NCBI GenBank assembly: GCA_021846045.1
Contig: JAJZCM010000002.1
Location: forward strand, 16,585 to 80,584
Source: a bacterium
GTDB taxonomy: Bacteria > Elusimicrobiota > Elusimicrobia > UBA1565 > UBA9628
Reading direction: 5' to 3'
DNA: 64,000 nucleotides
Positions within the stretch are counted from its first letter, which is position 1. Each line of letters opens with the position of its first letter. Made by a program: the position numbers and the translations under genes. Shown piece after piece: positions 1 to 64,000 of this stretch. Under the pieces are notes generated by a model. That model worked only from the letters and a program-made list of their open reading frames with translations. It ran no database searches and was not told the DNA's origin.

Positions 1-1020
1 ATTGTTGGGAAGGCGCAAGAAAGCCCGGTAAGCGAGCCAGGCAAAACAAGCCGCTTCTTTAGCCATGACGGGCATCCCGAGAGATTCGGAGCTTAAGACT
101 GAGACGGGGCTGAGGGCTTGGGATAATTTTTTCATCAAAAAAGGGTTTAAGGCTCCGCCGCCGCTGACGATGACTTCCGACACTTTTCGAGGGGCGAACT
201 TTTGGATGGACCACGCGACGGATAAGGCCGTAAAATCGGCTAGGGCGGCGAGAATGTCGGGAAGATCACCCCGCCTTAATTTTCCGAAATGATCCCTCAG
301 GAATTTTTCTCCGAATTCGTTTCGGTCCAAGGACTTTGGCGGATATTTGTTGAAATAGGGAAGTCTAAGCCACTTCTTAACCTTGTCAGGGTCTGATTTT
401 CCTTGAGAAGCCAAGCGGCCATTTTGATCGATAGATTTTTTTCCGGAGCTTAGGATTCTCATGGCTAAATCCATCAGGCAGTTTCCCGGCCCGGTGTCAA
501 AGGAACTCCAAAGCTTATTTTCTCCAACAAAGCTGACATTGGCGATTCCGCCGATATTGAGAACGGCGCGTAAGGGGCCTTGCCCGTAGAGAAATTGGTC
601 AAAGCCCGCGATGAGAGGCGCTCCTTGCCCTCCGGAAGCGATGTCTTGGGGCCTAAAATCCGCGATGACGGGGCGCTTCATTTGTTCGGCGATAAAGGCG
701 GGTTCCCCAATCTGGAAAGTATTGGGGGGATTGTCCCTGGGGCCGTGCCAAAGCGTTTGTCCATGAGAGCCGATGATGTCCACCGCGCGTCCCTTGGATA
801 TTTTTCGCGCGGCCGCGGCAAAAAGAATTCCCAATTCAGCGTTAAGCCGCGAAATTTCCTTGAGATTCAGCGCGGCGGCATTGAGAATTCTTTCCCGCAC
901 GGATTTTTTTAACGGGAAGGTTTCAAAGCAAAGGACTTTAACGGACTTCCCCGAAATTGAAGTCAAGGCGGAGGTGATGCCGTCGGCGGAAGTTCCCGAC
1001 ATGAGGCCTAGGACCGTCAT
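1..1020 (-). CDS. anmK: anhydro-N-acetylmuramic acid kinase (3' end runs off window start)
   Basis: Reverse translation from ATG (revcomp at 1018-1020) reads MTVLGLMSGTSADGITSAL..., the AnmK N-terminal signature. The frame stays open to position 1. It is absent from the ORF track because it is truncated by the window edge. Confidence 0.75.
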   Translation of the reverse strand, partial: MTVLGLMSGTSADGITSALTSISGKSVKVLCFETFPLKKSVRERILNAAALNLKEISRLNAELGILFAAAARKISKGRAVDIIGSHGQTLWHGPRDNPPNTFQIGEPAFIAEQMKRPVIADFRPQDIASGGQGAPLIAGFDQFLYGQGPLRAVLNIGGIANVSFVGENKLWSSFDTGPGNCLMDLAMRILSSGKKSIDQNGRLASQGKSDPDKVKKWLRLPYFNKYPPKSLDRNEFGEKFLRDHFGKLRRGDLPDILAALADFTALSVAWSIQKFAPRKVSEVIVSGGGALNPFLMKKLSQALSPVSVLSSESLGMPVMAKEAACFAWLAYRAFLRLPNN

Positions 1021-1136
1021 TTTTTTCTGTAACATTTTGTTTATAACCTTGAAATCTTTTTGTGACGCGCATCTGTTAATCTAAATAGTGACGGCACACA
1101 ACGGTACGACATCAAGATTGACAACAGCTCACATTA

Positions 1137-2717
1137 CTAAATCTTGGCGCCTCCAGCCCCGGAGGCGCCTCTGCTTTTTAGAAGAGGCAAAGACAAGGTG
1201 ACCGTCGTTCCCTTCCCCAGTTGACTCTGAATTTGCACGTTTCCACCGTGGTTTTGCGCCACCTTCTTAACATAGGGAAGTCCCAGTCCCAGCCCCTCGA
1301 CTTGCCCTGTAAAATAGGCCTCGATCTGATGAAAGCGGTCGAAAACCTTGTCCATGTCCTCCGGAGGAATTCCCGGTCCTGAATCGGCGACGGAAAAAAG
1401 AGCGGAGGACGCGTCCTCCTTTAATTCGACCGCGACTGTTTTTGACGCGGGCGCGGAAAACTTGACGGCGTTTTCAATGAGATTGGCCATCGCGTTTTTT
1501 ATTTGGAGTGGATTGGCCAAGACCGGGGATAATGAATCTTTTTTGACGGACACGGAAAAATCGTGTTTTTTGACGAAAGACTCGGTTTCCCTCAAGGCTT
1601 CATCGAGAATGCGGGCCAAGGGCGTCGGCTCGAAATGAACGGTGTCTTCGGGGCTCTCAAGAGAGACGTAGCGCAAAAGCTTGTCGACTAAATTCGCCAA
1701 TTTTTGTCCTTGCTGGCGAATGGAATCCAAAAACGGCTCCGCCGTCGGGCGCGGGTTTTCCTTGAATTCGCCCGTCAATAGGTCGGTAAAGCCCAAGATC
1801 GAGGACAGGGGAGTCTTGAGCTTGTGGGAGATAAAAGAAAGAAAGGTTCTCTTGATGGCTTCTTGTCTCCGCGATTCCGTCTCATCGCGGAACACATAAA
1901 GAAAAACGGATTTTTCTTTGGAGGAGGAGGAGTTGTTATTTTTAATCGGAGTCGCGATTCCACCCAGAATCAAGGGTTTTATTTCACGTCTCTCGGCGCT
2001 AAAGTGGACCGGCCCCGCGGCCAGGCGCCTTGAAATTTCAGGCCAAGATGGAAACATCGTCCATTGGCCGAAAACCTCGTTTAGAACTGAACGCCCACCC
2101 AAAAATTTATTGGCGGCGCGGTTGGCGATCAAAATATTTCCCGCTTCGTCAGCCAAAACCGCCCCATCGGACATTTCGACGAAAACGATATCCAGCTTTT
2201 GGCGCTCTTCTTCCAAACTCGTGAAAAGCCGGGCGTTTTCAAGGGCGACGGCGGCTTGAGAGGCGAGGGCTTCCAAAAGTTCGGCGTCATCTTGGCCGAA
2301 GGCCCCGGCCTTTTTGTTGATGACCTCGATGACTCCCAAGAAGCGGTCTTGCCTCATCATTGGAACGGCCAGAATTGAGCGAGTGGAAAAGCCTGAAATT
2401 TGGTCCATTTGAGAAGACCAGCGGGAGTCTTGATGCACGTCTGGAATTAAGAGCGGCTTTTTGTCGAATGCAACTGCGCCCGCGATCCCCTGGCCTATTT
2501 TAAGGCGTATTTTCGAGGCGTCTTCTTTCTGCCCCAAGGCGATGTCGAAATAAAGCTCCTGCGTTTCCGCATCGAGCAAAAGAAGAGAAGCGCTCTCCGC
2601 GTCGGCCACTTCAGCGGAGAGTTTTGTGATCGCGCGGAGAAGATTTCCAATGTCCAGATTTGACGAAAGAAGCCTTCCCGCTTCGAGAACTTTTTTCCAA
2701 GACTCTTTGGCGCCCAT
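1137..2717 (-). CDS. sensor histidine kinase with N-terminal GAF domain(s)
   Basis: 526-aa ORF with GAF-like N-terminal half, an H-box (FLSFISHKLKTPLSSI) and HATPase_c motifs (NLIENAVKF, GLGLGLPYVKKV). Confidence 0.8.
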   Translation of the reverse strand: MGAKESWKKVLEAGRLLSSNLDIGNLLRAITKLSAEVADAESASLLLLDAETQELYFDIALGQKEDASKIRLKIGQGIAGAVAFDKKPLLIPDVHQDSRWSSQMDQISGFSTRSILAVPMMRQDRFLGVIEVINKKAGAFGQDDAELLEALASQAAVALENARLFTSLEEERQKLDIVFVEMSDGAVLADEAGNILIANRAANKFLGGRSVLNEVFGQWTMFPSWPEISRRLAAGPVHFSAERREIKPLILGGIATPIKNNNSSSSKEKSVFLYVFRDETESRRQEAIKRTFLSFISHKLKTPLSSILGFTDLLTGEFKENPRPTAEPFLDSIRQQGQKLANLVDKLLRYVSLESPEDTVHFEPTPLARILDEALRETESFVKKHDFSVSVKKDSLSPVLANPLQIKNAMANLIENAVKFSAPASKTVAVELKEDASSALFSVADSGPGIPPEDMDKVFDRFHQIEAYFTGQVEGLGLGLPYVKKVAQNHGGNVQIQSQLGKGTTVTLSLPLLKSRGASGAGGAKI

Positions 2718-2771
2718 CCAAGGCTATTATGATACTTTCCAAAGACTTAGTAAAATGAAAAAGGCGCGGAC

Positions 2772-3980
2772 ATGGAAAAATCAAACCGATTTTTGCTCTG
2801 GGTTTTCTTGGTCGGACTGACCTCGGCCCTCTGTGGAGCGGCGTATCTTTTCATCCTTAACCGGCTGTCCTTGTTGATGGGCCCGCAATCGCCTTTTTTT
2901 GGATATTTATCCCATGGACTCATCTTGGTCGCGGTGGGCGTCGCGATCGCGCTTCTGGAGCGCGGGGTTGGGCCCGCAGGCAACGTGGAAATGCTAGTCG
3001 ACAATATTCATGAAATGGGCGGAAACAAAGAAAGAAAAAATCTTTTGTGCCTAATCCCAACATCGCTAATTTGCATCGCTTCCGGCGGCGCGATGGGGCC
3101 GGAAGCGCCCCTGGTTCAAACCACCGGTTCCTTGGGAAGCTGGGTGTCTGATCTCAAGAATTTAGGCGTGTCAGAAAAAAGAACCTTGACGATTACTGGA
3201 ATGGCGGCGGGGTTTACTGTTTTATTTGGCGCGCCTCTAGGGGCGAGCTTATTTGCTCTTGAAATTTTGCATCGCCGCGGAATGGAATATTACGAGGCTC
3301 TTTTGCCCGCGATTTGGGGTTCTTTGTGCGGCTATGTGGCTTATGCGGCTTTGACCCATCTGGATTTGAGTCCCATTTGGTCTTTCCCCTACCCTGCCCA
3401 AGCCTTTCAGCTGCGTGATTTTGGTTTTTCCATCTTGTGCGGAATAATCGCCGCCGCAGTTGCGGCGTCGTTTATCTTGTCCAACCGTTTTTTAAGCCGC
3501 GCGTTCAAGATTTTTCCACCGCTTGCGCGTGGAGCGACGGGGGGGTTCATTTTGGCGTTGCTTGTTTATTTCTCTCCCTATGCGCTGACTTTTGGCGAGG
3601 CTCAAATGAACGCCTTGGCCGCATCCGTTCCGACTGTTTCTTTTCTTCTGATGGCTTTTATCGCCAAATTCTTGGGAACCTCGACTACTTTTTCCTCCGG
3701 TTGGAAGGGAGGCTTTATTATTCCGCTTCTTTTTATGGGGCTCTGCCTAGGAAGATTTCTCCATCTGGAGATTCCGCAAAGCCAGGAGATTTTACTCGTT
3801 GCGTCCTTGATGGCAGCCTTGAACGCGGGGGTGACGAAGACCCCGCTGGGTTCGGTCTTGGTTGTCACCGAAATGACGGGAATCCGGCTTTTCCCCACAA
3901 CGGTGCTTGCGGTCATGACGGCGATGCTTTTAACCAGCAGCATCGGCTTGATTGAGTCCCAGCGTCCCCGCGAGAAATAG
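2772..3980 (+). CDS. ClC-family chloride channel protein
   Basis: 402-aa polytopic membrane ORF with ClC selectivity-filter-like motifs (GGAMGPEAP, GIIAA, GGFIIP). Confidence 0.7.
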   Translation: MEKSNRFLLWVFLVGLTSALCGAAYLFILNRLSLLMGPQSPFFGYLSHGLILVAVGVAIALLERGVGPAGNVEMLVDNIHEMGGNKERKNLLCLIPTSLICIASGGAMGPEAPLVQTTGSLGSWVSDLKNLGVSEKRTLTITGMAAGFTVLFGAPLGASLFALEILHRRGMEYYEALLPAIWGSLCGYVAYAALTHLDLSPIWSFPYPAQAFQLRDFGFSILCGIIAAAVAASFILSNRFLSRAFKIFPPLARGATGGFILALLVYFSPYALTFGEAQMNALAASVPTVSFLLMAFIAKFLGTSTTFSSGWKGGFIIPLLFMGLCLGRFLHLEIPQSQEILLVASLMAALNAGVTKTPLGSVLVVTEMTGIRLFPTTVLAVMTAMLLTSSIGLIESQRPREK

Positions 3981-3997
3981 GGACTGTCCCTATTTGT

Positions 3998-4495
3998 TTA
4001 TAAAACGGCTTCGATTTCTTTGGTGAGTTCCTTGGACAGCGGCTCAACTTGGGGGCCGAAACGTCCTATAATGCCGCCGTCACGACCGACCAAAAATTTC
4101 GTGAAATTCCAAGGAATGTCTCCGTTGCGCCCCGATTCAGTGGTCAAAAACTCATAAAGGGGGTGGAGTCCTTCGCCCTTGACTTTGATTTTGGCGAACA
4201 AGTCAAAACTGACGGAATATTTCGTCCGGCAGAAAGCGGCGATTTCCTGATTGGTCCCCGGCTCTTGAGATCCAAATTCATTGGCGGGAAAAGCTAAAAT
4301 TTTAAACCCCTTCTCCGCGAATTTTTTATAAAGCTTTTCTAATCCGTCATATTGCGGGGTGTATCCGCAGAGAGAAGCGACATTGACGATTAAAAGAACT
4401 TGTCCTTTATAATCGGCCATAGATTTCTTTTGTCCGTCGATTGTATCGAACGCGAATTGATAAATCTTCCCCGCCGCCGCCGTTTTTTCTCCCAT
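3998..4495 (-). CDS. glutathione peroxidase
   Basis: GPx core (LIVNVASLCGYTPQYDGLEKLYKKFAEKGFKILAFPANEFGSQEPG). The track ORF extends to 4696, but that extension overlaps tRNA-Gly, so the internal Met (MGEKTAAAGKIYQF) at 4495 is the likelier start. Confidence 0.75.
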   Translation of the reverse strand: MGEKTAAAGKIYQFAFDTIDGQKKSMADYKGQVLLIVNVASLCGYTPQYDGLEKLYKKFAEKGFKILAFPANEFGSQEPGTNQEIAAFCRTKYSVSFDLFAKIKVKGEGLHPLYEFLTTESGRNGDIPWNFTKFLVGRDGGIIGRFGPQVEPLSKELTKEIEAVL

Positions 4496-4659
4496 AATGC
4501 GCCCTCTCATTTCCCTAATTTTTTCCTGCGCCCCAAAAATAAGCCCGCCGATGAAAAGCGCCGCTTTTTGCCCCCAATTGTTTTCCATTTTTTGATTGGA
4601 ACGGATGAACGCCTCTATTTTATATAATGAAAGGGCCGCTTCGCGCGGCTCGCTTCTAT

Positions 4660-4733
4660 GCGGGCGTGGTTCAATGGTAGAACGGGTCCTTGCCAAGGAT
4701 CAGACGAGGGTTCGATTCCCTTCGCCCGCTCCA
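4660..4733 (+). tRNA. tRNA-Gly (anticodon GCC)
   Basis: Cloverleaf GCGGGCG...CGCCCGC acceptor, anticodon loop TTGCCAA, T-arm GGTTCGATTCC, 3' CCA encoded. Confidence 0.85.
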
Positions 4734-4755
4734 GATTCCCAAAGGCATTTCCTCG

Positions 4756-4789
4756 ACGACAGCGGCGTCTAATCTGTCGTTTTTATTTT
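4756..4789 (+). terminator. rho-independent terminator downstream of tRNA-Gly
   Basis: Stem ACGACAG / CTGTCGT followed by TTTTATTTT. Confidence 0.5.
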
Positions 4790-4908
4790 CCGGCGGCTGA
4801 TCCAATTTAGGCGCTGGTGTCCATATGGTGGCTGAATTCAACCTGTAAGTGCAACACCCAAGGTTATGAAGGCCTCGCTGGGTTTTTCTTGAACGCTAAA
4901 AAATAGCA

Positions 4909-5004
4909 TTGACGGGACATGATTTTGTGGTATACTACTAATACAACCCCATTCCCTTCGGGGGGTGGGCGCGAAGCCATCCGCAAGGGTGGCTTCTGCT
5001 TTTT
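4909..5004 (+). promoter_or_regulatory. promoter plus structured 5' leader (repeat A1) of the NYN nuclease gene
   Basis: TTGACG-17nt-TATACT sigma70-like promoter, then a leader with hairpins (CCCTTCGGGG; GAAGCCA...TGGCTTC) ending in a T-run immediately before the ATG. A ~75% identical copy (A2) lies at 12306-12420. Confidence 0.5.
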
Positions 5005-5619
5005 ATGAGAACATTCGTTTACGTGGACGGCTTTAACCTCTACTACCGCGCCTTGCGCAATACGCCCTACCGGTGGCTTGACCTCTCCAAACTCGCGCAA
5101 ATTCTGTTGCCCAAGCATCAAATCCACAGGATTCGCTACTATACGGCCCGCGTTACCGCTCGCCCCGGCGATCCTGATCAGCCGACCAGACAGCAGTTCT
5201 ATCTGCGGGCCTTGGCGACGATTCCCAACCTTTCCATCACCTACGGCCAATTCCTAACGCATAAAAAGAAAATGACTTTAGCCTCCGATCCGGCTAAAAC
5301 CATCGAGGTGCTCAAGACGGATGAAAAAGGCTCCGATGTGAATTTAGCGACCCACTTGATCTACGAGGCCATGCGTGATGAGTTTGACGCGGCCGTCGTC
5401 GTCTCGAACGATTCAGACCTAGCGGAACCCATTCGTATCGTTACTCAGGAGGTTCACAGGAAAGTAGGCATCCTGACTCCGGCCAGAATCCCGACACGTG
5501 AATTGCTTAAATATTGCACCTTCTATAAGCCGATACGAAACGCCGTGCTGGCGGCCAGCCAATTTCCTCTGGAACTTGAGGACGCTCATGGCAAGTTCCG
5601 CAAGCCGGACTCCTGGTAG
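5005..5619 (+). CDS. NYN-domain (LabA-like, PIN-fold) putative nuclease
   Basis: MRTFVYVDGFNLYY..., EKGSDVNLATHLIYEA, VVVSNDSDL: canonical NYN/LabA motifs. Confidence 0.7.
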   Translation: MRTFVYVDGFNLYYRALRNTPYRWLDLSKLAQILLPKHQIHRIRYYTARVTARPGDPDQPTRQQFYLRALATIPNLSITYGQFLTHKKKMTLASDPAKTIEVLKTDEKGSDVNLATHLIYEAMRDEFDAAVVVSNDSDLAEPIRIVTQEVHRKVGILTPARIPTRELLKYCTFYKPIRNAVLAASQFPLELEDAHGKFRKPDSW

Positions 5620-5624
5620 ATTCT

Positions 5625-5859
5625 TGGTGTCTATCCGGTGTCCATAACAGTCTAATTCCAGCAAAGAGGCGGGCTTGTGATTATCGCATTTCCCGACGGC
5701 GGTCATAAACCGTCAGAATCGGTCAAAGTTTAGATTTCCCCTCGCCCGCTGGGGCATCTTCAAGGCCGGTTCAGGTGCGCTCGATCTCGATTCCGAATTC
5801 CCCGTCCTCTTCGTGGACGTGAAGCGTCAGCGCCCGGCAACAGACCTGGCAGTCCTCGT
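5625..5859 (+). repeat. 235-bp perfect direct repeat, copy B1 (contains orphan 3' end of CPXCG zinc-ribbon gene)
   Basis: Identical base-for-base to 13442-13676. The reverse strand encodes ...EDCQVCCRALTLHVHEEDGEFGIEIERT*, the C-terminus of the gene at 13588-13902. Confidence 0.9.
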
Positions 5860-5860
5860 C

Positions 5861-7276
5861 TCAAGGGATGTTCCCCTCGGGGCATGGGGGTTTGGATTCC
5901 GCCCTTTTTTTCCAGTCTTCGATAAGGGATACGATTTCTGGACGGGATGTCTCTGCAAAGTCCTCCGCATTGAGCCCATGATTCTCCTTGGCATCAACGT
6001 CGGCCCCAGCTTGGAGAAGAAGGGAGATCACGTTTGCATGACCTTTGCCAGCCGCCCAGATCAGCGCGGTGAACCCCTTCATGTTCTTGGCATTGACATC
6101 GGCCCCGGCCTTGAGAAGAAGGGGGATCACGTTCACATGACCATTATTAGCCGCCCACATCAGCGCGGTGGACCCACCCACGGTCCTAGCATTGACATCT
6201 GCCCCGGCCTGGAGAAGAGGGGGGATCATGTCCGCATGACCATCGTGGGCCGCCCACATCAGTGCGGTGTTCCCATCATTATCCCCGGCATTGACGTCAG
6301 CCCCAGCCTTGAGAAGAAGGGGGATCACGTTCGCATAACCACTGTGAGCCGCATTCATCAGCCCGGTGTCCCCATCCTTGTCACTGGTATTGACATCGGC
6401 CCCGGCCGCAAGAAGAAGGGGGATCGCGTTCGCATGACTCTGGGCAGCCGCATATATCAGTGCAGTCCTCCCACTCTTGTTCCCGGCATTGACGTCAGCC
6501 CCAGCCTTGAGAAGAAGGGAGATCGTGTCCGCATCACCACCCAACGCCGCCCACATCAGCGCGGTTAACCTATTATTGTCCCTGGCATTGACATCAGCTC
6601 CGGCCTTGAGAAGAGGGCGGATCACGTTCGCATAACCACTGTGAGCCGCCAACATCAGCGCGGTGGCCCCCTCCTCGCCCCTGGCATTGACGTTGGCCCC
6701 AGCCTTGAGAAGAAGGGAGATCACGTTCGCATGACCATTGTCAAGCGCGAACATCAGCGTGGTGTACCCATCATCGCTCTTGGCATTGACATCGGCCCCG
6801 GCCTGGAGAAGAAGGGGGATCACGCTCGCATGACCATTGCTAAGCGCACGCATCAGCGCGGTGAGCCCAAGCTCGCCCTTAGCATTGACGTTGGCCCCAG
6901 CTTGGAGAAGAAGGCGGACCACGTTCGCATGACCATCCGCAGCCGCATACATCAGTGCGGTGTCCCCACCCACGCCCCTGGCATTGACGTTGGCCCCAGC
7001 CTTGAGAAGAATGGGGATCACGTTCGCATGACCACTATCAACCGCCCATATCAGCGCGGTCCACCCAACCTTGTTCCCGGCATTGACATCGGCTCCGGCC
7101 TGGAGAAGAATGGAAATCACGTTCGCTTGACCTTGTTGAGCCGCATTCATCAGCGCGGTGGTCCCGTTCTCATCCTTAGCGTTGACGTCCGCGCCTTTTT
7201 CTATGAGGGTCAGAATTTTCCCGACGTTTTCCTCCTTACAGGCATCGATGAAACTTTGATCTGCTCGTTTTTCCAT
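5861..7276 (-). CDS. ankyrin-repeat protein (about 13 ANK repeats)
   Basis: 471 aa with tandem 33-aa units (G.TALM.AA..GH..V...LL.AGADVNA...). The stop codon sits exactly at the B1 repeat boundary. Confidence 0.85.
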   Translation of the reverse strand: MEKRADQSFIDACKEENVGKILTLIEKGADVNAKDENGTTALMNAAQQGQANVISILLQAGADVNAGNKVGWTALIWAVDSGHANVIPILLKAGANVNARGVGGDTALMYAAADGHANVVRLLLQAGANVNAKGELGLTALMRALSNGHASVIPLLLQAGADVNAKSDDGYTTLMFALDNGHANVISLLLKAGANVNARGEEGATALMLAAHSGYANVIRPLLKAGADVNARDNNRLTALMWAALGGDADTISLLLKAGADVNAGNKSGRTALIYAAAQSHANAIPLLLAAGADVNTSDKDGDTGLMNAAHSGYANVIPLLLKAGADVNAGDNDGNTALMWAAHDGHADMIPPLLQAGADVNARTVGGSTALMWAANNGHVNVIPLLLKAGADVNAKNMKGFTALIWAAGKGHANVISLLLQAGADVDAKENHGLNAEDFAETSRPEIVSLIEDWKKRAESKPPCPEGNIP

Positions 7277-7346
7277 TTGCTCTAACCCCCTCGTCCGTTC
7301 TGAGATTTTTTCTGAACTACCAAGACAAATCGCTCAAGGATTAATC

Positions 7347-7781
7347 TCATTGGAGAAACCGATACAACTTACTATATTTTTCCAACTGCCTTCTTCTTTC
7401 TCGATAATTTCGATGTCTTTCCACGGCATTGGGATTGTAAGGATTCCAATTATCCCGAACCTTCTTAATGCGATAATTCTCCGCCGCTGTTTTAAAGATT
7501 GGAATCCCTGCTATGGAAGACGCTCCATTCTCAAAACTCCGTCTAATGAATTCACGGGATTCTTTTTTGGGGAGAGTCGCGTATTGAATGACAACTTGGC
7601 CGTTTTTCTCTTTTCGCAATTCGGCTAATTGTTCTTTGATGGAGGATATCTCGCTGTGCAACCTCGCGATAGAACCTGTTTGAGAACTTGTATGCGGCTT
7701 TTCAGAGGTTTTTATCGTTATTAACTCTGCTGATGCCGAACCGGCAGTCACTAATAAAAACAGAATCCAATTTTTTGACAT
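7347..7781 (-). CDS. small secreted hypothetical protein
   Basis: The ORF has signal-peptide-like MSKNWILFLLVTAGSASA at an internal Met. The mature part is charged and Arg-rich. Confidence 0.4.
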   Translation of the reverse strand: MSKNWILFLLVTAGSASAELITIKTSEKPHTSSQTGSIARLHSEISSIKEQLAELRKEKNGQVVIQYATLPKKESREFIRRSFENGASSIAGIPIFKTAAENYRIKKVRDNWNPYNPNAVERHRNYRERRRQLEKYSKLYRFLQ

Positions 7782-7807
7782 GTGATTATCCCCCCTACGC
7801 TTAATCA

Positions 7808-8188
7808 TTATTTCCTTTTAGAAATTGCTGAAGCCGCCATCGCCAAGAAAACTCCAATAAAAAACCACTTTATTATGAAAAAAAATACTTTAAAGATACC
7901 GCCCAAGACGCTAAGCGTAGTATCCCCAGCCTTACTCCATTCTGACGCTTGAGAAGAGTTTTTCCTTAACTTCGTTTCCGGCATCTCCACGGCTTCCATT
8001 CTTTGAGACATCGTCGTCTGGCAGCTTGGGATAAAAAACTTCATGTTTGCTTCTTGATGAGCTTTGAGTTCTGCCCTTATTTTACTGCTGCAATTCAAGA
8101 TATTGATGTTGTTATCAATATTATCCGTATCAATCTCCGCCTCCACGTTATTATCCCAATCCTGCTCAAGGGCCTCATTAAAATTCAT
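7808..8188 (-). CDS. hypothetical tail-anchored membrane protein
   Basis: 126-aa ORF with acidic N-terminus and a single C-terminal TM (FKVFFFIIKWFFIGVFLAMAASAI). Confidence 0.35.
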   Translation of the reverse strand: MNFNEALEQDWDNNVEAEIDTDNIDNNINILNCSSKIRAELKAHQEANMKFFIPSCQTTMSQRMEAVEMPETKLRKNSSQASEWSKAGDTTLSVLGGIFKVFFFIIKWFFIGVFLAMAASAISKRK

Positions 8189-8198
8189 AAACCACCCC

Positions 8199-8531
8199 CT
8201 ATTTCATCCCCAACTCTCCCAATAGATTGCCAACAATGATCCCGGAATCGGATTTCCAGTTCTCGATCCTAGGGTCTGCTTGATGCCCTAAAATTCTCCT
8301 TCCTTGGTAAAAAGTCAAGCTTTTTTGAATTCCACGATTTAATCGTGTCGTGGCAACTCTCGCGAGCCGGCAATACCTTAAAAACAACGCGACTTGTCTT
8401 AAGGTAAGTGGAAAAAGACTCATGTTAATATCTTTTTCAAAGGCCGCGACTGTCTTTTTAACGTCTTCCAACAACATTTCCCGTTCTCTATGCCGGAACA
8501 TCGCGATTTTCCTTGTGTTAGGTGACATCAT
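8199..8531 (-). CDS. hypothetical small protein (possible HTH)
   Basis: 110-aa ORF tightly packed between neighbours on the same strand. No recognisable family. Confidence 0.3.
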   Translation of the reverse strand: MMSPNTRKIAMFRHREREMLLEDVKKTVAAFEKDINMSLFPLTLRQVALFLRYCRLARVATTRLNRGIQKSLTFYQGRRILGHQADPRIENWKSDSGIIVGNLLGELGMK

Positions 8532-8546
8532 TATCTTAACCCCCTT

Positions 8547-10007
8547 TTATCCCCAAGCGTTATACTTGCTGTTGATATATCTTGAAAAATCACTTTCTTT
8601 GGAAAGAAGCCTGCTCTTATCCTCAAAGTAATAATCGTTATAACGATCCAAATTAATCGTATTTTCTTCGGTGACTATTCCAATTTCCTTGGCTTGGCGT
8701 ATAATAAGCCCCCATTTTTCTTTTGAGAGAGTTATCCTTTTGGATATAAAATCCTGGATATACTCGCCCGCGTCTACACCTTCTTCATGCTTTAAACAGG
8801 ACACCGCGCTATTAAAAGCCATAATAAAGAGAGACCAATCTTTCCAAATCTTAAAGGTATACGATGACTTTGTGTAACCGCTTGGTCTTCCGTAAATCAT
8901 GCCTCTGTCCGGCTTTTCCATCTTTTCTAACTCCTCCAAGCCTTCAACCCGAGTCATTCTAAACTCTGGAGTAGGCGCCGCCTTTATACTGACGGTTTTA
9001 GGAGGAACGCAGGTCTGCACGTGGAATAATCCCTCGCCTTCCGGGGATTTTACCCACGCGGACCCTATCGCTTCGGAATCCGTATTATCAGGGCATTCCC
9101 CCAGTATGGACATATAATCTGTATTCGTAGGAAGCCTAAAAGCTATCCTCGTTGGAAAATTAACTTTTATGGAATTTGATACCGCCGCAACCGTGGGACG
9201 CTGCGTCGCCACTATTAAATGAATCCCAGCCGCTCTCGCCAATTGACCAAGGCGAGTAACGCAACTCTCAATCATAGCCCCATCCCCACAGCTTAATAAT
9301 TCCGCGAATTCATCAATAATAACGACTATCCTCGGCATCTTCTTCCCAGATTGGATATATTGATGAATATTCAAATATCCCTCTTTTCCAAAAATGGATA
9401 ATCGCTGCTTCATTTCGACGATGAGAAGCCCCAATATTTTTACGCAGTCTACAGCGGATTTAACAACGCTATACGGGGCGATTGGATTATATAGGAAGGC
9501 ATCATTAGCATAACAGGTGAAATCAACGCCTTTTGGGTCCATGAGAACAATCCGAACTTCGTTCGCGGTATTGGCCCTTCTTAACGCCTCGATCACGCAC
9601 TTAATGTAAGAAGATTTTCCAGAACCGGAGCTCCCCGCGATAAGCAAATGCGTGGTCTTAAGAAAATCAAAGAACCTTAATTTTCCAAACGCATCCATCC
9701 CAACCGGAATTGATAATGATGAAAAACCCTCCGGCACGGATTTTATTACGTCCTCAAATAACAAAGAGATGGGGGCATGGGACCGAAGCTCAAATCCGAT
9801 CAAGCCTCGCTTATACGGAACATGGAGGCGGATATCGCATCCAATAGCGACGGAGATATCCAGCAGTCTTGATTTTAAAGAAGAGACTCTTAATGCGGGA
9901 GAAACCGCTAATTCGTGAATCTCTGAATTAAGCGTTTTAACGATGCCGCTGGATTTTAAATCAAACCCATAAGACTTTAGAACCTCTTCCAAGTCTTTCC
10001 CAAGCAT
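8547..10007 (-). CDS. FtsK/SpoIIIE-family DNA-translocase-like ATPase with unknown C-terminal domain
   Basis: Walker A GSSGSGKSS, Walker B VVIIDEFAELL, FtsK motif VATQRPT. The ~160-aa C-terminal extension has no recognisable family. Confidence 0.75.
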   Translation of the reverse strand: MLGKDLEEVLKSYGFDLKSSGIVKTLNSEIHELAVSPALRVSSLKSRLLDISVAIGCDIRLHVPYKRGLIGFELRSHAPISLLFEDVIKSVPEGFSSLSIPVGMDAFGKLRFFDFLKTTHLLIAGSSGSGKSSYIKCVIEALRRANTANEVRIVLMDPKGVDFTCYANDAFLYNPIAPYSVVKSAVDCVKILGLLIVEMKQRLSIFGKEGYLNIHQYIQSGKKMPRIVVIIDEFAELLSCGDGAMIESCVTRLGQLARAAGIHLIVATQRPTVAAVSNSIKVNFPTRIAFRLPTNTDYMSILGECPDNTDSEAIGSAWVKSPEGEGLFHVQTCVPPKTVSIKAAPTPEFRMTRVEGLEELEKMEKPDRGMIYGRPSGYTKSSYTFKIWKDWSLFIMAFNSAVSCLKHEEGVDAGEYIQDFISKRITLSKEKWGLIIRQAKEIGIVTEENTINLDRYNDYYFEDKSRLLSKESDFSRYINSKYNAWG

Positions 10008-10414
10008 AACCTTACCCCCCTTATAGAAGTTTAAGCTCTGGACTTTCGTTTTAACGCTTTGTTTATTGCATCAACCGAGCAAGGGTGCAGAACCAACATC
10101 TCGGTTGCTTAGGCCAGTGTAGCCATAAGTTAAACTAAAAAACACCCAGCGTTACTACGCTACAAAAGTGGTGGGTAATGGCCGAAATACGCAACTTCTT
10201 CAACCATCCGCTTTATCCGTGAAATATCTTTTATCAATTCCTCAACACAACCTCACCCCAGGATTATAGACCCCATCTTGAACTTTTTCAAGGGGGCGAA
10301 AAATTTGCGCAACGGAAGGGTTATGAGTTAAACTAAAAAATCGCTCGGCCGGGGTGGGTCCAGGTAGGTGGGACGCGACAGGCGGAACAAAGCCGACAAT
10401 GGGAGGGAACCTAA

Positions 10415-10882
10415 GTGCATTATATTGACGACAATCTTGTGGAAGGCGAGTCCGTTATTTTTCAAACAACACTCCACTGGATAACCGCGTGTTTGCCGCT
10501 TATCGGCAGTCTGTTTTTTTGGCTCTGCGCTTGGCTCGAAATCGGTCTCAATGAGGGCTATCCTGCACTGGGCTACTTTCTAATGGGGGGCCTAATTGCC
10601 TCAGCGCCCTTCATTGCAATATCTACTTCGGAATTTGGAATTGCGACGCAAAGGGTGATGATTAAGGTCGGGCTCCTTCAGACGCATACTCTTGAGATAT
10701 TCCTGTCCAAGGTGGAGTCCATATCCGTGGACCAAACGATTGTCGGATGACTTTTAGGATATGGGACACTGGTGGTCAAAGGGACTGGCGGAACAGCAGA
10801 GCCGTTCCCATGAGTAAAAGATGCTTTTGAATTCCGCAAGAAAGTGCAAGAGCAAATTGCAAGGACGAAAACAGAAAAATGA
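10415..10882 (+). pseudogene. bPH_2 (YdbT-like bacterial PH) domain membrane protein interrupted by two in-frame TGA codons
   Basis: Two TM helices then RVMIKVGLLQTHTLEIFLSKVESISVDQTIVG-[TGA 10748]-LLGYGTLVVKGTGGTAEPFP-[TGA 10811]-VKDAFEFRKKVQEQIARTKTEK-[TGA 10880]. The conserved bPH_2 motifs continue in the same frame across both internal TGAs. Confidence 0.55.
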
Positions 10883-10966
10883 AGCTCTCAAAAAAGTTTT
10901 CTCCTCCGGGAACTCCCAGATTGCGAAGATGAGTGTGAGATGAATGAATCAAAGGAGAAAAAACGA

Positions 10967-11254
10967 ATGCCGACCTATAAAACATACACGTGCTACCAGT
11001 CCCCCATGGGACCGCACACTGTCTCTGTGCCCGAATGGCAAGAGCCGCCGGATGATATATGTCCGGAGACTGGCATCAAGAGACACAAATGGGTCATTGC
11101 CACCAATGCTCGCTCGGGAACCTGGAACTGTGGCGAATGCGCTAAGCCAATAGGAGTAAATGATTGCGTCCTCTGTGAGAATGGTTGCGGACAAAAATTC
11201 CACAAAACTTGCTTCGAAAAGCACAATCGAGGGGCGCATTCCGGGCAAGCGTAA
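10967..11254 (+). CDS. Cys-rich RING/PHD-like zinc-finger protein
   Basis: AAGGAG RBS 7 nt upstream. C-x2-C-x7-C-x2-C-x3-C-x4-H-x2-C-x3-H pattern (NCGECAKPIGVNDCVLCENGCGQKFHKTCFEKH). Same frame as the bPH_2 ORF, TAA stop. Confidence 0.45.
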   Translation: MPTYKTYTCYQSPMGPHTVSVPEWQEPPDDICPETGIKRHKWVIATNARSGTWNCGECAKPIGVNDCVLCENGCGQKFHKTCFEKHNRGAHSGQA

Positions 11255-11272
11255 AGGGTTTGAGACAATAGT

Positions 11273-11581
11273 ATGAACATAAAATCGGTTGCGCATCTAT
11301 TTGAGTCCTCAGGCACTGCTTTAGGTGCCGTAAAGGATTTGCAATGGAATGAGGGCCAACAAAAATTTGTGAAGGTCCAGAGCATAGGCGGCGCAGTGGA
11401 ACTAGTGCCCGGATTCCAAGAAAGCGGCGAAATTACTTTCTACATCAACAAACCTCTCAGCGTAGCAAAAACGTATCGGCTCAAAATGCTTAGCAAGGCC
11501 ATTCCAATTAAAATAACGCACGTGGAAGGTCCCGGTGGGGATGGATTCTATTTTGTCCGTGCCAGTCAAATGCAGGCGTAG
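11273..11581 (+). CDS. hypothetical protein
   Basis: 102-aa ORF directly downstream of the Cys-rich gene. No recognisable motif. Confidence 0.3.
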   Translation: MNIKSVAHLFESSGTALGAVKDLQWNEGQQKFVKVQSIGGAVELVPGFQESGEITFYINKPLSVAKTYRLKMLSKAIPIKITHVEGPGGDGFYFVRASQMQA

Positions 11582-11584
11582 CCC

Positions 11585-11932
11585 ATGGGCTGTTGCGTGG
11601 AATGTTTGGCGGCCTCTTGGTGGTGGATTTTTGGGGTGGCATTCAGCGCCTTTTGGAGCATTCGTAGCTGCTGTCTCTTTACGAAAGAATATCGAGATTG
11701 TGAAAAATTTTGGTGGGGTAGCTACCAATTCATTCTCAATTTTTCTTGCTCCTTTGCTGGCTGGATATGCCTTCATATTCTGGAATTACGTTTCATGTCT
11801 GTGGGTCATGTCAATCAACTTAGCTGGGCAGACTTCGCTCTGTTTTTGCTTGCCCTGCTTGGCGTTACCGGATCGCTACCACAGTTTTTAGTCAAGTTGC
11901 CGGAGGCCATTGTCAAGGCGACCAAGAGCTGA
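11585..11932 (+). CDS. hypothetical Cys/Trp-rich membrane protein
   Basis: 115-aa ORF 3 nt after the previous stop. An overlapping alternative frame (11535-11891) also looks membrane-like, so the frame assignment is uncertain. Confidence 0.25.
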   Translation: MGCCVECLAASWWWIFGVAFSAFWSIRSCCLFTKEYRDCEKFWWGSYQFILNFSCSFAGWICLHILELRFMSVGHVNQLSWADFALFLLALLGVTGSLPQFLVKLPEAIVKATKS

Positions 11933-12305
11933 ACGAAGAAATGAGGAGAACTATGCCAAGAACAAGAAGAGGGACACCACTGATCCGGAGAAAGATAGTT
12001 GAACACGTAGCCTATCCGGAATGCAAGACGGAATTAGCCGTCAGCATCAGAGTATTGAGACGCAGGTAGCCGCGCCGCGAAGTTGCCGGAGGCTGAATAC
12101 GGCCTTCAGTCAGATGAAACTTGGAGCGCACCGTGGAATCACCCCTTTCGCTTTCTTCCCTCTTGTCTTGTGATGCCGAACATACATCTCTCTCATGTAT
12201 TCCCACCTCGCATTGGGACTCATCAAAATGACCTCCCGGATCCAAAAAGAAACCTTCAGGAAGCATTATACCTCGCCCTTTTTTCGGTAACATTTTCAAA
12301 TGAGT

Positions 12306-12420
12306 TGACACGACGACATGATTTTGTGGCATACTAATTACACAACCCCCAACCCTAGTGGAAGGGGTGCGAGGCCGCTCGAAAGGACGGCTTCTGCATT
12401 TTATGAGAACATACGTTACG
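12306..12420 (+). promoter_or_regulatory. promoter + structured leader repeat A2 with truncated NYN-like start (MRTYV...)
   Basis: TTGACA...CATACT followed by a leader homologous to A1, including the GAGGCCG...CGGCTTC hairpin and T-run. ATG at 12403 opens only a 16-codon remnant. Confidence 0.45.
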
Positions 12421-12606
12421 CAGACGGTCGCAAAGACTCTTGCTTTTTTTGATACAACGAATCATCATTAGGGGAGATAAGATGACCCATCAAGAGATTT
12501 ATGAGAAGGAGTATGGCGAAAAAGGTTGGGAGAAGCTCAATTCTAGGATTAAGAAAATCTTCAAGCGTATTGATTCTTTGCCGTCTTTAAGCGACAAACA
12601 AGTTAA

Positions 12607-12831
12607 TTGATTTCGTGGGCATTGACAATCTTTATAATCTGTCTTATACTGAAGTGTATTCGACAAGGGGATGTTAACATGAGTAGCAAAAAATTCTTGA
12701 TTAGCGCGATGGGTAGAAAGAATTATCTCAACCTGTCGAAAAGCTTCAGAGAAAATATCGATCTCTTAGACAAGCTCCCACCGACCGCCAAGCCGGTCAC
12801 ATTGAAGCAGATCGAAAACGCCCTGAAATAG
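12607..12831 (+). CDS. small hypothetical protein, possible antitoxin-like partner of the PIN gene
   Basis: 74-aa ORF (the likelier start is the internal MSSKKFLISAMGRKNYLNL at 12679) ending 15 nt before the PIN gene. An extra 42-codon ORF at 12481-12609 precedes it. Confidence 0.3.
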   Translation: MISWALTIFIICLILKCIRQGDVNMSSKKFLISAMGRKNYLNLSKSFRENIDLLDKLPPTAKPVTLKQIENALK

Positions 12832-12846
12832 CGCTATACAAGAGCG

Positions 12847-13404
12847 ATGGGCCAATACTGTTACTTGTTTGATGCAAGTGCCTTGGTTGCGCTGTTGCTC
12901 AAGAATCCCGATGGCGATGTGAAAATTGCCAAAGGGAAAATTTTAAAATTGCTTGCCAATGGGCGCAAGAATGAAAATTCGCTGTTTTTCGTTCCAAATA
13001 TTTGTATGGCCGAGGTATCTTCGGCTTTGGCCAAAATTTTTCTAGCAGACGGCTATACAGAACAAAGAGAGAACTCGTATCGACAGCATGTTGAATTTCT
13101 TCTGGAGTGGGTTTCATCGAAGAAAAGGCATGTAATACAAACCTACGCTCTCAAACGCTCACATCTTGTCGATATCGAACATATTTTTATTGCCGACCGG
13201 AAGTTGCCTGGGAGAAAAGGGAACCCGCTGAGTGGGCATGATGGCATCATAATTGCCATGGGGCGTGTCCTTGGAAGAACATATGGGAACGGGAACGTAA
13301 TAATTTTAACTCTTGACGGAAGAATGGCTGACGTTTGCGTCCATAACCGGGATTTTTTCCCCCATGCCATAGACCTTGCCAGACAAGAAATTCCTGGCGC
13401 CTAG
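12847..13404 (+). CDS. PIN-domain (VapC-like) putative nuclease
   Basis: N-terminal YLFDASALVALL, later AEV and SGHDGIIIAMG acidic motifs, consistent with a PIN fold. It ends 37 nt before repeat B2. Confidence 0.5.
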   Translation: MGQYCYLFDASALVALLLKNPDGDVKIAKGKILKLLANGRKNENSLFFVPNICMAEVSSALAKIFLADGYTEQRENSYRQHVEFLLEWVSSKKRHVIQTYALKRSHLVDIEHIFIADRKLPGRKGNPLSGHDGIIIAMGRVLGRTYGNGNVIILTLDGRMADVCVHNRDFFPHAIDLARQEIPGA

Positions 13405-13441
13405 AAGTTTTGCGTTGATTGCCGCCGCTCGTATGTCTGAG

Positions 13442-13676
13442 TGGTGTCTATCCGGTGTCCATAACAGTCTAATTCCAGCAAAGAGGCGGGCTTGTGATTA
13501 TCGCATTTCCCGACGGCGGTCATAAACCGTCAGAATCGGTCAAAGTTTAGATTTCCCCTCGCCCGCTGGGGCATCTTCAAGGCCGGTTCAGGTGCGCTCG
13601 ATCTCGATTCCGAATTCCCCGTCCTCTTCGTGGACGTGAAGCGTCAGCGCCCGGCAACAGACCTGGCAGTCCTCGT
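13442..13676 (+). repeat. 235-bp perfect direct repeat, copy B2 (native 3' end and downstream region of the CPXCG gene)
   Basis: Identical to 5625-5859. Confidence 0.9.
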
Positions 13677-13902
13677 AGAGAATTTGGCCCGCGTCATCGG
13701 ATGAAACCTTGATCTCGAAGCTTTCGTCGCAGTAGGGGCATTCAACCAATACGTCTTGCTCCAAGACCTCGTCTCCGGATTGAGTGGATATTTCTTCGAG
13801 GACGGATTCGAGAACCTGTCCGTTTGAATAGGCGGGGGCTTCCGGCTGAGATTTTTGCCGCTCCTTTTTTACGTGGCCTGCGGTTTTAGTTTTGCTTTTC
13901 AT
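13588..13902 (-). CDS. CPXCG-motif cysteine-rich zinc-ribbon protein with Lys-rich N-terminal extension
   Basis: VECPYCDESFEIKV...YEDCQVCCRALTLHVHEEDGEF matches the CPXCG family. The last 28 codons lie inside repeat B2. Confidence 0.6.
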   Translation of the reverse strand: MKSKTKTAGHVKKERQKSQPEAPAYSNGQVLESVLEEISTQSGDEVLEQDVLVECPYCDESFEIKVSSDDAGQILYEDCQVCCRALTLHVHEEDGEFGIEIERT

Positions 13903-13977
13903 CTCTTCACCTCTTAGACTTTCTTCTTTTTCAAAATATAATGCACGAACTCATTTTGCGCAAGACCCAGAAAGGAC

Positions 13978-14247
13978 CTAGTGTAGCGTTCCGAAAATAA
14001 CTGGACAATGGAAGGCCTAGATTTGAGGGCAGTTCGAGGCGCGACGAGGACGCAGGCCGAGGCCTGTAACCGAGGAGCAACGAAGAAATACCCCGAAGAT
14101 AGGCCTTCCCTTCGGGTTGGGCTATTTTGCCCAGCTTCTATGTTGCTCGGCGCTTACATAGCTCAAGCTATGCTCGCTTCTCGCGCCTTGAATCTGGCCA
14201 AACTAGCCCCAACCATTGTCCAGTTATTTTCGGAACGCTACACTAGA
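13978..14247. mobile_element. MITE-like element with 34-bp perfect terminal inverted repeats
   Basis: CTAGTGTAGCGTTCCGAAAATAACTGGACAATGG at 13978-14011 is the exact reverse complement of 14214-14247. The interior is further imperfectly palindromic. No coding capacity (the 80-aa ORF 14008-14250 is spurious). Confidence 0.6.
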
Positions 14248-14282
14248 TAAAATGATAATATCGGCAAGGAGGGGGAAATTTT

Positions 14283-17006
14283 ATGTCAAAATCCAAGGAT
14301 AGTTTTAAAGCCGCGTCAATTCTCGACGTCGACGGAAAAAAATATCATTATTACGCTCTTGATGCCTTGTCCCGACAGGGCTTTGATTTATCAAGGCTCC
14401 CATTTTCCTTGAAAGTATTTTTGGAGAATCTCTTGAGGTTTGAGGACGGGCAAAACGTCAAGGCTTCCGATATCGAGGCCTTGGCCTCGTGGACAAAAAA
14501 ATCCGCGTCCGGGCGCGAGGCGTTTTTTATGCCCGCCCGCGTCTTAATGCAGGATTTTACCGGCGTTCCGGCGGTGGTGGACTTGGCTGCGATGCGGGAC
14601 GCGGTCAAAATGCGCGGCGGGGACCCGCAGGCGATTAACCCCTCGATTCCGGTCGATTTGGTCATTGACCACTCGGTCCAGGTTGATTTTTTTGGAACTG
14701 CAGATTCTCTGGCTAAAAACGCGGAGATTGAATTTTCGCGCAACCAGGAGCGCTACGCTTTCCTTAAATGGGGGCAAAAGGCGTTTCGTAATTTCCGCGT
14801 TGTTCCGCCGGAGACCGGCATCTGCCATCAAGTCAATTTGGAATATTTGGCGAAGGTCGTCTGGTCTCAAGAAATCGAAGAGAAAACCTGGGTTTATCCC
14901 GACACCTTGGTCGGCACCGATTCCCACACGACGATGATTAACGGGCTCGGCGTTTTAGGTTGGGGAGTGGGCGGAATCGAGGCCGAGGCGGCGATGTTGG
15001 GACAATCCTTGTCCATGTTGATTCCCGAGGTTGTCGGCTTTAAGCTTACCGGGCGCTTGCCAGCCGGGTCCACCGCTACCGACGCGGTTTTGACCGTCAC
15101 CGAGATGCTGCGAAAAAAAGGCGTGGTCGGGAAGTTCGTCGAATTTTACGGCCCGGGGCTTTCTTCTCTTCCGGTCGCCGACCGCGCGACCTTGGCCAAC
15201 ATGGCGCCGGAATACGGCGCGACCGCAGGCTTTTTCCCGGTTGATAGCCAGACGCTTAAATATCTTCATTTAACCGGGCGTGCGGAAAAAGAAATCGGCT
15301 TGGTTGAGGCCTATTGCAAAAAACAGGGCCTTTTTAGGGAAGACTCTTCTCTGGAACCGCATTTTTCAAGCTCTCTCTCGCTTGATTTGGGGACCGTCGA
15401 GCCTTCCGTCGCCGGGCCCAAGCGTCCGCAGGACCGCGTGGTTTTATCCGAGGTCAAGAAATCTTGGAAGGCGGCCTTGGAGGTTCTGGTTAAGGAAAAA
15501 GACAAAAAGGGAAACTTGCCCGCTCCCATGGGAACCACAGTTGAGGTTAAAGTGGGCGGGGAAACGGCGTCTCTCTCGCATGGTTCGGTCGCTATAGCGG
15601 CGATCACCTCCTGCACGAATACGTCAAACCCCGCCGTTCTTGTCGCCGCCGGGCTTCTCGCTAAAAAAGCCGTGGAGAAGGGCCTAAAAGTCAAACCTTG
15701 GGTCAAGACAAGCCTGGCCCCGGGGTCAAAAGCCGTTGCGGAATATCTTAGAGCTTCCGGGCTTTCAAAATATTTGGACGAACTCGGCTTTCAACTGGTG
15801 GGCTACGGCTGCACAACCTGCATTGGAAATTCGGGTCCCCTTCCCGAACCCGTGGCCCAGGCCGTTTCGGACAAAAATTTGATTGTCGCGGCGGTTTTAT
15901 CCGGAAACCGGAATTTCGAGGGGCGCGTCAACGCCTTGGTCAAGGCCAATTATTTAGCCTCGCCGCCCTTGGTCATCGCCTATGCCTTGGCCGGAAATAT
16001 CGAGATGGATTTAAAATCCGATCCCTTGGGAAAAGACGCCAAGGGCGCGCCGGTCTATCTCAAGGACATTTGGCCGACGCACGAGGAAGTTTCAAAAATC
16101 ATATCGGATTTCGTCCACCGGGAACTTTTCGTTAAAACCTACGCCGATGTTTTTTCCGGAGGAAAAAATTGGCGCTCGATTGAGGTTTCAAAGGGGGACG
16201 TCTACGACTGGGCGATGAGTTCGACCTACATCCGCAAGGCCCCTTATTTCGATCATTCCGAAAGCCGGGACGGAAAAGATGTCGCCGGCGCTCGGGCGCT
16301 GGCGGTTTTCGGCGATTCCATTACCACCGACCATATCTCCCCAGCCGGGTCTTTCCCGAAAGATTCTCCTGCGGGAAAATACCTGCTTGAGCGCGGTGTT
16401 GATTTTAGGGATTTCAACTCGTACGGTTCTCGGCGCGGCAACCACGATCTGATGACGCGGGGCGCTTTCGCCAACACCCGCATTAAAAACCTGATGCTCG
16501 ACATCTCCGGCGGATATTCCTTGGTTCTGCCCGAGAAAAAACAGACGACCATTTTCGAGGCCGCCGAGGAATATCTCAAGCGGAAGGTTCCGCTCATTAT
16601 TTTGGCCGGAAAAGAATACGGCTCCGGCTCCAGCCGCGACTGGGCGGGAAAAGGCCCGGCCCTTTTAGGGATAAAGGCCGTCATCGCCCAAAGTTTTGAG
16701 CGCATTCATCGCTCGAACTTGGTCGGCATGGGCATTCTGCCGCTGGAATTTTTGCCGGGCCAAAACGTCCAGTCCTTGGGCCTGACCGGCTTTGAGACCT
16801 TTTCCATTGAAGGCATCAAGGCGTTGAGCCCCAAGAAAGAGTTACGGGTCGCGGCCAAAAAAGAAGACGGAAAGACGACCGAGTTTAATGTCCTGGCCCG
16901 CATTGATACCGCAGTTGAGCTTAAGTATTGGAAGTTCGGCGGCATCTTGCCGTATGTCCTTGAGCAAATTCTTGCCCAGGGCCAAAAGGAAGCCGTGGGG
17001 GCGTAG
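14283..17006 (+). CDS. acnA: aconitate hydratase A
   Basis: 907 aa with aconitase/IRP family hallmarks (SGNRNFEGR, Cys ligand regions CTNTSNP / GCTTCIGNSGP). Confidence 0.9.
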   Translation: MSKSKDSFKAASILDVDGKKYHYYALDALSRQGFDLSRLPFSLKVFLENLLRFEDGQNVKASDIEALASWTKKSASGREAFFMPARVLMQDFTGVPAVVDLAAMRDAVKMRGGDPQAINPSIPVDLVIDHSVQVDFFGTADSLAKNAEIEFSRNQERYAFLKWGQKAFRNFRVVPPETGICHQVNLEYLAKVVWSQEIEEKTWVYPDTLVGTDSHTTMINGLGVLGWGVGGIEAEAAMLGQSLSMLIPEVVGFKLTGRLPAGSTATDAVLTVTEMLRKKGVVGKFVEFYGPGLSSLPVADRATLANMAPEYGATAGFFPVDSQTLKYLHLTGRAEKEIGLVEAYCKKQGLFREDSSLEPHFSSSLSLDLGTVEPSVAGPKRPQDRVVLSEVKKSWKAALEVLVKEKDKKGNLPAPMGTTVEVKVGGETASLSHGSVAIAAITSCTNTSNPAVLVAAGLLAKKAVEKGLKVKPWVKTSLAPGSKAVAEYLRASGLSKYLDELGFQLVGYGCTTCIGNSGPLPEPVAQAVSDKNLIVAAVLSGNRNFEGRVNALVKANYLASPPLVIAYALAGNIEMDLKSDPLGKDAKGAPVYLKDIWPTHEEVSKIISDFVHRELFVKTYADVFSGGKNWRSIEVSKGDVYDWAMSSTYIRKAPYFDHSESRDGKDVAGARALAVFGDSITTDHISPAGSFPKDSPAGKYLLERGVDFRDFNSYGSRRGNHDLMTRGAFANTRIKNLMLDISGGYSLVLPEKKQTTIFEAAEEYLKRKVPLIILAGKEYGSGSSRDWAGKGPALLGIKAVIAQSFERIHRSNLVGMGILPLEFLPGQNVQSLGLTGFETFSIEGIKALSPKKELRVAAKKEDGKTTEFNVLARIDTAVELKYWKFGGILPYVLEQILAQGQKEAVGA

Positions 17007-17073
17007 CCGGGACAATCCTGGAGCCCGAAAGCGCGCGGCTAAATTTGTCCATATTATTCTGTCACGGAGACTA

Positions 17074-17589
17074 ATGGCCCTTCCTTCCTTCGCCGCAATT
17101 GATTTCGAGACCGCCAATCCCTCGCGCGCAAGCGCCTGCGCGGTGGCGGTGGTCCGCGTGAAAAACGGGCTTATCAGCGGCCAAAAAATCCAGATTCTAA
17201 AACCCGCAGACGCAGATTTCGCGTTTACCTACATTCATGGAATCACCCCGGAAATGACGGCTCGACAACCGACTTTCGGGGATTACTGGCCGGAACTTAA
17301 AAAACAGTTGGACGGGGTTGATTTTTTGGCCGCGCACAATGCGTCTTTTGATTCTTCCGTCCTGAAGGCCTGCTGCGGGGAGGCCGGGGTGGATTGTCCC
17401 GAATATTTATTTCGCTGCACGGTTAAGGAATCTCGCCGCGCTTGGGGACTCTACCCGACCAAACTTCCCGATGTCTGCCGTCATTTGGGGATTTCTCTTA
17501 ACCATCATGACGCTCTTTCCGACGCGATGGCCTGCGCTCAAATTATGATTGAAATTTTAAAATCGCCTGCGGGGCCGGGCAGCGTTTAA
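17074..17589 (+). CDS. DEDDh 3'-5' exonuclease (DnaQ/epsilon-like)
   Basis: AIDFETANP (Exo I), FLAAHNASFD (Exo II), HHDALSDAMA (Exo III). Start taken at MALPSF rather than the longer ORF start. Confidence 0.75.
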   Translation: MALPSFAAIDFETANPSRASACAVAVVRVKNGLISGQKIQILKPADADFAFTYIHGITPEMTARQPTFGDYWPELKKQLDGVDFLAAHNASFDSSVLKACCGEAGVDCPEYLFRCTVKESRRAWGLYPTKLPDVCRHLGISLNHHDALSDAMACAQIMIEILKSPAGPGSV

Positions 17590-17608
17590 TTTTAAAAATT
17601 ATTTTTGA

Positions 17609-17824
17609 AGAACGAAGTTCTCAAAGCCAAGGGCAAAACCCGTTTTATATCTTTCCCATTATTTTAAGCGCTTTCGCGCGGACTACTACGAGCGATTGCA
17701 GGCTGTGCGCGATCAGGGCGATTGGGAGGGGTGGCTTCGCTTTTTCTTGACCGGGGTCGCGACCATTCGCAGATTTCGCTTTGAACCTTTCTTGCGCTTA
17801 TTTGAAGACGGACGCGCAAAATGA
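17609..17824 (+). pseudogene. C-terminal remnant of a Fic-family protein
   Basis: VLYLSHYFKRFRADYYERLQAVRDQGDWEGWLRFFLTGV is the conserved segment that follows the Fic HPFxDGNGR core in COG3177-type proteins. No Fic core is present upstream. Confidence 0.55.
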
Positions 17825-17868
17825 GCGACAGTGATAAACTCAAAAAGGCGGGCTAGGGGTTCTAAGAA

Positions 17869-18156
17869 GCTGATGCCCTTCGTTGTTCCAGCGGGGTTTG
17901 CCGCCAATGCGGAACTGGGAGCGCCTCATACGTTAAAGAACTGAAGGGACGACTGGAACTTCACTTCTTGCCGGGGTACGCGCCGGAACTCAACCCTGAC
18001 GAATTCGTGTGGAACTACGTCAAGAACGAAGGCGTCAGCAAGAAGCCGTTGAAGCGCAACGAGTCGCTTCGGCGGCGTGTCGAAAGCGATCTCGCTGGCA
18101 TCAAGCGTCGGCCCGCGCTGGTACGATCATTCTTCGGAGCGCCAAGTGTATCCTAT
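17869..18156 (+). pseudogene. IS630-family (DDE_3) transposase C-terminal remnant
   Basis: LELHFLPGYAPELNPDEFVWNYVKNEG matches the IS630 C-terminal LPPYSPELNP motif. No intact transposase or inverted repeats. Confidence 0.6.
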
Positions 18157-18180
18157 ACCAAGGACTGATTAGTAACAACC

Positions 18181-18531
18181 TCAGCCGTATTTGTATTTTA
18201 CGCCCATGCCGCCTTCGGGCCAATCACAGACGACATTATCAAAAGGGCACAGCATCCGGCATCCGCCGCACTCAATGCAGTTCTCGTAGTTGACGATGAT
18301 TGAATTTTTTTCTCCGTGCCATTCGTAAACCTTGGCTGGACAAACCGTGACACAGGTTTTATCCTTGCACTGGGTGACGCAGGGGGAATCGGAGGAAGAG
18401 TCTTTTAGCTGAATGTGAGGGGTTGGCGATTTTTTCCACTCAAGAGTTCCGAGCTTGGTTTCGGTCGTTTCCTTGATGGCGGTGGCGAGTTTATTTTCTT
18501 CCATTAGATTCCAACCTTTCTGAGCGGCCAC
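18181..18531 (-). CDS. fixX: ferredoxin-like protein FixX
   Basis: CIECGGCRMLCP and CVTVCPAKVYEW motifs. 28-nt overlap with fixC upstream. Confidence 0.75.
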   Translation of the reverse strand: MAAQKGWNLMEENKLATAIKETTETKLGTLEWKKSPTPHIQLKDSSSDSPCVTQCKDKTCVTVCPAKVYEWHGEKNSIIVNYENCIECGGCRMLCPFDNVVCDWPEGGMGVKYKYG

Positions 18532-19799
18532 AGATCCTTGGCGATTCTAAAAAACCCGCGTTTCCCCACGAGTTTAAGCGCCTCTTTTAAATGGCCCTTT
18601 TTGGGCTGGCCGTCGGCGGAAAAACGCAGATGCGCCAAATCGCAGGCCAGTTTCGGATAGAATTCCAGGAAGCCCTGGCTTTTTTCAACCGCGTCTTCTA
18701 AATCCTTGACCTCTTCCATATCCTGGAGAACGTAGCTTTTCTTGAGCTTTTGAACGTAGGTAGAAAGAGAATTCTTGGAAAAATCATTTTTTTTCTTGGC
18801 TTCGATGACGGTTTCTCCCGCCAGTTTGCCTGAGGTCATCGCAAGATTAGATCCTTCCCGGTAGGCGGGGTTGGTCATCTGAGCCGCGTCTCCGGCGACT
18901 AAAAACCCGTCTGCGGCTAGGGGGGGCATGGATTTCAGCCCACCTTCGGGGATCAAATGGGCGGAATACTCGAGAGTTTTTCCGCCGGAAATCAGCTTTT
19001 TAATCAAAGGATGGGTTTTAACATACTCGAGATGATCGGACGGGCGGATGTTTTTCTTTTGATAATCCGAAAATTTGCATCCAACGCCGAGGGAAAGGCT
19101 TTCTTTATTGGTGTAGAGAAAAACGTATCCCATCATGCCGAGAGTCGTGGCCCCGAACATTTCCATGGTTGAGCCCTCGCCAGCGTTCAGCTGAAAGCGG
19201 TCTTCGATAATCTTGGGGTCGAGCGCGATGACTTCCTTGGCGCCCAAGGCAACTTCTGCGGGCTTGAGTTCATCGATAAAGCCCGCTTTTTGGGCGATGA
19301 TTGAATTAACGCCGTCAGCCGCGATGACAACCGAGGCCCGAAGCTCGTCTCCCTCGGAGGTCTTGATGCCGACGATTTTCCCGTTTTCCTTGATTACGTC
19401 TTTGACGGTGACGCCGCAGAAAACCTCGGCTCCCGCTTCTTCCGCTTTTTGAGCGTACCAGCGGTCGAATTTTACGCGGATGATGGTGTAGCAGTTAGGG
19501 ATACCCTCAAGAAATTTAAGCGAGCGATAAGCCGTCGTGACCCAGGAATCCTCGGTCGTGATGCATATCTTCTGCTCAACGACCGGACGCTCGACCGGAG
19601 CATTTTCTTCTTTCCAAAAATTGGGAACAATTTCATGGAGCATCTTGGAATAAAGAACGGCGCCTTGGACGTTCTTGGCTCCGGGATATTCTCCCCGTTC
19701 CAGGACGACGACTTTAAGACCCGCGCGGGCCATCGTGATCGCCGAAGAAAGGCCGGCCGGGCCGGCTCCGACTACGAGCGCATCATATTCGTCGGCCAT
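18504..19799 (-). CDS. fixC: electron-transfer flavoprotein-quinone oxidoreductase FixC
   Basis: N-terminal FAD fold DALVVGAGPAGLSSA. Length and FixX partner typical of FixC. Confidence 0.75.
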   Translation of the reverse strand: MADEYDALVVGAGPAGLSSAITMARAGLKVVVLERGEYPGAKNVQGAVLYSKMLHEIVPNFWKEENAPVERPVVEQKICITTEDSWVTTAYRSLKFLEGIPNCYTIIRVKFDRWYAQKAEEAGAEVFCGVTVKDVIKENGKIVGIKTSEGDELRASVVIAADGVNSIIAQKAGFIDELKPAEVALGAKEVIALDPKIIEDRFQLNAGEGSTMEMFGATTLGMMGYVFLYTNKESLSLGVGCKFSDYQKKNIRPSDHLEYVKTHPLIKKLISGGKTLEYSAHLIPEGGLKSMPPLAADGFLVAGDAAQMTNPAYREGSNLAMTSGKLAGETVIEAKKKNDFSKNSLSTYVQKLKKSYVLQDMEEVKDLEDAVEKSQGFLEFYPKLACDLAHLRFSADGQPKKGHLKEALKLVGKRGFFRIAKDLWPLRKVGI

Positions 19800-19801
19800 G
19801 G

Positions 19802-20176
19802 CTATGGCGTCGCTTGTCCGACCGCTTTTTGAGCTTGAGAAACCAGTGCGTCAACATCGCAAGGCTTGGTCATGAAGGAAACGACTTGGGGAAACTTCTG
19901 AAAGAGGGGCTTTGAAGGCTCAAGGGCGGTTAAAATGATGACTGGGAGCGTTTTAGTTTCGGGGTTTTCCGCGATTTGTTGTCCCAAGGAATATCCATCG
20001 ATGCCCGGAAGCATCACATCCAAAATGAGAAGATCCGGCTTATGGGTGGAGATGGCGGCGAGGGCTTGCTTGCCGCTGTCACAGGTCGCGGTCTTAAAAC
20101 CGGCCTTTTCAAGGGCGTAAGAAATCATTTTAAGCATTTCGGGATCATCATCAATAATAAGAACTTTCTTTTCCAT
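19802..20176 (-). CDS. single-domain response regulator (CheY-like receiver)
   Basis: LIIDDDPEML...KPDLLILDVMLPGIDGYSL receiver motifs. 124 aa. Confidence 0.8.
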   Translation of the reverse strand: MEKKVLIIDDDPEMLKMISYALEKAGFKTATCDSGKQALAAISTHKPDLLILDVMLPGIDGYSLGQQIAENPETKTLPVIILTALEPSKPLFQKFPQVVSFMTKPCDVDALVSQAQKAVGQATP

Positions 20177-20233
20177 ATTTCTAAGCTATAAATTACGCAT
20201 CTAGGCTGTCAATGATGCGCTATAACTACTCAT

Positions 20234-20365
20234 GTCACCCCGACGAAAGTCGGGGTCCAGGTTTCTAACTGGCCGTTTTCCTTCGGAATCTGGAAACGGC
20301 GCTTCCTCGCGTTATCGCTCGGTCGGATTCCGGCTTTCGCCGGAATTACGAACCTGAGCAGTTAC
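20234..20365 (+). repeat. REP-like two-hairpin repeat element, copy R1 (longest, with internal extra hairpin)
   Basis: GTCACCCCGACGAAAGTCGGGGTCCAG ... GATTCCGGCTTTCGCCGGAATTACGAACCTGAGCAGTTAC. Related copies at 43807-43888 and 54491-54556. Confidence 0.8.
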
Positions 20366-20410
20366 GATACGCTATACTATGCTGAGCTGAAAAGGGCAAA
20401 GGATTATTCC

Positions 20411-21739
20411 ATGAATGATATTAAAGACACAGGCGAAACGTTGGAGGCGGCGGGAAAAATTGTCCAAAATTTCAATGAAACGGCGGCCTTGCCTTCTTAC
20501 GCGAGAGCCGACATTCTGCAAAAAATTTCGGGGAAGATAGCGGGTTTGTCCGAAGATTTTGCGCGCCTCATCTGCGAAGAAGTCAAAAAACCCATAAAAG
20601 AATCGCGGCGAGAGGTCGCGCGCGCGGTTTTCACTTTTAATTGGGCGGCCGAGGAAGCGAAACGTTTCGGCGGAGAAGTGTTGCCGCTGGATTTAGACGC
20701 GTCCAGCGCCGGGCGTTTGGCTTTAACCCGTCGTTTCCCTCGGGGGCCGGCGCTCTTGATCTCTCCTTTTAATTTTCCGCTCAATCTTGTCGCCCATAAG
20801 GTGGCGCCGGCGATTGCCTTAGGAATTCCTTTTGTTCTTAAACCCGCTCCTCAGGCTCCCAAAACCGCTCAAAAATTAATGAAAATTATTTTTGAATCGG
20901 ACTGGCCCAAGGGCGCCGCTGCGGCGCTGCCCTGCTCAAATGAAGTGGCGGAGAAACTGGTCCAGAGCGATTTGTTTTCCATTCTTTCCTTTACCGGAAG
21001 CGCCGCAGTCGGATGGAAATTAAAATCCTTGTCCGGAAAAAAACGCGTGGTTTTGGAATTGGGCGGGACCGCTCCTCTTTACATTGATGAAAAAGCCGAT
21101 TTGGCGTTCGCGGCCAAAAGGACGGCGTGGGGGGCCTTTTATTACAGCGGACAGGTTTGTATTTCCGTCCAGAAAATTTTTGCGGCCGCGCCTTGTTATG
21201 AGAGTTTTAAAGAGTTGCTGCTTAAGGAAATAGCGGATTTAAAATTGGGAGATCCGGCGGATGAAAATACCGATATCGGCCCCTTGATTGATAAAAAATC
21301 CGAAGAGCGCGTTGAAAATTGGGTTTCGGAAGCGGTCGCGGGGGGCGCGCGGGTTTTATTTGGCGGGAAACGGCTTGATGGAGTTTTTATGCCGACATTA
21401 ATTGAAAACGCGCCTCAAAGTTGCAAACTGAATTGCGAGGAAGTTTTCGGCCCCGTGGCGACTCTCGAAAAAGTCTCGAATTCCGAAGAGGCGCTTAGGA
21501 AAATGTCGGAAGGCGCCTACGGACTTCAGGCAGGAATTTTCACCAACGATTTGAATCTAGCCGTTCAATCTTGGACAACGCTTCCCCATGGGGGCGTGAT
21601 TATTAACGATATTCCGGCCTTTCGCTCGGATGTAATGCCTTACGGAGGAAACAAGGATTCCGGCTCCGGGAGGGAAGGCGTACGCTATGCGATGGAGGAA
21701 TATTCGGAACTCAAGACGCTGGTGCTCAACCCTCAATAG
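20411..21739 (+). CDS. NAD(P)-dependent aldehyde dehydrogenase family protein
   Basis: ELGG motif (VLELGGTAP) and catalytic Cys region GQVCISVQKIF. Confidence 0.8.
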   Translation: MNDIKDTGETLEAAGKIVQNFNETAALPSYARADILQKISGKIAGLSEDFARLICEEVKKPIKESRREVARAVFTFNWAAEEAKRFGGEVLPLDLDASSAGRLALTRRFPRGPALLISPFNFPLNLVAHKVAPAIALGIPFVLKPAPQAPKTAQKLMKIIFESDWPKGAAAALPCSNEVAEKLVQSDLFSILSFTGSAAVGWKLKSLSGKKRVVLELGGTAPLYIDEKADLAFAAKRTAWGAFYYSGQVCISVQKIFAAAPCYESFKELLLKEIADLKLGDPADENTDIGPLIDKKSEERVENWVSEAVAGGARVLFGGKRLDGVFMPTLIENAPQSCKLNCEEVFGPVATLEKVSNSEEALRKMSEGAYGLQAGIFTNDLNLAVQSWTTLPHGGVIINDIPAFRSDVMPYGGNKDSGSGREGVRYAMEEYSELKTLVLNPQ

Positions 21740-21745
21740 GGGTCC

Positions 21746-22744
21746 TTATTTTTTCCTGTAATCGGCGGGAATTGAGAAATTATTCCCGGCAATGGGCGTG
21801 AGTTTAATTGAGGAGACGACCGTCTTCATCGACATCAAGGGCGAAGTTCCATTGGGGTTTGCGGCTTGTACAAGTCCTTGAAGGAGATTCTTAGTTGCGG
21901 CGGGGATACCGGCCGGGAGTTGTGAAACGTCGAGGCTTCCCGGGGCGGAGGCCTTTTGGGATTTTTGCCTTGGGAAAGAAGTATACCAATCGCTTTCCAT
22001 TTCTATCGGGAAACCCGGCAACTCGGACATCTTTTTTCTAAATTCAGCAATCCCCTTGGTGAGCGCCGTTCCGGTCTCCCCGTTATAATGGGTCATGGAC
22101 TTAAGCATTTCAAGGCCGAGTGGCTGAGCTCCAATTTGGGCGGATTGTCCCCCCGTTTTCCGAAGGTAAAGGGAGTTGAAGGCTTCGATTTCCCGATGGG
22201 CTTTCCGTAGGGTTAAAGTCCAGGGCGCGACCCAAAATTTCAGCTTAACCTTGAAAGTGGAAATTTGTTTGTTGGTGGTGTTTTCCAATTTCATGGTAAA
22301 TGTTGCGTTGTAAAGGCGGGTTTTAAAACCATTAATGGTTTTTCGTATCTTTGAAGGAGTCATCCTAAAAGAAGTTCCTTTCAGTTGGACCGGAATGTGG
22401 TCCATATTCGGCGGCTTGGATGGATGGGGAGCCAGAGGCGCTTCGATATAGGTACGGTTTTCCGGGTTCAATATCCATCTTTTTCCTTCATCAAGGCGGA
22501 TGAGGTCTATCTTGCGTTTAGGCCCTGCCGTTCCACCCATTAAAGCCATCATGGGGCCGGAAAAATTTTGAGAGGAGTCAATGGAAGAGTCGCTCCCTTT
22601 GATTTTTTGGACGGTTTCTCCGTTGGTTGCTCCGATTCCCATGAAGCCGCTAGTTTGATATTTCTCGCTGATTTGAACATCGGCCTTTAGAGCTGAGGGA
22701 AAAAACAATGTCAAGAAAACCAGAAGGGCGGTGAATGTATTCAT
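21746..22744 (-). CDS. secreted hypothetical protein
   Basis: Signal peptide MNTFTALLVFLTLFFPSALKA at an internal Met. No recognisable domain. Confidence 0.45.
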   Translation of the reverse strand: MNTFTALLVFLTLFFPSALKADVQISEKYQTSGFMGIGATNGETVQKIKGSDSSIDSSQNFSGPMMALMGGTAGPKRKIDLIRLDEGKRWILNPENRTYIEAPLAPHPSKPPNMDHIPVQLKGTSFRMTPSKIRKTINGFKTRLYNATFTMKLENTTNKQISTFKVKLKFWVAPWTLTLRKAHREIEAFNSLYLRKTGGQSAQIGAQPLGLEMLKSMTHYNGETGTALTKGIAEFRKKMSELPGFPIEMESDWYTSFPRQKSQKASAPGSLDVSQLPAGIPAATKNLLQGLVQAANPNGTSPLMSMKTVVSSIKLTPIAGNNFSIPADYRKK

Positions 22745-24093
22745 GAGTTGGCCGAGTTGTTGAGTTGGCTTTCCAAGGGAGACAAAATAGTCATGCGGTG
22801 CCTGGCCCGGCGCCTTCTCCACCAAGAGGCGGGGTCATACCAATGTCCCGGATAGGCGAGATATCTTTGATAAAGCTTTTCCGCGCGGGCCGGATCTTTC
22901 GTTTTTTCATAACAAAGTCCGGCCGCTTTGTAGAGGGCAATCGGCGCTTGCCGGCTTTGGGAAAAGGCGTCGGCAAAAGAGACGAGAAAAGAAACCTCGC
23001 TGGAAAAGTCCGACAGTTCTCTTGAGGCCTTGATCGCGTTTTCAAAGGCGGATTTCGAAGCGGGAGTATTGGGGTAGAGTTTGATAATTTGTTGGTCGGT
23101 TTTAATCGCCAAAGTCCACTGATCCAATTTTGAGAAGAGAGCGCTTAAGGACTCCAAGGAGGATTGAACTTTATCGCTTTGCGGATAATCGGCGATGAGC
23201 TTTTGATAGATGCCGATGGCGTTTTTATAATTCCCGATTTTTTTGTAGAGATGCGCGGCCTGGAACTCGGCTTTGGGGGCATAAACGCTTTCCGGATAGG
23301 CCGAAAAAATTTCCCGGAAGAAAATAATGGCTTTGCGCCTTTGCGAATCCGCCGCGAGCAATTGCGCCAGGCTCATTAAAATGGCGTCGGATTGTGGATA
23401 GCGGGGAAAGCGAACCTCAAATCTCCTAAATTCCCGCGCGGACGCTTTCCTTAAAGAGCCTCCGGTGTATTGTGGAATGTTCTCAAGCAGCGAAGCCAGG
23501 CGCTCTTCTTTGCTGGCCCCTTGAGGGGGATTGCTCAAATTTTGCCAATTCGGTTTTAATTTTCGTCCCAATGTTTTTTCCGCCAAGGTTAGGAAACTGG
23601 ATTGCGCTTCCAGAACTTCGGAAGATTTCGGATATTCGTAGATCAGGCATAAATAATCCAGCAGGGCTTTTTTATTTTGTTTGGCCGCTTGGTGAAAAGA
23701 AGCCAATAGCAGCCATGCTTTAGGAGCTTTTGGGAAATTCGGATTCGCGGCGATGAAAAAACTCATGGCATTGGCCAGGGCGGACGCCTCTTTTTTATTT
23801 CGTGGAGAGGGCTCGGAACTGAGAAACCTCCATTCCGTTTCCTTGTCGAAAGTCTTGCCGGCGCTTTTCTCTGAGGCGGAAGAGTCTACGCGAAGGCTGG
23901 TATGGCTCACGTCCGGGCGTTTCTTGTGCGGTTTTTCTTGCGGAGCGGGTTGAACAGGGGGGGCGCTTGAAGAAGATGGGGAATCCGTCGCCGTCGTTTC
24001 TTGTGCGGGCAATAGATGCGGAGTAAAGATAAGTCCGGCTAGGGACAAGATAAAGAGATTTTTGACTCGCTTAAAAGGCAGTTTGTTTGTCAT
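22741..24093 (-). CDS. secreted tetratricopeptide-repeat protein (BamD/YbgF-like)
   Basis: Signal peptide, Pro/Ser-rich linker, multiple TPR-like helical repeats (AIGIYQKLIADYPQSDKV...). Confidence 0.55.
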   Translation of the reverse strand: MTNKLPFKRVKNLFILSLAGLIFTPHLLPAQETTATDSPSSSSAPPVQPAPQEKPHKKRPDVSHTSLRVDSSASEKSAGKTFDKETEWRFLSSEPSPRNKKEASALANAMSFFIAANPNFPKAPKAWLLLASFHQAAKQNKKALLDYLCLIYEYPKSSEVLEAQSSFLTLAEKTLGRKLKPNWQNLSNPPQGASKEERLASLLENIPQYTGGSLRKASAREFRRFEVRFPRYPQSDAILMSLAQLLAADSQRRKAIIFFREIFSAYPESVYAPKAEFQAAHLYKKIGNYKNAIGIYQKLIADYPQSDKVQSSLESLSALFSKLDQWTLAIKTDQQIIKLYPNTPASKSAFENAIKASRELSDFSSEVSFLVSFADAFSQSRQAPIALYKAAGLCYEKTKDPARAEKLYQRYLAYPGHWYDPASWWRRRRARHRMTILSPLESQLNNSANS

Positions 24094-24188
24094 AATATGA
24101 ATATAGCTTAATTTTCCCCCATTTTAATCAGATTTCCCATCGGCAAAAATAACTTGAGTGTTTTTATCATGTATGCTATACTTATTAT

Positions 24189-25637
24189 ATGGCGAATGGA
24201 AAACCCGATGTCCTCAACCAGATTACCGAGCGCGAATATCAATACGGCTTTGTTTCTGATATCGAGGCTGATCAAGTTCCCAAAGGCCTTAGCGAAGACG
24301 TCATTGGCCTGATTTCGCAAAAGAAAAAAGAGCCGTCTTTCCTTCTTGAATTTCGCTTAAAGGCCTATCGCTATTGGCTGAAAATGAAGGAGCCTCAATG
24401 GGCCAACGTCCATTACCCGGCGATCAATTATCAGGATATCGTCTATTATTCAGCGCCGAAACCCAAGAAAAAGCTCGCCAGCATGGATGAGGTGGACCCC
24501 GAGATTCGGAAAACCTTTGAAAAACTGGGCATTCCCCTGGAAGAGCAGAAAATGCTCTCCAACGTTGCGGTTGATGCTGTTTTTGACTCGGTTTCGGTCG
24601 CGACAACCTTTAAAAAAACCTTATCAGATGCCGGCGTCATCTTTTGCCCTTTTTCGGAAGCCGCAATTGAACATCCCGACTTGGTTGAAAAATATCTGGG
24701 TTCGGTCGTTCCTTACACTGACAATTTTTTTGCCGCGCTTAATTCCGCCGTGTTTTCGGATGGCTCTTTCTGCTACATTCCAAAAGGCGTGCGCTGTCCG
24801 ATGGAGCTTTCAACCTACTTCCGAATCAACGCGAAGGAAACCGGGCAATTCGAACGGACATTGATCGTCGCTGAGGAAGGGGCTTCGGTTTCTTATCTGG
24901 AAGGCTGCACCGCCCCGATGCGGGATGAAAACCAGCTTCATGCCGCGATCGTCGAACTCGTCGCCTTGGACAACGCCCAAATCAAATATTCGACCATTCA
25001 AAATTGGTATCCCGGCGATAAAAATGGGAAAGGCGGCATTTATAATTTCGTGACCAAACGCGGGAAGTGCCAGGGGAAAAATTCCAAAATTTCTTGGACG
25101 CAAGTGGAGACGGGTTCCGCGATTACCTGGAAGTATCCCAGCTGTCTTTTGTTGGGAGATAATTCCGTTGGGGAATTTTATTCGGTGGCCTTGGCCAACC
25201 ATTATCAGCAAGCCGATACCGGAACGAAGATGATTCATGTCGGAAAAAACACCAAGAGCACGATTATCTCAAAAGGCATCTCCGCCGGACACGGGCAAAA
25301 CACCTATCGGGGGCTGGTTAAAATTGCCAAGGGAGCTAAATCGAGCCGCAATTATTCCCAATGCGATTCGCTTTTGATGAGCAATCAGTGCGGGGCGCAT
25401 ACCTTCCCAAGTTTGGAAGTGGGAAATACCTCGTCCCAAGTTGAACACGAGGCCACGACTTCAAAAATCGGGGAAGATCAGCTTTTCTATCTTAGAAGCC
25501 GGGGTCTCTCGGCTGAAGACGCGGTGGGGCTCATCGTCAATGGCTTTTGCAAGGAAGTTTTTCAAGAGTTGCCGATTGAGTTTGCGGTGGAGGCTCATAA
25601 GCTTTTAAGCATCAGTCTTGAAGGCGCGGTGGGATAA
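24189..25637 (+). CDS. sufB: Fe-S cluster assembly protein SufB
   Basis: 482 aa, SufB-specific conserved blocks. Followed by sufC and sufD. Confidence 0.9.
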
Positions 25638-25650
25638 GAGGAGAAAATTC

Positions 25651-26412
25651 ATGCTAGAAATTAAAGATTTGTGCGCAAAAATCGGAGATAAACAAATTTT
25701 GAAGGGAATTAATCTCACCATCAAACCCGGAGAGGTTCATGCAATCATGGGGCCGAACGGTTCCGGAAAAAGCACCTTGTCCTATATCTTGGCCGGGCGG
25801 GAAGGCTATGAGGTGACGGAGGGCCGGGTTCTTTATGAAGGGAAGGATTTGCTTTCAATGCCGACCGAAGTCAGAAGCCGAGAAGGCGTTTTCCTTGCGT
25901 TTCAATATCCGGTTGAAATTCACGGGGTGACCAATAAATATTTTCTTAAGGCCGCCGTCAATGCGAAACTTAAACATCAGGGAAAACCTGAAATGAGCGC
26001 GGGACAGTTTCTCTCTTTTGTGAAAGAAAAGGCGAAATTTGTCGAGACAGATGAGGCTCTTTTAAGCCGGCAGGTCAACGCCGGTTTTTCCGGTGGAGAG
26101 AAAAAAAGAAATGAAATTCTTCAGATGGCGGCCTTGGAGCCTAAATTGGCCATTTTGGATGAGACCGATTCGGGTTTAGACATCGATGCCCTTAAAATCG
26201 TCTCTCACGGCATCAATGCGATGAGAAGCCCTCAGAGGTCATTTTTGGTCATCACCCATTATCAGCGCCTTTTGGACTATGTCGTTCCTGATTTTGTCCA
26301 TGTCTTGTTGGGTGGGCGCATCATTCGTTCCGGCGGCAAGGAATTGGCGCATCAGCTTGAGAAAGAAGGTTATGCGTGGGCCAAGGAAGAATTTGTGGGA
26401 GGGAAAGCGTGA
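25651..26412 (+). CDS. sufC: Fe-S cluster assembly ATPase SufC
   Basis: Walker A GPNGSGKST, ABC signature FSGGEKKR, Walker B ILDETDSG. Confidence 0.9.
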   Translation: MLEIKDLCAKIGDKQILKGINLTIKPGEVHAIMGPNGSGKSTLSYILAGREGYEVTEGRVLYEGKDLLSMPTEVRSREGVFLAFQYPVEIHGVTNKYFLKAAVNAKLKHQGKPEMSAGQFLSFVKEKAKFVETDEALLSRQVNAGFSGGEKKRNEILQMAALEPKLAILDETDSGLDIDALKIVSHGINAMRSPQRSFLVITHYQRLLDYVVPDFVHVLLGGRIIRSGGKELAHQLEKEGYAWAKEEFVGGKA

Positions 26413-27806
26413 AGGAAGCGGTCTTGGAAAAATCTCCGCTTGCGCTTGAGTTTGAGCAATCTTTTCCTCATTTGCCCGCCGGAGATGTCCCGTGGGTTGA
26501 GCGCATGAGAAAGCGCTCCTTTGAGCGTTTTGCCCAAACAGGGTTTCCCGATGAGAAAACTCCTGGGTGGAAGTTTTTTCCCGCTTCCAAAATCCAGGAG
26601 ACCCCTTGGAAGCTCTTTGAGTTTCCTGTAAGCGCCCGGGCTTCGGACTTGAGAAATTCCCCGCTTTTTGCCCAAGAAGATTGTTTGCCGCTTTCATTTT
26701 TAAATGGATATTATCTTCCCGATCTCCAGGGTCCTCATTCGGAGGGCTTTGTCGCCGCAAATCTTTCCGCTCTTTTAAAAAATAATCCGGAGCGGTTTGA
26801 AAATTTTTGGGGGCATCGCCCAGTTGGCGGCTTGGGGGCTTTTGAGGCTTTAAACGGGGCTTTCTTTCAAGACGGTTCGGCGATCGTTTTGCCGCAGGGA
26901 TTTATCTCCCCCAAGCCCATTCATCTCTTCTTTTTTAATCGGCCTTCAAATCATGCTTCGATGACGCATCCTCTTAATTTAATCGCGCTGGGGCCTCGCT
27001 CTAAGGCGGTCATTGTCCAGGAATATGCCGGAGAAGATGGGGTTTGTTTGACCAATGCAGTGACTGAGATTTTTCTCGATGAGGGCGCACAACTGGATTT
27101 GATTGTCATTGAGAGAGAAGGCGCCGGAGCGTTTCATCTGGAGTCCATCGCCGTTCATCAAGCATCTCACAGCCGCTTTTCCGCCTCCTCAGTTTTTATG
27201 GGCGAATCTTCTTCCCGCCAAGAGTTGGAAGTCGAACTTGAGGGAGAAAATGCCGAGTGCGCCGTCAACGGTCTTTACCGTTCAAATGGGGATCAAAGTA
27301 AAAATATCAAGACCGCTATCACTCATTCAAAGCCGCATACCAGAAGCGTTGAACTCTACAAAGGGATTTTAGACGAACGGGGAAAAGCGGCCTTTGAGGG
27401 TTTGATCGCGGTAAAACCCGAGGCGCAAAAAACTGATGCGAGCCTCTACAATAAAAACCTCATTCTTTCGGAAGAGGCCCAAGTTCACACCAGTCCCGAA
27501 TTTAAAATCGAGGCCGATGATGTTCGCTGCAAGCATGGTTCGGCGATAGGACAAATGGACACAAACGCGCTTTTCTATTTGAAAAGCCGCGGCTTTGGCG
27601 ATAAAGAGGCGCGGGAAGCCCTTCTCTACGCGTTTCAAAGCGAGATTATCAGCGCTATTCCCGTGGAAGGCATTCGCTTGGCGGTGTTGGACATTCTGTC
27701 CAACTGCGTTCCTTACTCGCAAAGCGAGAGCGTGCCGAATCATCTTCAGGAAGGGCGTTATGATTCGGCGAAATCCGGATTGGAGGGGTCTTCCGATGGG
27801 CTTTGA
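26376..27806 (+). CDS. sufD: Fe-S cluster assembly protein SufD
   Basis: SufB/D-family C-terminal beta-helix region. The exact start is uncertain because it overlaps the sufC end. Confidence 0.8.
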   Translation: MGQGRICGRESVKEAVLEKSPLALEFEQSFPHLPAGDVPWVERMRKRSFERFAQTGFPDEKTPGWKFFPASKIQETPWKLFEFPVSARASDLRNSPLFAQEDCLPLSFLNGYYLPDLQGPHSEGFVAANLSALLKNNPERFENFWGHRPVGGLGAFEALNGAFFQDGSAIVLPQGFISPKPIHLFFFNRPSNHASMTHPLNLIALGPRSKAVIVQEYAGEDGVCLTNAVTEIFLDEGAQLDLIVIEREGAGAFHLESIAVHQASHSRFSASSVFMGESSSRQELEVELEGENAECAVNGLYRSNGDQSKNIKTAITHSKPHTRSVELYKGILDERGKAAFEGLIAVKPEAQKTDASLYNKNLILSEEAQVHTSPEFKIEADDVRCKHGSAIGQMDTNALFYLKSRGFGDKEAREALLYAFQSEIISAIPVEGIRLAVLDILSNCVPYSQSESVPNHLQEGRYDSAKSGLEGSSDGL

Positions 27807-29049
27807 TGCCTTGGAAATTCGCCGGGATTTCCCGATTCTTTTCCGCCAGGTGCATGGCAAACCCCTCGTTTATTTTGATAACGCGGCGACGACTCAGAAG
27901 CCGAAGTCTCTCATTGCCGCCCTAGGTTCTTTCTATGAGAATCATAACGGGAATATCCACCGTGGGGCCCATACCTTGTCGGATGAAGCGACGACCCTTG
28001 TGGAAGAAGCGCGCCAAAAAACCGCAGATTTTATCAATGCCCCGAAGCCGGAAACGATTATCTTTACCCGCAATGCGACCGAGGCAATTAACTTAGTCAC
28101 CCATTCTTGGGGCCGAAAATTTCTTAGGCCTGGAGATGAAATCATTCTCACGGAATTGGAACACCATTCAAATCTAGTTCCTTGGCAGATTCTGGCCAAG
28201 GAAAAATCAGTCAAGCTCCGTTTTATTCCGATCGGCGCTGATGGGGATTTGGATTTGGTCGAAGCGAGGAAACTCTTTTCCGAAAAAACCAAACTCGTTT
28301 CCTTTACCGCGGCTTCCAATGTTTTGGGAACGCTTCCCCCGGTAGAGGAGATTATTAGCCTAGCGAAAAAAAATGGGGCCAAGACCTTGGTGGACGCCTC
28401 TCAATGGACCCCGCATTTTAAAACCGATGTCAGGGCGTGGGACCCGGACTTTCTGGTTTTTTCCGCCCACAAGATGCTGGGACCGACAGGCCTAGGCGTT
28501 CTTTATGGACGGGAGAGTTTGCTTGAGGAGATGGACCCTTTTTTGGGCGGCGGAGACATGATTGAGACAGTCGAGCTTGAGACCTTTACTCCGAACGTTT
28601 TGCCCGCGAAATTCGAAGCGGGAACCCCGGCGATAGCTGAGGCCGCTGTTTTTCCTGAGGCTTTAAAATATCTATCTAAAATTGGTTTTTCCGCAATTGA
28701 CGAGCAGGAGCAAACGCTTTTAAAAAGAGCTCTTGAGATTTTAAAAAATGAACCGGAAGTCGATATCTACGGGTCTCTCTTGCCTCAAAACCGCGGCGGG
28801 GTGATTTCATTTAATTTAAAAGGTCTTCATCCCCATGATGTGGGAACCGCTTTGGACTTGGAAGGAGTGGCGGTCAGGACCGGACATCATTGTTGCCAGC
28901 CGTTGATGCGCCGCCTAGGCGTTGGCGGAACGGTGCGCGCCAGTTTCTATTTTTACAATACGATTGATGAGGTTGAGGTTTTTGGACGGGCGCTTCGAAA
29001 AACCATCGCATTTTTTAAGCCCAAATTGAAAACAGCGGGAGCCAAATAA
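27796..29049 (+). CDS. sufS: cysteine desulfurase SufS
   Basis: YFDNAATTQKP N-terminus, PLP Lys (SAHKMLGPTG), active Cys (RTGHHCCQP). Confidence 0.9.
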   Translation: MGFDALEIRRDFPILFRQVHGKPLVYFDNAATTQKPKSLIAALGSFYENHNGNIHRGAHTLSDEATTLVEEARQKTADFINAPKPETIIFTRNATEAINLVTHSWGRKFLRPGDEIILTELEHHSNLVPWQILAKEKSVKLRFIPIGADGDLDLVEARKLFSEKTKLVSFTAASNVLGTLPPVEEIISLAKKNGAKTLVDASQWTPHFKTDVRAWDPDFLVFSAHKMLGPTGLGVLYGRESLLEEMDPFLGGGDMIETVELETFTPNVLPAKFEAGTPAIAEAAVFPEALKYLSKIGFSAIDEQEQTLLKRALEILKNEPEVDIYGSLLPQNRGGVISFNLKGLHPHDVGTALDLEGVAVRTGHHCCQPLMRRLGVGGTVRASFYFYNTIDEVEVFGRALRKTIAFFKPKLKTAGAK

Positions 29050-29504
29050 TGGAAGGCGACCAAGAACTTAAAGAGCTTTATCAGGATGTTCTGCTTGATT
29101 ATTCTCAGAGCGGAGTCCATAAAGGGGCAATCGAGGACGCCGACTTCCATTCTCATGGAATCAATCCCGTTTGCGGGGATGAAATCGAGATTACGATGAA
29201 AACCGGAAACTCCGGCGGCGTGATTGAAAAAATTCGCTACAGCGGTCATGGTTGCGTCATCAGTCAAGCTTCTTCCGCGATGATGGCGGAATGCTTGGAA
29301 GGTAAAACTTCAAAACAGGCCCGCGAGTTGGTTTTGTCTTTTAAGGACATGATGCTTTCCAAAACGCCTCTTGAAGCATTACCCCCGGAACTTTCGGTGA
29401 TGAAAGCCCTGGAAGGCGTCAGAAAATTTCCTCTTCGCGTGAAATGCGCGACGTTGGCCTGGAATACGATTCAAAAGAGTTTTCCGGAGGAGAGAACCGC
29501 GTGA
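29049..29504 (+). CDS. sufU: SufU/IscU-like Fe-S/sulfur-transfer scaffold
   Basis: NPVCGDEIEI and SGHGCVISQASSAMM motifs. Confidence 0.8.
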   Translation: MEGDQELKELYQDVLLDYSQSGVHKGAIEDADFHSHGINPVCGDEIEITMKTGNSGGVIEKIRYSGHGCVISQASSAMMAECLEGKTSKQARELVLSFKDMMLSKTPLEALPPELSVMKALEGVRKFPLRVKCATLAWNTIQKSFPEERTA

Positions 29505-29830
29505 GCGAATTAACGAAGGAAATAACCTTTAAAGAAATCGGGGAAGCCTTGCGCCCGGTTTTTGATCCCGAAATCCATATGAGCATCGTGGATTTAGGCC
29601 TTATTTACGGCGCTGAAATTCGTAGAGGAGAAACGCCGATGGTGAAAGTATACATGAGCTTGACTTCTCCCGCATGTCCTTACGGGCCGATGCTTCTTTC
29701 TTCCGCCCACGGTTCCTTGGCTAAGATCGTTGGAATGGAGGAAGTTGATATCGATTTGGTTTTCGATCCACCCTGGGATCCGAAGACGATGGCCAGTGAA
29801 GAGGCAAAAGAGCAATTGGGGTTATTCTAA
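29501..29830 (+). CDS. DUF59/MIP18-family Fe-S assembly protein (SufT-like)
   Basis: GTG start overlaps the sufU stop (GTGA). MSIVDLGLIYG and TSPACPYGP motifs. Confidence 0.6.
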   Translation: MSELTKEITFKEIGEALRPVFDPEIHMSIVDLGLIYGAEIRRGETPMVKVYMSLTSPACPYGPMLLSSAHGSLAKIVGMEEVDIDLVFDPPWDPKTMASEEAKEQLGLF

Positions 29831-29842
29831 AGAGAGGGACTA

Positions 29843-30304
29843 ATGAAAATTACAAGTTCGATTGAATACGCGACGCGCCTGATCGTCGCTTTGGGGAAAT
29901 TCTACGGAGGAAAATCCCTCGCTTCGAAGAAGCTCGCGGAAATTGAGAATATTCCGGCGGATTTCGTCGATCAAATTCTTATGCACTTGCGCCGGGCGGG
30001 CTTGGTAGAAAGCCGTAGAGGCGCCGGAGGGGGATACGTTCTTTCTCGTCCTCCATCTGAAATCAAGCTGGGAGATGTCTTGCGCGGAATGAATGGGCGG
30101 ATTCTCGATGATGTGTGTGAAAAATATCAATCCGGCGAAAGGGAATGCCGCCGTCAAGGCTCTTGCAAGATTTCTCCGGTGTGGAGAAACCTTGGAAATC
30201 TGATTGAGAACTATCTCGATTCGGTGACGATCGAGCAGTTGATTGGAGAAAAACCCCCCTGTGTTCAATCCGCTCAATTGCCGACGGCGGAGATGGCTGG
30301 ATGA
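29843..30304 (+). CDS. Rrf2-family transcriptional regulator (IscR/SufR-like)
   Basis: MKITSSIEYATRLIVAL winged-helix N-terminus. Clustered C-terminal Cys residues. Confidence 0.75.
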   Translation: MKITSSIEYATRLIVALGKFYGGKSLASKKLAEIENIPADFVDQILMHLRRAGLVESRRGAGGGYVLSRPPSEIKLGDVLRGMNGRILDDVCEKYQSGERECRRQGSCKISPVWRNLGNLIENYLDSVTIEQLIGEKPPCVQSAQLPTAEMAG

Positions 30305-30540
30305 ATCTAAACGATCGCGTTTTAAGGGGTTTGGATAAAATACGCCCTTATATTGAAATGGACGGCGGAGGCGTGTCCTTGGTTGACATCAGCGAAGCGC
30401 GGGGGGTTGTTCGCGTGTCGCTTAAAGGGGCTTGCTGCGGTTGCCCGAGCGCACAGGCGACTTTAAAGGGCGGAGTTGAGAGAGCGGTCAAAGCCGAGGC
30501 GCCGGAAATCAAAGAAGTCATTCTGGCGAACAAGTTCTGA
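30301..30540 (+). CDS. NifU-like (Nfu-type) Fe-S carrier domain protein
   Basis: KGACCGCPSAQATLKGGVE CxxC motif. 79 aa. Confidence 0.75.
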   Translation: MNLNDRVLRGLDKIRPYIEMDGGGVSLVDISEARGVVRVSLKGACCGCPSAQATLKGGVERAVKAEAPEIKEVILANKF

Positions 30541-30599
30541 AGAAAATAGATTTCCATACCCATTCCCATTATTCCGATGGGACTTCAAGCCCGGAAAAT

Positions 30600-31364
30600 T
30601 TGGCTCTTCGCGCTTCGACCGCCGGTCTTGAGCTTTTGATTTTAACCGATCACGACAGCGTGGCAGGGTTTCCCGAGCTTTTGGAAGCGGCCAAGGCCCG
30701 CCAAGCGCCCGTTTCCTGTGGGATCGAAATCAACACTGCCGATTCCGGCGTTCATATTTTGGGATATGGCTTTGAGTGGGATTCTCCATCGTTGATGAAA
30801 ATATTGGCGGATTTCCGCGCGCGAAGGCTGATGCGGGTTGAGAAAATGGTCGACAAACTCAAATCTCTGGGGTTTCCGATTAATTTGGACGACGTGGGGA
30901 GAGTATCCAAGGAAAGTTTGGGGCGCCCCCATATCGCGGATGCTTTGATTAAAAAAGGCGTCGTTAAAAGCCGAAAGGAGGCTTTTGATCGCTGGTTGAG
31001 CGGGGGAAAGCCCGGTTACGTCGAGTCCTTGGGGCCGTCTCCGAAAGAGGCGATAGAACTCATCAGGCGTTTCGGAGGCTTTGCCTCCTTGGCCCATCCT
31101 CATATCATCAAGAATCCCGAGAGAATTCCGGAATGGGTTGAAGCGGGGCTTGAAGGCCTTGAGGGCTATTACGCGGATTTAAATCATCCTCAAAAATGGC
31201 GGGATTTGGCTCAGTCAAAAAACCTGCTTTTGACCGGTGGAAGCGATTTCCACGGGCCGGGCAGCGGACGGGATAAAATTTTCGGCGTTCAAATTCCGGA
31301 TGAAATCTATCAAGCGTTTTTGGACCGGCTTTTAAGGTGTTCTCATGGAATTTATCGCGCATAG
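30600..31364 (+). CDS. PHP-domain metal-dependent phosphoesterase (TrpH/YciV-like). True start probably upstream.
   Basis: PHP-family motifs in the body. The in-frame upstream sequence encodes KIDFHTHSHYSDG (the N-terminal HxH metal motif) at 30543-30581 but has no ATG/GTG/TTG. Confidence 0.6.
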   Translation: MALRASTAGLELLILTDHDSVAGFPELLEAAKARQAPVSCGIEINTADSGVHILGYGFEWDSPSLMKILADFRARRLMRVEKMVDKLKSLGFPINLDDVGRVSKESLGRPHIADALIKKGVVKSRKEAFDRWLSGGKPGYVESLGPSPKEAIELIRRFGGFASLAHPHIIKNPERIPEWVEAGLEGLEGYYADLNHPQKWRDLAQSKNLLLTGGSDFHGPGSGRDKIFGVQIPDEIYQAFLDRLLRCSHGIYRA

Positions 31365-32055
31365 GGGGGCCAGCGCCCACGCGCCGGAAAACACTCTAGC
31401 CTCTTTTAAGAAGGCCTTGGAGATGAAGGCGAAAGCCATCGAACTTGATATCGCCGAAAGTCGGGATGGCCGCTTGGTGGTCATCCATGATGACGATCTC
31501 AAAAGAGTCGCCAAAATGCCGGGACGGGTTGAGACCTACACTGCGGCGCGGATGAAAAAGATTGACGTAGGATCTTGGTTTTCAAAAGAATATGCGGGCG
31601 AAGGCATTCCAACCTTGGAGGAGGTTTTTAAACTGGTGGGGCAAATGGCGGAAATCAACGTTGAAATGAAGGGCGGGTGCCGAATTTATCCTAAAATAGA
31701 GGAGAAGCTTTGCCGCTTGTTGAAAAAACAGGCCGCTCAATCCCGGTTTTTAATTTCCAGCTTCGATCATGAGGCCCTGTTTCATTTCAGAGCCTTAGAC
31801 GGAGATGCGCGCATTGGGTATCTTTTAGGGAGAACCTCGAAATCGAGAGCATTTAGGGAGATGGCGGAATTGAAGGCGGAAAGCCTTAATTTGAGCGCGC
31901 GGCAGGTCAATGCTCGAATTGTTTCCGAGGCCCATTCAAAGGGGTTTAAAGTTTTGGTGTATACGGTTAATAAAATTAAAGAGGCAAGAAGTCTTGAAAA
32001 GATAGGGGTGGACGGAATTTTTACTAATTTCCCGGAAATGAAAAATGACTTTTAA
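31345..32055 (+). CDS. glycerophosphodiester phosphodiesterase
   Basis: MEFIAHRGAS...ENTLASF...IELDI: GDPD catalytic motifs. Confidence 0.8.
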   Translation: MEFIAHRGASAHAPENTLASFKKALEMKAKAIELDIAESRDGRLVVIHDDDLKRVAKMPGRVETYTAARMKKIDVGSWFSKEYAGEGIPTLEEVFKLVGQMAEINVEMKGGCRIYPKIEEKLCRLLKKQAAQSRFLISSFDHEALFHFRALDGDARIGYLLGRTSKSRAFREMAELKAESLNLSARQVNARIVSEAHSKGFKVLVYTVNKIKEARSLEKIGVDGIFTNFPEMKNDF

Positions 32056-33109
32056 AACCGCTTCAAAATCTTCCGAACCGACGGAGAAAGACATTGAGCT
32101 TGAGGCCGAACGACTTTTTGGAAAAGGTCTTGGCGATTTAGGCTATTCCGAGGATGATTTGCGCCGTTGCGCCGGTCTCACCTGGAAAATTAACGCTCTC
32201 AAACAGGAAAAGCGCGCCGTCATCCCCGCCCATGTGTATCAGCGGGCCGAAATACTCCACGGAGTGGCTGATTTCATCGGAGATTCCTACAAACTGGCCC
32301 GCCTATGCCAAGAGAGTCGGGCTGAACGCATTATTTTTTGCGGCGTGCGCTTCATGGCCGAGACCGCGAAGATTTTAAACCCGGAAAAAGAGGTGATTTT
32401 GCCGGCCCCCCAGGCGGGGTGTTCTCTTTCCGAAAGCATTGCCGGTCAAGACGTCCTTAAATTGCGCGCGGAACACCCCGGGGCTCCGGTCGCGACCTAC
32501 ATTAACACTTCCGCCGAGGTCAAAGCCGAGTCGGATGTGATCGTCACCAGCGCCAACGCCCCCAAGATTCTTTCCAAGCTGTTTGAGACCCATGAAAAAG
32601 TCATCTTTTTGCCGGATGAAATGATGGGAAAAAATTTAGCGAAAGCCCTGGGTAAAAAAATTGGGACCGATCTGATTCTTTGGAAGGGCAGCTGCATCGT
32701 CCATGAAAATTTCGACGCTTCCTCCATTGAATATTACCGGAAGATTTATCCCGGAGTCAGGATTTTAGCCCATTCGGAATGCAGCCCCGGATTGGTTTCC
32801 TTGGCTGATTTGGTCGGCGGAACCGGAGACATGATGCGCTATGTTGAAAAAACCAAGGCTCCGTATTATATGCTGATCACCGAATGCGGGCTCGGAGATT
32901 TGGCGCGGACTGAATTTCCGGACAAGGTTTTCGTGCCCATGTGCCGCCTTTGCCCCCACATGAGGGCGACGGATTTAAAGTCGGTTTTAAGGGCTCTTGA
33001 AAATCCTCAGTCCTCTAGCATCATCAAGGTTTCTAAGGAAATCGCCGAACGCGCCAAGAACCCGATTGAAAAGATGTTTGAAATGTCCGAGGACTCGGTT
33101 TCGCGCTGA
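32045..33109 (+). CDS. nadA: quinolinate synthase
   Basis: Three Cys ligands in NadA-typical contexts (GCSLSES, HSECSP, MCRLCPHM). FCGVRFMAETAKIL motif. Confidence 0.8.
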   Translation: MTFKTASKSSEPTEKDIELEAERLFGKGLGDLGYSEDDLRRCAGLTWKINALKQEKRAVIPAHVYQRAEILHGVADFIGDSYKLARLCQESRAERIIFCGVRFMAETAKILNPEKEVILPAPQAGCSLSESIAGQDVLKLRAEHPGAPVATYINTSAEVKAESDVIVTSANAPKILSKLFETHEKVIFLPDEMMGKNLAKALGKKIGTDLILWKGSCIVHENFDASSIEYYRKIYPGVRILAHSECSPGLVSLADLVGGTGDMMRYVEKTKAPYYMLITECGLGDLARTEFPDKVFVPMCRLCPHMRATDLKSVLRALENPQSSSIIKVSKEIAERAKNPIEKMFEMSEDSVSR

Positions 33110-34341
33110 TGGGAAGCGGCGGGTGGGGCGGTTCCGCGGGGACGTCAAAACCGGTTTCGGGTTTCGACGTCGCTATTTTTCCGCGCGCCCTTGAGGGGTT
33201 GCGGTCGCATTCCACCGCGAAAGAAAGTCTTGATTTAAGGGCTTTGCATCTTTTTCTCTATGCCGTGTCCGAGAAACAAGACATGGACCTCCAGAGGCTT
33301 CTGGAAAAAAAACTTTCTCTACTCTCCGGCCAAATACTCGGTCCCGAATTCCTAGCTTCCTTGGCGGGAGGGGATTTGTTTTCTCAAGTCGCCGCGGCGG
33401 CCAAGCTTTTATTTGACGCCTTTTCTGTTTTGAGACTCGATCATCTTCGGGAATCCGGCTTTAAGCTCATTGATTTTCTGGATGGTTTTTATGACGAAAA
33501 ATTGGGAGCTTTTGTCGATCCAAAAAAAACAGGGGCGGCTTTTGCTTTTCAAAATGCCGTGGGGGCCCGAGCTTTTTTGTCGGCCTATCCGCATCTTCAA
33601 AACCCTCAGATTCGAGACAAGGCCGGAAATGCGCTTAACTTTATTCGGGAAAAACTCTACGATCCGCTTTTGGGGCTCATCAACCGCTTTCCTCCGGAAT
33701 CGGAAACCTTGGAATACGGGCGCTTGGCGGACTGCGCCGTGTCCATTCTTGCTTTGACCGACGCTTATCTTCAGAGCGGAGATAAAAGCTATCGGGATTT
33801 CGCCGATATCTTGGCCAAGTATTTGCTCCAAGATCTTTGGGATAGGGAAAAAGGCGGTTTTTTGCCTCATTCTAGGGCGGAGCCTTCGCAAGAAAAAGTT
33901 TCCAAAGAGACGCTTTCAAGCAATGCGGCGGCTTTCGAGGCCTTGTGGCGGTTGGGATATCTTAAGGGGCAAAACGCCTATTTTAAATGGGCGGATTTGG
34001 GGCTTCACCGGTTCTTGGATGAAAAAAATCCAGAGGCGGAGGCCTCTTTCGCCCATATTTTAGACATGCGATCGCGTGGGCGAATCGAGCTTGAGATCGT
34101 CGGCCGCGCGGAGGAAGAAGTTTCTCAAAGGATGCTTGAGACGCTCGCTACTTTGTACGCGCCGCGGAAAATTATTTCCTTCATTAATCCCGATGACCAG
34201 GACTATATCTTGGCCCACGGGCTTGACGCCGAGTCCTATCCGCGCCTCTTTGGTTGCGTAAATCTCAAGCGCTGCGCCGATACCCCGAACTCCGACCGCG
34301 AATCCGTTTCCCGTGTTCTCAACGCCGCCTGGCGCTGTTAG
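33109..34341 (+). CDS. hypothetical protein resembling the C-terminal (alpha/alpha)6-barrel half of DUF255/YyaL thioredoxin-domain proteins
   Basis: Long helical repeats with conserved G.F / Y...A motifs. No N-terminal thioredoxin part. Weak call. Confidence 0.3.
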   Translation: MGSGGWGGSAGTSKPVSGFDVAIFPRALEGLRSHSTAKESLDLRALHLFLYAVSEKQDMDLQRLLEKKLSLLSGQILGPEFLASLAGGDLFSQVAAAAKLLFDAFSVLRLDHLRESGFKLIDFLDGFYDEKLGAFVDPKKTGAAFAFQNAVGARAFLSAYPHLQNPQIRDKAGNALNFIREKLYDPLLGLINRFPPESETLEYGRLADCAVSILALTDAYLQSGDKSYRDFADILAKYLLQDLWDREKGGFLPHSRAEPSQEKVSKETLSSNAAAFEALWRLGYLKGQNAYFKWADLGLHRFLDEKNPEAEASFAHILDMRSRGRIELEIVGRAEEEVSQRMLETLATLYAPRKIISFINPDDQDYILAHGLDAESYPRLFGCVNLKRCADTPNSDRESVSRVLNAAWRC

Positions 34342-34359
34342 AAATTGGGGCAAAAAAAC

Positions 34360-34437
34360 TGGGGTGGCTGAGGGGACTTGAACCCCCGACCTCCTGGTTC
34401 ACAGCCAGGCGCTCTAACCAGCTGAGCTACAGCCACC
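34360..34437 (-). tRNA. tRNA-His (anticodon GTG)
   Basis: The reverse complement gives G(-1)GTGGCTG acceptor, anticodon loop CTGTGAA, T-arm GGTTCAAGTCC, discriminator C and encoded CCA. Confidence 0.85.
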
Positions 34438-34499
34438 AAGATGGGTTATTATACTATTTCGCCCGAAGAGGGGCAAAAAAATAGTATATTCAAGTTAGG

Positions 34500-35210
34500 A
34501 TGGCTTTTTTAAAGAGCGAAGCGCCGAATTGCGACTGGTGTCCCAATAGGAAGACCTGCTTTTATAATTTTTTGGGGAATGCTGAGGCCAAAAAGGCTTG
34601 GCGGGACATGCGGGTCGCATCTCCTTTTAAATCCGGCGAAGTCGTTTTTCATGAAGGAACTCCCGCTCCAGGGCTTTATGTCGTCTGCAAGGGAAGCGCC
34701 AAGGTTTATAAATCCACTCGGAGCGGACAGCAATTGACGGCCCGAATCGAGCTGGCTGGAGATTTGTTGGGGCACATCACTTTGTTGGCTGACGATGGCC
34801 CTTATACCGGAACTGCCGAGGCCTTGGAGCCGAGTATTGTATCAATGATTGATTCAAAAACGTTCTTTGATTTCTTATCCAAGTTTCCGGACGCGGCGCG
34901 CGCCCTTTTGAAGGAATTGTCCAGGGATGTTCGTCGCGGGGAAAATAAGGCCCGCGATATCGCTTTTAAATCCGCCAAATCCCGCATTGCCGACACGCTC
35001 ATTAGAACCGCGCAAAAGCCAGGGAAATCCTATCCGCTTCTGATCAACATCAAAAGAAAAGATTTGGCGGAACTGGCGGGGCTGACCATGGAGACCTCGG
35101 TCCGAACCCTCCATGAGCTCGAGCTTAAAGGTCTCATTAAGCGCGAGGAAAAGAGCATTAAGATACTTAAAGAAGAAGAGCTGCGTCGCTTGGCTTCTTC
35201 CGCTTCTTAA
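34500..35210 (+). CDS. Crp/Fnr-family transcriptional regulator with N-terminal Cys cluster (FNR-like)
   Basis: N-terminal CDWCPNRKTC, cNMP-binding fold, C-terminal HTH (RKDLAELAGLTMETSVRTL). Confidence 0.75.
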   Translation: MAFLKSEAPNCDWCPNRKTCFYNFLGNAEAKKAWRDMRVASPFKSGEVVFHEGTPAPGLYVVCKGSAKVYKSTRSGQQLTARIELAGDLLGHITLLADDGPYTGTAEALEPSIVSMIDSKTFFDFLSKFPDAARALLKELSRDVRRGENKARDIAFKSAKSRIADTLIRTAQKPGKSYPLLINIKRKDLAELAGLTMETSVRTLHELELKGLIKREEKSIKILKEEELRRLASSAS

Positions 35211-35211
35211 T

Positions 35212-35838
35212 TTAGGTTCCGAAAATCCGGTCGCCCGCGTCTCCCAGGCCGGGAACGATATATCCCGATTTGTTCAAGATGGGATCAATGACCGCTGTGT
35301 GAATGGGAACATCGGGGTGGGCTTCCTGAACGCGTTTAATTCCCGTCTTCGAGGACAAAAGAGTTAAAAGGGAAATCTGTCGCGCCCCATCGGTCTTGAG
35401 AATTTGAATGGCTTCGGAGGCCGAGCCCCCGGTCGCCAGCATCGGGTCGCAGAGAACGACGAAGGATTCTGAGATTTGTTTGGGGAGCCTCACATAGTAG
35501 CGCACGGGGTTTAAAGATTCCTCGTTTCGGTAAAGGCCGATATGGCCTATTTGAGCGTTGGGAACGATTCCACTCACGCCGTCAACCATCCCGAGCCCCG
35601 CGCGCAAAATGGCGACCAGGGCGATTTCTTGATCAATATATTCAGCCTGCGCGCTTTTAAGTGGAGTTTGAACTAGGGACCTCCGAGTCCTGAGGCCTTT
35701 AAAAATATCATAAGCCATCAAGCCTGAAACTTCTCCCAGGATGCGGCGAAAATCTTCAGGGTGGGTTCTTTTGTCTCTCAGGGCCGAGAGTTTGTCTTGA
35801 ACCAAGGGGTGATTTGAGACGGTTACTTTCGCGGGCAT
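35212..35838 (-). CDS. upp: uracil phosphoribosyltransferase
   Basis: 208 aa with VLCDPMLATGGS PRPP-binding motif and YIVPGLGDAGDRIFGT C-terminus. Confidence 0.9.
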   Translation of the reverse strand: MPAKVTVSNHPLVQDKLSALRDKRTHPEDFRRILGEVSGLMAYDIFKGLRTRRSLVQTPLKSAQAEYIDQEIALVAILRAGLGMVDGVSGIVPNAQIGHIGLYRNEESLNPVRYYVRLPKQISESFVVLCDPMLATGGSASEAIQILKTDGARQISLLTLLSSKTGIKRVQEAHPDVPIHTAVIDPILNKSGYIVPGLGDAGDRIFGT

Positions 35839-35873
35839 TGTTAAGCTCCTAGGGGCTCAGCCAAATGGTCATA

Positions 35874-37193
35874 TTATTTCGTTGCGAGCCCTAATGTTTT
35901 GATGATGACCGGCTTTCCTTTAACTGTGCCAGTAGAAATTGAGAACCCTTCTTTAAATCGAGCCTCTGCCTCTTTGATTTTTTTCTCGTTGGCCGCGTAG
36001 AAATTGGCCACGGCCTCACCAGCTTTGACCGCGTCTCCGGTTTTTTTGAAAAAAATGATTCCCGCTCCGTAGTCAATGGCGTCTTCCGCGCGGCTTCGTC
36101 CGGCGCCCAATAAAATGGCCGCTTCGCCCGTTTTTCGGGCATCCATGCGGGCGATGACGCCCGATGTCGCGGCTTTAAAAAGGGTCATTTTCTTGGCCCT
36201 GGGGAGAAAAGAAGGATTTTTTAATACACGGACTTCTCCGCCTTGATGGCGGATAATCTCTTCCATCCGTTTAAGGGCGCGTCCGTTTTTAAGAAGCTTT
36301 TCCAGGGTTTCCCGGCCTTCATCGGCGCTTCGAGAGAGGCGGGCTATTTTAAGAGCCCAGCCGCCCAAGGCGAGCGTGCATTCGACAAAATCACGGGCTG
36401 AGAAATCGCCGTTGAGAACTTCGACGGCTTGTTTGACCTCAAGAGCGTTTCCAACCGCGCGCCCCAAAGGCTCTTCCATGGCGGTCAGGACCGCGACGGC
36501 TTTGAGTTTTAAGCGGCGGCTGGTTTGAATGAGGGCTTGAGCCAAGGCCTCGGCTTCCTTGGCGGTTCTAAAGATGGCGCCGGAGCCGACCTTGATGTCT
36601 AAAATAAGGCCGTCCAAATCCTCCGCCATTTTTTTTGAGAGAATGCTTGAGACGATCAGCGGCAGTGAATCCACGGTCGCGGTGGCGTCGCGCAGTTGAT
36701 AAAGTTTCCGGTCGGCGGGGGCGATGTTTTGGTTTTGACCAAAGAGGCACACGCCGATTTTTTTAATTTGAGATTCTATTTCGGATTTTGAAAATCTGAT
36801 GCGAAAGCCGGGAATGGATTCGAGCTTATCTAAGGTGCCGCCCGTATGCCCGAGGCCTCTTCCCGACATCATGGGAATGATCAGGCCGGCCTCGGCTAAA
36901 AGCGGGGCCAAAACTAGGGAAACCCCGTCTCCCACTCCGCCGGTTGAATGTTTGTCGATTTTTGGGCGCTTGAGACTTCTTAAATTAAGGGTTTCTCCGG
37001 ATTCCGACATCGCGCGGGTCAGTTCCGCGATTTCATTTTGTTCCATTCTCCGCCAGAGAACGGCCATTAGCCAAGCGGAAAGTTGATAGTCGGGAACGGC
37101 TCCGGATGCGGCGGATTCGGCGATAAAACGAAGCTCTTCTTCGGAGTGGGCTTGCCCTGATTTCTTTTTTTCGATGAGATCAATGAGTCGCAA
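35874..37193 (-). CDS. pdp: pyrimidine-nucleoside (thymidine) phosphorylase
   Basis: HSTGGVGD and GRGLGHTGGTLDKLE motifs. Confidence 0.85.
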   Translation of the reverse strand: MRLIDLIEKKKSGQAHSEEELRFIAESAASGAVPDYQLSAWLMAVLWRRMEQNEIAELTRAMSESGETLNLRSLKRPKIDKHSTGGVGDGVSLVLAPLLAEAGLIIPMMSGRGLGHTGGTLDKLESIPGFRIRFSKSEIESQIKKIGVCLFGQNQNIAPADRKLYQLRDATATVDSLPLIVSSILSKKMAEDLDGLILDIKVGSGAIFRTAKEAEALAQALIQTSRRLKLKAVAVLTAMEEPLGRAVGNALEVKQAVEVLNGDFSARDFVECTLALGGWALKIARLSRSADEGRETLEKLLKNGRALKRMEEIIRHQGGEVRVLKNPSFLPRAKKMTLFKAATSGVIARMDARKTGEAAILLGAGRSRAEDAIDYGAGIIFFKKTGDAVKAGEAVANFYAANEKKIKEAEARFKEGFSISTGTVKGKPVIIKTLGLATK

Positions 37194-38007
37194 TCAACTC
37201 CCCCAAAACTTTGCTGATGGAACTGGAAACTTTTTCGCCAAGAGACAATACTTCCTCATGGCTTAAGAGCGCGCCTTTAAGTCCGCTTCCCATGTTGGAA
37301 ACCCAGGTCAAAGCCGAGGTTTTGATTTCCATTTGAGCCGCCGCGATGACTTCCGGAACGACCGACATTCCAACGACATCTCCACCCAATTTCCTAAACG
37401 CGCGGATTTCCGTCGGGGTTTCATAGGAAGGGCCGGAGACGGCGACATAGACCCCTGTTTGCGCGCGAATTTTGAGCTTGCGACAAATCGCCAAGGCTGA
37501 TTTGCTCATCTGGGGGTCGTAAGCGCAGCTGAGATCGGGAAACATTGCTCCAAATTCCGGACTGACGAGGCTGCGGAGAGGATTTTGTCCCATTAAATTA
37601 ATGTGGTCCTTGATTACGATGACATCGCCGGGTTTTATTTTTGCGTGAAGCGCCCCCACGGCGGCGGTAATGATGAGAGAATTAATGCCCAAAGATTTAA
37701 GAACTCGAAGCGGGAATGTGACTTCAGATAAATCGTGTCCCTCGTAGTAATGAAGGCGTCCCTGCATGACGGCGACCGTTCGACCCTGATACTCCCCGAA
37801 GATAAGCCGTCCCAAATGTCCAGCTACATGGGTCTTTGGAAAGCCGGGAATGTCTTGATAGGAAATTTCACGCCGATTAGAAAATTCCGGCGTCGCTTTT
37901 GAAAGTCCGCTTCCCAGAATAATTCCAGTTTGAGGTTTGAAGGCGGTCTGTTTTCGGATAAATTTGGCCGCTTCCTCAATCATCTCCAGATGAATCCGAG
38001 TATTCAT
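37180..38007 (-). CDS. punA: purine nucleoside phosphorylase (PNP/MTAP family)
   Basis: ILGSGLS and VGMSVVPEVI motifs. 14-nt overlap with pdp. Confidence 0.8.
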   Translation of the reverse strand: MNTRIHLEMIEEAAKFIRKQTAFKPQTGIILGSGLSKATPEFSNRREISYQDIPGFPKTHVAGHLGRLIFGEYQGRTVAVMQGRLHYYEGHDLSEVTFPLRVLKSLGINSLIITAAVGALHAKIKPGDVIVIKDHINLMGQNPLRSLVSPEFGAMFPDLSCAYDPQMSKSALAICRKLKIRAQTGVYVAVSGPSYETPTEIRAFRKLGGDVVGMSVVPEVIAAAQMEIKTSALTWVSNMGSGLKGALLSHEEVLSLGEKVSSSISKVLGELIATH

Positions 38008-38073
38008 TTCGTACTGGATTTTAGCACATCCGGCGCCAGGTGCGCCGTTTTCCCGAAGAGAGGCTCAGAAAAT

Positions 38074-39312
38074 TTATTGGGCGGCTTTTTCTTCCGCAGT
38101 TAAAGCGGCCCAGGCTTCTTGGGCGGTGTCGACAATCTTAAAAAGAGAAAGATCTTTGGATGAAATGACTCCCATTTTCGAGAAACTTTGGAAGTTTAGA
38201 ATTTGCTTCCAGTATTTCTTGCCCACCAATACGATCGGGACGCGAGGAATTTTCCCGGTTTGGATCAGCGTGAGGGTCTCAAAAAGTTCATCCATCGTCC
38301 CAAACCCGCCGGGAAAAAATGCCAAGGCCACCGCTCCACGTCGAAGGTTGATTTTTCGTGGGGCGAAATTGTCGTAGAGAAAATTAAGGCCTTTGGTGAT
38401 ATAGGGGTTTGAAGACTCTTCATGGGGAAGGCGTATCGTGTGGCCGATGGAGGCGCCGCCGGCCTCAAAAGCTCCGCGATTGGCCGCTTCCATGATTCCG
38501 GGGCCGCCGCCAGTTGCGACGGCAATTTTACCGCCGCTTTCATGGGCCACGATTTGTCCGAACCGGTAGGCTTCTTCGTAATACTTGGACATCTGTAAAT
38601 TTTGCCGCGCGAGTTTCAAGGCTTCTTGAACGTTTTTGTCATTGGGATTTAAGCGCGCCAAAGCCAAGGCTTTTTTGTGATCGGCTTGGGCCTTTTGTTG
38701 GGGCATGAGGCGCGCGCTGCCGAAAACGGTGATCGAAGCGGCGACCCCTTTCTTGTTGATTTCCTTCGGGGCTTCTTCAATTTCACGGGCGAATCTTTCT
38801 CCCTCGCCGATATCCGCGACCGGGTAACCCTTGGCGCCATCAATAAAATGGGAAAGAGCCCCTAAGGCGTTCGACTCCTTTAAGGAATTAGAAAATTTAC
38901 TTAATGACGCGACGGTCTTTTTTGAAAGTTTTTTTAGAGAGCGCCGGGGACTGGACGCCTGGGCGCCTTCGGCGATGGGAGTTTTTTGAGCGGCTGTTTG
39001 CGTGGGCGGGTTGTCCTGAGAATTTCTCCTTGAGACATTTTTCTCTGTTTTGAGAATCGGCAAATTCTCCGGGATGTTGCCCTGAATATCAGGGAGGGCT
39101 TGCTCTTTTAAAATATCTTCATTGTTGGCCGCAGCGTCGGGAAGAGACCATGAGTCTTGCGGAATGATTGCCGGCAGGGCAACCGGAGCGGTTTCATCCG
39201 AGATGTTGCGGTTTTGATAGGCCTCCGGCAAGGCAAAAGAATATTGCGAAGCTAAAAATGAGACGATGAAAAACGCCAGAATTTTTGGATGAAGGTCTTT
39301 TCGTGTTTTCAT
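38074..39312 (-). CDS. LOG-family nucleotide 5'-monophosphate nucleosidase with signal peptide and long low-complexity N-terminal region
   Basis: C-terminal VATGGGPGIMEAANRGAFEAGG and PGGFGTMDEL LOG/TIGR00730 motifs. N-terminal signal peptide followed by about 170 aa of low-complexity sequence. Confidence 0.65.
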   Translation of the reverse strand: MKTRKDLHPKILAFFIVSFLASQYSFALPEAYQNRNISDETAPVALPAIIPQDSWSLPDAAANNEDILKEQALPDIQGNIPENLPILKTEKNVSRRNSQDNPPTQTAAQKTPIAEGAQASSPRRSLKKLSKKTVASLSKFSNSLKESNALGALSHFIDGAKGYPVADIGEGERFAREIEEAPKEINKKGVAASITVFGSARLMPQQKAQADHKKALALARLNPNDKNVQEALKLARQNLQMSKYYEEAYRFGQIVAHESGGKIAVATGGGPGIMEAANRGAFEAGGASIGHTIRLPHEESSNPYITKGLNFLYDNFAPRKINLRRGAVALAFFPGGFGTMDELFETLTLIQTGKIPRVPIVLVGKKYWKQILNFQSFSKMGVISSKDLSLFKIVDTAQEAWAALTAEEKAAQ

Positions 39313-39401
39313 AATTAAATGGTAATAGAAACGGCGGTTATTTGCCTGGGCCTAAAGGCCTAGACGAGTTTCGGCAAAGGACCTAGTATGACCAAACGCC
39401 C

Positions 39402-39417
39402 TTGACTGCCGTGTCAA
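39402..39417 (+). promoter_or_regulatory. palindromic Crp/Fnr-type box upstream of the cytochrome oxidase operon
   Basis: TTGAC-TGCCGT-GTCAA perfect dyad, 43 nt upstream of the coxB start. Confidence 0.35.
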
Positions 39418-39459
39418 AGTTTGCATGCTCCGTGTGGGTTTTGATTTAATAAGGGAACC

Positions 39460-40233
39460 ATGAAACAATATGGATGGGGTTTGCCTTTAGCGGCATCTAG
39501 TTACGCGGGAAGTATTGACTTTGGAATCTACCTGATTCATGCCGTGATGATTTTAATTTTTATCATCTGGGGCATTTTCTTTGCGTATCTGCTCGTTAAA
39601 TATCGAAAGAAAGCGAATGTCCCTGCGCGCCGCGATCATTCCCACGGAGTTTTTAAAAGCCTGATTCCCGATCTAATCGTGATGGCCTTTGAAATTATTC
39701 TGATCGCTGTTTACGCGATTCCGGTTTGGAGCAAGATTAAAATCGACATTCCACCTTCTGGGAAAGCCAATAGGGTGGCCATCGAAGCTCAGCAATGGTC
39801 TTGGAATATCCATTATCCCGGCCCCGATGGTAAATTTGGAAAAACAGAGCCGAAATATGTTCATTTCTCCAACCCGATTGGTTTGGATTATAAGGACCCG
39901 GCGGCTAAAGACGATATCGTGCTCGCCAACGAGCTTCATTTGCCGGTCAATCAGCCTACGGTTATTGAATTGACATCGATGGATGTGATTCACAGTCTTT
40001 TCATTCCAGAATTCCGCCTTAAGCAGGACGCGGTGCCGGGGATGAAAATTCCCGTCTGGGTTAAACCGACCAAAATCGGGACTTTTGAAATTTCTTGCGC
40101 CCAGTTGTGCGGGATGGCGCACAGTTTCATGCGGGGCAAGGTCATAGTTCAAAGCCAGGCAGATTACGATGCGTGGCTCAAAAGCCGTGAACCCCAGGTT
40201 GCGCAGCCGGTTCCCGCAAGCGAGGCCTTCTAA
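39460..40233 (+). CDS. coxB: cytochrome c oxidase subunit II
   Basis: CuA motif H-x34-CAQLCGMAHSFM, two N-terminal TM helices. Confidence 0.9.
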   Translation: MKQYGWGLPLAASSYAGSIDFGIYLIHAVMILIFIIWGIFFAYLLVKYRKKANVPARRDHSHGVFKSLIPDLIVMAFEIILIAVYAIPVWSKIKIDIPPSGKANRVAIEAQQWSWNIHYPGPDGKFGKTEPKYVHFSNPIGLDYKDPAAKDDIVLANELHLPVNQPTVIELTSMDVIHSLFIPEFRLKQDAVPGMKIPVWVKPTKIGTFEISCAQLCGMAHSFMRGKVIVQSQADYDAWLKSREPQVAQPVPASEAF

Positions 40234-41957
40234 TGAATCACGATTCCCATTCATCGTCAAAACCTTTTTATCATTACTTTTTTTCCACCGATCATAAAGT
40301 GATCGGCCTTCTTTACACAATCACGGCTCTTGTCTTCTTATTGTGCGGTTTCATGTTGATGTTGGTGATGCGTTGGCAATTGGCTTTCCCGGGAAGCCCC
40401 ATTCCGCTGTTGGGCCGCATTCTTTCTCCAAGCTTGGCCCCCAACGGCGTTATGACTCCCAATTTTTATAACGCCTTGGGCGCGATGCATGGGACGATCA
40501 TGGTGTTTTTGGGGATCGTGCCTTTGGGCGTCGGCGGGTTCGGCAATTATGTCCTTCCCCTTCAAATCGGCGCGGAAGACATGGCTTTCCCGCGTCTTAA
40601 CTTGGCGAGCTATTGGTTTTTCTTGTCGGGCGGCCTTTTGATGCTCTCTTCTTTTATCTTACCCGGCGGCGCGGCGCAGTCCGGTTGGACTTCTTATCCA
40701 CCCTTGGCCATCATCAATCCCGGTCAGACTGTTTGGCTGTTTGCGATGGTGCTCTTAATCACTTCATCGCTTCTTGGGGCGATCAACTTCTTAGTCACTT
40801 CTCTTAATATGCGCGCAGCGGGAATGAAACTTTCTCGCCTTCCGATTTTCGTTTGGGCTCAAATTGTGACGGCTTTCCTCCTTTTGCTGGCCTTTCCGCC
40901 TCTTGAAGCGGCTTCGGTTCTTCAATTAATGGACCGTATCGCTCATACCAGCTTTTATCTTCCCCAAGGCCTTGTGATTTTGGGCATGCGGCATATCGCT
41001 TCCGGCGGTGGGCAGCCGCTTTTATGGCAGCATCTTTTCTGGTTCTTGGCCCATCCCGAGGTTTATGTCCTTTTGCTTCCGGCCATGGGAATCGTTTCTG
41101 AGATCATCGCCAATAATACGAGAAAGCCGATTCACGGCTATAACGTCATCGTAGGGTCGATGATTGCAATTGGGCTTCTGGCGTTTGTCGTCTGGGCCCA
41201 CCATATGTTCATCAGCGGAATGAGCGCGGTTTTAAGCGACTTTTTCCTTGTGACGACGATGATCATTTCGGTCCCCTCGGTTGCGATATTGACGAGTTTT
41301 GTCTTCAGCTTAAGAGGGGGGTCCATTCGCTTTACGACCCCGATGCTTTTTGCCTTGGCCTTTCTCCCGATGTTTGGGATTGGAGGGCTCACGGGGCTTC
41401 CCTTGGGCCTCACCGTCACCGATATCTATTTGCATGACACCTACTACATTATCGGCCACTTTCACTACATCGTAGTTCCCGGCTCGCTTCTTGCTTTAAT
41501 GGGGGGAGTTTATTATTGGTTTCCTAAATGGTTCGGACGGAAAATGAATGATACTTTGGGCCAATGGCATTTCTGGACATCTCTTATCTGCATGAATGGA
41601 GTTTTTTTTCCGATGTTTATTCAGGGCTTGGCCGGCCAAGACCGCCGCTATTACGACCCGATGGCGGCCTTGCACAGCGTGCCTACGCAACCTCTTCACG
41701 TTGTTAGTTCCGCTTTTGCGGGGCTTCTCTTTCTCTCGCAGATTCCTTTTATCTATAATTTCTTTCATAGCATATGGCATGGCGAGAAAACCGATGATAA
41801 CCCGTGGCAGGCGACAACCTTGGATTGGGCGTGTCCTTCTCCGCCCCCCCATGGCAATTTTACCAAGCCGATTCGCGTCTATCATGGACCGTATGAATAT
41901 TCGCCTGTTGGACACAAGACTGATTGGATTGCCCAAAATGAGGAGGTTTTAGCATGA
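40233..41957 (+). CDS. coxA: cytochrome c oxidase subunit I
   Basis: 574 aa, 12-TM haem-copper oxidase with conserved His ligands (WAHHMF, HDTYYIIGHFHY). Confidence 0.95.
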   Translation: MNHDSHSSSKPFYHYFFSTDHKVIGLLYTITALVFLLCGFMLMLVMRWQLAFPGSPIPLLGRILSPSLAPNGVMTPNFYNALGAMHGTIMVFLGIVPLGVGGFGNYVLPLQIGAEDMAFPRLNLASYWFFLSGGLLMLSSFILPGGAAQSGWTSYPPLAIINPGQTVWLFAMVLLITSSLLGAINFLVTSLNMRAAGMKLSRLPIFVWAQIVTAFLLLLAFPPLEAASVLQLMDRIAHTSFYLPQGLVILGMRHIASGGGQPLLWQHLFWFLAHPEVYVLLLPAMGIVSEIIANNTRKPIHGYNVIVGSMIAIGLLAFVVWAHHMFISGMSAVLSDFFLVTTMIISVPSVAILTSFVFSLRGGSIRFTTPMLFALAFLPMFGIGGLTGLPLGLTVTDIYLHDTYYIIGHFHYIVVPGSLLALMGGVYYWFPKWFGRKMNDTLGQWHFWTSLICMNGVFFPMFIQGLAGQDRRYYDPMAALHSVPTQPLHVVSSAFAGLLFLSQIPFIYNFFHSIWHGEKTDDNPWQATTLDWACPSPPPHGNFTKPIRVYHGPYEYSPVGHKTDWIAQNEEVLA

Positions 41958-42547
41958 GCGGGACGGCGGCAGTTTTAACTCACCAGCCTGGAGAATCAAC
42001 AGGAGTTACCAACGCCAAGTTGGGGATATGGCTTTTCTTGGCTTCCGAGATCATGCTGTTTTCAACTCTTTTTACGACCTATATCGTCTTAAGAATCGGC
42101 GCCGCCTCTTGGCCTCGGGGTTGGAACGTCTTGAACGTCCCACTGGGAATGATCAATACTTTTGTGTTGATTACCTCAAGCGTGACCATGGTCATGGCGT
42201 ACGCGAAAGCCCACGAGAGAGACTTAAAAGGTTTTCAGCGATATATTTCCTTGACGATTCTTCTCGCTTTTGCGTTTTTGGTGATCAAGGGCTTTGAGTG
42301 GGGCGCTCATTTTCGCCATAACGAGTTTCCGTCCACCTCTATTTTCCATGCCGTCTATTTTACGCTGACCGGGCTTCATGGGCTCCACGTCATTGGCGGC
42401 ATTATCGTCAACTCGACCTTGCTTTATCTCTCAAGGACGGATTTTGAACATCCCCTTTTCGTGGGCCGCGTTGAAGGCGCCGGACTTTATTGGCATTTCG
42501 TCGATATCGTTTGGATATTCTTGTTTCCGGCCCTATACCTGTTATAG
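41954..42547 (+). CDS. coxC: cytochrome c oxidase subunit III
   Basis: 197 aa, COX3 family (GLHGLHVIGG). Confidence 0.85.
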   Translation: MSGTAAVLTHQPGESTGVTNAKLGIWLFLASEIMLFSTLFTTYIVLRIGAASWPRGWNVLNVPLGMINTFVLITSSVTMVMAYAKAHERDLKGFQRYISLTILLAFAFLVIKGFEWGAHFRHNEFPSTSIFHAVYFTLTGLHGLHVIGGIIVNSTLLYLSRTDFEHPLFVGRVEGAGLYWHFVDIVWIFLFPALYLL

Positions 42548-42558
42548 TTGGAGGCAAT

Positions 42559-42912
42559 ATGAGCGCAAATGCAGTCGCGTCGACCGAGAATTCTTCCCAC
42601 GGGCCAAACGTGCGCGCCTATATGACGGTTTTCGGAATACTTCTTTTCTTAACGGTTCTCACGGTGCTGGTTTCTTATTGGCATCTGCCGATTAAGATGG
42701 CGGTGGCGGTCGCCTTAGCCATAGCCACTTTGAAATCAGCCTTGGTGGCCGCTGTTTTCATGCACCTCAAAGGCGAACGGATTATCATTTACGGGCTTTT
42801 GGGATTAACTGTATTTTTCGTTCTTTTTTTAATCGCCGGACCTTCTTTCGATGTGTTTGATGTCGGCGGACATTCCGTCCATGCTCCTGTCGCTATTCAG
42901 GCGGAGAAATAA
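42559..42912 (+). CDS. coxD: cytochrome c oxidase subunit IV (caa3-type CoxD)
   Basis: About 117 aa, three TM helices. Position and sequence type (MHLKGE) of bacterial subunit IV. Confidence 0.65.
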   Translation: MSANAVASTENSSHGPNVRAYMTVFGILLFLTVLTVLVSYWHLPIKMAVAVALAIATLKSALVAAVFMHLKGERIIIYGLLGLTVFFVLFLIAGPSFDVFDVGGHSVHAPVAIQAEK

Positions 42913-43109
42913 TGTCTCTGAAGAAATTTCATTTGTTCTTTATCATCGTCAGCCTGACCTTGATGGTTTTTGTCGGGGGTTGGGTGGCCTATCAGTTTCA
43001 CATGGGTATGGGAAAAGACTGGGTGAGCACTGGAATCATGGCCATTATCGGCTTTATCCTCGGACTTTTTTACGCGAACTGGTTTAGAGTCAAATATAGA
43101 AATTTATGA
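42912..43109 (+). CDS. small two-TM membrane protein in the oxidase operon
   Basis: 65 aa. Start overlaps the coxD stop. Two hydrophobic helices. Confidence 0.4.
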   Translation: MSLKKFHLFFIIVSLTLMVFVGGWVAYQFHMGMGKDWVSTGIMAIIGFILGLFYANWFRVKYRNL

Positions 43110-43318
43110 GATTTTTTGCTCTGTTGCTCAATCAAATTGCGCCTTCGTCTTTTGCTTGCGCGGTTTGTTTCGGCGCCAAAGGCTCTCCCGATCTCCTCCG
43201 AGGCCTCATTATCAGCGGAGTCATACTTTTAGCTTTTGTTTTCTCGATTTTAGGCGTTCTGATTAAGACGGTCTATGATATGGAAAACCGCAAAAATGCG
43301 GCCGATCGTCTGTCATGA
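43106..43318 (+). CDS. small CxxC-containing single-TM protein in the oxidase operon
   Basis: 70 aa. FACAVCFGAK followed by a TM helix. Translationally coupled to both neighbours. Confidence 0.4.
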   Translation: MRFFALLLNQIAPSSFACAVCFGAKGSPDLLRGLIISGVILLAFVFSILGVLIKTVYDMENRKNAADRLS

Positions 43319-44286
43319 GTGAAATTTCTTCCGCGTCGCTAACGCCTTCCCCAGTTTCGCCGTCTTTTCATCTTTTTGCCGTGCTGACCTCCGTTTGCGC
43401 TTTTATTTTAGTTTTTGTCGGCGCCCTGGTAACCTCAACGGGATCGGCTTTAGCGGTTCCAGATTGGCCGCTTTCTTTCGGAAAATTTTTCCCGCCGATG
43501 ACAGGCGGAGTTTTATTTGAGCACGGGCACCGGATGATTGCCGGTTCTGTCGCCTTGATGACCTGGGCCTTGGGCTTATGGGCTTATTTCTCGCGCTTAT
43601 CCAAGCCGGTCAGGCTTTTGAGCTATCTCATCGCTTCCGCGATCTTGCTTCAGGCCATTTTAGGAGGGCTCACGGTTCTTCTTCTTTTGCCGCCGTCTAT
43701 TGCGGTTTTTCACGCTCTACTGGGGCAAACGGTTTTTTGCCTTCTTCTGATTTTGGCGGACGTTTCTTCCCCATCCTCCAAATCTAAAATTGAGGTAACT
43801 ACTGGCGTCACCCCGGCGCAAGGCGGGGTCCAGAGCGGCAATTTTCTGGATTCCGGCTTTCGCCGGAATGACGAATCTGAGCAGTTACAAATTGAGTCTT
43901 CAAAACCCGGGCTTTGGAAATACGGCGCCGTTGCTGTGACGGCGCTTTATCTTCAGCTTCTTTTCGGCGCGATTTTAAGGCATTCCGGAAAATACGGGTT
44001 TCTTCACTACGCTTGGTCCATTGGGGCGTCGATTTCCCTGATTACCTTGTTTATCGCGGGGTTGAGAAGCAAGATTAAAAGTTTAAAGGGGCTTTCTATT
44101 TTCGCGGGCATTTTCGTCTTTTTTCAAGTTGCTTTGGGGCTTTTGGCTTATATGCGCCGGATTTCCCTTGATATGCAGCCGGGTTATAACCCAGGAGCCT
44201 TGTTGACCTCCATCCATGTGGCTTTGGGGGCTTTGCTTTTAGGCTCTTCGGTTTTATGGACTTTTCGCGCTTGGCAAGTTCGATGA
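43315..44286 (+). CDS. ctaA: haem A synthase (CtaA/COX15) carrying an in-frame REP-element insertion in its central loop
   Basis: Two four-helix halves with His ligands (FEHGHRMIAG; HYAWSIGAS). REP copy R2 at 43807-43888 is translated in-frame as ...GVTPAQGGVQSGNFLDSGFRRNDESEQLQ... Confidence 0.8.
   Translation: MSEISSASLTPSPVSPSFHLFAVLTSVCAFILVFVGALVTSTGSALAVPDWPLSFGKFFPPMTGGVLFEHGHRMIAGSVALMTWALGLWAYFSRLSKPVRLLSYLIASAILLQAILGGLTVLLLLPPSIAVFHALLGQTVFCLLLILADVSSPSSKSKIEVTTGVTPAQGGVQSGNFLDSGFRRNDESEQLQIESSKPGLWKYGAVAVTALYLQLLFGAILRHSGKYGFLHYAWSIGASISLITLFIAGLRSKIKSLKGLSIFAGIFVFFQVALGLLAYMRRISLDMQPGYNPGALLTSIHVALGALLLGSSVLWTFRAWQVR
43807..43888 (+). repeat. REP-like two-hairpin repeat element, copy R2 (inside ctaA)
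   Basis: GTCACCCCGGCGCAAGGCGGGGTCCAG...GATTCCGGCTTTCGCCGGAATGACGAATCTGAGCAGTTAC. Confidence 0.8.
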
Positions 44287-45122
44287 TTAAAGACTATTTG
44301 TCTCTCTGCAAACCGAGAATTTCTCTTTTAGTCGCGCTGACTGCGGCTTTGGGATATGCCTTGGCGCATGGAGTTTCCGGAGCGCATTTTTATTGGATGA
44401 TACTCGGCGTTACCTTAAGTTCGTCCGCGAGCGCGTGCTTGAATCAGTGGATGGAATTTAAACAAGACGCTCTCATGGAAAGAACGAAAAAGCGCCCGAT
44501 TCCTCAAGGGCGAATTACGCCGAAAGCGGCTTTTATTTTCGGAGTTTCCTTAGCCGTTGCCGGATTTTTGATTCTTTTCTTTAAGTCCAATTTTCTCGCC
44601 TTATTTTTGACCGAATTGACGGTGGCCGTCTACGTTTTGGTTTATACCCCGCTTAAGATGTCGACGCCGCAGACGACCTGGATTGGCGCGTTTGCCGGGG
44701 CGACGGCTCCTTTGATCGGTTGGGCCGCGGCGGCGGGTAGGCTTTCTCTGGAAGCGTGGATTTTGTTTGGAATTCAGTTCTTGTGGCAGATTCCGCATTT
44801 TTTGGCGTTATTTTGGATCTACCGCGACGATTATGCCCGCGCGGGGTTTAAGGTGATGCCGGTCCTTGATCCCGACGGAAAAATTACTTCCGCTCAGATT
44901 GCGCTTCATTCTTTTTCCGTTCTGCCCGTCGTTCTTTTGCCCGCCTTTTGCGGCATGGCGGGAACTGGTTATGAGGTGGGGGCGTTGTGCGTGGGAACCG
45001 CCTATATGAGCTTGGGCCTTAAGGCTAGTTGGGGATTAGAAAGAACCGATACGAAGCGGCTGTTTTTCGCGTCGCTTATTTACCTTCCCCTTATTTTCGG
45101 AATGCTTTGGATAGGAGCGTGA
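44256..45122 (+). CDS. ctaB: protohaem IX farnesyltransferase
   Basis: UbiA-family polytopic protein. Follows ctaA in the oxidase operon. Confidence 0.85.
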   Translation: MDFSRLASSMIKDYLSLCKPRISLLVALTAALGYALAHGVSGAHFYWMILGVTLSSSASACLNQWMEFKQDALMERTKKRPIPQGRITPKAAFIFGVSLAVAGFLILFFKSNFLALFLTELTVAVYVLVYTPLKMSTPQTTWIGAFAGATAPLIGWAAAAGRLSLEAWILFGIQFLWQIPHFLALFWIYRDDYARAGFKVMPVLDPDGKITSAQIALHSFSVLPVVLLPAFCGMAGTGYEVGALCVGTAYMSLGLKASWGLERTDTKRLFFASLIYLPLIFGMLWIGA

Positions 45123-45123
45123 A

Positions 45124-45819
45124 ATGGTGAAGAAAACTTTGATCGGCTTTGGACTCTTGATGGCGGTTTTGTCCGCCTGCCAGACGGTTTCTCAAGATCC
45201 GGTGGTCAGAGGAGACGCTTATTTCCACGCCTTGGGCTGCCTACAATGCCATCAAATTGGAAATGAGGGCGGAACTTGGGGGCCGAACTTGACTTTTATT
45301 GGGTTTAGAAAAAGCCCTCAGTGGCTGACCTTGTGGCTTAAGAGTCCGCACTCGTGGAATCAAAAAACCGTTATGCCTAATTTCCATTTGACCCAGGATG
45401 AATTAACGTCCTTGGTCGCTTATTTGTCCGCTCAAAAAGGGCAGGCTTGGACTGATGCCCAAAGGCCTTGGAATAAACCGGGACTTACCGAACTTGAGAG
45501 GGGTCATATTCTTTTTAACGAAGCAGGTTGCGTGGCTTGCCACGGGCAAGACGGCAGAGGCGGATATCCCAACAACAACGTCGTTGGCGGCCAGATTCCG
45601 GGACTCACGCAGGTTTCCTTGGGATACAGCCGGCATGAATTAATCGCTAAAATCACCAACGGCGTTCCGCAGTCGGCTCCGGCTGACCCGAATAAGCCGC
45701 TTCCCATGATCTTTATGCCGTCTTGGGGACGGGTCTTGTCGCAGTCTGAAATTTCCGACGTCGCGGATTATCTCTTGTCGTTAGGGCCCAAGCCTTCTTC
45801 TAGCGCGGATAGCTTTTAA
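45124..45819 (+). CDS. dihaem cytochrome c
   Basis: Signal peptide/lipobox-like N-terminus. Two CXXCH motifs (CLQCHQ, CVACHG). Confidence 0.8.
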   Translation: MVKKTLIGFGLLMAVLSACQTVSQDPVVRGDAYFHALGCLQCHQIGNEGGTWGPNLTFIGFRKSPQWLTLWLKSPHSWNQKTVMPNFHLTQDELTSLVAYLSAQKGQAWTDAQRPWNKPGLTELERGHILFNEAGCVACHGQDGRGGYPNNNVVGGQIPGLTQVSLGYSRHELIAKITNGVPQSAPADPNKPLPMIFMPSWGRVLSQSEISDVADYLLSLGPKPSSSADSF

Positions 45820-45822
45820 GCC

Positions 45823-46272
45823 TTAACCGCCCCAGCCGACCTTGACGACGCCCATTCCATAGTCAAAGACCAGCCGTCCGCCAAGATAGGCGGTTGACAA
45901 AAGGATGCCCAACGCGGCGGCCCATAGAATGGTTTGCGCGATTTTGTCTTGTTTCCGAAATATCCGCCACAGGGATAAGAGGCTAAAAACCCCTACGGTC
46001 CAAAAAGCCCTCGCTTTATGATTCGCCAAGACTTCCCAGGCCGGAGGCACATGCGGGGCTTTGTCCTCGGCCAAAAGTCCAAGCCCCATGGCCGACCAAG
46101 CGCCGATGGTTCCCAGCCACAAGGCCCAGGAAACGGCGGCGTCGATCCATTTAAAAGGTTCCTTTTTTCTTAGAAATCCGGCCAATAGCGCCAGGATAAA
46201 ACCCAAGGATAAAAGCGCGATGGGAAAATGAACGGCGATGGGGTGGAAAAGATAAAGGGGAGGGATTTCCAT
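45823..46272 (-). CDS. DUF2231-like integral membrane protein
   Basis: Four TM helices. Start taken at the second Met (MEIPPLY) so the upstream terminator hairpin is not translated. Confidence 0.45.
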   Translation of the reverse strand: MEIPPLYLFHPIAVHFPIALLSLGFILALLAGFLRKKEPFKWIDAAVSWALWLGTIGAWSAMGLGLLAEDKAPHVPPAWEVLANHKARAFWTVGVFSLLSLWRIFRKQDKIAQTILWAAALGILLSTAYLGGRLVFDYGMGVVKVGWGG

Positions 46273-46276
46273 GGTT

Positions 46277-46319
46277 AAAAAGGGGACTGTCACTTTTTAA
46301 AGGGACAGTCCCCTTTTTT
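46277..46319. terminator. perfect-palindrome rho-independent terminator
   Basis: AAAAAGGGGACTGTC-ACTTTTTAAAG-GGACAGTCCCCTTTTTT. Flanked by A- and T-runs, so it can terminate in both directions. Confidence 0.7.
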
Positions 46320-46327
46320 GCGTGTGA

Positions 46328-46738
46328 TTAGCTTTTTACTTTTTCGACTTTGTCGACGATCAAGGCTTTGAGGCCGCCTTTATGCGACATATCGCCGGTG
46401 ACTTTAACGAGTTTTGCCGCCAGTTTTTTTGCCGAGTCATAAGCGGATTGTTTCTCGTGGTCATTGACCAAGAGATAAAGCGAGCCCTTTTTGGTCAAAA
46501 GTCCCATCGGAGCTCCGTCCGCCAGACATTTTTTCGCGCACGCCGCATGATTGGCCCCTTTGGCGCTGTGGCCAAGGTAGCAGGCGAGATCGACGATTTC
46601 ACCGGTGACGGTTTTATCGGCCGCCTCATGCTTTTCGCCCTTCATATTCATGCCTTTCATGTCCATGTCATGAGACCACGCCAAGGCGGCGGTGGTCATG
46701 AGTGACACGGCTAAGAAGGCAATGTTGAGTTTTTTCAT
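46328..46738 (-). CDS. secreted Met/His-rich hypothetical protein (possible metal binding)
   Basis: Signal peptide MKKLNIAFLAVSLMTTAALA, then HDMDMKGMNMKGEKHE and several Cys. Confidence 0.45.
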   Translation of the reverse strand: MKKLNIAFLAVSLMTTAALAWSHDMDMKGMNMKGEKHEAADKTVTGEIVDLACYLGHSAKGANHAACAKKCLADGAPMGLLTKKGSLYLLVNDHEKQSAYDSAKKLAAKLVKVTGDMSHKGGLKALIVDKVEKVKS

Positions 46739-46810
46739 CAGTATTCTCCCAAGACAATGGACCTAAGCTGTCCATCCTTGTTTGTATTTTAGCAAAATTG
46801 GGGGCTGTCG

Positions 46811-48259
46811 CTATTTATTCTTAAGAAGAGACTTCGCAGCTTTGAGGACGATGTCTGTTATGGCGGGGCCGACGGAATTGGTTTCCTCATAATGATCGCC
46901 CTTGGGGCGCGGTTCCATGATGAGGTCCTGGGTCGCTTTAAAGTCATAACCGGGAACCATGTAGCCGAGTTCATCATTGGCGAGTCCGGCCACGATTTTT
47001 ATTTTCCCCGGCATTTCATCCCAGAGATACGGCCCTTTCGGCGCTTTAGAAAGGTCCGGCGGGTTGGGGTTGTTCGGCTTAATCAAGGGATGTCCAAAGC
47101 GGTAGCGCCCGTGATATCCGCCGATGACGAGTTCCGGGAAAATCTCTCCGGGAATCCCCAAAATGGTCAGCGGCCCGATTCTGATGAGACTCACCTCGCT
47201 TTTGATCCAGGGACTTTCCTCCGGTTTAAGCAGATGAAAAGCATGCTTAAGCGCGATCCAGTAGGGGCTCTCTTTGAGGGGCGTTCCGTCTTTCAAAAAG
47301 AGTTTATGCCCGAAAACGAGCGAATAAAGAAAAAGGAGATAGCGCGAATTCTGGACGGGGATAAAAAGGGTCTGGCTGGATACGGAAATTTTTGAGCTCG
47401 AGATAGGCAAGGCCTTCGGAAGATTTTGAAGCGCGAAATCGGCGACGGCTTTCCCGATGCGCTCATTTTCCTCCCAAGAGCCGTCCTTTCCTTTTATTTC
47501 TTCTGGAGTGAGCAGTCCGCCGATGGGGCCGTTGATAAAAACGCAGGCGCCTCCGGATTTTTGTTCTACGCGGTTGCAGAGAACCCCAGGGAAGTCGGCG
47601 GTTAGAAATTTGTTGGCGTGATTGAGAACTTCCGCATGGCAGGGCCAGTGGATGAGATTGGCCACGGTTTTTCCGGCGCGGTCTTGAACGTGGATGACGG
47701 AAAAATAAGGGTCTATGACAACAGGGTCACGGCTGTCGCGGCAAAGCCCGTTGGGCGCGAGTTCTTTCGTGATCCCGGACAGACGGACGGGTTTGAGATT
47801 TTGCGATAATTCTTTGATTTTCTCAGAGACAGACTTTTCGATTCTTTGAAGATATTGGGAATTGACTCCAGAAACTCCGGGCCAAGGTCCCCACAGTCCC
47901 AAAGTGTCCGGGCCGGAGTGATCATGGGTTGAAGCGACAAAAAGATAGCGGCCGGGCCGGTCAAAGCCGGAAATTTTTCTTAAGTCTTCGACTTGATTGC
48001 GAAAAAATCCGATCAGGTCCAATCCGACGATCGCGAGAGTTTCCTTTTTGTCGGACAAGACGAGAATGCGGGCGTAAAGGGGGTCATGAACGCCGACGGG
48101 AGTTCTCCCCATGAATCCGTATCCGGCAAGATAGGTTTTTTCCGTGGCGAGATTTGGAGTGATGTCCACTTTGCCGGCGGCGGCCCGCATCGAAGCGTGA
48201 AGAGAGGCGGCTGTTGACGATAAAACACAAAAAAGAACGAGAATTTTTAAAGACCTCAT
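46811..48259 (-). CDS. neutral/alkaline ceramidase-family secreted hydrolase
   Basis: Signal peptide. The N-terminal region (GKVDITP...YLAGYGF...HDPLYARILVL) matches the neutral ceramidase N-terminal domain. Confidence 0.55.
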   Translation of the reverse strand: MRSLKILVLFCVLSSTAASLHASMRAAAGKVDITPNLATEKTYLAGYGFMGRTPVGVHDPLYARILVLSDKKETLAIVGLDLIGFFRNQVEDLRKISGFDRPGRYLFVASTHDHSGPDTLGLWGPWPGVSGVNSQYLQRIEKSVSEKIKELSQNLKPVRLSGITKELAPNGLCRDSRDPVVIDPYFSVIHVQDRAGKTVANLIHWPCHAEVLNHANKFLTADFPGVLCNRVEQKSGGACVFINGPIGGLLTPEEIKGKDGSWEENERIGKAVADFALQNLPKALPISSSKISVSSQTLFIPVQNSRYLLFLYSLVFGHKLFLKDGTPLKESPYWIALKHAFHLLKPEESPWIKSEVSLIRIGPLTILGIPGEIFPELVIGGYHGRYRFGHPLIKPNNPNPPDLSKAPKGPYLWDEMPGKIKIVAGLANDELGYMVPGYDFKATQDLIMEPRPKGDHYEETNSVGPAITDIVLKAAKSLLKNK

Positions 48260-48297
48260 ACCACGATTCTACATTAATATTGTAAAATCAAAAAGTT

Positions 48298-48370
48298 GAG
48301 CCCGTAGCTCAGGGGTAGAGCATTCGCCTTTTAAGCGAGGGGTCGTGGGTTCGAATCCCACCGGGCTCAC
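48298..48370 (+). tRNA. tRNA-Lys (anticodon TTT)
   Basis: GAGCCCG acceptor, anticodon loop CTTTTAA, T-arm GGTTCGAATCC. Confidence 0.85.
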
Positions 48371-48383
48371 AGCGATTTTTTAA

Positions 48384-48455
48384 GCCCCCGTCGTCTAACG
48401 GTTAGGACGCGGCCCTTTCAAGGCCGAAACACGAGTTCGATTCTCGTCGGGGGCA
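48384..48455 (+). tRNA. tRNA-Glu (anticodon TTC)
   Basis: GCCCCCG acceptor, anticodon stem CGGCC/GGCCG with loop CTTTCAA, T-arm AGTTCGATTCT. Confidence 0.85.
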
Positions 48456-48517
48456 TGAATCTCCTGCCAGGCTTTCCTCTATTGACAGTCCACCGCTTGT
48501 CCGTTACACTTTGATGT

Positions 48518-51187
48518 GTGCCGATGAGACAATCCCGGGGAATCTCGATTATTGAAGTAATGGTGACCGTCGCTTTAATCGCGGTCGGGGCCATGGCCTT
48601 TGTCAGCGCTTTTCGAGGCATTAACCGAGCCTTGCAATCGTCGCGGATGCGGACCATTGCGACCAATTTGGCGCAAGAGGAAGTGGAATATCTCAAGAAT
48701 TTTTCCTATTACAATCTCTTAGTTACGACCTCAACCTCCGTCAATAATAATTTTAGCCCCAACCTCAGCTACGATAATGCCTCCTACCCTCCCCAGGCCT
48801 TCGGTTATTGGGGGAATTCGCTAACAAGGGCGGTCTATATTCAGTATGCGGTTCCCGTGGGTGGGCAGATTCAGCCTTTACCTTGGTCAGCCAACGACCC
48901 CGGGCTTAAAATGATTACCGTTTATGTGTGGTGGAATGATGGAACGTCTTGGCGCGACGTTGAAATGCAAAATCTTTTAGAAAATCCAAATATCGCTACT
49001 CTCAATTCTCAAATCACGGGCTTTGTCTACGATGCTTCCGCCGGAAATGTTCCGTTATCCGGGGCTATTGTCAGCGTTTTAGGAAGCCCTCAGTGGAATA
49101 GCGAGTCAGGGTTCAACGGAAGTTTCAGTTTGAGCGTTGCGGCAGGGTCCTACACCGTGGTTGCCTCCTCCATCGGTTTTTTTTCCGAATCGTCTCCCTT
49201 GTTGTCCGCTCCTTCCGGCGGTTCCGTGAACCAGAGTTTCTATTTGACTCAAATGGCTTCCGGAACCGTTATTTCTAACAGCGTTTATTTTTCCAGTCAT
49301 GTCTTGGTTAGTCAAGTCGTTGCCGACACAAAAACGGTGGTTGGAGACGGCACCAGCCAGGATGTGCAATATGTCGAACTTTTTAATCCCACGACCGGAG
49401 TTGTTTCCGTCGCCAGTGACGTCTCGGGTCCCGGATGTTCAAATTCGGTGACCCCATTGGTTCAATTCAATTACTATTGTGGAAATGGCTTAAGCTGCAC
49501 ATCCAATGGTCAGACCTTAATTCCATTGTGTTATATCTCGTCTTCGGTCGTATCCGGCGGCTATTATCTTGTCGCCAATACGACCGAGAGTTTTTTTGTG
49601 GATGGGACGACGGTTTCTCCGGATGCGTACTTTAAAAATAATTATTATCCGGAATATAACTGGTCTAGTTCGCCCACGACAGAACTCATCCAGACTGGTC
49701 ACGCGGGGGCCGTTCAAATCCAAGGTTCTGGAACTTTAGGCAGCGGCGTAATTGATGAGGTCGGTTGGTCTAATACCGTCAATGGACACAACCCGCAGAT
49801 ATCTTGGGGAAACCCTATTCCCCAAAAAGGAGGCATTCAAAGCGGAGATCAAATCGTGAGGATGTCAAGCCCGTGCGCGGTCGTAGCCGGTCTTGGCCGG
49901 GCGTATGATACCCAGGACAACGCCGATAATTTTGGCTATGATACGACTGGAGTGGGAGGGAGTTATTTCATAAATCCCGCTTATGACAGCTTGTCTTCAA
50001 CCCAGTCTTTAATTGCCGGGGATCCCGCAATAGGAGGCTACGCCTCTTCTGATGACGGGCTTTCCGCCCCTGCCGTTATTGCGGAATCTCTTTTGCCCAA
50101 TCCCTTTGATTCAACGCCGCCCGCCGGGTATTGCCCTTACGCCGGTTTTAATTTGACCAATGTCGCGACTGGGACCTGGACGGTGATGGCGGCCAGCGGA
50201 ACTTACGAACAAACAATTTCAAGCGTAACGATTTCCGCGTCCGGTCAAACGATTGCGCTTCTTAACCCCTTTACTATTCCGGTTTCCTCTTTCGCGCCGG
50301 AAGGTTTTGTTCCCCTCTCTTCCTCCGCTGCCGGCGGATACATCGCGGGAACGGTGACGAGCGTTCAGGGAGTTCCTTTAGGGGGCATCACTATCTTGGG
50401 AGGAGCAGGAAGCGTCGTGACTAATTCCGCCGGCTTTTATTTCCTTTTTTCCTCCACGGGTTCGGCTTCTCTTGGGACGGCGATATCGGTAACGGCCAAT
50501 CCCAACCAGGAAGACCCCCTTTATGTGAGCGCCATGGCTTCGGTGGATGTTTATGCCGGGGAAGTGGCGGATCAGAATTTTGTCTTATCCCAGGGAGGAG
50601 AAGTGGTCGGATACGCGACCAGCGGGCTTGCGGCTTTGCCCGGCATTGTCTTTGTCGCTTCCAACACGGAAACCTCTCAAGCTGGGACCAGCGATGATAC
50701 CGGACATTTTTATATCGCCAATTTGACGACCGGTACCTATACGGTTACGCCCCAGCTTTCTACGGGACAAACGTCAAGCCCGCCGCAGGTTTCGGTCAAC
50801 ATAACGAACGGAAGTTTAGCGGTTTTTTCCGCGAGCTTTACCATCTCGGGAATCATGGGAAACTTTACGGGCACGGTCTCTGCCGGGGGGAGCCCGGTGA
50901 CGACGGGCGTCATCATCCTGGCTTCAACTGGAACTCTTTCTTATCCTCCGCCCAACGTTACGGGTTCAGGGGCCGGACAAATTTACTATGCGACGATGAG
51001 TCAACCGGACGGTTCTTACTCCTTGCCCGTGCGCGGCAGTAATTCTTCGACTTCATATACCTATAATTTGCTGGCGATTTATCCTTCGGTCAACGAGGGA
51101 AACGGCGCGGTTAGCGTTGTTTCTCAAACGCAAAGCGGCTCGGTCGACGCCGGCCAAAATCAGTCGGTTAATTTCTCGGGATTATGA
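48518..51187 (+). CDS. giant type IV pilin-like protein (prepilin N-terminus + about 850-aa Ig/CarboxypepD_reg-like repeat region), module 1
   Basis: Class III signal RG|ISIIEVMVTVALIAVGAMAF (Gly-1, Glu+5). Long Ser/Thr/Gly-rich beta-repeat body. Paralogue of 55079-57634. Confidence 0.75.
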   Translation: MPMRQSRGISIIEVMVTVALIAVGAMAFVSAFRGINRALQSSRMRTIATNLAQEEVEYLKNFSYYNLLVTTSTSVNNNFSPNLSYDNASYPPQAFGYWGNSLTRAVYIQYAVPVGGQIQPLPWSANDPGLKMITVYVWWNDGTSWRDVEMQNLLENPNIATLNSQITGFVYDASAGNVPLSGAIVSVLGSPQWNSESGFNGSFSLSVAAGSYTVVASSIGFFSESSPLLSAPSGGSVNQSFYLTQMASGTVISNSVYFSSHVLVSQVVADTKTVVGDGTSQDVQYVELFNPTTGVVSVASDVSGPGCSNSVTPLVQFNYYCGNGLSCTSNGQTLIPLCYISSSVVSGGYYLVANTTESFFVDGTTVSPDAYFKNNYYPEYNWSSSPTTELIQTGHAGAVQIQGSGTLGSGVIDEVGWSNTVNGHNPQISWGNPIPQKGGIQSGDQIVRMSSPCAVVAGLGRAYDTQDNADNFGYDTTGVGGSYFINPAYDSLSSTQSLIAGDPAIGGYASSDDGLSAPAVIAESLLPNPFDSTPPAGYCPYAGFNLTNVATGTWTVMAASGTYEQTISSVTISASGQTIALLNPFTIPVSSFAPEGFVPLSSSAAGGYIAGTVTSVQGVPLGGITILGGAGSVVTNSAGFYFLFSSTGSASLGTAISVTANPNQEDPLYVSAMASVDVYAGEVADQNFVLSQGGEVVGYATSGLAALPGIVFVASNTETSQAGTSDDTGHFYIANLTTGTYTVTPQLSTGQTSSPPQVSVNITNGSLAVFSASFTISGIMGNFTGTVSAGGSPVTTGVIILASTGTLSYPPPNVTGSGAGQIYYATMSQPDGSYSLPVRGSNSSTSYTYNLLAIYPSVNEGNGAVSVVSQTQSGSVDAGQNQSVNFSGL

Positions 51188-51690
51188 AAAAATCTGGCGA
51201 TAGACGGCTTCTTCAAGGCTATACCCTCGTTGAAGTCATGATTACGGTCGCGATTATGTCGGTGGTGGCCGCTCTTATTTCTCCATTGCTGACGAATATG
51301 ACCAGTTTCTGGCGCTTGACCCAGGCCCGAACCGTTATTGAGAGAGACGCCCGTGTTTCCATGGATTTGATGAATCGGGCCATTCGCCAGGCGCAGAGCT
51401 CGACGATTATTCTTTCTAGTTATCCGAATGAGCCCCCCTATTCGGAAATTAGTTTTACCGATATAAAGGGTAATTTAGTTTCTTTTTATCAACAGGGAAA
51501 TTATCTCTATGAAAAATTCAATACCACGGTTTCCATGTTGACCAAGAATCTGGAATTTGTATCGTTTACTTTTCCGGATAGTTCCCAGACCGGTATATTG
51601 TCGGTGGCGATGACGACTCAGAAAAGCACTTATTTAGGCCGCAGCAAGGCCTTGGAGCTTTCCATTGAAGAAGTCCGGATTATGAATTGA
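51184..51690 (+). CDS. minor pilin/pseudopilin, module 1
   Basis: G|YTLVEVMITVAIMSVVAAL prepilin motif. 168 aa. Translationally coupled. Confidence 0.75.
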   Translation: MKKSGDRRLLQGYTLVEVMITVAIMSVVAALISPLLTNMTSFWRLTQARTVIERDARVSMDLMNRAIRQAQSSTIILSSYPNEPPYSEISFTDIKGNLVSFYQQGNYLYEKFNTTVSMLTKNLEFVSFTFPDSSQTGILSVAMTTQKSTYLGRSKALELSIEEVRIMN

Positions 51691-52952
51691 TGAAAATCCT
51701 CCAAAACAAGTCTCGCGGTCAAGTCTCGATGGGGGCGATGGCGCTTTTAATTGGACTCATGATCCTCGGATCCGCGATGGTTTCCTATATTTTTTATGAA
51801 TCGAAATGGACGGTCAAAGAGCAAAAGACGACGGTGGCTTTTCAATTGGCCGAAGCGGCGACCGAGCGCGGTTATTGGGAAATCAGCCAGCTGAGTTCTC
51901 CAACGGCCAATATTCCGATCTCCGGATACAACTTTGATCAGGAATACAGCGACTTATCTGGGGGGAGCTACGCGATAGAGATTTCCAGCGATTCTGCGAG
52001 CGATATCATCATTACCGGAATTGGGCGGGATAATTTAAAAAAAGAGACGCGCGAGATAGAGTCTCTCTACGAAAATGGAAGCGGAGGAAAAAACGCGATT
52101 GTCGGGGGAGGCGGCGTAGACGCGAGCGGGACCAATATGCATGTGGAATGGGGAGCGATTATCAGCCAGAGTTCGATGACGGCCAATTCCTCGCGACTTC
52201 ACCCGTCTTTGTGGAGCAGCGGCGAGATATCTCCCTTTGACACTGCGAATACTCCGTCTAACTGCGATTCTCCCAACTGTTGGTGGTGGCATGCCTATGA
52301 TCCCAACCTGCCGCCGATGCCTTCGCTCAATTTTACCTACTATGAGAATTTAGCCCAATCCGAGGGCGCAAGCCCCTGCGGCGGCAGCTACTATACCAAT
52401 GGGAGCCGTTCCGGAAGCTGCAGCGATTTAAGCGGAAATACTTACTACGTCACCGGAAATTGGACTTCCTTTGACGGTCCGATTTTTGGAAATGTCATCG
52501 TGCTGGGCGATATGACGACTCCCAACGGCGTTTTGAGCGGTGAGGCGATTTCCGCCGCCATGCCTCAAAACGCTTGGGCGCAATATTGCAATGATTGGAA
52601 TTTTTATTTAACTACCTATAACGACACATACGCGCAATCCCACTATCCCAGCGCTTGTCCGGGTCTCAGCAGCAGTTACTTGTCGTCTCCCGCCATTACT
52701 TATCCCATCAGCCCGGCTGTTCAGGGACTTCTCTATGTGGGCGGGGATTTTACCGGTCCCAATGGAGGCGGAAACAGCGTGTTGACTTACGGAGTCCTGA
52801 TGGTTTCCGGCAATGTTCACCTCAATTCCAATTCCCATGTCGCGGTTTATTATGATGCCAATGTTGGGGACAATCTCCATGTGACTAAGACCAGCTACTC
52901 CCGCGTCGAATGGCAAGAAATTCAGCCCATTTGGCCGAGTGGACTTCCGTGA
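51687..52952 (+). CDS. PilX-like minor pilin/tip-associated protein, module 1
   Basis: N-terminal hydrophobic pilin-like helix (G|QVSMGAMALLIGLMILG) and a KEQKTTVAFQLAEAATERGYWE PilX_N-like block. Paralogue of 52960-54474. Confidence 0.6.
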   Translation: MMKILQNKSRGQVSMGAMALLIGLMILGSAMVSYIFYESKWTVKEQKTTVAFQLAEAATERGYWEISQLSSPTANIPISGYNFDQEYSDLSGGSYAIEISSDSASDIIITGIGRDNLKKETREIESLYENGSGGKNAIVGGGGVDASGTNMHVEWGAIISQSSMTANSSRLHPSLWSSGEISPFDTANTPSNCDSPNCWWWHAYDPNLPPMPSLNFTYYENLAQSEGASPCGGSYYTNGSRSGSCSDLSGNTYYVTGNWTSFDGPIFGNVIVLGDMTTPNGVLSGEAISAAMPQNAWAQYCNDWNFYLTTYNDTYAQSHYPSACPGLSSSYLSSPAITYPISPAVQGLLYVGGDFTGPNGGGNSVLTYGVLMVSGNVHLNSNSHVAVYYDANVGDNLHVTKTSYSRVEWQEIQPIWPSGLP

Positions 52953-52959
52953 AGCGCGT

Positions 52960-54474
52960 TTAAGGCCAGGATTGAGGCTTAGTGTCCTGCCAATCCGTTT
53001 GGACCAAGACGACGTTTAAAGTCGGAACCTGGAGTTGGTCATTGTAGAATATTCCGCAGAAACTGCTCAGACAATTGGGGTCTCCCGAAGGACAACTGGC
53101 CGCGACCGAACCATTGACCCAGACGGCGCCGTTAAAATCCATGAAATTTTTGATGATCAAATTCCCGCCAACATAGGTAAATCCCCGCACTCCGACGGTA
53201 TTGACCCATCCGCAGGTCATCGTGTTAGGGGGCTTGCTTGGGAAGCAAAATGAATTAGTTCCGAAAGCCCAGGTGGCCGCGCTTTGGTGGTAGCCAATGT
53301 CTGCGGGATATTCGCCGCTGGCAGGCGTGTCATAGCGGGTTTCCGTGAATTTCTGATGCTGCCGCCAGGCATTAGCTGGGACGTGCCCGGTATAATCATA
53401 ATCGCCGCCGCTGTCGATGGTCAGTTTTCCGCGAACGATGATGGTGCCTTGTAGCCCGGAATCGAGTCCGGCCGAGGGCGCCGCGCCTTGTCCGGTGAAG
53501 GTCACGTCCCCATCCCAATACCAGACGTAATTGGTATTGGGATGATATTGCGGGGAAAAAGGGTGATTCCAATTGTTTCCAAAATGGCAATAGGGTCCGT
53601 AACAAGCTCCTCCCGTTGGGCTGGAATAATGCGGAGAGCCTGTCGGGCAAGTTCCTTTATTGGCCCAGGGAGCGCGTCCTGTCATGTTGGCCCCGGTCGT
53701 CGGATCGGTGTAGTTGGAGCTTTTTCTGCAGCCGTAAACATTGAGGGTATGGGTGGCGGCGGCCGAGGAGCGAAGAGCGGCGAAATCGAGAATCGGGAGT
53801 TCCGGAACCTTGGGGTAATTGGCCCACCATTCGATGCCGTCGGTGTTGGGCGGCAAGGGCCAGCTGGTGTCCCGCGGGTTTGCGGCGGTTCCAATGACGT
53901 CAGCCCGCGCGTATTTTTGTGGGAAATACCATTGAGCGGTGGTGTTATCGAGGGTGATATTACCTTGAGAGATAATGGGGCCCCAAAAGATGCTGACCCC
54001 TTTGGAATAGCTGACGTTCCCCTGCGTCAGAAGCGGGCTATAAACCGTCTCATTTTGAAAAATGGCCTCAATTTCCCTGAGTTCATGCGTGGAATTGTCC
54101 CGCCCTTCGCCGTAAATCGTAATTCCGCCATTCGCGGCGGAAGTGATGAGAATGCGATATTCTCCGCCTGGGATATCGCCGTAATTTTTATCGAATTGAT
54201 ATCCGGGAAACGGGGTTCCCGCCGACATCTCCGCGAAAGTTCCCGTTGAGCTTTTGGCTTTCCAATAGCCGCGGTTGACCGCCGCTTCGGCGAGGTTCAG
54301 AGCAGCGGTTGATTTTTGGTTTTTGACCGAGGTTCTTGCCTCCGATTGGACCCATTGAACGACCGCCGGAACGATGGCCAGAAGAAGAAGCATCAAAAGC
54401 AAGGTTCCGACCAATATCTGCCCGAAGTCTTTTCTAAACAAAATATTTTTCTTCATATTAGTGTAGTGATTCAT
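52960..54474 (-). CDS. PilX-like minor pilin/tip-associated protein, module 2
   Basis: FGQILVGTLLLMLLLLAIV helix and a KNQKSTAALNLAEAAVNRGYWK block. Start taken at an internal Met so that REP copy R3 is intergenic. Confidence 0.6.
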   Translation of the reverse strand: MNHYTNMKKNILFRKDFGQILVGTLLLMLLLLAIVPAVVQWVQSEARTSVKNQKSTAALNLAEAAVNRGYWKAKSSTGTFAEMSAGTPFPGYQFDKNYGDIPGGEYRILITSAANGGITIYGEGRDNSTHELREIEAIFQNETVYSPLLTQGNVSYSKGVSIFWGPIISQGNITLDNTTAQWYFPQKYARADVIGTAANPRDTSWPLPPNTDGIEWWANYPKVPELPILDFAALRSSAAATHTLNVYGCRKSSNYTDPTTGANMTGRAPWANKGTCPTGSPHYSSPTGGACYGPYCHFGNNWNHPFSPQYHPNTNYVWYWDGDVTFTGQGAAPSAGLDSGLQGTIIVRGKLTIDSGGDYDYTGHVPANAWRQHQKFTETRYDTPASGEYPADIGYHQSAATWAFGTNSFCFPSKPPNTMTCGWVNTVGVRGFTYVGGNLIIKNFMDFNGAVWVNGSVAASCPSGDPNCLSSFCGIFYNDQLQVPTLNVVLVQTDWQDTKPQSWP

Positions 54475-54490
54475 AAATTCCTTCACATTC

Positions 54491-54556
54491 GTCACCCCGA
54501 CGAAAGTCGGGGTCCAGAGCATCGATCTTCTAGATTCCGGCTTTCGCCGGAATGAC
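54491..54556 (+). repeat. REP-like two-hairpin repeat element, copy R3 (truncated, intergenic)
   Basis: GTCACCCCGACGAAAGTCGGGGTCCAGAGC...GATTCCGGCTTTCGCCGGAATGAC. Confidence 0.8.
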
Positions 54557-54593
54557 GGCCTTTCCAATGTAAAGAAGTGTTGGAATCACTATA

Positions 54594-55085
54594 TCAGTTC
54601 ATGACCTCGACTTCTTCAGAGGCCATGTGAAGCGCCTTGGAGCCTCCTTGATAAATTCCGGTTTGAAACGTGATGGAGACGGAAATAATGTTCATGTCAT
54701 CGGAGCGCGGAAAAGTAAACGCAAGATAGATTATATCTTGAGATAAGATTTTGGTCATATTCCCCACTTGCATTTCAAGAAGATTCCCATTTTGGAAAAA
54801 ACTCATCGTCGCTCCTTGCGAGGTTGTGAAGGTAATTTGGGAATAGTAGGGCTCACTCGTAGAATAGCGGCTGAGCGTGATCGTTGAGCTTTGAGCTTGC
54901 CTGAGATTGCGGGTAATTACGTAGAGAATGCTGCGCCCCTCCTCTTGAAGCTGAACCTTGGAATTGGAAAGCATGAAGTATCGGTTGGCTTGCACGGTGA
55001 GGCCAGCGCCGACGGATATGAGAATTCCGGTGATGGCGACGACCATCATCATTTCAAGCAGGGTATACCCGTTTTTTTTCACCAT
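54594..55085 (-). CDS. minor pilin/pseudopilin, module 2
   Basis: G|YTLLEMMMVVAITGILIS prepilin motif. 163 aa. Confidence 0.75.
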   Translation of the reverse strand: MVKKNGYTLLEMMMVVAITGILISVGAGLTVQANRYFMLSNSKVQLQEEGRSILYVITRNLRQAQSSTITLSRYSTSEPYYSQITFTTSQGATMSFFQNGNLLEMQVGNMTKILSQDIIYLAFTFPRSDDMNIISVSITFQTGIYQGGSKALHMASEEVEVMN

Positions 55086-57634
55086 GATAGATTCTGGCCG
55101 GATACGGTTTGCCCTTCAAGAATCGGGACATTTGACAGCGATTTCTGGACGATGTTGATTCCTCCTGTGGGCGATATTTCCGGATAATATCCATAAATGT
55201 TATAGGCCGGATACGTGCTTTGCCGGACTTGGACGCTGAAAGTTCCGTTCTCATTGCTGGAAGCCGAATAATACGAAATTCCCGTGAGTGACGCCGAACT
55301 AATAACGGGCGGACCTCCGGGCAAGGTGTCGGTCGTGACCACGATAAGAACGCCGGTTGAAATGGGATTTCCGGACAACGTGACGTTTCCTGATAGCGTT
55401 CCCATCGCTCCAGTAATCGTGAATGTGCCTACAAAAATGGTTTGGCCTGACAAGACGCTTGCGGAGACGACGTTGGGATTGGAAACTTCGGTTGAGTCCA
55501 AAGGAATGCGGACGGTGTAGGCGCCCGTGGCGAGGTTGATAGTTTGAAAATGCCCGGTCGCATCGGTGACTTCTTGATCTTGGGTGTTTCCATTGGAATC
55601 AATAGCGCTCATTGATATCCCTTCTAATCCATTAATTCCGTCGCGGGTTACCCATCCGCTGAGCCGTCCGCCTTGGGTCAGCGTGAAATTAATTCCGCTT
55701 TCGATTTGGCCCGGATAGACGGTGATGGCGTTTGAGGACATAGAAACGTAGTTGGAATTAAGAGATGCAGGGTTGGCCGTCACATCAGTGATTCCGCTGG
55801 ATACCCGCAATAGATAGCGCCCGGTTGCGGTATTGGCTGTTGCGTTGGAGCCTCCGGCGGAAACTTCAATTGCGGTGGGAACGGAAATGGGGTTACCATT
55901 GGCGTCGGTGACGAGTCCCGCGATAAAGCCGGAGTTGGTCGTTTGGTTGAGAATGCTCGCCGTGCTTGGAAAAACGTAGATGGAATTGGAAGCGGCGACG
56001 GTGACGGTGTCATTTTCCGTTTCGTAGGAGGCGCTGGTCATAACCACGCTCCAGGTTCCCGTTGCGACATTGAGGAGACTAAAGGCGGCGACGGGAGGGC
56101 TTCCGCTGAGCACGGCTTCGGTTGAGGAAGAAAGTCCGTCATTGGAGGTGATGACCGCCCCGGCGGCGGGAACGCCGGAAATAACGAGGGCGGGTGGAAA
56201 TTGAGAGTTCTCCGGGGAAACGGGAATGCCGGAAATGGATAAAGGAGGATTGGTACTACCCGGATAGGCAAAATCGATGCTGTTGTTTTCGGAATTATAG
56301 GCAGGGCCAAAGAAGGTATTGACAAAAGAAGGACTGGAGGCGCGCACGATTTCTTGTCCGGCAGGGAGCCCTCCGCTTTGGGGGATGCAGGTTCCATTAC
56401 AATAACTGGGATTGGGGGTTGATCCACCGTTGGTCCAGCCGACGGCGTCGATCAGGCTGCCGGGGCCGTCTGTCAAATAGATTGTGCCGCTATTGCCGGG
56501 GGCCATGATGTTCATTGCCGAGGGCGTCCAGTCGTAAGCGGAGGGGGTGCAGGGATCGGCGGCTGGATAGGTGTAATAGGCGTCGGCGGAAATCGAGCTT
56601 CCGTTGACCGTAAAAGTCGTGGTGTTGGCGATAAGATAATATTGTCCGGGGGGGACATCGCCTACGACGTAAGTGAGGAGGACATTGGCGCATTGAGTAT
56701 TAGTGTTGTAACCGGACACAAAATTGAGATTTACATTGCCGCTAATAACGATAGTGTTGGTCGTGGGATTAAATAATTCGACATACTCTACGTTGTAGCC
56801 GTTGGCTTGGGGCGTGGAAACGACCACCTGGCTGATTAAAAGATTGGGTTCAATCCAGGCTTCTCCCGTAACCGTTCCGGAACTCATCGGCGTTAATGAA
56901 AAATTGACTGTGACGGTGTTGTCGGCGGGGGCGGATTGAAAGGCATAGCCGGTAAAGTATCCCGGAGCGGAAGCGACTAGGTTGAAGCTTCCCGGTGAGA
57001 GTGAAATGGCGTAAAGGCCGGAGGCATTGGTGACGCCGCTCCAGCCCAAGTTTTCCGCGACAGCGACATTGCTTCCCTGAATGGGGTTGCCGGTTGTCGC
57101 ATCGCTGACGGTTCCCATGAAACTTGAATTGGCTTCGACGGTGTCGGGGTTAGACATGACATTGGTGAGAGGAAGATATTGCGTTTGCCCATCTTGAGTC
57201 CAGGCGATGGTGACGGTGATTTGCCGCATTCCCGTGTCCGGAGTCGTTGGAGGAAGAGGCGTCAGAGTTCCGTTTTTATCCGAGATCACTTGAATATAGG
57301 TATAGCGCTCAAAATTAACCCCGCCTTCAAGAACATTCTCCGGAGGGAAATTAACCGTGTCATAGGGCGTTCCGTTGGATAAAAAAGAAGGGTTTTGCGT
57401 GGGAATGACATTCGGATAAGACTCCTCTTCGATAATTTGTATCTGTTCTTGAGCAAGGTTGGTGGCGAGGGTTTTGTCCCGGGACATTTGGATGGAGCGT
57501 TGAACGCCTCGAAAAGATGCGACCAACCCCAGGGTCGCGATTGAAAGGATGCCGAGGGCGATCATCATCTCGACTAAACTCGCCCCCATCTGACTTGAAG
57601 GGAGACTGATTTTTAGAGGCCCCATCCTGCCCAT
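55079..57634 (-). CDS. giant type IV pilin-like protein, module 2
   Basis: MG|ASLVEMMIALGILSIATLGLVASF prepilin motif. 851 aa. Clear homology to 48518-51187 in the first ~230 aa. Confidence 0.75.
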   Translation of the reverse strand: MGRMGPLKISLPSSQMGASLVEMMIALGILSIATLGLVASFRGVQRSIQMSRDKTLATNLAQEQIQIIEEESYPNVIPTQNPSFLSNGTPYDTVNFPPENVLEGGVNFERYTYIQVISDKNGTLTPLPPTTPDTGMRQITVTIAWTQDGQTQYLPLTNVMSNPDTVEANSSFMGTVSDATTGNPIQGSNVAVAENLGWSGVTNASGLYAISLSPGSFNLVASAPGYFTGYAFQSAPADNTVTVNFSLTPMSSGTVTGEAWIEPNLLISQVVVSTPQANGYNVEYVELFNPTTNTIVISGNVNLNFVSGYNTNTQCANVLLTYVVGDVPPGQYYLIANTTTFTVNGSSISADAYYTYPAADPCTPSAYDWTPSAMNIMAPGNSGTIYLTDGPGSLIDAVGWTNGGSTPNPSYCNGTCIPQSGGLPAGQEIVRASSPSFVNTFFGPAYNSENNSIDFAYPGSTNPPLSISGIPVSPENSQFPPALVISGVPAAGAVITSNDGLSSSTEAVLSGSPPVAAFSLLNVATGTWSVVMTSASYETENDTVTVAASNSIYVFPSTASILNQTTNSGFIAGLVTDANGNPISVPTAIEVSAGGSNATANTATGRYLLRVSSGITDVTANPASLNSNYVSMSSNAITVYPGQIESGINFTLTQGGRLSGWVTRDGINGLEGISMSAIDSNGNTQDQEVTDATGHFQTINLATGAYTVRIPLDSTEVSNPNVVSASVLSGQTIFVGTFTITGAMGTLSGNVTLSGNPISTGVLIVVTTDTLPGGPPVISSASLTGISYYSASSNENGTFSVQVRQSTYPAYNIYGYYPEISPTGGINIVQKSLSNVPILEGQTVSGQNLSW

Positions 57635-57712
57635 CTCAGAAGTATAACAGGGAAAAATACAAAGTCAATGGGGTGGAGAAAGGCGCGGAACTGGTAAAAT
57701 ATGGGAGTATCC

Positions 57713-58390
57713 ATGAACCATCCGCTAAAACTTGGCGTTGTCGGATCTCTGGGCCGCATGGGGCGGCGCGTTTGCGCCTTGGCCCGGGAAAACCCGCGCT
57801 TTTCTCTTGCGGCCCCAATAGAGCGTAAAAATTTTGGGCAGACGAATTGGCCCGGTTTGGATGTCCTCATTGATTTCTCGATCCCTAAGACTTCTTTAAC
57901 GGTTCTGAAAATAGCCGTCGCGGAAAAAATCCCTCTAGTCATCGGTGTCACCGGGTTTTCGAATTCCCAGATGTCTCAAATTAAGGCGGCCTCCCGCAAA
58001 ATCCCGATTTTTTTATCGCCCAATTTCAGCCCCGGAATTTTTTGGATGGAGCGCTTGGCCCAAGAGGCGGCTGGAGCCTTGTCAAATTACGACTTATCAA
58101 TACTGGAAACGCATCACAAGGCTAAAAAAGACGCGCCCTCGGGCACCGCGAAAGCTCTCGCTTCCGTCTTGGGCCGCAAGGTTGAGATTTTGTCGTCTCG
58201 CGTGGGAGACGTGGTCGGCGAACATACCTTGGTTTTAGCCGGGTCGTTTGAGCGTTTGGAAATCAAGCATTTGGCTCATAGCCGGGACGTCTTTGCCAAG
58301 GGAGCTTTGGACGCCGCCGCGTGGATATATTCCCAAAGGCCCGGGCTTTACGGCATGGAAGATTTATTCGGCAAAAATGGGAAAAATTAG
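57713..58390 (+). CDS. dapB: 4-hydroxy-tetrahydrodipicolinate reductase
   Basis: LGVVGSLGRMGRRV NAD(P)-binding N-terminus. DapB C-terminal domain motifs (ETHHKAKKDAPSGTA). Confidence 0.85.
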   Translation: MNHPLKLGVVGSLGRMGRRVCALARENPRFSLAAPIERKNFGQTNWPGLDVLIDFSIPKTSLTVLKIAVAEKIPLVIGVTGFSNSQMSQIKAASRKIPIFLSPNFSPGIFWMERLAQEAAGALSNYDLSILETHHKAKKDAPSGTAKALASVLGRKVEILSSRVGDVVGEHTLVLAGSFERLEIKHLAHSRDVFAKGALDAAAWIYSQRPGLYGMEDLFGKNGKN

Positions 58391-58748
58391 GTCTTTTTTT
58401 TCCGCCTTGGCGCGCTTTATCGGCGCAGACGATGACCCCGATGAACCTATTTATGATCCGATTCATTTGGCCGCGGTCTTAATTGGAAGCCTTGCCGCCT
58501 TAGGCCTTCTTTACTGGCTTTTATGGACGCTCTTGGTTTACGATGGCGGCCTTTTCTCTAAAATTGGGCCCTTGGCGCATGTCCTCTCAGGTTCTAAGAC
58601 CTTGGCTGATTATGGATACCGGGGTTCTCCCTATCAAATGGGAGCGTTTCGAGGCTGGACGGGCAATCTCGGGGCTTTGATTATTTCGCTTGTCGTCATT
58701 GTTTTTTTACATCGCAGGTATCGGGATGCCGCTGAAAAGGCAAAGTAG
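58377..58748 (+). CDS. small hypothetical membrane protein
   Basis: About 123 aa with two hydrophobic helices. Start at an internal Met. Confidence 0.35.
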   Translation: MGKIRSFFSALARFIGADDDPDEPIYDPIHLAAVLIGSLAALGLLYWLLWTLLVYDGGLFSKIGPLAHVLSGSKTLADYGYRGSPYQMGAFRGWTGNLGALIISLVVIVFLHRRYRDAAEKAK

Positions 58749-59241
58749 GAGCGCGAAATCCGTTGAATGCCTGATTTCCTTGGGGAGTAATGTCGGGAAT
58801 AGGGGGAAGCGCCTTAAAAGGGCCGTCGCTTCCATCGGGAAAATTGCCGGAGTTAAGGTTTTAAAAAAGTCGCGCGTCTATGAAACCAAACCCCTCGGCC
58901 CCAGCCGCCGGACGTTTTTTAATTGCGCGCTCAAAATTAAAACGACAAGAAGCGCGATGGGGCTTCTCATCGAGTTTAAGCGCCTTGAAGTTTTGGCCGG
59001 ACGAAAGCCGGGACTCCGTTGGGGGCCCCGGCCCCTGGATATTGATTTGATCGCCTACGGCTCCCAAAAAGTGAAAAATGCCTGGCTTCAAATTCCCCAT
59101 CCCCAAGCGGTCAAACGGGCTTTTGTTTTAGCCCCGCTTTTAGACATCGCGCCAAAGGCGAAATTAGGAAGCTCCCAGAGTCTCCGGGAAATTCTGGCCC
59201 GGTTGACGGATGTCCCGCGAAATATTAAATTGTCTTTATGA
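58726..59241 (+). CDS. folK: 2-amino-4-hydroxy-6-hydroxymethyldihydropteridine pyrophosphokinase (HPPK)
   Basis: LISLGSNVGNR...SRVYETKPLGP...GPRPLDIDLI motifs. Confidence 0.85.
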   Translation: MPLKRQSRSAKSVECLISLGSNVGNRGKRLKRAVASIGKIAGVKVLKKSRVYETKPLGPSRRTFFNCALKIKTTRSAMGLLIEFKRLEVLAGRKPGLRWGPRPLDIDLIAYGSQKVKNAWLQIPHPQAVKRAFVLAPLLDIAPKAKLGSSQSLREILARLTDVPRNIKLSL

Positions 59242-60029
59242 TCACTCCCCAGACGCTTATCGAGATGAAGAAAAAAGGCGAGAAAATCGCCGCGCTGACG
59301 GCTTATGATTTTCCGACCGCCCAAATTTTGAGCGAAAGCGGGGCGGATGTTCTTTTGGTCGGAGATTCTCTCGGAATGGTTAAACTGGGATATTCCAGCA
59401 CAATTTCAGTCACCATGGATCAAATGCTCCATCATCTCCTCGCAGTTTCGCGCGGTATTTCCGGGCCGCTGCTCGTGGCGGATATGCCGTATCTCAGCTA
59501 CGAGATTGATTTGAAGGAAGCCCTTGTCAATGCCGGACGCCTAGTTAAGGAAGGCGGGGCCCAAGCGGTTAAAATCGAAGGCGGCGGTTTTGTCGCGGAT
59601 ATTGCCCGGGAACTTTTAAAAATCCATATTCCAGTCATGGGGCATTTGGGCCTGACCCCGCAATCGGTCAACCGCTTGGGGGGATATAAAGTTCAAGGAC
59701 GCGACTCAAAAAGCGCAAAAAAAATTTTAGACGACGCGAAAGCTCTTGAGAAAGCCGGCGTCTTCGCCTTGGTCCTTGAATGCGTTCCGGCCGATTTGGC
59801 GAGGAAAGTTACCTCCCAGCTTCAAATTCCTACCATCGGAATTGGCGCGGGAATTCACTGCGACGGACAGATTTTGGTTTCCGACGATTTGTGGGGAATT
59901 TCAAGGGGGCCCGACCTTAAATTCGTCAAGCGCTACGCTCGTCTTCGTGAAACGATGATTTCCTCTTCCCGCGCGTATATGCAAGAGGTTCGCAAGGGGA
60001 AATTCCCCGGAGCCGAACACTCTTTCTAA
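59238..60029 (+). CDS. panB: 3-methyl-2-oxobutanoate hydroxymethyltransferase
   Basis: ALTAYDFPTAQIL, LVGDSLGMV and KIEGG motifs. Confidence 0.9.
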   Translation: MITPQTLIEMKKKGEKIAALTAYDFPTAQILSESGADVLLVGDSLGMVKLGYSSTISVTMDQMLHHLLAVSRGISGPLLVADMPYLSYEIDLKEALVNAGRLVKEGGAQAVKIEGGGFVADIARELLKIHIPVMGHLGLTPQSVNRLGGYKVQGRDSKSAKKILDDAKALEKAGVFALVLECVPADLARKVTSQLQIPTIGIGAGIHCDGQILVSDDLWGISRGPDLKFVKRYARLRETMISSSRAYMQEVRKGKFPGAEHSF

Positions 60030-61033
60030 TGGTAGCCTTTCGGCCTCTAAAACCGCGGCGGATTTTGATGTTCTATCCGCGCCGAATCGGCGACTGGGTG
60101 GTCACGACCCCTTTCTTGCGAGGACTCCGCGCAAAATTTCCGGAAGCTGAAATTACGGCGGTCGCCTCGGCCAAAAGCGCGGCGGTGATGCCGCTTATTC
60201 CTTTCATTGATTATTTTCATATTTTAGGCCGGCCTGAAAAGATAGGCCAAAATCTGAAACTACTGGGCTTTCTTTTATTTTCAGGGAAGCGCGACCTCTA
60301 TATTGATTTGGATCCCAACCCTGCTTTTTCCCGCGGCGGCTGGATTTTTTCTTTTTTGACTCGCGCGCGGGTCAAGGGGGCGTTCGCCCGATCTGGAAAT
60401 GAGGCGTTTCAGATTCGAGTTCCCTTTGCGGAGGGGGAATGCACGATGCTTGAGAGATACGCGCGCCTGGCAAAAGCGCTGGATATTTCTTATGAAGCTC
60501 GCCCTGAACTTAAGGCTTTTAAAGCGGATATGGAAATGGCGCATGAAAAAATCGGCAGCCTAGGCCTTTCCGGTCGCCCTAAAATTATGATTCATCCCGG
60601 AGACCTGAAAAGGGAATCAGGGGTTCGTTGGCCGCTGGAAAAATTCGCGGATTTGAGCCGCCATCTCATGGCCCATGGAGCGGCTTTATTTTTTTTGGCC
60701 GGCCCCAACGAAAAAGACTCTGTTCAAGAATTCGTTCGTCAAATCGGGCTTGATGTGTCCTGCGTTATCGGCCCGCGCCCTTTGCGGGAAGCGGCGGCTT
60801 TTATGCTGGAGATGGATTTATTCGTGTCGAGCCTCAACGGGGCTTCTCATGTGGCTGCGGCTTTGGGGGTTTCGACATTTTCTTTCTATATGGGTTATGA
60901 TTGGCGGGTTTGGCGAATTGCAGGCGAGCGTCATTTCGGGCTTGTCGGCGAGGAAAATAATTGCCGCGTTATCGCCGTTGATGAGGCTTATGAATCCATC
61001 AAGAAAATTATAGGGAGCGCGTCCTTAAAATGA
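60029..61033 (+). CDS. glycosyltransferase family 9 (LPS heptosyltransferase-like)
   Basis: RILMFYPRRIGDWVVTTPFLRGLR N-terminus and GT9 C-terminal fold (GPNEKD...VSSLNGASHVAAALG). Confidence 0.75.
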   Translation: MVAFRPLKPRRILMFYPRRIGDWVVTTPFLRGLRAKFPEAEITAVASAKSAAVMPLIPFIDYFHILGRPEKIGQNLKLLGFLLFSGKRDLYIDLDPNPAFSRGGWIFSFLTRARVKGAFARSGNEAFQIRVPFAEGECTMLERYARLAKALDISYEARPELKAFKADMEMAHEKIGSLGLSGRPKIMIHPGDLKRESGVRWPLEKFADLSRHLMAHGAALFFLAGPNEKDSVQEFVRQIGLDVSCVIGPRPLREAAAFMLEMDLFVSSLNGASHVAAALGVSTFSFYMGYDWRVWRIAGERHFGLVGEENNCRVIAVDEAYESIKKIIGSASLK

Positions 61034-61857
61034 GGAGCCCCTGTGTCGCGGTTTTGGTTCGAGTCCATCAAAGAACAGCGGATCTGAAAGTATGCCTTGA
61101 GGCAATTCGCAATTACTGGAAAATTTATGACTACCATGTCATCGTTATCTCAAATGGCGTTAAGAAGGGATATGCCCTTTCCGAAGAGATTCGCGCTTTG
61201 GCCGATCAAGTGGTGGAGTTGGAGCCCCTTGAACATATCGCGGGATCTTCCCAGCTTCTTCTTGAGGGGCTTTCGTTTATTCCGGAGAAATGCGAATATA
61301 CCGTTTTGTTGGAAGCCGACATCTGGATTTTCTCGGACAAACTTGTCAGTAAATATATTCGTTTAATGGAGGCTAAAAAAGCGGTATGGGCGAGCGCGGA
61401 ATGGATTAAAAAAGTTCACTCCGTCGCGCTGGATTTCGCGATCGCCCAAACGCGGTTTTTAAAAACCAATCCCGGCCTATTTAGGTTTATGAAGACGCCG
61501 GAGTGCTTTGTCTGCAATTATCTGCGTTCCCATCAGGCTCGCTATTTATTCATCTCCGAATGCATGCCCGTTCATTTTCCGAAATTCATGCGCCTGTTTT
61601 ATAAATCCGATACCGGGAGAAAACACAGTTTTAGCCGAGCGCAGATGGTGACCCATCACCTGGAGCATCTGAACGGAGGGATGGAGGAAAAAAAGCTGCT
61701 TGCCAACATCGCCGCCGGGTTTAAGGCGTTCGATACGGAACAGACTCCGAGTGAAATCCGCGCTGGAAGATGGAGACTTCAGCGCTTGGAACTTGCGATG
61801 AAGGTGATGCCCCAATCTCGTTGGGTCAAACCCCAAAAAACCCAAAATACGGACTGA
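61030..61857 (+). CDS. hypothetical protein (possible glycosyltransferase-associated)
   Basis: 275-aa ORF coupled to the GT9 gene. No recognisable motif. Confidence 0.35.
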   Translation: MRSPCVAVLVRVHQRTADLKVCLEAIRNYWKIYDYHVIVISNGVKKGYALSEEIRALADQVVELEPLEHIAGSSQLLLEGLSFIPEKCEYTVLLEADIWIFSDKLVSKYIRLMEAKKAVWASAEWIKKVHSVALDFAIAQTRFLKTNPGLFRFMKTPECFVCNYLRSHQARYLFISECMPVHFPKFMRLFYKSDTGRKHSFSRAQMVTHHLEHLNGGMEEKKLLANIAAGFKAFDTEQTPSEIRAGRWRLQRLELAMKVMPQSRWVKPQKTQNTD

Positions 61858-61934
61858 TTCGGTTGTAATGTGGGGATTGACGATGCGGATTTCTGATGCT
61901 ACAATGATGCATATAGATGCAATGGGGGATGCAA

Positions 61935-62189
61935 ATGAAGACTTTGACTCTGCGACGCCTGAGACCTGAATTGGCCCGGGCGATCGAGCGTAAGGCGCAC
62001 GAAGTCGGAACGAGCTTGAGCGGGGCCGTGCTCGCTCTCTTAGAGCAGGCGACGGGGCTGTCCAAGAAGCGCAAAGCCTCCCATCACGATCTGGACCGAT
62101 TCTTTGGGGCTTGGTCTGCCGAGGAAGCTCGAGCTTTCGATAGATCGCTCTCGCGGCAGCGGCGGATCGACCGCGAGTTGTGGACATGA
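61935..62189 (+). CDS. vapB: VapB/FitA-like antitoxin
   Basis: 84 aa. MKTLTLRRLRPELARAIERKAHEVGTSLSGAVLALL (RHH/plasmid-stability-like). Stop overlaps the vapC start (ATGA). Confidence 0.65.
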   Translation: MKTLTLRRLRPELARAIERKAHEVGTSLSGAVLALLEQATGLSKKRKASHHDLDRFFGAWSAEEARAFDRSLSRQRRIDRELWT

Positions 62190-62590
62190 GCCGGCTGCTT
62201 CTCGATACCTCGGCGTACTCTGCGGCTTTTCGCGGCGCTACGGCGGCCAAGGAGGCGATCCAATCGGCGGACGAGATATTCCTCAATCCCATCGTGATCG
62301 GTGAGCTGTTGGCCGGCTTCATGGGTGGCAGTCATCGGCAGAAGAACGAAAAGGAACTGCGCGAGTTCTTGGCCGCGCCTTCCGTCGGCGTCCTTAAAAT
62401 TGATGAAGAGACGTCAGGCCGCTATGCGCTGATCTTGAATTCCCTTCGCGGGGAGGGAACTCCAATCCCGACCAACGACATCTGGATCGCGGCCAGCGCG
62501 ATGCAGCATGGTCTTGAGGTGCTCACGGCGGATGCCCATTTTTCCAAGGTGACGCAGATCGTGGTGAGATCGCTTAAACCCATCCAGTGA
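62186..62590 (+). CDS. vapC: PIN-domain toxin VapC
   Basis: LLLDTSAY (first Asp), IVIGELLAG (Glu) and IPTNDIWIAASA (Asp) motifs. Confidence 0.8.
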   Translation: MSRLLLDTSAYSAAFRGATAAKEAIQSADEIFLNPIVIGELLAGFMGGSHRQKNEKELREFLAAPSVGVLKIDEETSGRYALILNSLRGEGTPIPTNDIWIAASAMQHGLEVLTADAHFSKVTQIVVRSLKPIQ

Positions 62591-62660
62591 GATTTGCCCT
62601 TACGTCCGACACTCACATGATGCGCGATCGGGTTTCCATACCCGACGGCGATGGTTTGAT

Positions 62661-63545
62661 TCATGCCGGTCGCTTGGACGCCATCTTTGCGTTTTTGTAA
62701 ATTCGGCGCAGGATCTCGGTGGTGGAGTGGCTTTTATTGAGCGTAAAAAGATGGATTCCGGGTGCGCCGCCCTTTAAAAGTTCTAGAGCCTGGCGGCTGG
62801 TCCACTCAACGCCGTAGCGAATCACGGCTTCTGAATTTCCCGCGATTTTTTCGAGATCGTCCGCCATTTCTTTCGGTATTTTCGCCCCGCAGAGAGAAGA
62901 AAAACGCTTGAGCTGGGAAAAATTGGTGACCGGCATCAGACCCGGGACGATGGGGCGGGAAACCCCCGCCGCGCGCGCGCGGGAGACGAAGTTGAAATAA
63001 TCCGTGTTGTCGAAAAAAAGCTGGGTAATAATCCAGTCCGCTCCGGCACGGACCTTGTTGGCAAGATGGGCGATGTCGGCCTCGGGGGACGCGGCCTCGG
63101 GGTGGGTTTCAGGGTATCCCGCCGCCGCGATTTGAAAACCTCCTATTTCACGGATAAGCCCGATGAGATCCTCCGCGTGCGGGAAATCTCCGGGCAATGG
63201 GGGAGATTTTTTCGGGACGTCTCCTCTTAACGCGACGATTTGCCTTATGTCGAGTTCTTGAAGGCGTTTAAGGATATCCTTAATTTCTCCGCGAGTGTGC
63301 GCGATTCCGGTGAGATGGCAGACGGTTTCAAAGCCCGTCTCACTTTTGACGATTCCGGCGGCCTTGATGGTTCTTTCGTGTTCCGAGCCCCCGGCTCCGT
63401 AGGTCAGCGTGATGAAATCCGGATTAAGGACTTTAAATTCCTCGAGGCTTTTGATGAAAGCAGACAGATTTTCTGGAGCCTTGGGAAGAAAGAATTCGAG
63501 GGAAATGACCGGGCGTCCGCGGCCGAAAACTTCACGGATGTCCAT
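62661..63545 (-). CDS. metF: 5,10-methylenetetrahydrofolate reductase
   Basis: PVISLEFFLPK start region and MTHFR TIM-barrel motifs (DFITLTYGAGGS). Confidence 0.85.
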   Translation of the reverse strand: MDIREVFGRGRPVISLEFFLPKAPENLSAFIKSLEEFKVLNPDFITLTYGAGGSEHERTIKAAGIVKSETGFETVCHLTGIAHTRGEIKDILKRLQELDIRQIVALRGDVPKKSPPLPGDFPHAEDLIGLIREIGGFQIAAAGYPETHPEAASPEADIAHLANKVRAGADWIITQLFFDNTDYFNFVSRARAAGVSRPIVPGLMPVTNFSQLKRFSSLCGAKIPKEMADDLEKIAGNSEAVIRYGVEWTSRQALELLKGGAPGIHLFTLNKSHSTTEILRRIYKNAKMASKRPA

Positions 63546-63581
63546 CAGCGGTTGCGCCCATGGTATAGAGCGTCGCAAAAA

Positions 63582-64000
63582 CTAGTCATGGGGAGAAACG
63601 GAAAAATAGCGCGCCTCGGGGTGGTGAAAAACAAGGGCCGAAACGCTTGCCTCCGGCTCCATCATGAAGCCCTCGGTGAGTTTGACGCCGATGGATTTCT
63701 CGACGTCTAAAAGCCGGAATAGTTTTTCTTGATCCTCGAGATTCGGACAGGAAGGATAGCCGAAACTAGCCCTGAGCCCGCGATATCTCGCCTGAAATTT
63801 TTCCTTAATGGACATCGTCGGGAAATCCGGTATTCCCCAATCCTCGCGAATTTTTTCGTGCACAATTTCGGATAAGGCCTCGGCCGACTCTATCGCCAAG
63901 GCCTGAAGGGCATGGGATTTAAAATATTCCCCACGCTCGCGGTAAAACTCGGACAACTCGCGAATTCCTTTGCCGCAGGTGACGACAAAAAAGGCGACGA
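63582..64000 (-). CDS. metH: methionine synthase, C-terminal (AdoMet activation domain) portion. The 5' part is beyond the window.
   Basis: C-terminal ...EASVSALVFHHPEARYFSVSPHD* is typical of the MetH reactivation domain. The frame stays open to the window end. Confidence 0.6.
   Translation of the reverse strand, partial: VAFFVVTCGKGIRELSEFYRERGEYFKSHALQALAIESAEALSEIVHEKIREDWGIPDFPTMSIKEKFQARYRGLRASFGYPSCPNLEDQEKLFRLLDVEKSIGVKLTEGFMMEPEASVSALVFHHPEARYFSVSPHD

What the first reader, a model, noticed from the sequence alone, without database searches (positions are those of the whole stretch)
43807..43888. REP-like two-hairpin element family with one copy inserted in-frame in haem A synthase
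Three same-orientation copies share the pattern GTCACCCCGrCGmAAGkCGGGGTCCAG ... GATTCCGGCTTTCGCCGGAATkAC(GAAyCTGAGCAGTTAC). They lie at 20234-20365 (longest, with an extra CCGTTTCC...GGAAACGG hairpin), 43807-43888 and 54491-54556 (truncated). Two are intergenic. The ctaA copy is translated in-frame as a 27-residue insertion in the inter-half loop (GVTPAQGGVQSGNFLDSGFRRNDESEQLQ) without disrupting the COX15 helices or His ligands. This is a small mobile repeat captured as coding sequence in an essential respiratory gene.
Basis: seen in the sequence. Interest (0 to 1): 0.55.

Follow-up and report, generated by a model that had tools for sequence, protein, structure and literature searches.

The report
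Small transposon translated inside haem A synthase
A 94-base non-coding mobile element (a MITE) jumped into the haem A synthase gene of an uncultivated bacterium and is read through as 34 extra amino acids in a loop, a clean new example of the known way selfish DNA becomes protein sequence.

Summary
Three same-strand copies of a two-hairpin repeat lie in the window (0 expected by chance). One sits inside an intact COX15/CtaA ORF. The element is larger than reported: 43795-43888 (94 bp). It has terminal inverted repeats GTAACTACT.../...AGCAGTTAC and a perfect 8-bp target-site duplication, AAATTGAG. A sister strain whose ctaA is 98% identical has the empty site, lacking exactly 102 nt (94 + 8 = 34 codons). 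All other orthologues are 289 aa against 323 aa here. The insert falls in the low-confidence linker between helix 4 and helix 5; all eight helices and the conserved histidines are kept. So this is a MITE rather than a classical REP. Its tips and 8-bp duplication match single-ORF IS66-family insertion sequences that I read directly (B. thuringiensis plasmid IS: GTAACTACTCAGCT + 8 bp) and published ISDge4. Its core is a pair of inverted hairpins of the widespread GTCA-stem-GAAA-stem-TCCAG type, resembling Neisseria dRS3/NIME units. About 95 kb attributed to this organism (the yidD/rsmG/recO contig by shared sample only) holds 8 copies. Others sit in frame in yidD, form a new rsmG C-terminus, and lie decayed in recO. 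No transposase was found in the sequence available. Verdict: a new member of a known kind, analogous to Rickettsia RPEs. Moderate interest.

The parts
43315..44286 (+). ctaA (haem A synthase, COX15/CtaA), 323 aa, intact ORF carrying the insertion as residues 161-194. ctaB (UbiA family) follows at 44256-45122.
43795..43888 (+). MITE copy B, 94 bp, translated in its only stop-free sense frame as VTTGVTPAQGGVQSGNFLDSGFRRNDESEQL(Q).
   Evidence: Empty site in L001/L002 lacks exactly this element plus one TSD copy. Frames.
43787..43794 (+). Left copy of the 8-bp target-site duplication, AAATTGAG.
43889..43896 (+). Right copy of the 8-bp target-site duplication, AAATTGAG.
43795..43806 (+). Left terminal inverted repeat, GTAACTACTGGC (IS66-family single-ORF type tip).
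   Evidence: PMC12898284
43873..43888 (+). Right terminal inverted repeat; its reverse complement reads GTAACTGCTCAGATTC.
   Evidence: PMC12898284
43807..43833 (+). Hairpin module 1, GTCA-CCCCGGC-GCAA-GGCGGGG-TCCAG.
43845..43873 (+). Hairpin module 2, CTGGA-TTCCGGC-TTTC-GCCGGAA-TGACG. It is the inverted counterpart of module 1 and resembles dRS3.
20222..20365 (+). MITE copy A, long form (144 bp) with a 50-nt internal insertion that holds an extra hairpin. It lies in the 234-nt divergent intergenic region between a response-regulator gene (19802-20176, -) and an aldehyde dehydrogenase gene (20411-21739, +). Its flanking 8-bp repeat is GATGCGCT (20214-20221) / GATACGCT (20366-20373), 7/8 matches.
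54464..54591 (+). Copy C. The same 68-nt two-hairpin core (54490-54557) sits inside different outer inverted arms (54464-54489 / 54566-54591). It has no GTAAC tips and no recognisable duplication. It fills the gap between two minus-strand pilin-like genes.

Best explanation
[quoted passage not shown] It is a 94-bp non-coding DNA transposon made of three parts: (a) 12-16-bp terminal inverted repeats, GTAACTACT... / GTAACTGCTCAG...; (b) a core of two inverted GC-rich hairpin modules (GTCA-stem-GNRA loop-stem-TCCAG); and (c) a short spacer.

Shown: it was inserted into ctaA by a cut/copy-and-paste reaction that duplicated 8 bp of target (AAATTGAG). A 98%-identical sister allele has the unoccupied site.

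Shown: 94 + 8 = 102 nt is a multiple of three, and the frame hit is one of only two of the six frames without a stop. Translation therefore runs through the element and resumes in the ctaA frame, adding 34 hydrophilic residues.

Shown or modelled: the extra residues lie in the linker between transmembrane helices 4 and 5, which joins the two four-helix halves. All eight helices and the invariant His/Arg/Glu positions are kept.

Inferred: the linker is cytoplasmic, and the enzyme still works, so the insertion is a tolerated passenger rather than an adaptation.

Inferred: the element is moved in trans by a single-ORF IS66-family (ISBst12-group-like) DDE transposase. Those insertion sequences have the same tips (GTAACTACTCAG) and the same 8-bp duplication. 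That transposase has not been found in the sequence available for this organism.
For: Filled/empty pair. Window ctaA and L001/L002 are 98% identical (852/870 and 849/867 aligned nt) and differ by one clean 102-nt indel bounded by AAATTGAG. The BLAST alignment of L001 to the window is collinear at 98.5% and breaks exactly at 43794/43889. The filled allele is identical or differs by 1 nt in independent assemblies L003 and L004, and 7 contigs carry the protein.

Orthologues. P0002-P0009 are all 289 aa and P0010 is 280 aa. The gap spans exactly the 34 residues in 10 of the 11 aligned orthologues and 35 in the distant P0014.

Other copies with 8-bp duplications:
- L035/L047 intergenic copy, GATTTTTG, 8/8
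- rsmG copy, TTTCCGAC, 8/8
- copy A, 7/8
- yidD copy, 7/8
- L033 copy, 5/8
The chance of 7/8 or better at a given site is 4e-4.

Tip match to autonomous IS, read directly from plasmids:
- B. thuringiensis p101287 IS, 1,629 bp: GTAACTACTCAGCT at both ends plus CAAAATTT 8/8
- ISGka4 on pHTA426: GTAwCTATTCAGCC plus GACGAGTT. Its transposase matches Pfam DDE_Tnp_IS66 and zf-IS66.
- Mycobacterium and Tolypothrix IS: GTAA..ATTCAG.. plus 8 bp
- Published ISDge4: GTGACTACTCAGCA / GTAACTGCTCAGCA plus an 8-bp direct repeat (PMC12898284)

Reading frames. Only +0 and -2 are open in the 94-bp form.

Structure. The AlphaFold2 model has mean pLDDT 86.5. Helices are 16-41, 66-92, 97-123, 127-150 | 200-224, 228-251, 255-283, 293-322. 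The insert is mostly coil (its first two residues fall in a short helix 154-162) at pLDDT 52-67. H70, H72, H133, H223, H231 and H301 are invariant across 65 homologues.
Against: No IS66-type transposase was found in the window, in the 8.9 kb beyond its start, or in the other fetched contigs from this organism and its relatives (tblastn). The autonomous partner is therefore inferred only from tips and duplication length.

One long-form copy (L045 15664-15808) has no recognisable duplication. Copy C carries the core without the GTAAC tips. The core can therefore exist, and perhaps spread, independently of these tips.

Activity of the enlarged CtaA is untested. The filled and empty alleles differ at 8 non-synonymous and 5 synonymous codons, too few to measure selection. 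The stable hairpin in the mRNA (-49 kcal/mol) could affect expression.
Confidence: 0.85

Rival explanations
1. It is a REP/REPIN-type element. Under this reading, a doublet of inverted REP hairpins is mobilised as single-stranded DNA by a RAYT (IS200/IS605-like HUH tyrosine transposase), and the GTAAC tips are incidental.
For: The core is exactly a doublet of inverted hairpins with a conserved 4-nt head (GTCA). The local hairpins are 96% paired, with two compensatory pairs among 7 copies. The same module occurs singly, in doublets and in arrays in unrelated contigs and in predicted proteins that look like translated repeat arrays. Copy C has the core without the GTAAC tips.
Against: HUH/RAYT-type insertion makes no target-site duplication (established knowledge of the IS200/IS605 family). 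Here three copies have perfect 8-bp duplications and two have 7/8. The ctaA empty site shows that tips and core arrived as one 94-bp unit. The tips match DDE-type IS66-family ends. No RAYT-like ORF was seen among the 23 window ORFs scanned with Pfam; the rest were not scanned.
Confidence: 0.08
2. The insertion has inactivated or crippled ctaA. The ORF is open only because the event is recent, so the gene is an incipient pseudogene.
For: The perfect TSD and the 98%-identical empty allele show the event is recent. There is no functional evidence. A -49 kcal/mol hairpin lies inside the message.
Against: The frame is preserved. All eight helices and the invariant residues are kept, and the insert sits in the most length-variable loop of the family. 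The full cox operon (coxB, A, C, D, ctaA, ctaB) is intact around it. The same allele recurs essentially unchanged in several assemblies. Comparable in-frame copies persist in yidD (TSD already 7/8) and in a distant genome (L033, TSD 5/8). Such insertions therefore survive long enough for their duplications to decay.
Confidence: 0.07
3. The 34-residue segment is an adaptive, functional addition selected for its effect on CtaA, for example a new interaction or regulatory loop, rather than a neutral passenger.
For: The same reading frame (VTP..GVQ...LDSGFRRNDE.EQL) is used in ctaA, yidD and the L033 ORF. Core-derived peptides also occur in HemC- and CPBP-like proteins of other lineages.
Against: Only two of six frames are stop-free, so shared frame use is what survival bias alone predicts. 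The segment is modelled as low-confidence coil. The host proteins are unrelated. In rsmG the opposite-strand frame simply gives a new tail ending at an internal stop.
Confidence: 0.04
4. The similarity between the ctaA loop and the intergenic repeats is coincidental, or the shorter orthologues have lost an ancestral loop.
For: None beyond the fact that this loop varies in length among CtaA proteins.
Against: The element shares 88-95% nucleotide identity with copies elsewhere. It has a perfect 8-bp duplication. All 11 aligned orthologues, down to 45% identity, lack the segment. 0 chance matches are expected.
Confidence: 0.01

Closest known systems
Rickettsia palindromic elements (RPE; Ogata et al. 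2000, as reviewed in PMC10969869)
   Same: Both are short palindromic repeats found many times per genome. Both are repeatedly inserted in frame into unrelated housekeeping genes, where they are translated as extra surface or loop peptide without destroying the protein.
   Different: There is no detectable sequence relation; the Rfam scan gave only non-significant matches. On my own recollection rather than a test here, RPEs are about 100-150 bp and lack defined terminal repeats, target duplications and a known mobilising enzyme. This element is 94 bp with clear IS-type tips and an 8-bp duplication. The host is an uncultivated free-living lineage, not an obligate intracellular alphaproteobacterium.
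Prokaryotic MITEs with coding-region insertions (ERIC, Coxiella QMITE1, Anabaena MITEs; PMC10969869, PMC5896051)
   Same: It is a non-autonomous element with TIRs, a TSD and multiple copies, it is mostly intergenic, and it occasionally fuses in frame with host ORFs.
   Different: The tips and duplication length differ (IS66-family type). I did not find an IS66-derived MITE in the papers searched, which is not proof that none is described. The core is a dRS3-like hairpin doublet.
Single-ORF IS66-family insertion sequences (ISBst12 group; ISDge4; ISGka4, which NCBI labels IS66-like and the paper that named it assigns to ISLre2)
   Same: The terminal sequence is the same: GTAACTACTCAG / GTAACTGCTCAG. 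That is 12/12 against the ISDge4 right end and 11-12/12 against the B. thuringiensis plasmid IS. The target duplication is 8 bp in both.
   Different: These IS are 1.5-1.9 kb and encode a DDE_Tnp_IS66 transposase. The MITE encodes nothing and shares only the outer 12-16 bp. Its interior is unrelated to the IS subterminal sequence.
Neisseria intergenic mosaic elements (NIME: dRS3 inverted repeats ATTCCCN8GGGAAT flanking RS elements; PMC1797815)
   Same: Hairpin module 2 is ATTCCG-N8-CGGAAT with the same GTCA / TCCAG-type flanks, and the modules are arranged as an inverted pair around a spacer. BLAST of the core hits N. gonorrhoeae (86.8% over 38 nt). The Neisseria units read GTCATTCCCGAGCAGGCGGGAATCTAG...CTAGATTCCCGCTTTCGCGGGAATGACGG and score 42-45 bits with the core model.
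   Different: The strict dRS3 consensus is not met: position 6 is G rather than C, compensated in the stem. NIMEs form long arrays, are not known to have GTAAC tips or 8-bp duplications, and are thought to be recombinase targets rather than transposons.
REP / REPIN elements mobilised by RAYT transposases
   Same: Both are hairpin doublets in inverted orientation that can fold into one long hairpin.
   Different: The target-site duplication and DDE-type tips are incompatible with the RAYT mechanism. No RAYT has been found so far.

Membership tests
MITE (non-autonomous DDE-transposon derivative) | Short (under about 300 bp) with no coding capacity of its own | tested here: met
   The forms are 94, 106 and 144 bp. 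Four of six frames of the 94-bp form contain stops, and there is no ORF.
MITE (non-autonomous DDE-transposon derivative) | Terminal inverted repeats | tested here: met
   GTAACTACT.. / GTAACTGCTCAG.. at the ends of 6 copies.
MITE (non-autonomous DDE-transposon derivative) | Target-site duplication of fixed length | tested here: met
   The duplication is 8 bp. Three copies match 8/8, two match 7/8 and one matches 5/8. One long-form copy shows none.
MITE (non-autonomous DDE-transposon derivative) | Insertion polymorphism (filled versus empty site) | tested here: met
   ctaA of L001/L002 is 98% identical and lacks exactly the element plus one TSD copy. rsmG orthologues end ...CRKGD, as predicted from the sequence after the element.
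MITE (non-autonomous DDE-transposon derivative) | Multiple dispersed copies in one genome | tested here: met
   8 copies in about 95 kb attributed to the organism: the window, L045 (100% identical overlap with the window) and L047 (assigned only by shared sample with the filled ctaA allele and similar G+C).
MITE (non-autonomous DDE-transposon derivative) | Cognate autonomous element with the same ends in the same genome | tested here: inconclusive
   No IS66-type transposase appears in the window or fetched loci, but only a small fraction of the genome could be read.
IS66 family, single-ORF (ISBst12-like) group, as source of the ends | Terminal repeats beginning GTAA, about 14-30 bp | tested here: met
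   The MITE tips match ISDge4 (literature). They also match the ends I read from the B. thuringiensis, Geobacillus, Mycobacterium and Tolypothrix elements.
IS66 family, single-ORF (ISBst12-like) group, as source of the ends | 8-bp direct target repeats | tested here: met
   The duplication is 8 bp in the MITE copies and in four autonomous elements read here. The literature agrees.
IS66 family, single-ORF (ISBst12-like) group, as source of the ends | Mobilisation by a DDE_Tnp_IS66 transposase | not testable with these tools
   This needs the complete genomes of the lineage or a transposition assay.
REP/REPIN (RAYT-mobilised) | Inverted doublet of conserved hairpins | tested here: met
REP/REPIN (RAYT-mobilised) | Insertion without target-site duplication | tested here: not met
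   Perfect 8-bp duplications at three copies.
REP/REPIN (RAYT-mobilised) | RAYT gene flanked by the repeats in the same genome | tested here: inconclusive
   None appears among the 23 window ORFs scanned with Pfam. The remaining ORFs and the rest of the genome were not scanned.
Neisseria NIME / dRS3 | 20-bp repeat ATTCCCNNNNNNNNGGGAAT | tested here: not met
   Module 2 is ATTCCGGCTTTCGCCGGAAT and module 1 is ACCCCGACGAAAGTCGGGGT. Both have the same architecture but different stem bases.
Neisseria NIME / dRS3 | Inverted dRS3 pair flanking a 50-150-bp RS element, often in arrays | tested here: inconclusive
   There is an inverted pair around a 13-63-nt spacer, but no arrays in the window. Arrays of related modules are suggested in other lineages only by predicted proteins that look like translated repeats.
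Rickettsia palindromic elements | Sequence membership in one of the RPE families | not tested
   No RPE sequences were available for direct comparison. Rfam gave only non-significant matches. The analogy is functional only.

The most novel reading that the evidence does not exclude
The GTCA-stem-GNRA-stem-TCCAG hairpin doublet may be a portable, coding-compatible cassette found across bacteria; here it was seen in the Elusimicrobia-like lineage, as Neisseria dRS3/NIME units, and in many viral and metagenomic contigs. In this lineage it has been captured between minimal IS66-family transposon ends. That would give the first mechanistically defined vehicle (DDE transposase, 8-bp duplication, 3n total length) for the spread of dRS3/NIME-like repeats and for RPE-like seeding of new peptide segments into housekeeping proteins (ctaA, yidD, rsmG, recO, and possibly HemC elsewhere).
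Probability: 0.15. Interest if true: 0.7.

Novelty: new member of a known kind. Interest (0 to 1): 0.45.

Why it matters
In-frame MITE insertions are one accepted route by which selfish DNA becomes protein sequence, but the best-known case (Rickettsia RPEs) has no defined transposition mechanism. Here the event is caught with all its footprints:
- the empty site survives in a 98%-identical strain
- the 8-bp duplication is perfect
- the ends match a known transposase family
- the length arithmetic (94 + 8 = 102) guarantees frame preservation
- the target is an essential respiratory-cofactor enzyme whose fold is known.

That makes it a tractable system for asking how membrane enzymes tolerate loop insertions and how often MITEs create new termini or linkers; four housekeeping genes are affected in about 95 kb. 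It also links a very widespread hairpin module, related to Neisseria dRS3, to a concrete mobilisation mechanism. In practice, such copies generate spurious ORFs and false N-terminal extensions in MAG annotation, as seen at copy C.

Tried and rejected
- Rfam, whole window at gathering thresholds: only four tRNAs. A permissive scan of 43760-43920 gave nothing significant; the best match was FtrB at 17.8 bits against a gathering score of 66.
- Exact right-end pattern AATNACGAANCTGAGCAGTTAC: 2 loci in 185,579 representative genomes (L033, L034) and 0 in JGI metagenomes. The window's own genome is not in either collection, so no genome-wide census was possible.
- Word-indexed protein search with the 41-aa insert peptide: no candidates, and one search was wasted.
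- Exhaustive HMMER search with the 32-aa peptide: 17 hits. Most look like translated repeat arrays. The useful ones were YidD (P0129), HemC (P0125) and a CPBP-like protein (P0136).
- tblastn with an IS66-type transposase (ISGka4) against the window and all lineage loci: nothing.
- Naming the organism through cluster look-ups: no names returned. The only clues are that L034 is labelled an Elusimicrobia MAG and that the named CtaA homologues at 40-45% identity are Elusimicrobia.
- Literature searches for the hairpin sequence or its translations: nothing relevant.
- Long single hairpin as the conserved structure: rejected in favour of two local hairpins. The long form pairs in 75-89% of cells with no compensatory changes in its inner helices; the local hairpins pair in 96% with two compensatory pairs. 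Only 7 sequences were compared.
- Intron, intein or ribozyme removal of the insert: considered and dropped, because the element is 94 nt, has no Rfam match and has clear TIR/TSD footprints.
- ISKpn15, ISH10, Acaryochloris and Deinococcus QL22 loci: my simple scan found no clean ends, so they were not used.
Full report
**1. The observation**

Each half-pattern matches exactly three times, all on the + strand, and none is expected in dinucleotide-preserving shuffles. A single degenerate pattern, GTCAYYCCGNCGNAAGNCGGRRTC, matches six times, once on each strand of each copy. The two 'hairpins' are therefore inverted copies of one module. A covariance model of the 68-nt core, run without filters, finds only these three copies in the 64 kb; the next hit has E = 0.7.

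ORF 43315-44286 (+) is uninterrupted and encodes a 323-aa protein. It matches Pfam COX15-CtaA, and a profile of its homologues matches B. subtilis haem A synthase 6A2J at E = 9e-24. It sits in a coxB-coxA-coxC-coxD-...-ctaA-ctaB operon.

**2. True extent of the element, and proof of insertion**

The closest CtaA orthologues (66-88% identity over the full length; 97% for P0002 once the gap is ignored) are all 289 aa. In the alignment the window protein carries one extra block of exactly 34 residues in 10 of the 11 orthologues (35 in the distant P0014).

I fetched the DNA of P0002 (L001 from GCA_021829385.1; L002 from an ENA assembly). Its ctaA is 98% identical to the window gene and differs by a single clean 102-nt indel:
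- empty site: ...TCTA AAATTGAG TCTT...
- filled site: ...TCTA AAATTGAG [GTAACTACTGGCGTCACC...GAGCAGTTAC] AAATTGAG TCTT...

A BLAST of the 12.9-kb L001 against the window is collinear at 98.5% and breaks exactly at 43794/43889, re-using 8 nt of the query. The inserted unit is therefore 43795-43888 (94 bp), bounded by inverted tips (GTAACTACT / AGCAGTTAC) and a perfect 8-bp target-site duplication.

The filled allele is identical or differs by 1 nt in two other assemblies (L003, L004), and 7 contigs carry the protein. It is not an assembly artefact.

**3. More copies, same footprints**

Copy A is 20222-20365 (144 bp). It has the same tips, with its first base mutated, and flanking repeats GATGCGCT / GATACGCT (7/8).

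A scan of representative genomes with the right-end pattern gave two further members:
- L034, in an 'Elusimicrobia bacterium' MAG. It is intergenic, of the long form, with a degenerate left end.
- L033, in-frame inside a 555-aa ORF, in the same frame as in ctaA.

An exhaustive HMMER search with the insert peptide found a YidD protein carrying the whole element-encoded peptide (P0129). Its contig (L035/L047/L048) holds three full copies:
- an intergenic copy with perfect TSD GATTTTTG
- the yidD copy, 94 bp, TSD 7/8, adding 34 residues after the fourth codon
- a minus-strand copy with perfect TSD TTTCCGAC, two codons before the rsmG stop.

For the rsmG copy I predicted that the ancestral protein ended ...LILCRKGD. 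The orthologues at 67-75% identity end exactly so, or ...CQRGD in P0149. The same contig has a decayed core at the recO C-terminus (...LDSGFRRNDGQEFASL*; 67.6 bits).

L045 is 100% identical to the window where they overlap. It extends 8.9 kb beyond the window start and adds one more long-form copy, which has no recognisable TSD.

In all, there are 8 copies in about 95 kb attributed to this organism. The assignment of L047/L048 rests on sample ERZ27237304 also containing the filled ctaA allele, and on similar G+C. It is likely but not proven.

**4. Anatomy**

The canonical element is 94 bp and consists of:
- a left tip, GTAACTACTCnn (12 nt)
- module 1, GTCA-CCCCGAC-GAAA-GTCGGGG-TCCAG
- a 13-nt spacer
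- module 2, CTGGA-TTCCGGC-TTTC-GCCGGAA-TGAC
- a right tip, GAACCTGAGCAGTTAC (16 nt).

Long forms (144-153 bp) carry an extra internal hairpin that is shared between genomes.

The single strand folds far better than shuffles (-49 kcal/mol, z = -6.4). The minimum-energy fold of the 94-nt form is one long hairpin. Across 7 copies, however, the two local hairpins are better conserved: 96% of cells pair, and there are two compensatory pairs (CG to UA, AU to GC). The inner helices of the long fold pair in 75-89% of cells and show no double changes. With so few sequences this is indicative only.

Copy C (54490-54557) has the same core, but inside different 26-nt outer arms and without GTAAC tips. Tips and core are therefore separable.

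**5. Why translation survives**

94 + 8 = 102 nt, and 106 + 8 = 114 for L033. The downstream frame is therefore always restored. This is necessarily so for the surviving genic copies, but the intergenic 94-bp copy shows it is a property of the element itself.

Of the six frames of the 94-bp form, only +0 (VTTGVTPAQGGVQSGNFLDSGFRRNDESEQL) and -2 are free of stops. ctaA, yidD and the L033 ORF all use +0. rsmG was hit in a frame that stops inside the element, which simply makes a new tail.

In CtaA the insert forms residues 161-194. The AlphaFold2 model (65-sequence alignment, mean pLDDT 86.5, pTM 0.85) keeps helices 16-41, 66-92, 97-123 and 127-150, then 200-224, 228-251, 255-283 and 293-322. 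The insert is modelled mostly as coil (its first two residues fall in a short helix 154-162) at pLDDT 52-67. H70, H72, H133, H223, H231 and H301 are invariant.

The linker is probably cytoplasmic. This is an inference from two points: the TM1-2 and TM5-6 loops of haem A synthases are extracellular (PMC7327177), and the TM2-3 and TM4-5 loops here are rich in Lys/Arg.

**6. Which enzyme moves it**

The IS66 family is described as having IRs starting GTAAGCG and 8-bp direct repeats (PMC11946415). The active single-ORF member ISDge4 (ISBst12 group) has ends GTGACTACTCAGCA / GTAACTGCTCAGCA and an 8-bp direct repeat (PMC12898284). The MITE right tip, GTAACTGCTCAG, is identical over its first 12 nt.

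I then read autonomous elements directly from plasmids:
- B. thuringiensis p101287 IS (1,629 bp): GTAACTACTCAGCT at both ends, TSD CAAAATTT
- ISGka4 on pHTA426: GTAwCTATTCAGCC, identical 8-bp flanks
- a Mycobacterium IS: GTAAACATTCAGCC, 8-bp TSD
- a Tolypothrix IS: GTAAGGATTCAGGT, 8-bp TSD.

The ISGka4 transposase matches Pfam DDE_Tnp_IS66 and zf-IS66. NCBI labels the element IS66-like, whereas the paper that named it assigns it to ISLre2 with 9-bp repeats.

Only the outer 12-16 nt are shared; the interiors are unrelated. Tips and duplication length therefore point to a single-ORF IS66-family transposase acting in trans. No such gene is present in the window or the other lineage contigs I could fetch, so this step remains an inference.

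**7. The core module is widespread**

The pattern GTCAYYCCGNCGNAAGNCGGRRTCCAG hits 28 stretches on 27 viral contigs. Most are single hairpins; some are doublets whose stems differ but are internally compensated.

BLAST of the core against plasmid records hits two N. gonorrhoeae replicons. The locus shows GTCATTCCCGAGCAGGCGGGAATCTAG ... CTAGATTCCCGCTTTCGCGGGAATGACGG, which is the dRS3-RS-dRS3 unit of Neisseria intergenic mosaic elements (PMC1797815). These units score 42-45 bits with the core model. That locus was retrieved through hairpin similarity, so the score is not fully independent.

Predicted proteins elsewhere contain the translated module. Most look like spurious array ORFs. One is a porphobilinogen deaminase with in-frame cores, and another is a CPBP-type protease. 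The doublets from other lineages that I inspected lack GTAAC tips.

**8. Comparison with what is known, and verdict**

In-frame MITE insertions are established, notably RPEs, ERIC, QMITE1 and the Anabaena MITEs (PMC10969869). This element works like an RPE but is not a member of that family. It meets the definition of a MITE on every sequence criterion tested except the cognate transposase, which could not be found. It fails the 'no duplication' criterion of REP/REPIN, and it only approximates the dRS3 consensus.

I file it as a new member of a known kind. It is unusually well documented: it has an empty site, a perfect TSD, assignable ends and several housekeeping-gene insertions. Interest is moderate (0.45).

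The more novel possibility is that IS66-type ends are a vehicle for a widely distributed, coding-compatible hairpin cassette. The evidence does not exclude it, but it rests on one lineage.

Noticed in passing
window 5860-13441 (repeats at 5625-5859 and 13442-13676): A 7,582-bp segment bounded by a perfect 235-bp direct repeat is absent from contig L045 (GCA_027401925.1). That contig is otherwise 100% identical to the window and has one repeat copy. The segment encodes an ankyrin-repeat protein and an FtsK/SpoIIIE-like ATPase, and lies near a tRNA at 4660-4730. It is either an integrated/excisable island or an assembly difference.
   Followed up: partly
window 5861-7276 (-): A 471-aa protein made almost entirely of ankyrin repeats, encoded by a 99-nt tandem repeat of at least 12 units.
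   Followed up: partly
window 52960-54567 (-): The mechanical ORF starts with a TTG inside copy C (MERPSFRRKPESRRSMLWTPTFVGVT...). The real start is probably the MKKNILF... ATG at 54458. This is an example of the repeat creating a false N-terminal extension. Copy C fills nearly the whole gap between two pilin-like genes.
   Followed up: partly
L047 18201-18294 (also in L048): A minus-strand 94-bp copy with perfect TSD TTTCCGAC lies two codons before the rsmG (gidB) stop. It replaces the ancestral C-terminal GD with a 26-residue element-encoded tail. Orthologues end ...CRKGD.
   Followed up: yes
L035 3013-3106 (= L047 about 10013-10106), yidD: A 94-bp copy (TSD 7/8) is inserted after the fourth codon of yidD in the rnpA-yidD-yidC operon. 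It is translated in the same frame as in ctaA (protein P0129/P0139, 112 aa). No empty allele was looked for.
   Followed up: partly
L047 2355-2429, recO 3' end: A decayed two-hairpin core forms the last ~25 codons of recO (...SLGPRESLDSGFRRNDGQEFASL*).
   Followed up: partly
L033 5390-5495: A 106-bp family member lies in frame inside a 555-aa ORF with no Pfam match, in a different MAG (LSA5.bin12). It uses the same reading frame, and its TSD has decayed to 5/8.
   Followed up: partly
protein P0125 (from the representative-library search): A porphobilinogen deaminase (HemC) fragment from another lineage carries two in-frame copies of the hairpin-doublet peptide (VTPTKVGAQSNVLGSGFRRND...). The second is near what may be a frameshifted C-terminus.
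   Followed up: no
L001 versus window 45561-46824: Downstream of ctaB the sister strain differs by indels. Its cytochrome c gene is 165 aa against 231 aa here, and it has an extra AAA_14/DUF4143 gene (L001 9661-10890) that is absent from the window.
   Followed up: no
L014 5660-5790 (viral contig): A hairpin doublet of the same type is flanked by different inverted ends, GTAAAAAGTC...GACTTTTTAC. These also begin GTAA, but no target duplication is visible.
   Followed up: no

Follow-up and report, generated by a model that had tools for sequence, protein, structure and literature searches.

Two three-gene modules face each other in a stretch of 64,000 nucleotides from an Elusimicrobiota bacterium (hereafter designated the window), and each of them begins with a gene for a prepilin-type protein of 850–890 residues. 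The locus raises the question of what such giant prepilins do and why the set of three genes is present twice. As described below, the two sets are old, diverged copies of one operon, spread phylum-wide in Elusimicrobiota, the products of which most likely form a type IV pilus tip.

Gene models and surroundings of the two modules

All six genes that had been predicted in mirrored order are present, forming two convergent modules, A on the plus strand and B on the minus strand (Table 1). Within the modules, A1 and A2 overlap by 4 nt and B1 and B2 by 7 nt, and such overlaps of stop and start codons point to translational coupling. The A1 frame is open from a GTG at 48518 (889 aa), but its start is most likely the ATG at 48524, judged by the conservation of this codon in relatives; the database gene call also has 887 aa. 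A3 would comprise 421 aa if read from a TTG at 51687, and its start is probably the ATG at 51690, matching the database gene call. For B3, the frame of which is open up to a TTG at 54567, orthologues of 496–497 aa and the sequence itself indicate that the start is most likely an ATG at 54456 or 54474 (about 498–504 aa), not the TTG. The database start of B1 lies at 57625 and gives 848 aa. Frameshift-merged giant genes, against which the original prediction had asked its gene models to be tested, were excluded, because >130 homologue cluster representatives (clustered at 50% identity; 800–1017 aa) are equally long and each gives a single full-length match. Current databases annotate the proteins as 'carboxypeptidase regulatory-like domain-containing protein' or 'hypothetical protein', and both are corrected by the module reading.

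Table 1 Features of the two modules (positions in the window)
Feature	Position	Strand	Remark
Promoter-like site, module A	48482..48510	+	TTGACA, 17 nt, TACACT
A1, giant GspI/PilV-like modular minor pilin	48524..51187	+	887 aa from conserved ATG
A2, small prepilin, GspJ/PilW position	51184..51690	+	168 aa
A3, ComZ/GspK/PilX-like pilin without E+5	51690..52952	+	420 aa from ATG 51690
Gap between convergent stop codons	52953..52959		7 nt, sequence read directly
B3, ComZ/GspK/PilX-like pilin without E+5	52960..54456	-	about 498 aa
Two-hairpin REP/MITE-like repeat in B2-B3 spacer	54491..54554	-	inserted
B2, small prepilin, GspJ/PilW position	54594..55085	-	163 aa
B1, giant GspI/PilV-like modular minor pilin	55079..57634	-	851 aa
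Promoter-like site, module B	57641..57668	-	TTGACT, 16 nt, TATACT, TG extension

The operons end, as originally stated, without a terminator hairpin between their stop codons (52950–52952 for A3 and 52960–52962 for B3): no significant hairpin was found at the convergent junction (z of −1.6 and −0.8), and a weak terminator-like site on the minus strand (52938–52922) was within the range of shuffled sequence. The accompanying claim that convergent transcription would collide does not apply to the system as such. Other genomes differ here, with 5 kb of other genes separating the modules in the close relative L010 and with the modules in tandem in L018 and L037; the 7-nt junction is thus lineage-specific, and a transcriptional collision is not built into the system.

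The promoter-like site of module A, directly downstream of a tRNA-Glu gene (48384–48455), is the top-scoring sigma-70-like match of the region; its hexamers are invariant in L004 and L039 and its flanks vary, so that this candidate promoter combines a consensus match with a phylogenetic footprint. The putative promoter of module B is a consensus match only, its hexamers being kept in L004 and L010, both close relatives. The idea that the tRNA genes mark a genomic island was rejected, since the GC content is like that of the surroundings and the same junction between tRNA-Glu and module A occurs in relatives. The gap between B2 and B3, only 1–7 nt in relatives, here holds the inserted repeat, the two halves of which match exactly; further copies, exact or with ≤3 mismatches, lie at 20234–20347 and 43807–43870, none being expected by chance.

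Prepilin signals, pilin classes and predicted folds

A type IV prepilin signal was defined by a short, basic leader with Gly (or Ala) as its last residue (−1), by Glu at +5, and by a hydrophobic stretch of about 20 residues. All of these elements are present in A1 (MRQSRG/ISIIE, the slash following position −1), A2 (G/YTLVE), B1 (G/ASLVE), and B2 (G/YTLLE), which conform to the class III pattern G/xxxxE and are the sole class III ORFs within the window. A3 (RG/QVSMG) and B3 (FG/QILVG; family consensus GQxLxGV without E) have an N-terminal pilin-like hydrophobic helix without Glu at +5, as expected of the GspK/PilX/ComZ class. The original prediction of class III signals or pilin-like helices in all six proteins was thus confirmed, with four signals and two helices. 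A2 and B2 scored above the cut-offs of PF07963 (N_methyl) and TIGR02532, and A1 and B1 just under (20.4 and 16.0 vs 21.2). Loss of the E+5 motif in homologues, which had been set as a test of the prediction, was not the rule: of the ORFs in the loci compared, 65/68 giant and 68/70 small ones keep the class III motif, and G−1 and E+5 were found in 62/62 and 67/67 of the aligned, ungapped giant proteins. The true exceptions (L027 and L028) have Ala at −1, and the remaining one, the giant ORF of L026, is due to an over-extended ORF start.

The giant proteins A1 and B1 gave an end-to-end BLASTP alignment (33% identity; E = 2e-114) with 29–42% identity in 11/11 segments; the earlier statement that they align only over about 230 N-terminal residues was wrong, the bodies being as conserved as the N-termini. 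Pfam matches were N_methyl and two CarboxypepD_reg domains in A1, and three CarboxypepD_reg domains, LTD (33.2 bits vs a cut-off of 34.3), and SdrD_B/SpaA-like regions in B1, with CarboxypepD_reg scores of 57–69 bits (cut-off, 32.3). With an N_methyl module joined to these regions, the giants are modular pilins in the sense of PMC8179133, that is, proteins with an IPR012902-type N-terminal module and at least one domain not specific to T4P. The AlphaFold check proposed for the 851-aa giant gave a B1 model (AF2; pLDDT, 86.7) with a predicted pilin lollipop, in which the alpha1 helix (residues 20–70) is packed with a sheet (strands 99–161); the chain then continues as about six beta-sandwich domains (CarboxypepD_reg and LTD). 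Foldseek matched these stalk domains to adhesin and pilin stalks (TIE, SdrD, PitA, BcpA, GBS52, and UafA), which agrees with the core of the earlier idea, a pilin with an adhesin- or tip-fibre-like extension.

GspI and PilV were the best-scoring classes for the giant N-termini, although under curated cut-offs: the best NCBIfam match of A1 was PilV (26.8 bits; TIGR02523 cut-off, 52.2), and B1 matched ComGE, GspI (TIGR01707, 25.1 bits; cut-off, 44.35), and PilV, all under cut-offs. By hhalign, the giant N-terminus matched E. coli GspI (95.9%) over 55 alpha1 columns and other classes over 14–36 columns only. Moreover, the giant gene lies directly upstream of the small and ComZ-like genes in all 71 modules in which the trio order is kept, as in E. 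coli gspI-J-K. The giants, originally described simply as pilin-like, are best read as minor (tip) pilins of the GspI/PilV class. When the N-terminal 167 aa of the giant were searched against the PDB by sequence and by profile, no meaningful match resulted. A role as major pilin was rejected in view of the shared operon with a K-like cap, the bulk of the protein, and the I-class alpha1. The PilC/PilY1 beta-propeller family (IPR008707) was absent from all six proteins (Pfam-A, E ≤ 0.1); the giant, bearing a class III signal, is not a PilY1 member and may be PilY1-like in working as a bulky tip adhesin.

The small proteins A2 and B2 (38% identity) gave NCBIfam matches well short of the cut-offs, to PpdB (E = 3e-4 to 0.0095) and GspJ (E = 0.006), and hhalign matches to GspG (95.8%), GspH (93.4%), GspJ (88.7%), and PpdB (81%; the longest, 63 columns). 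A PDB profile search with the family gave matches limited to the alpha1N common to many pilins, and hhalign with alpha1N trimmed off gave no class-specific signal for any of the three protein types. The small proteins therefore appear to be of ambiguous class, their assignment to the GspJ/PilW position being mainly by gene position.

The third proteins A3 and B3 are 34% identical over the N-terminal 220 aa and match more weakly toward the C-terminus. No Pfam or NCBIfam match was found for A3, B3 matched PilX_N (PF14341) weakly and below threshold (15.1 bits vs a cut-off of 25.5), and PDB sequence and profile searches with the family gave no meaningful match. The AF2 model of A3 (pLDDT, 87.4) comprises a helix (residues 10–67), a 4-strand sheet (strands 82–130), a beta-rich region of about 260 residues, and a terminal strand (404–412), in keeping with the lollipop plus large extra domain of the GspK/PilX/ComZ class, which is an alpha-domain in GspK and a beta-solenoid in ComZ and cyanobacterial PilX; the insertion topology of the extra domain is taken from the order of secondary structures, not from 3D contacts. 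Foldseek against the PDB gave ComZ (6qvi) as the sole significant match (E = 5.7e-6; probability, 1.0) with a TM-score of 0.24 and a sequence identity of about 9–10%, the low TM-score indicating that the relative domain orientation differs. In Thermus, ComZ is described as a tip pilin of the GspK type, with the GspI-like PilA2 as its binding partner (PMC6561018). The third gene, originally called PilX-like, thus encodes a pilin-like protein as predicted, and its modelled large beta-rich domain added to a pilin fold would make it more exactly ComZ-like. Among 47 A3 homologues, every named one is from Elusimicrobia.

Spread in the phylum and alternative readings of the trio

Comparative genomics, which had been recommended to see whether one or both modules are conserved, revealed separate orthologues of each module in other species and the giant-small-third arrangement in the genomes of about 55 more Elusimicrobiota species. 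Among 62 loci, nothing but the trio is conserved: a search for additional shared neighbours, for instance a fourth pilin or a glycosyltransferase, gave no other gene family present in >13/62 loci. An A-type giant always stands beside an A-type third protein and a B-type giant beside a B-type one, a split that is based on nearest-neighbour lists and HMM scores, UPGMA of the third proteins giving no clean division into two clusters. With 33%, 38%, and 34% identity between the three A/B protein pairs, the modules are old paralogues, as had been proposed.

Pfam scans and the gene table agree with the prediction that the window holds no pilB, pilC, pilM-Q, or prepilin peptidase gene, or any other T4P machinery gene. 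Likewise, no gene for PilB, PilC, PilD, PilQ, PilM-O, or a major pilin was found within 10 kb of about 70 modules, a GspE/PilB/PilT Walker-A regex gave no match in the flanks of 88 loci, and a GspH/FimU-like fourth minor pilin is absent from the module.

The order of an I/V-like, a small, and a K/X-like gene is the canonical order of gspI-J-K and pilV-W-X, which suggests that the three genes of a module form a self-contained operon encoding a heterotrimeric tip (priming) complex for a type IV filament. We consider this the probable reading. High-confidence pilin folds in both AF2 models count in its favor; the class-specific profile matches under curated cut-offs, the ambiguous small-protein class, the loss of class signal upon trimming of alpha1N, the low ComZ TM-score, the lack of a GspH/FimU-like fourth minor pilin, and the absence of machinery genes from the window and the module flanks count against it. 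Prepilin peptidase would cut after the conserved Gly. In the inner membrane, the small prepilin and the N-terminal pilin part of the giant would use their alpha1 helices to bundle with the ComZ-like third protein, which, with its large beta-rich domain and without E+5, would cap the filament. The major pilin, presumably encoded elsewhere in the genome together with motor and platform, would polymerise beneath the complex, which would thereby reach the distal tip. The roughly 680-residue C-terminal extension of the giant, predicted to consist of about six tandem beta-sandwich domains, three to four of them CarboxypepD_reg domains of the transthyretin-like type and one an Ig domain of the lamin-tail type, would form a stalk that reaches about 20 nm beyond the tip (estimated from the typical size of an Ig domain) and bind a ligand, most likely a carbohydrate or surface ligand and possibly DNA. 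We infer that the two modules would supply two alternative tips, probably those of two functionally different filaments made by one machine.

That the modules always stand alone would also suit a filament-independent surface or envelope complex, in which the class III signal serves only as a prepilin-peptidase-dependent membrane anchor or sorting signal and the three proteins form a stub or mini-filament that displays the stalk without a major pilin. Endomicrobium genomes reportedly keep pilD and pilin genes, none having a complete T4P DNA-uptake system (PMC8809381), and members of the present family occur in Endomicrobia MAGs (L029 and P0071). However, T4aP minor-pilin operons are commonly located away from the machinery (PMC6668835), and the conserved E+5 and the 50-residue alpha1 are features selected for filament packing; we regard this reading as unlikely. 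A rather improbable extension of the stand-alone idea is that the trio is an autonomous, Elusimicrobiota-specific, prepilin-peptidase-dependent mini-filament or tip fibre consisting essentially of three minor-pilin-like proteins. If so, the adhesin role of PilY1 would have passed to the I-class subunit through the growth of its stalk of about 20 nm, the organelle would have been kept even in reduced lineages without a complete pilus machine, possibly for cell-cell or host attachment or DNA capture, and the two paralogous versions would be two surface organelles, not tips of one pilus type.

The giant N-terminus is as similar to GspI as to PilV, I-J-K without H forms the minimal T2SS tip trimer, and ComZ is structurally closest to GspK (PMC6561018), all of which would fit the tip of a periplasmic T2SS pseudopilus that pushes substrates through a secretin. 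Nevertheless, it is hard to see what an adhesin-like stalk of about 680 residues would do on a short piston in the periplasm. Genes of T2SS usually form one operon, as in E. coli, but none of gspC, D, E, F, L, or M adjoins any of the loci, and two paralogous sets per genome suit alternative pilus tips better, making a pseudopilus improbable. [quoted passage not shown] ComZ, the sole structural match of the third protein, binds DNA together with PilA2 (PMC6561018), but beta-solenoid PilX occurs in both competence and motility/adhesion sets of cyanobacteria, so that the fold does not specify DNA binding, and no comEA or comEC lies nearby; only a small probability is given to this sub-case. Finally, the mirror gene order and the adjacent stops might bring to mind an inverted duplication of recent date, an artefact of assembly, or frameshift-merged gene models; these can be dismissed almost completely, because the copies are just 33–38% identical with separate orthologues each, the convergent pair recurs in independently assembled relatives (L004/L041, and L010 with a spacer), and full-length homologues fill the clusters described above.

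Meaning of the trio and comparison with known systems

Elusimicrobiota are without flagella, and pilins are reported as the sole encoded cell appendages of Endomicrobiaceae (PMC11257099). Being present in essentially every sampled lineage, the trio is a strong candidate for attachment to surfaces, hosts, or DNA. Many Elusimicrobiota are uncultured, very small, or symbiotic. If the trio does form a pilus tip, the smallest tip subunit class (GspI/PilV) can carry a large multi-domain adhesin, a tip without PilY1 can be made of an I-J-K-like trio with a ComZ-like cap, and two ancient paralogous tip sets have been kept beyond cyanobacteria and myxobacteria, the latter also keeping such sets.

As in GspI-J-K of T2SS and PilV-W-X of T4aP, there are three adjacent, overlapping genes, identically ordered; the first product has an alpha1 of the GspI/PilV type, the first two have class III signals, and the third, without E+5, has a pilin fold enlarged by a bulky domain. 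Unlike these systems, the present module has no GspH/FimU partner, adjacent machinery, or PilY1. Moreover, the I/V-class subunit is normally the smallest (125 aa in E. coli GspI), whereas it is the largest here. The Verru_Chthon cassette is an uncharacterised multi-gene set of prepilin-like proteins from a non-model phylum. Its protein C is the best NCBIfam match of the small proteins, via the alpha1 region. Scores stayed far below the cut-offs of TIGR02599 (31.1 vs 256.5 bits) and TIGR02596 (17.4 vs 70), so that the small proteins do not belong to the cassette families. In Thermus thermophilus, the genes of ComZ and PilA2 are likewise adjacent and encode a tip pilin and its GspI-like partner (PDB 6QVI/6QVF; PMC6561018), but the bulky element is on ComZ only, whereas the I-like partner bears a far larger extension here.

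In cyanobacteria, two core minor-pilin sets with beta-solenoid PilX, the Com-type and EPS-type PilX-PilV-PilW-FimT, prime two distinct pili (bioRxiv 10.64898/2026.02.12.705559). Two deeply diverged paralogous sets per genome, a bulky beta-rich PilX, and the absence of PilY1 are common to both groups, and the PilX and PilV subfamilies co-segregate there as giants and third proteins do here. In contrast to the trio, the sets of cyanobacteria, a different phylum, contain FimT and are expanded in PilX (HpsA-like) instead of PilV; the likeness seen here is one of design. Among modular pilins (PMC8179133), which include PilB (vWA) and PilC (lectin) of S. sanguinis and CofB/TcpB, a tip location has been proposed on account of bulk. 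The original description of the giants as unusual calls for qualification, N_methyl plus PF13620 being among the 15 commonest architectures and the family ubiquitous in Elusimicrobiota. The surveyed proteins are mostly bimodular and the largest cited has 860 aa, in comparison with 800–1017 aa and about six extra domains here. Unlike the surveyed modular pilins, the giant here is embedded in a fixed I-J-K-like trio that is conserved across a phylum. Collectively, the trio is not a new kind of system but a hitherto unstudied form of a known design, that of modular minor pilins and multiple core minor-pilin sets.

Gene models and signals in the window

The original prediction had described two facing three-gene modules, A1–A3 on the plus strand and B1–B3 on the minus strand, and ORF calling recovered all six genes, each module comprising a giant (A1/B1, GspI/PilV-like), a small (A2/B2) and a third (A3/B3, ComZ/GspK/PilX-like) gene, hereafter designated the trio. 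Genes within a module overlap by 1–7 nt, except for the 140-nt spacer between B2 and B3. Class III (prepilin peptidase) signals or pilin-like helices had been proposed for all six proteins; the signals were found in A1 (G|ISIIE), A2 (G|YTLVE), B1 (G|ASLVE) and B2 (G|YTLLE), whereas A3 and B3 start with a hydrophobic helix lacking Glu+5. No further ORF of class III emerged when all six frames of the 64 kb were scanned for the motif. The region's two best sigma-70-like matches lie directly upstream of A1 and of B1, their hexamers being kept in close relatives while the adjoining bases vary. Two tRNA genes directly precede module A, and the tRNA-Glu/promoter/A1 junction is kept in relatives (homologous loci L004 and L039), including L039 without an adjacent B module.

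Positions of features in the window and, where a handle is given, in homologous loci fetched from other genomes
Feature	Position	Strand	Description
A1	48518/48524-51187	+	889/887 aa
A2	51184-51690	+	168 aa
A3	51687/51690-52952	+	421/420 aa
B1	57634-55079	-	851 aa
B2	55085-54594	-	163 aa
B3	ORF open 54567 to 52960; likely start 54456 or 54474	-	
tRNA-Lys(UUU) and tRNA-Glu(UUC)	48298-48455		directly upstream of module A
REP/MITE-like copies	20234-20347, 43807-43870, 54491-54554	-	
Ankyrin-repeat protein	5861-7276	-	471 aa; 12 Ank matches, E 1e-93
Low-GC stretch	8000-13600		GC 43-47% (~51% elsewhere)
FtsK/SpoIIIE-family ATPase	8547-10007		within low-GC stretch
Possible PIN-like ORF	12847-13404		read from sequence; no Pfam match
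aa3-type cytochrome oxidase cluster	39460-45819		COX2, COX1, COX3, CtaA, CtaB, cytochrome c
L002, flanks of B-type module	6895-9920 and 14373-19094		
L003, flanks of B-type module	6908-9968 and 16000-18953		
L008, flank of B-type module	14782-18092		
L055, rearranged modules	8580-17529		
L049, giant gene in two pieces	7768-8721 and 9962-11779		

As had been claimed, no pilus machinery was found in the window; up to 44 kb this is based on Pfam scans of ORFs of >=150 aa, and beyond that on scans of several ORFs and on the database gene table. Housekeeping genes were found instead, including aconitase, suf, cox/cta, nadA, dapB and panB. Judging by its complete aa3-type oxidase cluster, this lineage of Elusimicrobiota respires aerobically. 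One protein of the window consists almost wholly of ankyrin repeats, a composition uncommon in free-living bacteria. The low-GC stretch, which contains many short ORFs without family matches, may be an integrated mobile element. A REP/MITE-like element, ~110 nt long and containing two GC hairpins, CATTCCGGC-GAAA-GCCGGAATC and GACCCCGAC-TTTC-GTCGGGGTGAC, occurs in three copies, against a chance expectation of none. The CtaA-like ORF contains one of them, which encodes 'SGFRRNDES' there, and a second occupies the space between B2 and B3, a gap of only 1–7 nt in relatives.

A conserved unit in two types

In an exhaustive profile search, the top 150 matches to the giant comprised >130 representatives at 50% identity, all of 800–1017 aa and each aligned in a single full-length stretch, which rules out gene models merged by a frameshift; the family is larger than this set, as E is still 1e-170 at rank 150. 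A protein identical to B1 is encoded on DAHZIA010000007.1 (GCA_027401875.1), and homologues of named source are labelled Elusimicrobia, Elusimicrobiota or Endomicrobiia. The ~57 full-length loci obtained by scanning GTDB species genomes belong to Elusimicrobiota or unclassified MAGs, with the single exception of a 6.5-kb contig binned as Chloroflexi, and outside the phylum the scan matched the lamin-tail domain only. Complete genomes with the trio include CP096137.1 and GCA_965283875.1.

HMMs of the three families, applied to the fetched loci, revealed the order giant, small, third on one strand wherever the contig was complete (71 modules), except in L055. All-against-all clustering of flanking ORFs gave no other family in more than 13 of the 62 loci, which leaves the trio as their conserved unit. 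The flanks of the modules, up to 10 kb, contain no GspE/PilB-type Walker-A ORF. L055, the sole rearranged form seen, carries two consecutive modules with the ComZ-like gene inverted and divergently upstream of each giant gene. In one MAG (L049) the giant gene is seemingly in two pieces ~1.2 kb apart, perhaps through an insertion or as a pseudogene. Next to some B-type modules (L002, L003 and L008) lie genes for several polytopic membrane proteins of 450–590 aa (PMT_2, DUF2079 or no family) and for GT2 and GT9 glycosyltransferases, which may serve envelope or pilin glycosylation, a setting that is not general.

The giants had been thought alignable only over ~230 N-terminal residues; instead, they are collinear from end to end (33% identity, E 2e-114). 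Each of 11 segments shows 29–42% identity, with no higher conservation in the pilin head (29%) than in the C-terminal domains (34–39%). A2 shares 38% identity with B2, and A3 shares 34% with B3 in pairwise alignment, or 29% in the comparison of third proteins across loci. The two types are separable by HMM score, with giant and third co-segregating, and the third protein measures ~420 aa in A-type and 430–590 aa in B-type modules. Moreover, A3 is closest to A-type proteins of other species (88–32% identity) and B3 to B-type proteins (90–38%), which upholds the description of the modules as old paralogues; all 69 giant homologues retrieved with B1 were nearer to B1 than to A1. Because A3, B3 and the giants group by type across species, the duplication is older than much of the phylum's diversification. 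The genome scan was pattern-limited, which makes co-occurrence of A and B a lower bound.

The convergent stop codons 7 nt apart and the lack of a terminator hairpin at the A3/B3 junction were both borne out, the structure there being non-significant (z -1.6 and -0.8). The arrangement of A and B, however, differs among relatives. The window and L004/L041 hold them convergently at a distance of 3–7 nt, and six other genes separate the convergent pair in L010. L018 and L037 carry tandem pairs, with A leading in the former and B in the latter, and in one MAG the two are on separate contigs (L025 and L051). In L039, with an A3 of 88% identity, no B module lies up to 8 kb away. Thus, the 7-nt junction is accidental and local, and not part of the system's design.

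Subunit folds and a putative tip complex

Pfam assigned to the giants N_methyl, 2–3 CarboxypepD_reg and weak SdrD_B/SpaA-like matches, together with LTD in B1 (33.2 against a cut-off of 34.3). NCBIfam matches at the N-terminus included PilV, GspI and ComGE, all under their cut-offs. When the N-terminal family alignment was compared with E. coli pseudopilins by hhalign, GspI aligned over 55 columns (95.9%) and the other classes over 14–36. The AlphaFold2 model from a 71-sequence alignment (pLDDT 86.7) predicts alpha1 at 20–70, a beta-sheet at 99–161 and then ~six beta-sandwich domains, for which Foldseek retrieved adhesin and pilin stalks (B. anthracis TIE, SdrD, PitA, BcpA, GBS52 and UafA) and carboxypeptidase D domain II.

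The small protein is a bona fide prepilin; its longest alpha1 alignments by hhalign are to the J-class (PpdB, 63 columns; GspJ, 36 columns), with GspG and GspH scoring as well or better. The third protein has no sequence match in Pfam, NCBIfam or the PDB, but its AlphaFold2 model (pLDDT 87.4; helix 10–67, four-strand sheet, ~260-residue beta-rich region and terminal strand) gave ComZ of Thermus thermophilus as the only significant PDB fold match (E 5.7e-6, probability 1.0, TM 0.24). ComZ, a GspK-like tip pilin into which a beta-solenoid is inserted, binds the GspI-like PilA2 and DNA (PMC6561018).

The gene order (I/V-like, small, K/X-like) parallels that of gspI-J-K, G-1/E+5 are kept and the genes are tightly coupled. 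We infer, as the most economical reading, that the trio would form a heterotrimer serving as tip or priming complex for a type IV filament, in which the I-class giant would display a stalk adhesin, with its stalk at residues ~170–851, the machine and major pilin presumably being encoded elsewhere. The formation of the complex, its place at the tip, a ligand and the sharing of one machinery are all part of this inference.

Comparison with known pilin systems

Modular pilins have been described before and are widespread; the combination of N_methyl with PF13620 is among the 15 commonest architectures, and 860 aa is the largest size cited in the survey (PMC8179133). New here are the large multi-domain extension on an I/V-class subunit, its fixed place in an I-J-K-like operon of three genes that includes a ComZ-like cap, and the phylum-wide occurrence of this operon, kept as two ancient paralogues; no account of the trio family was found in the Elusimicrobia literature searched. 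The presence of two paralogous sets suggests a choice of two tips, as experiments have shown in cyanobacteria for the Com-type and EPS-type minor-pilin sets; these sets, like the trio, lack PilY1, and their PilX proteins carry a beta-solenoid (bioRxiv 10.64898/2026.02.12.705559).
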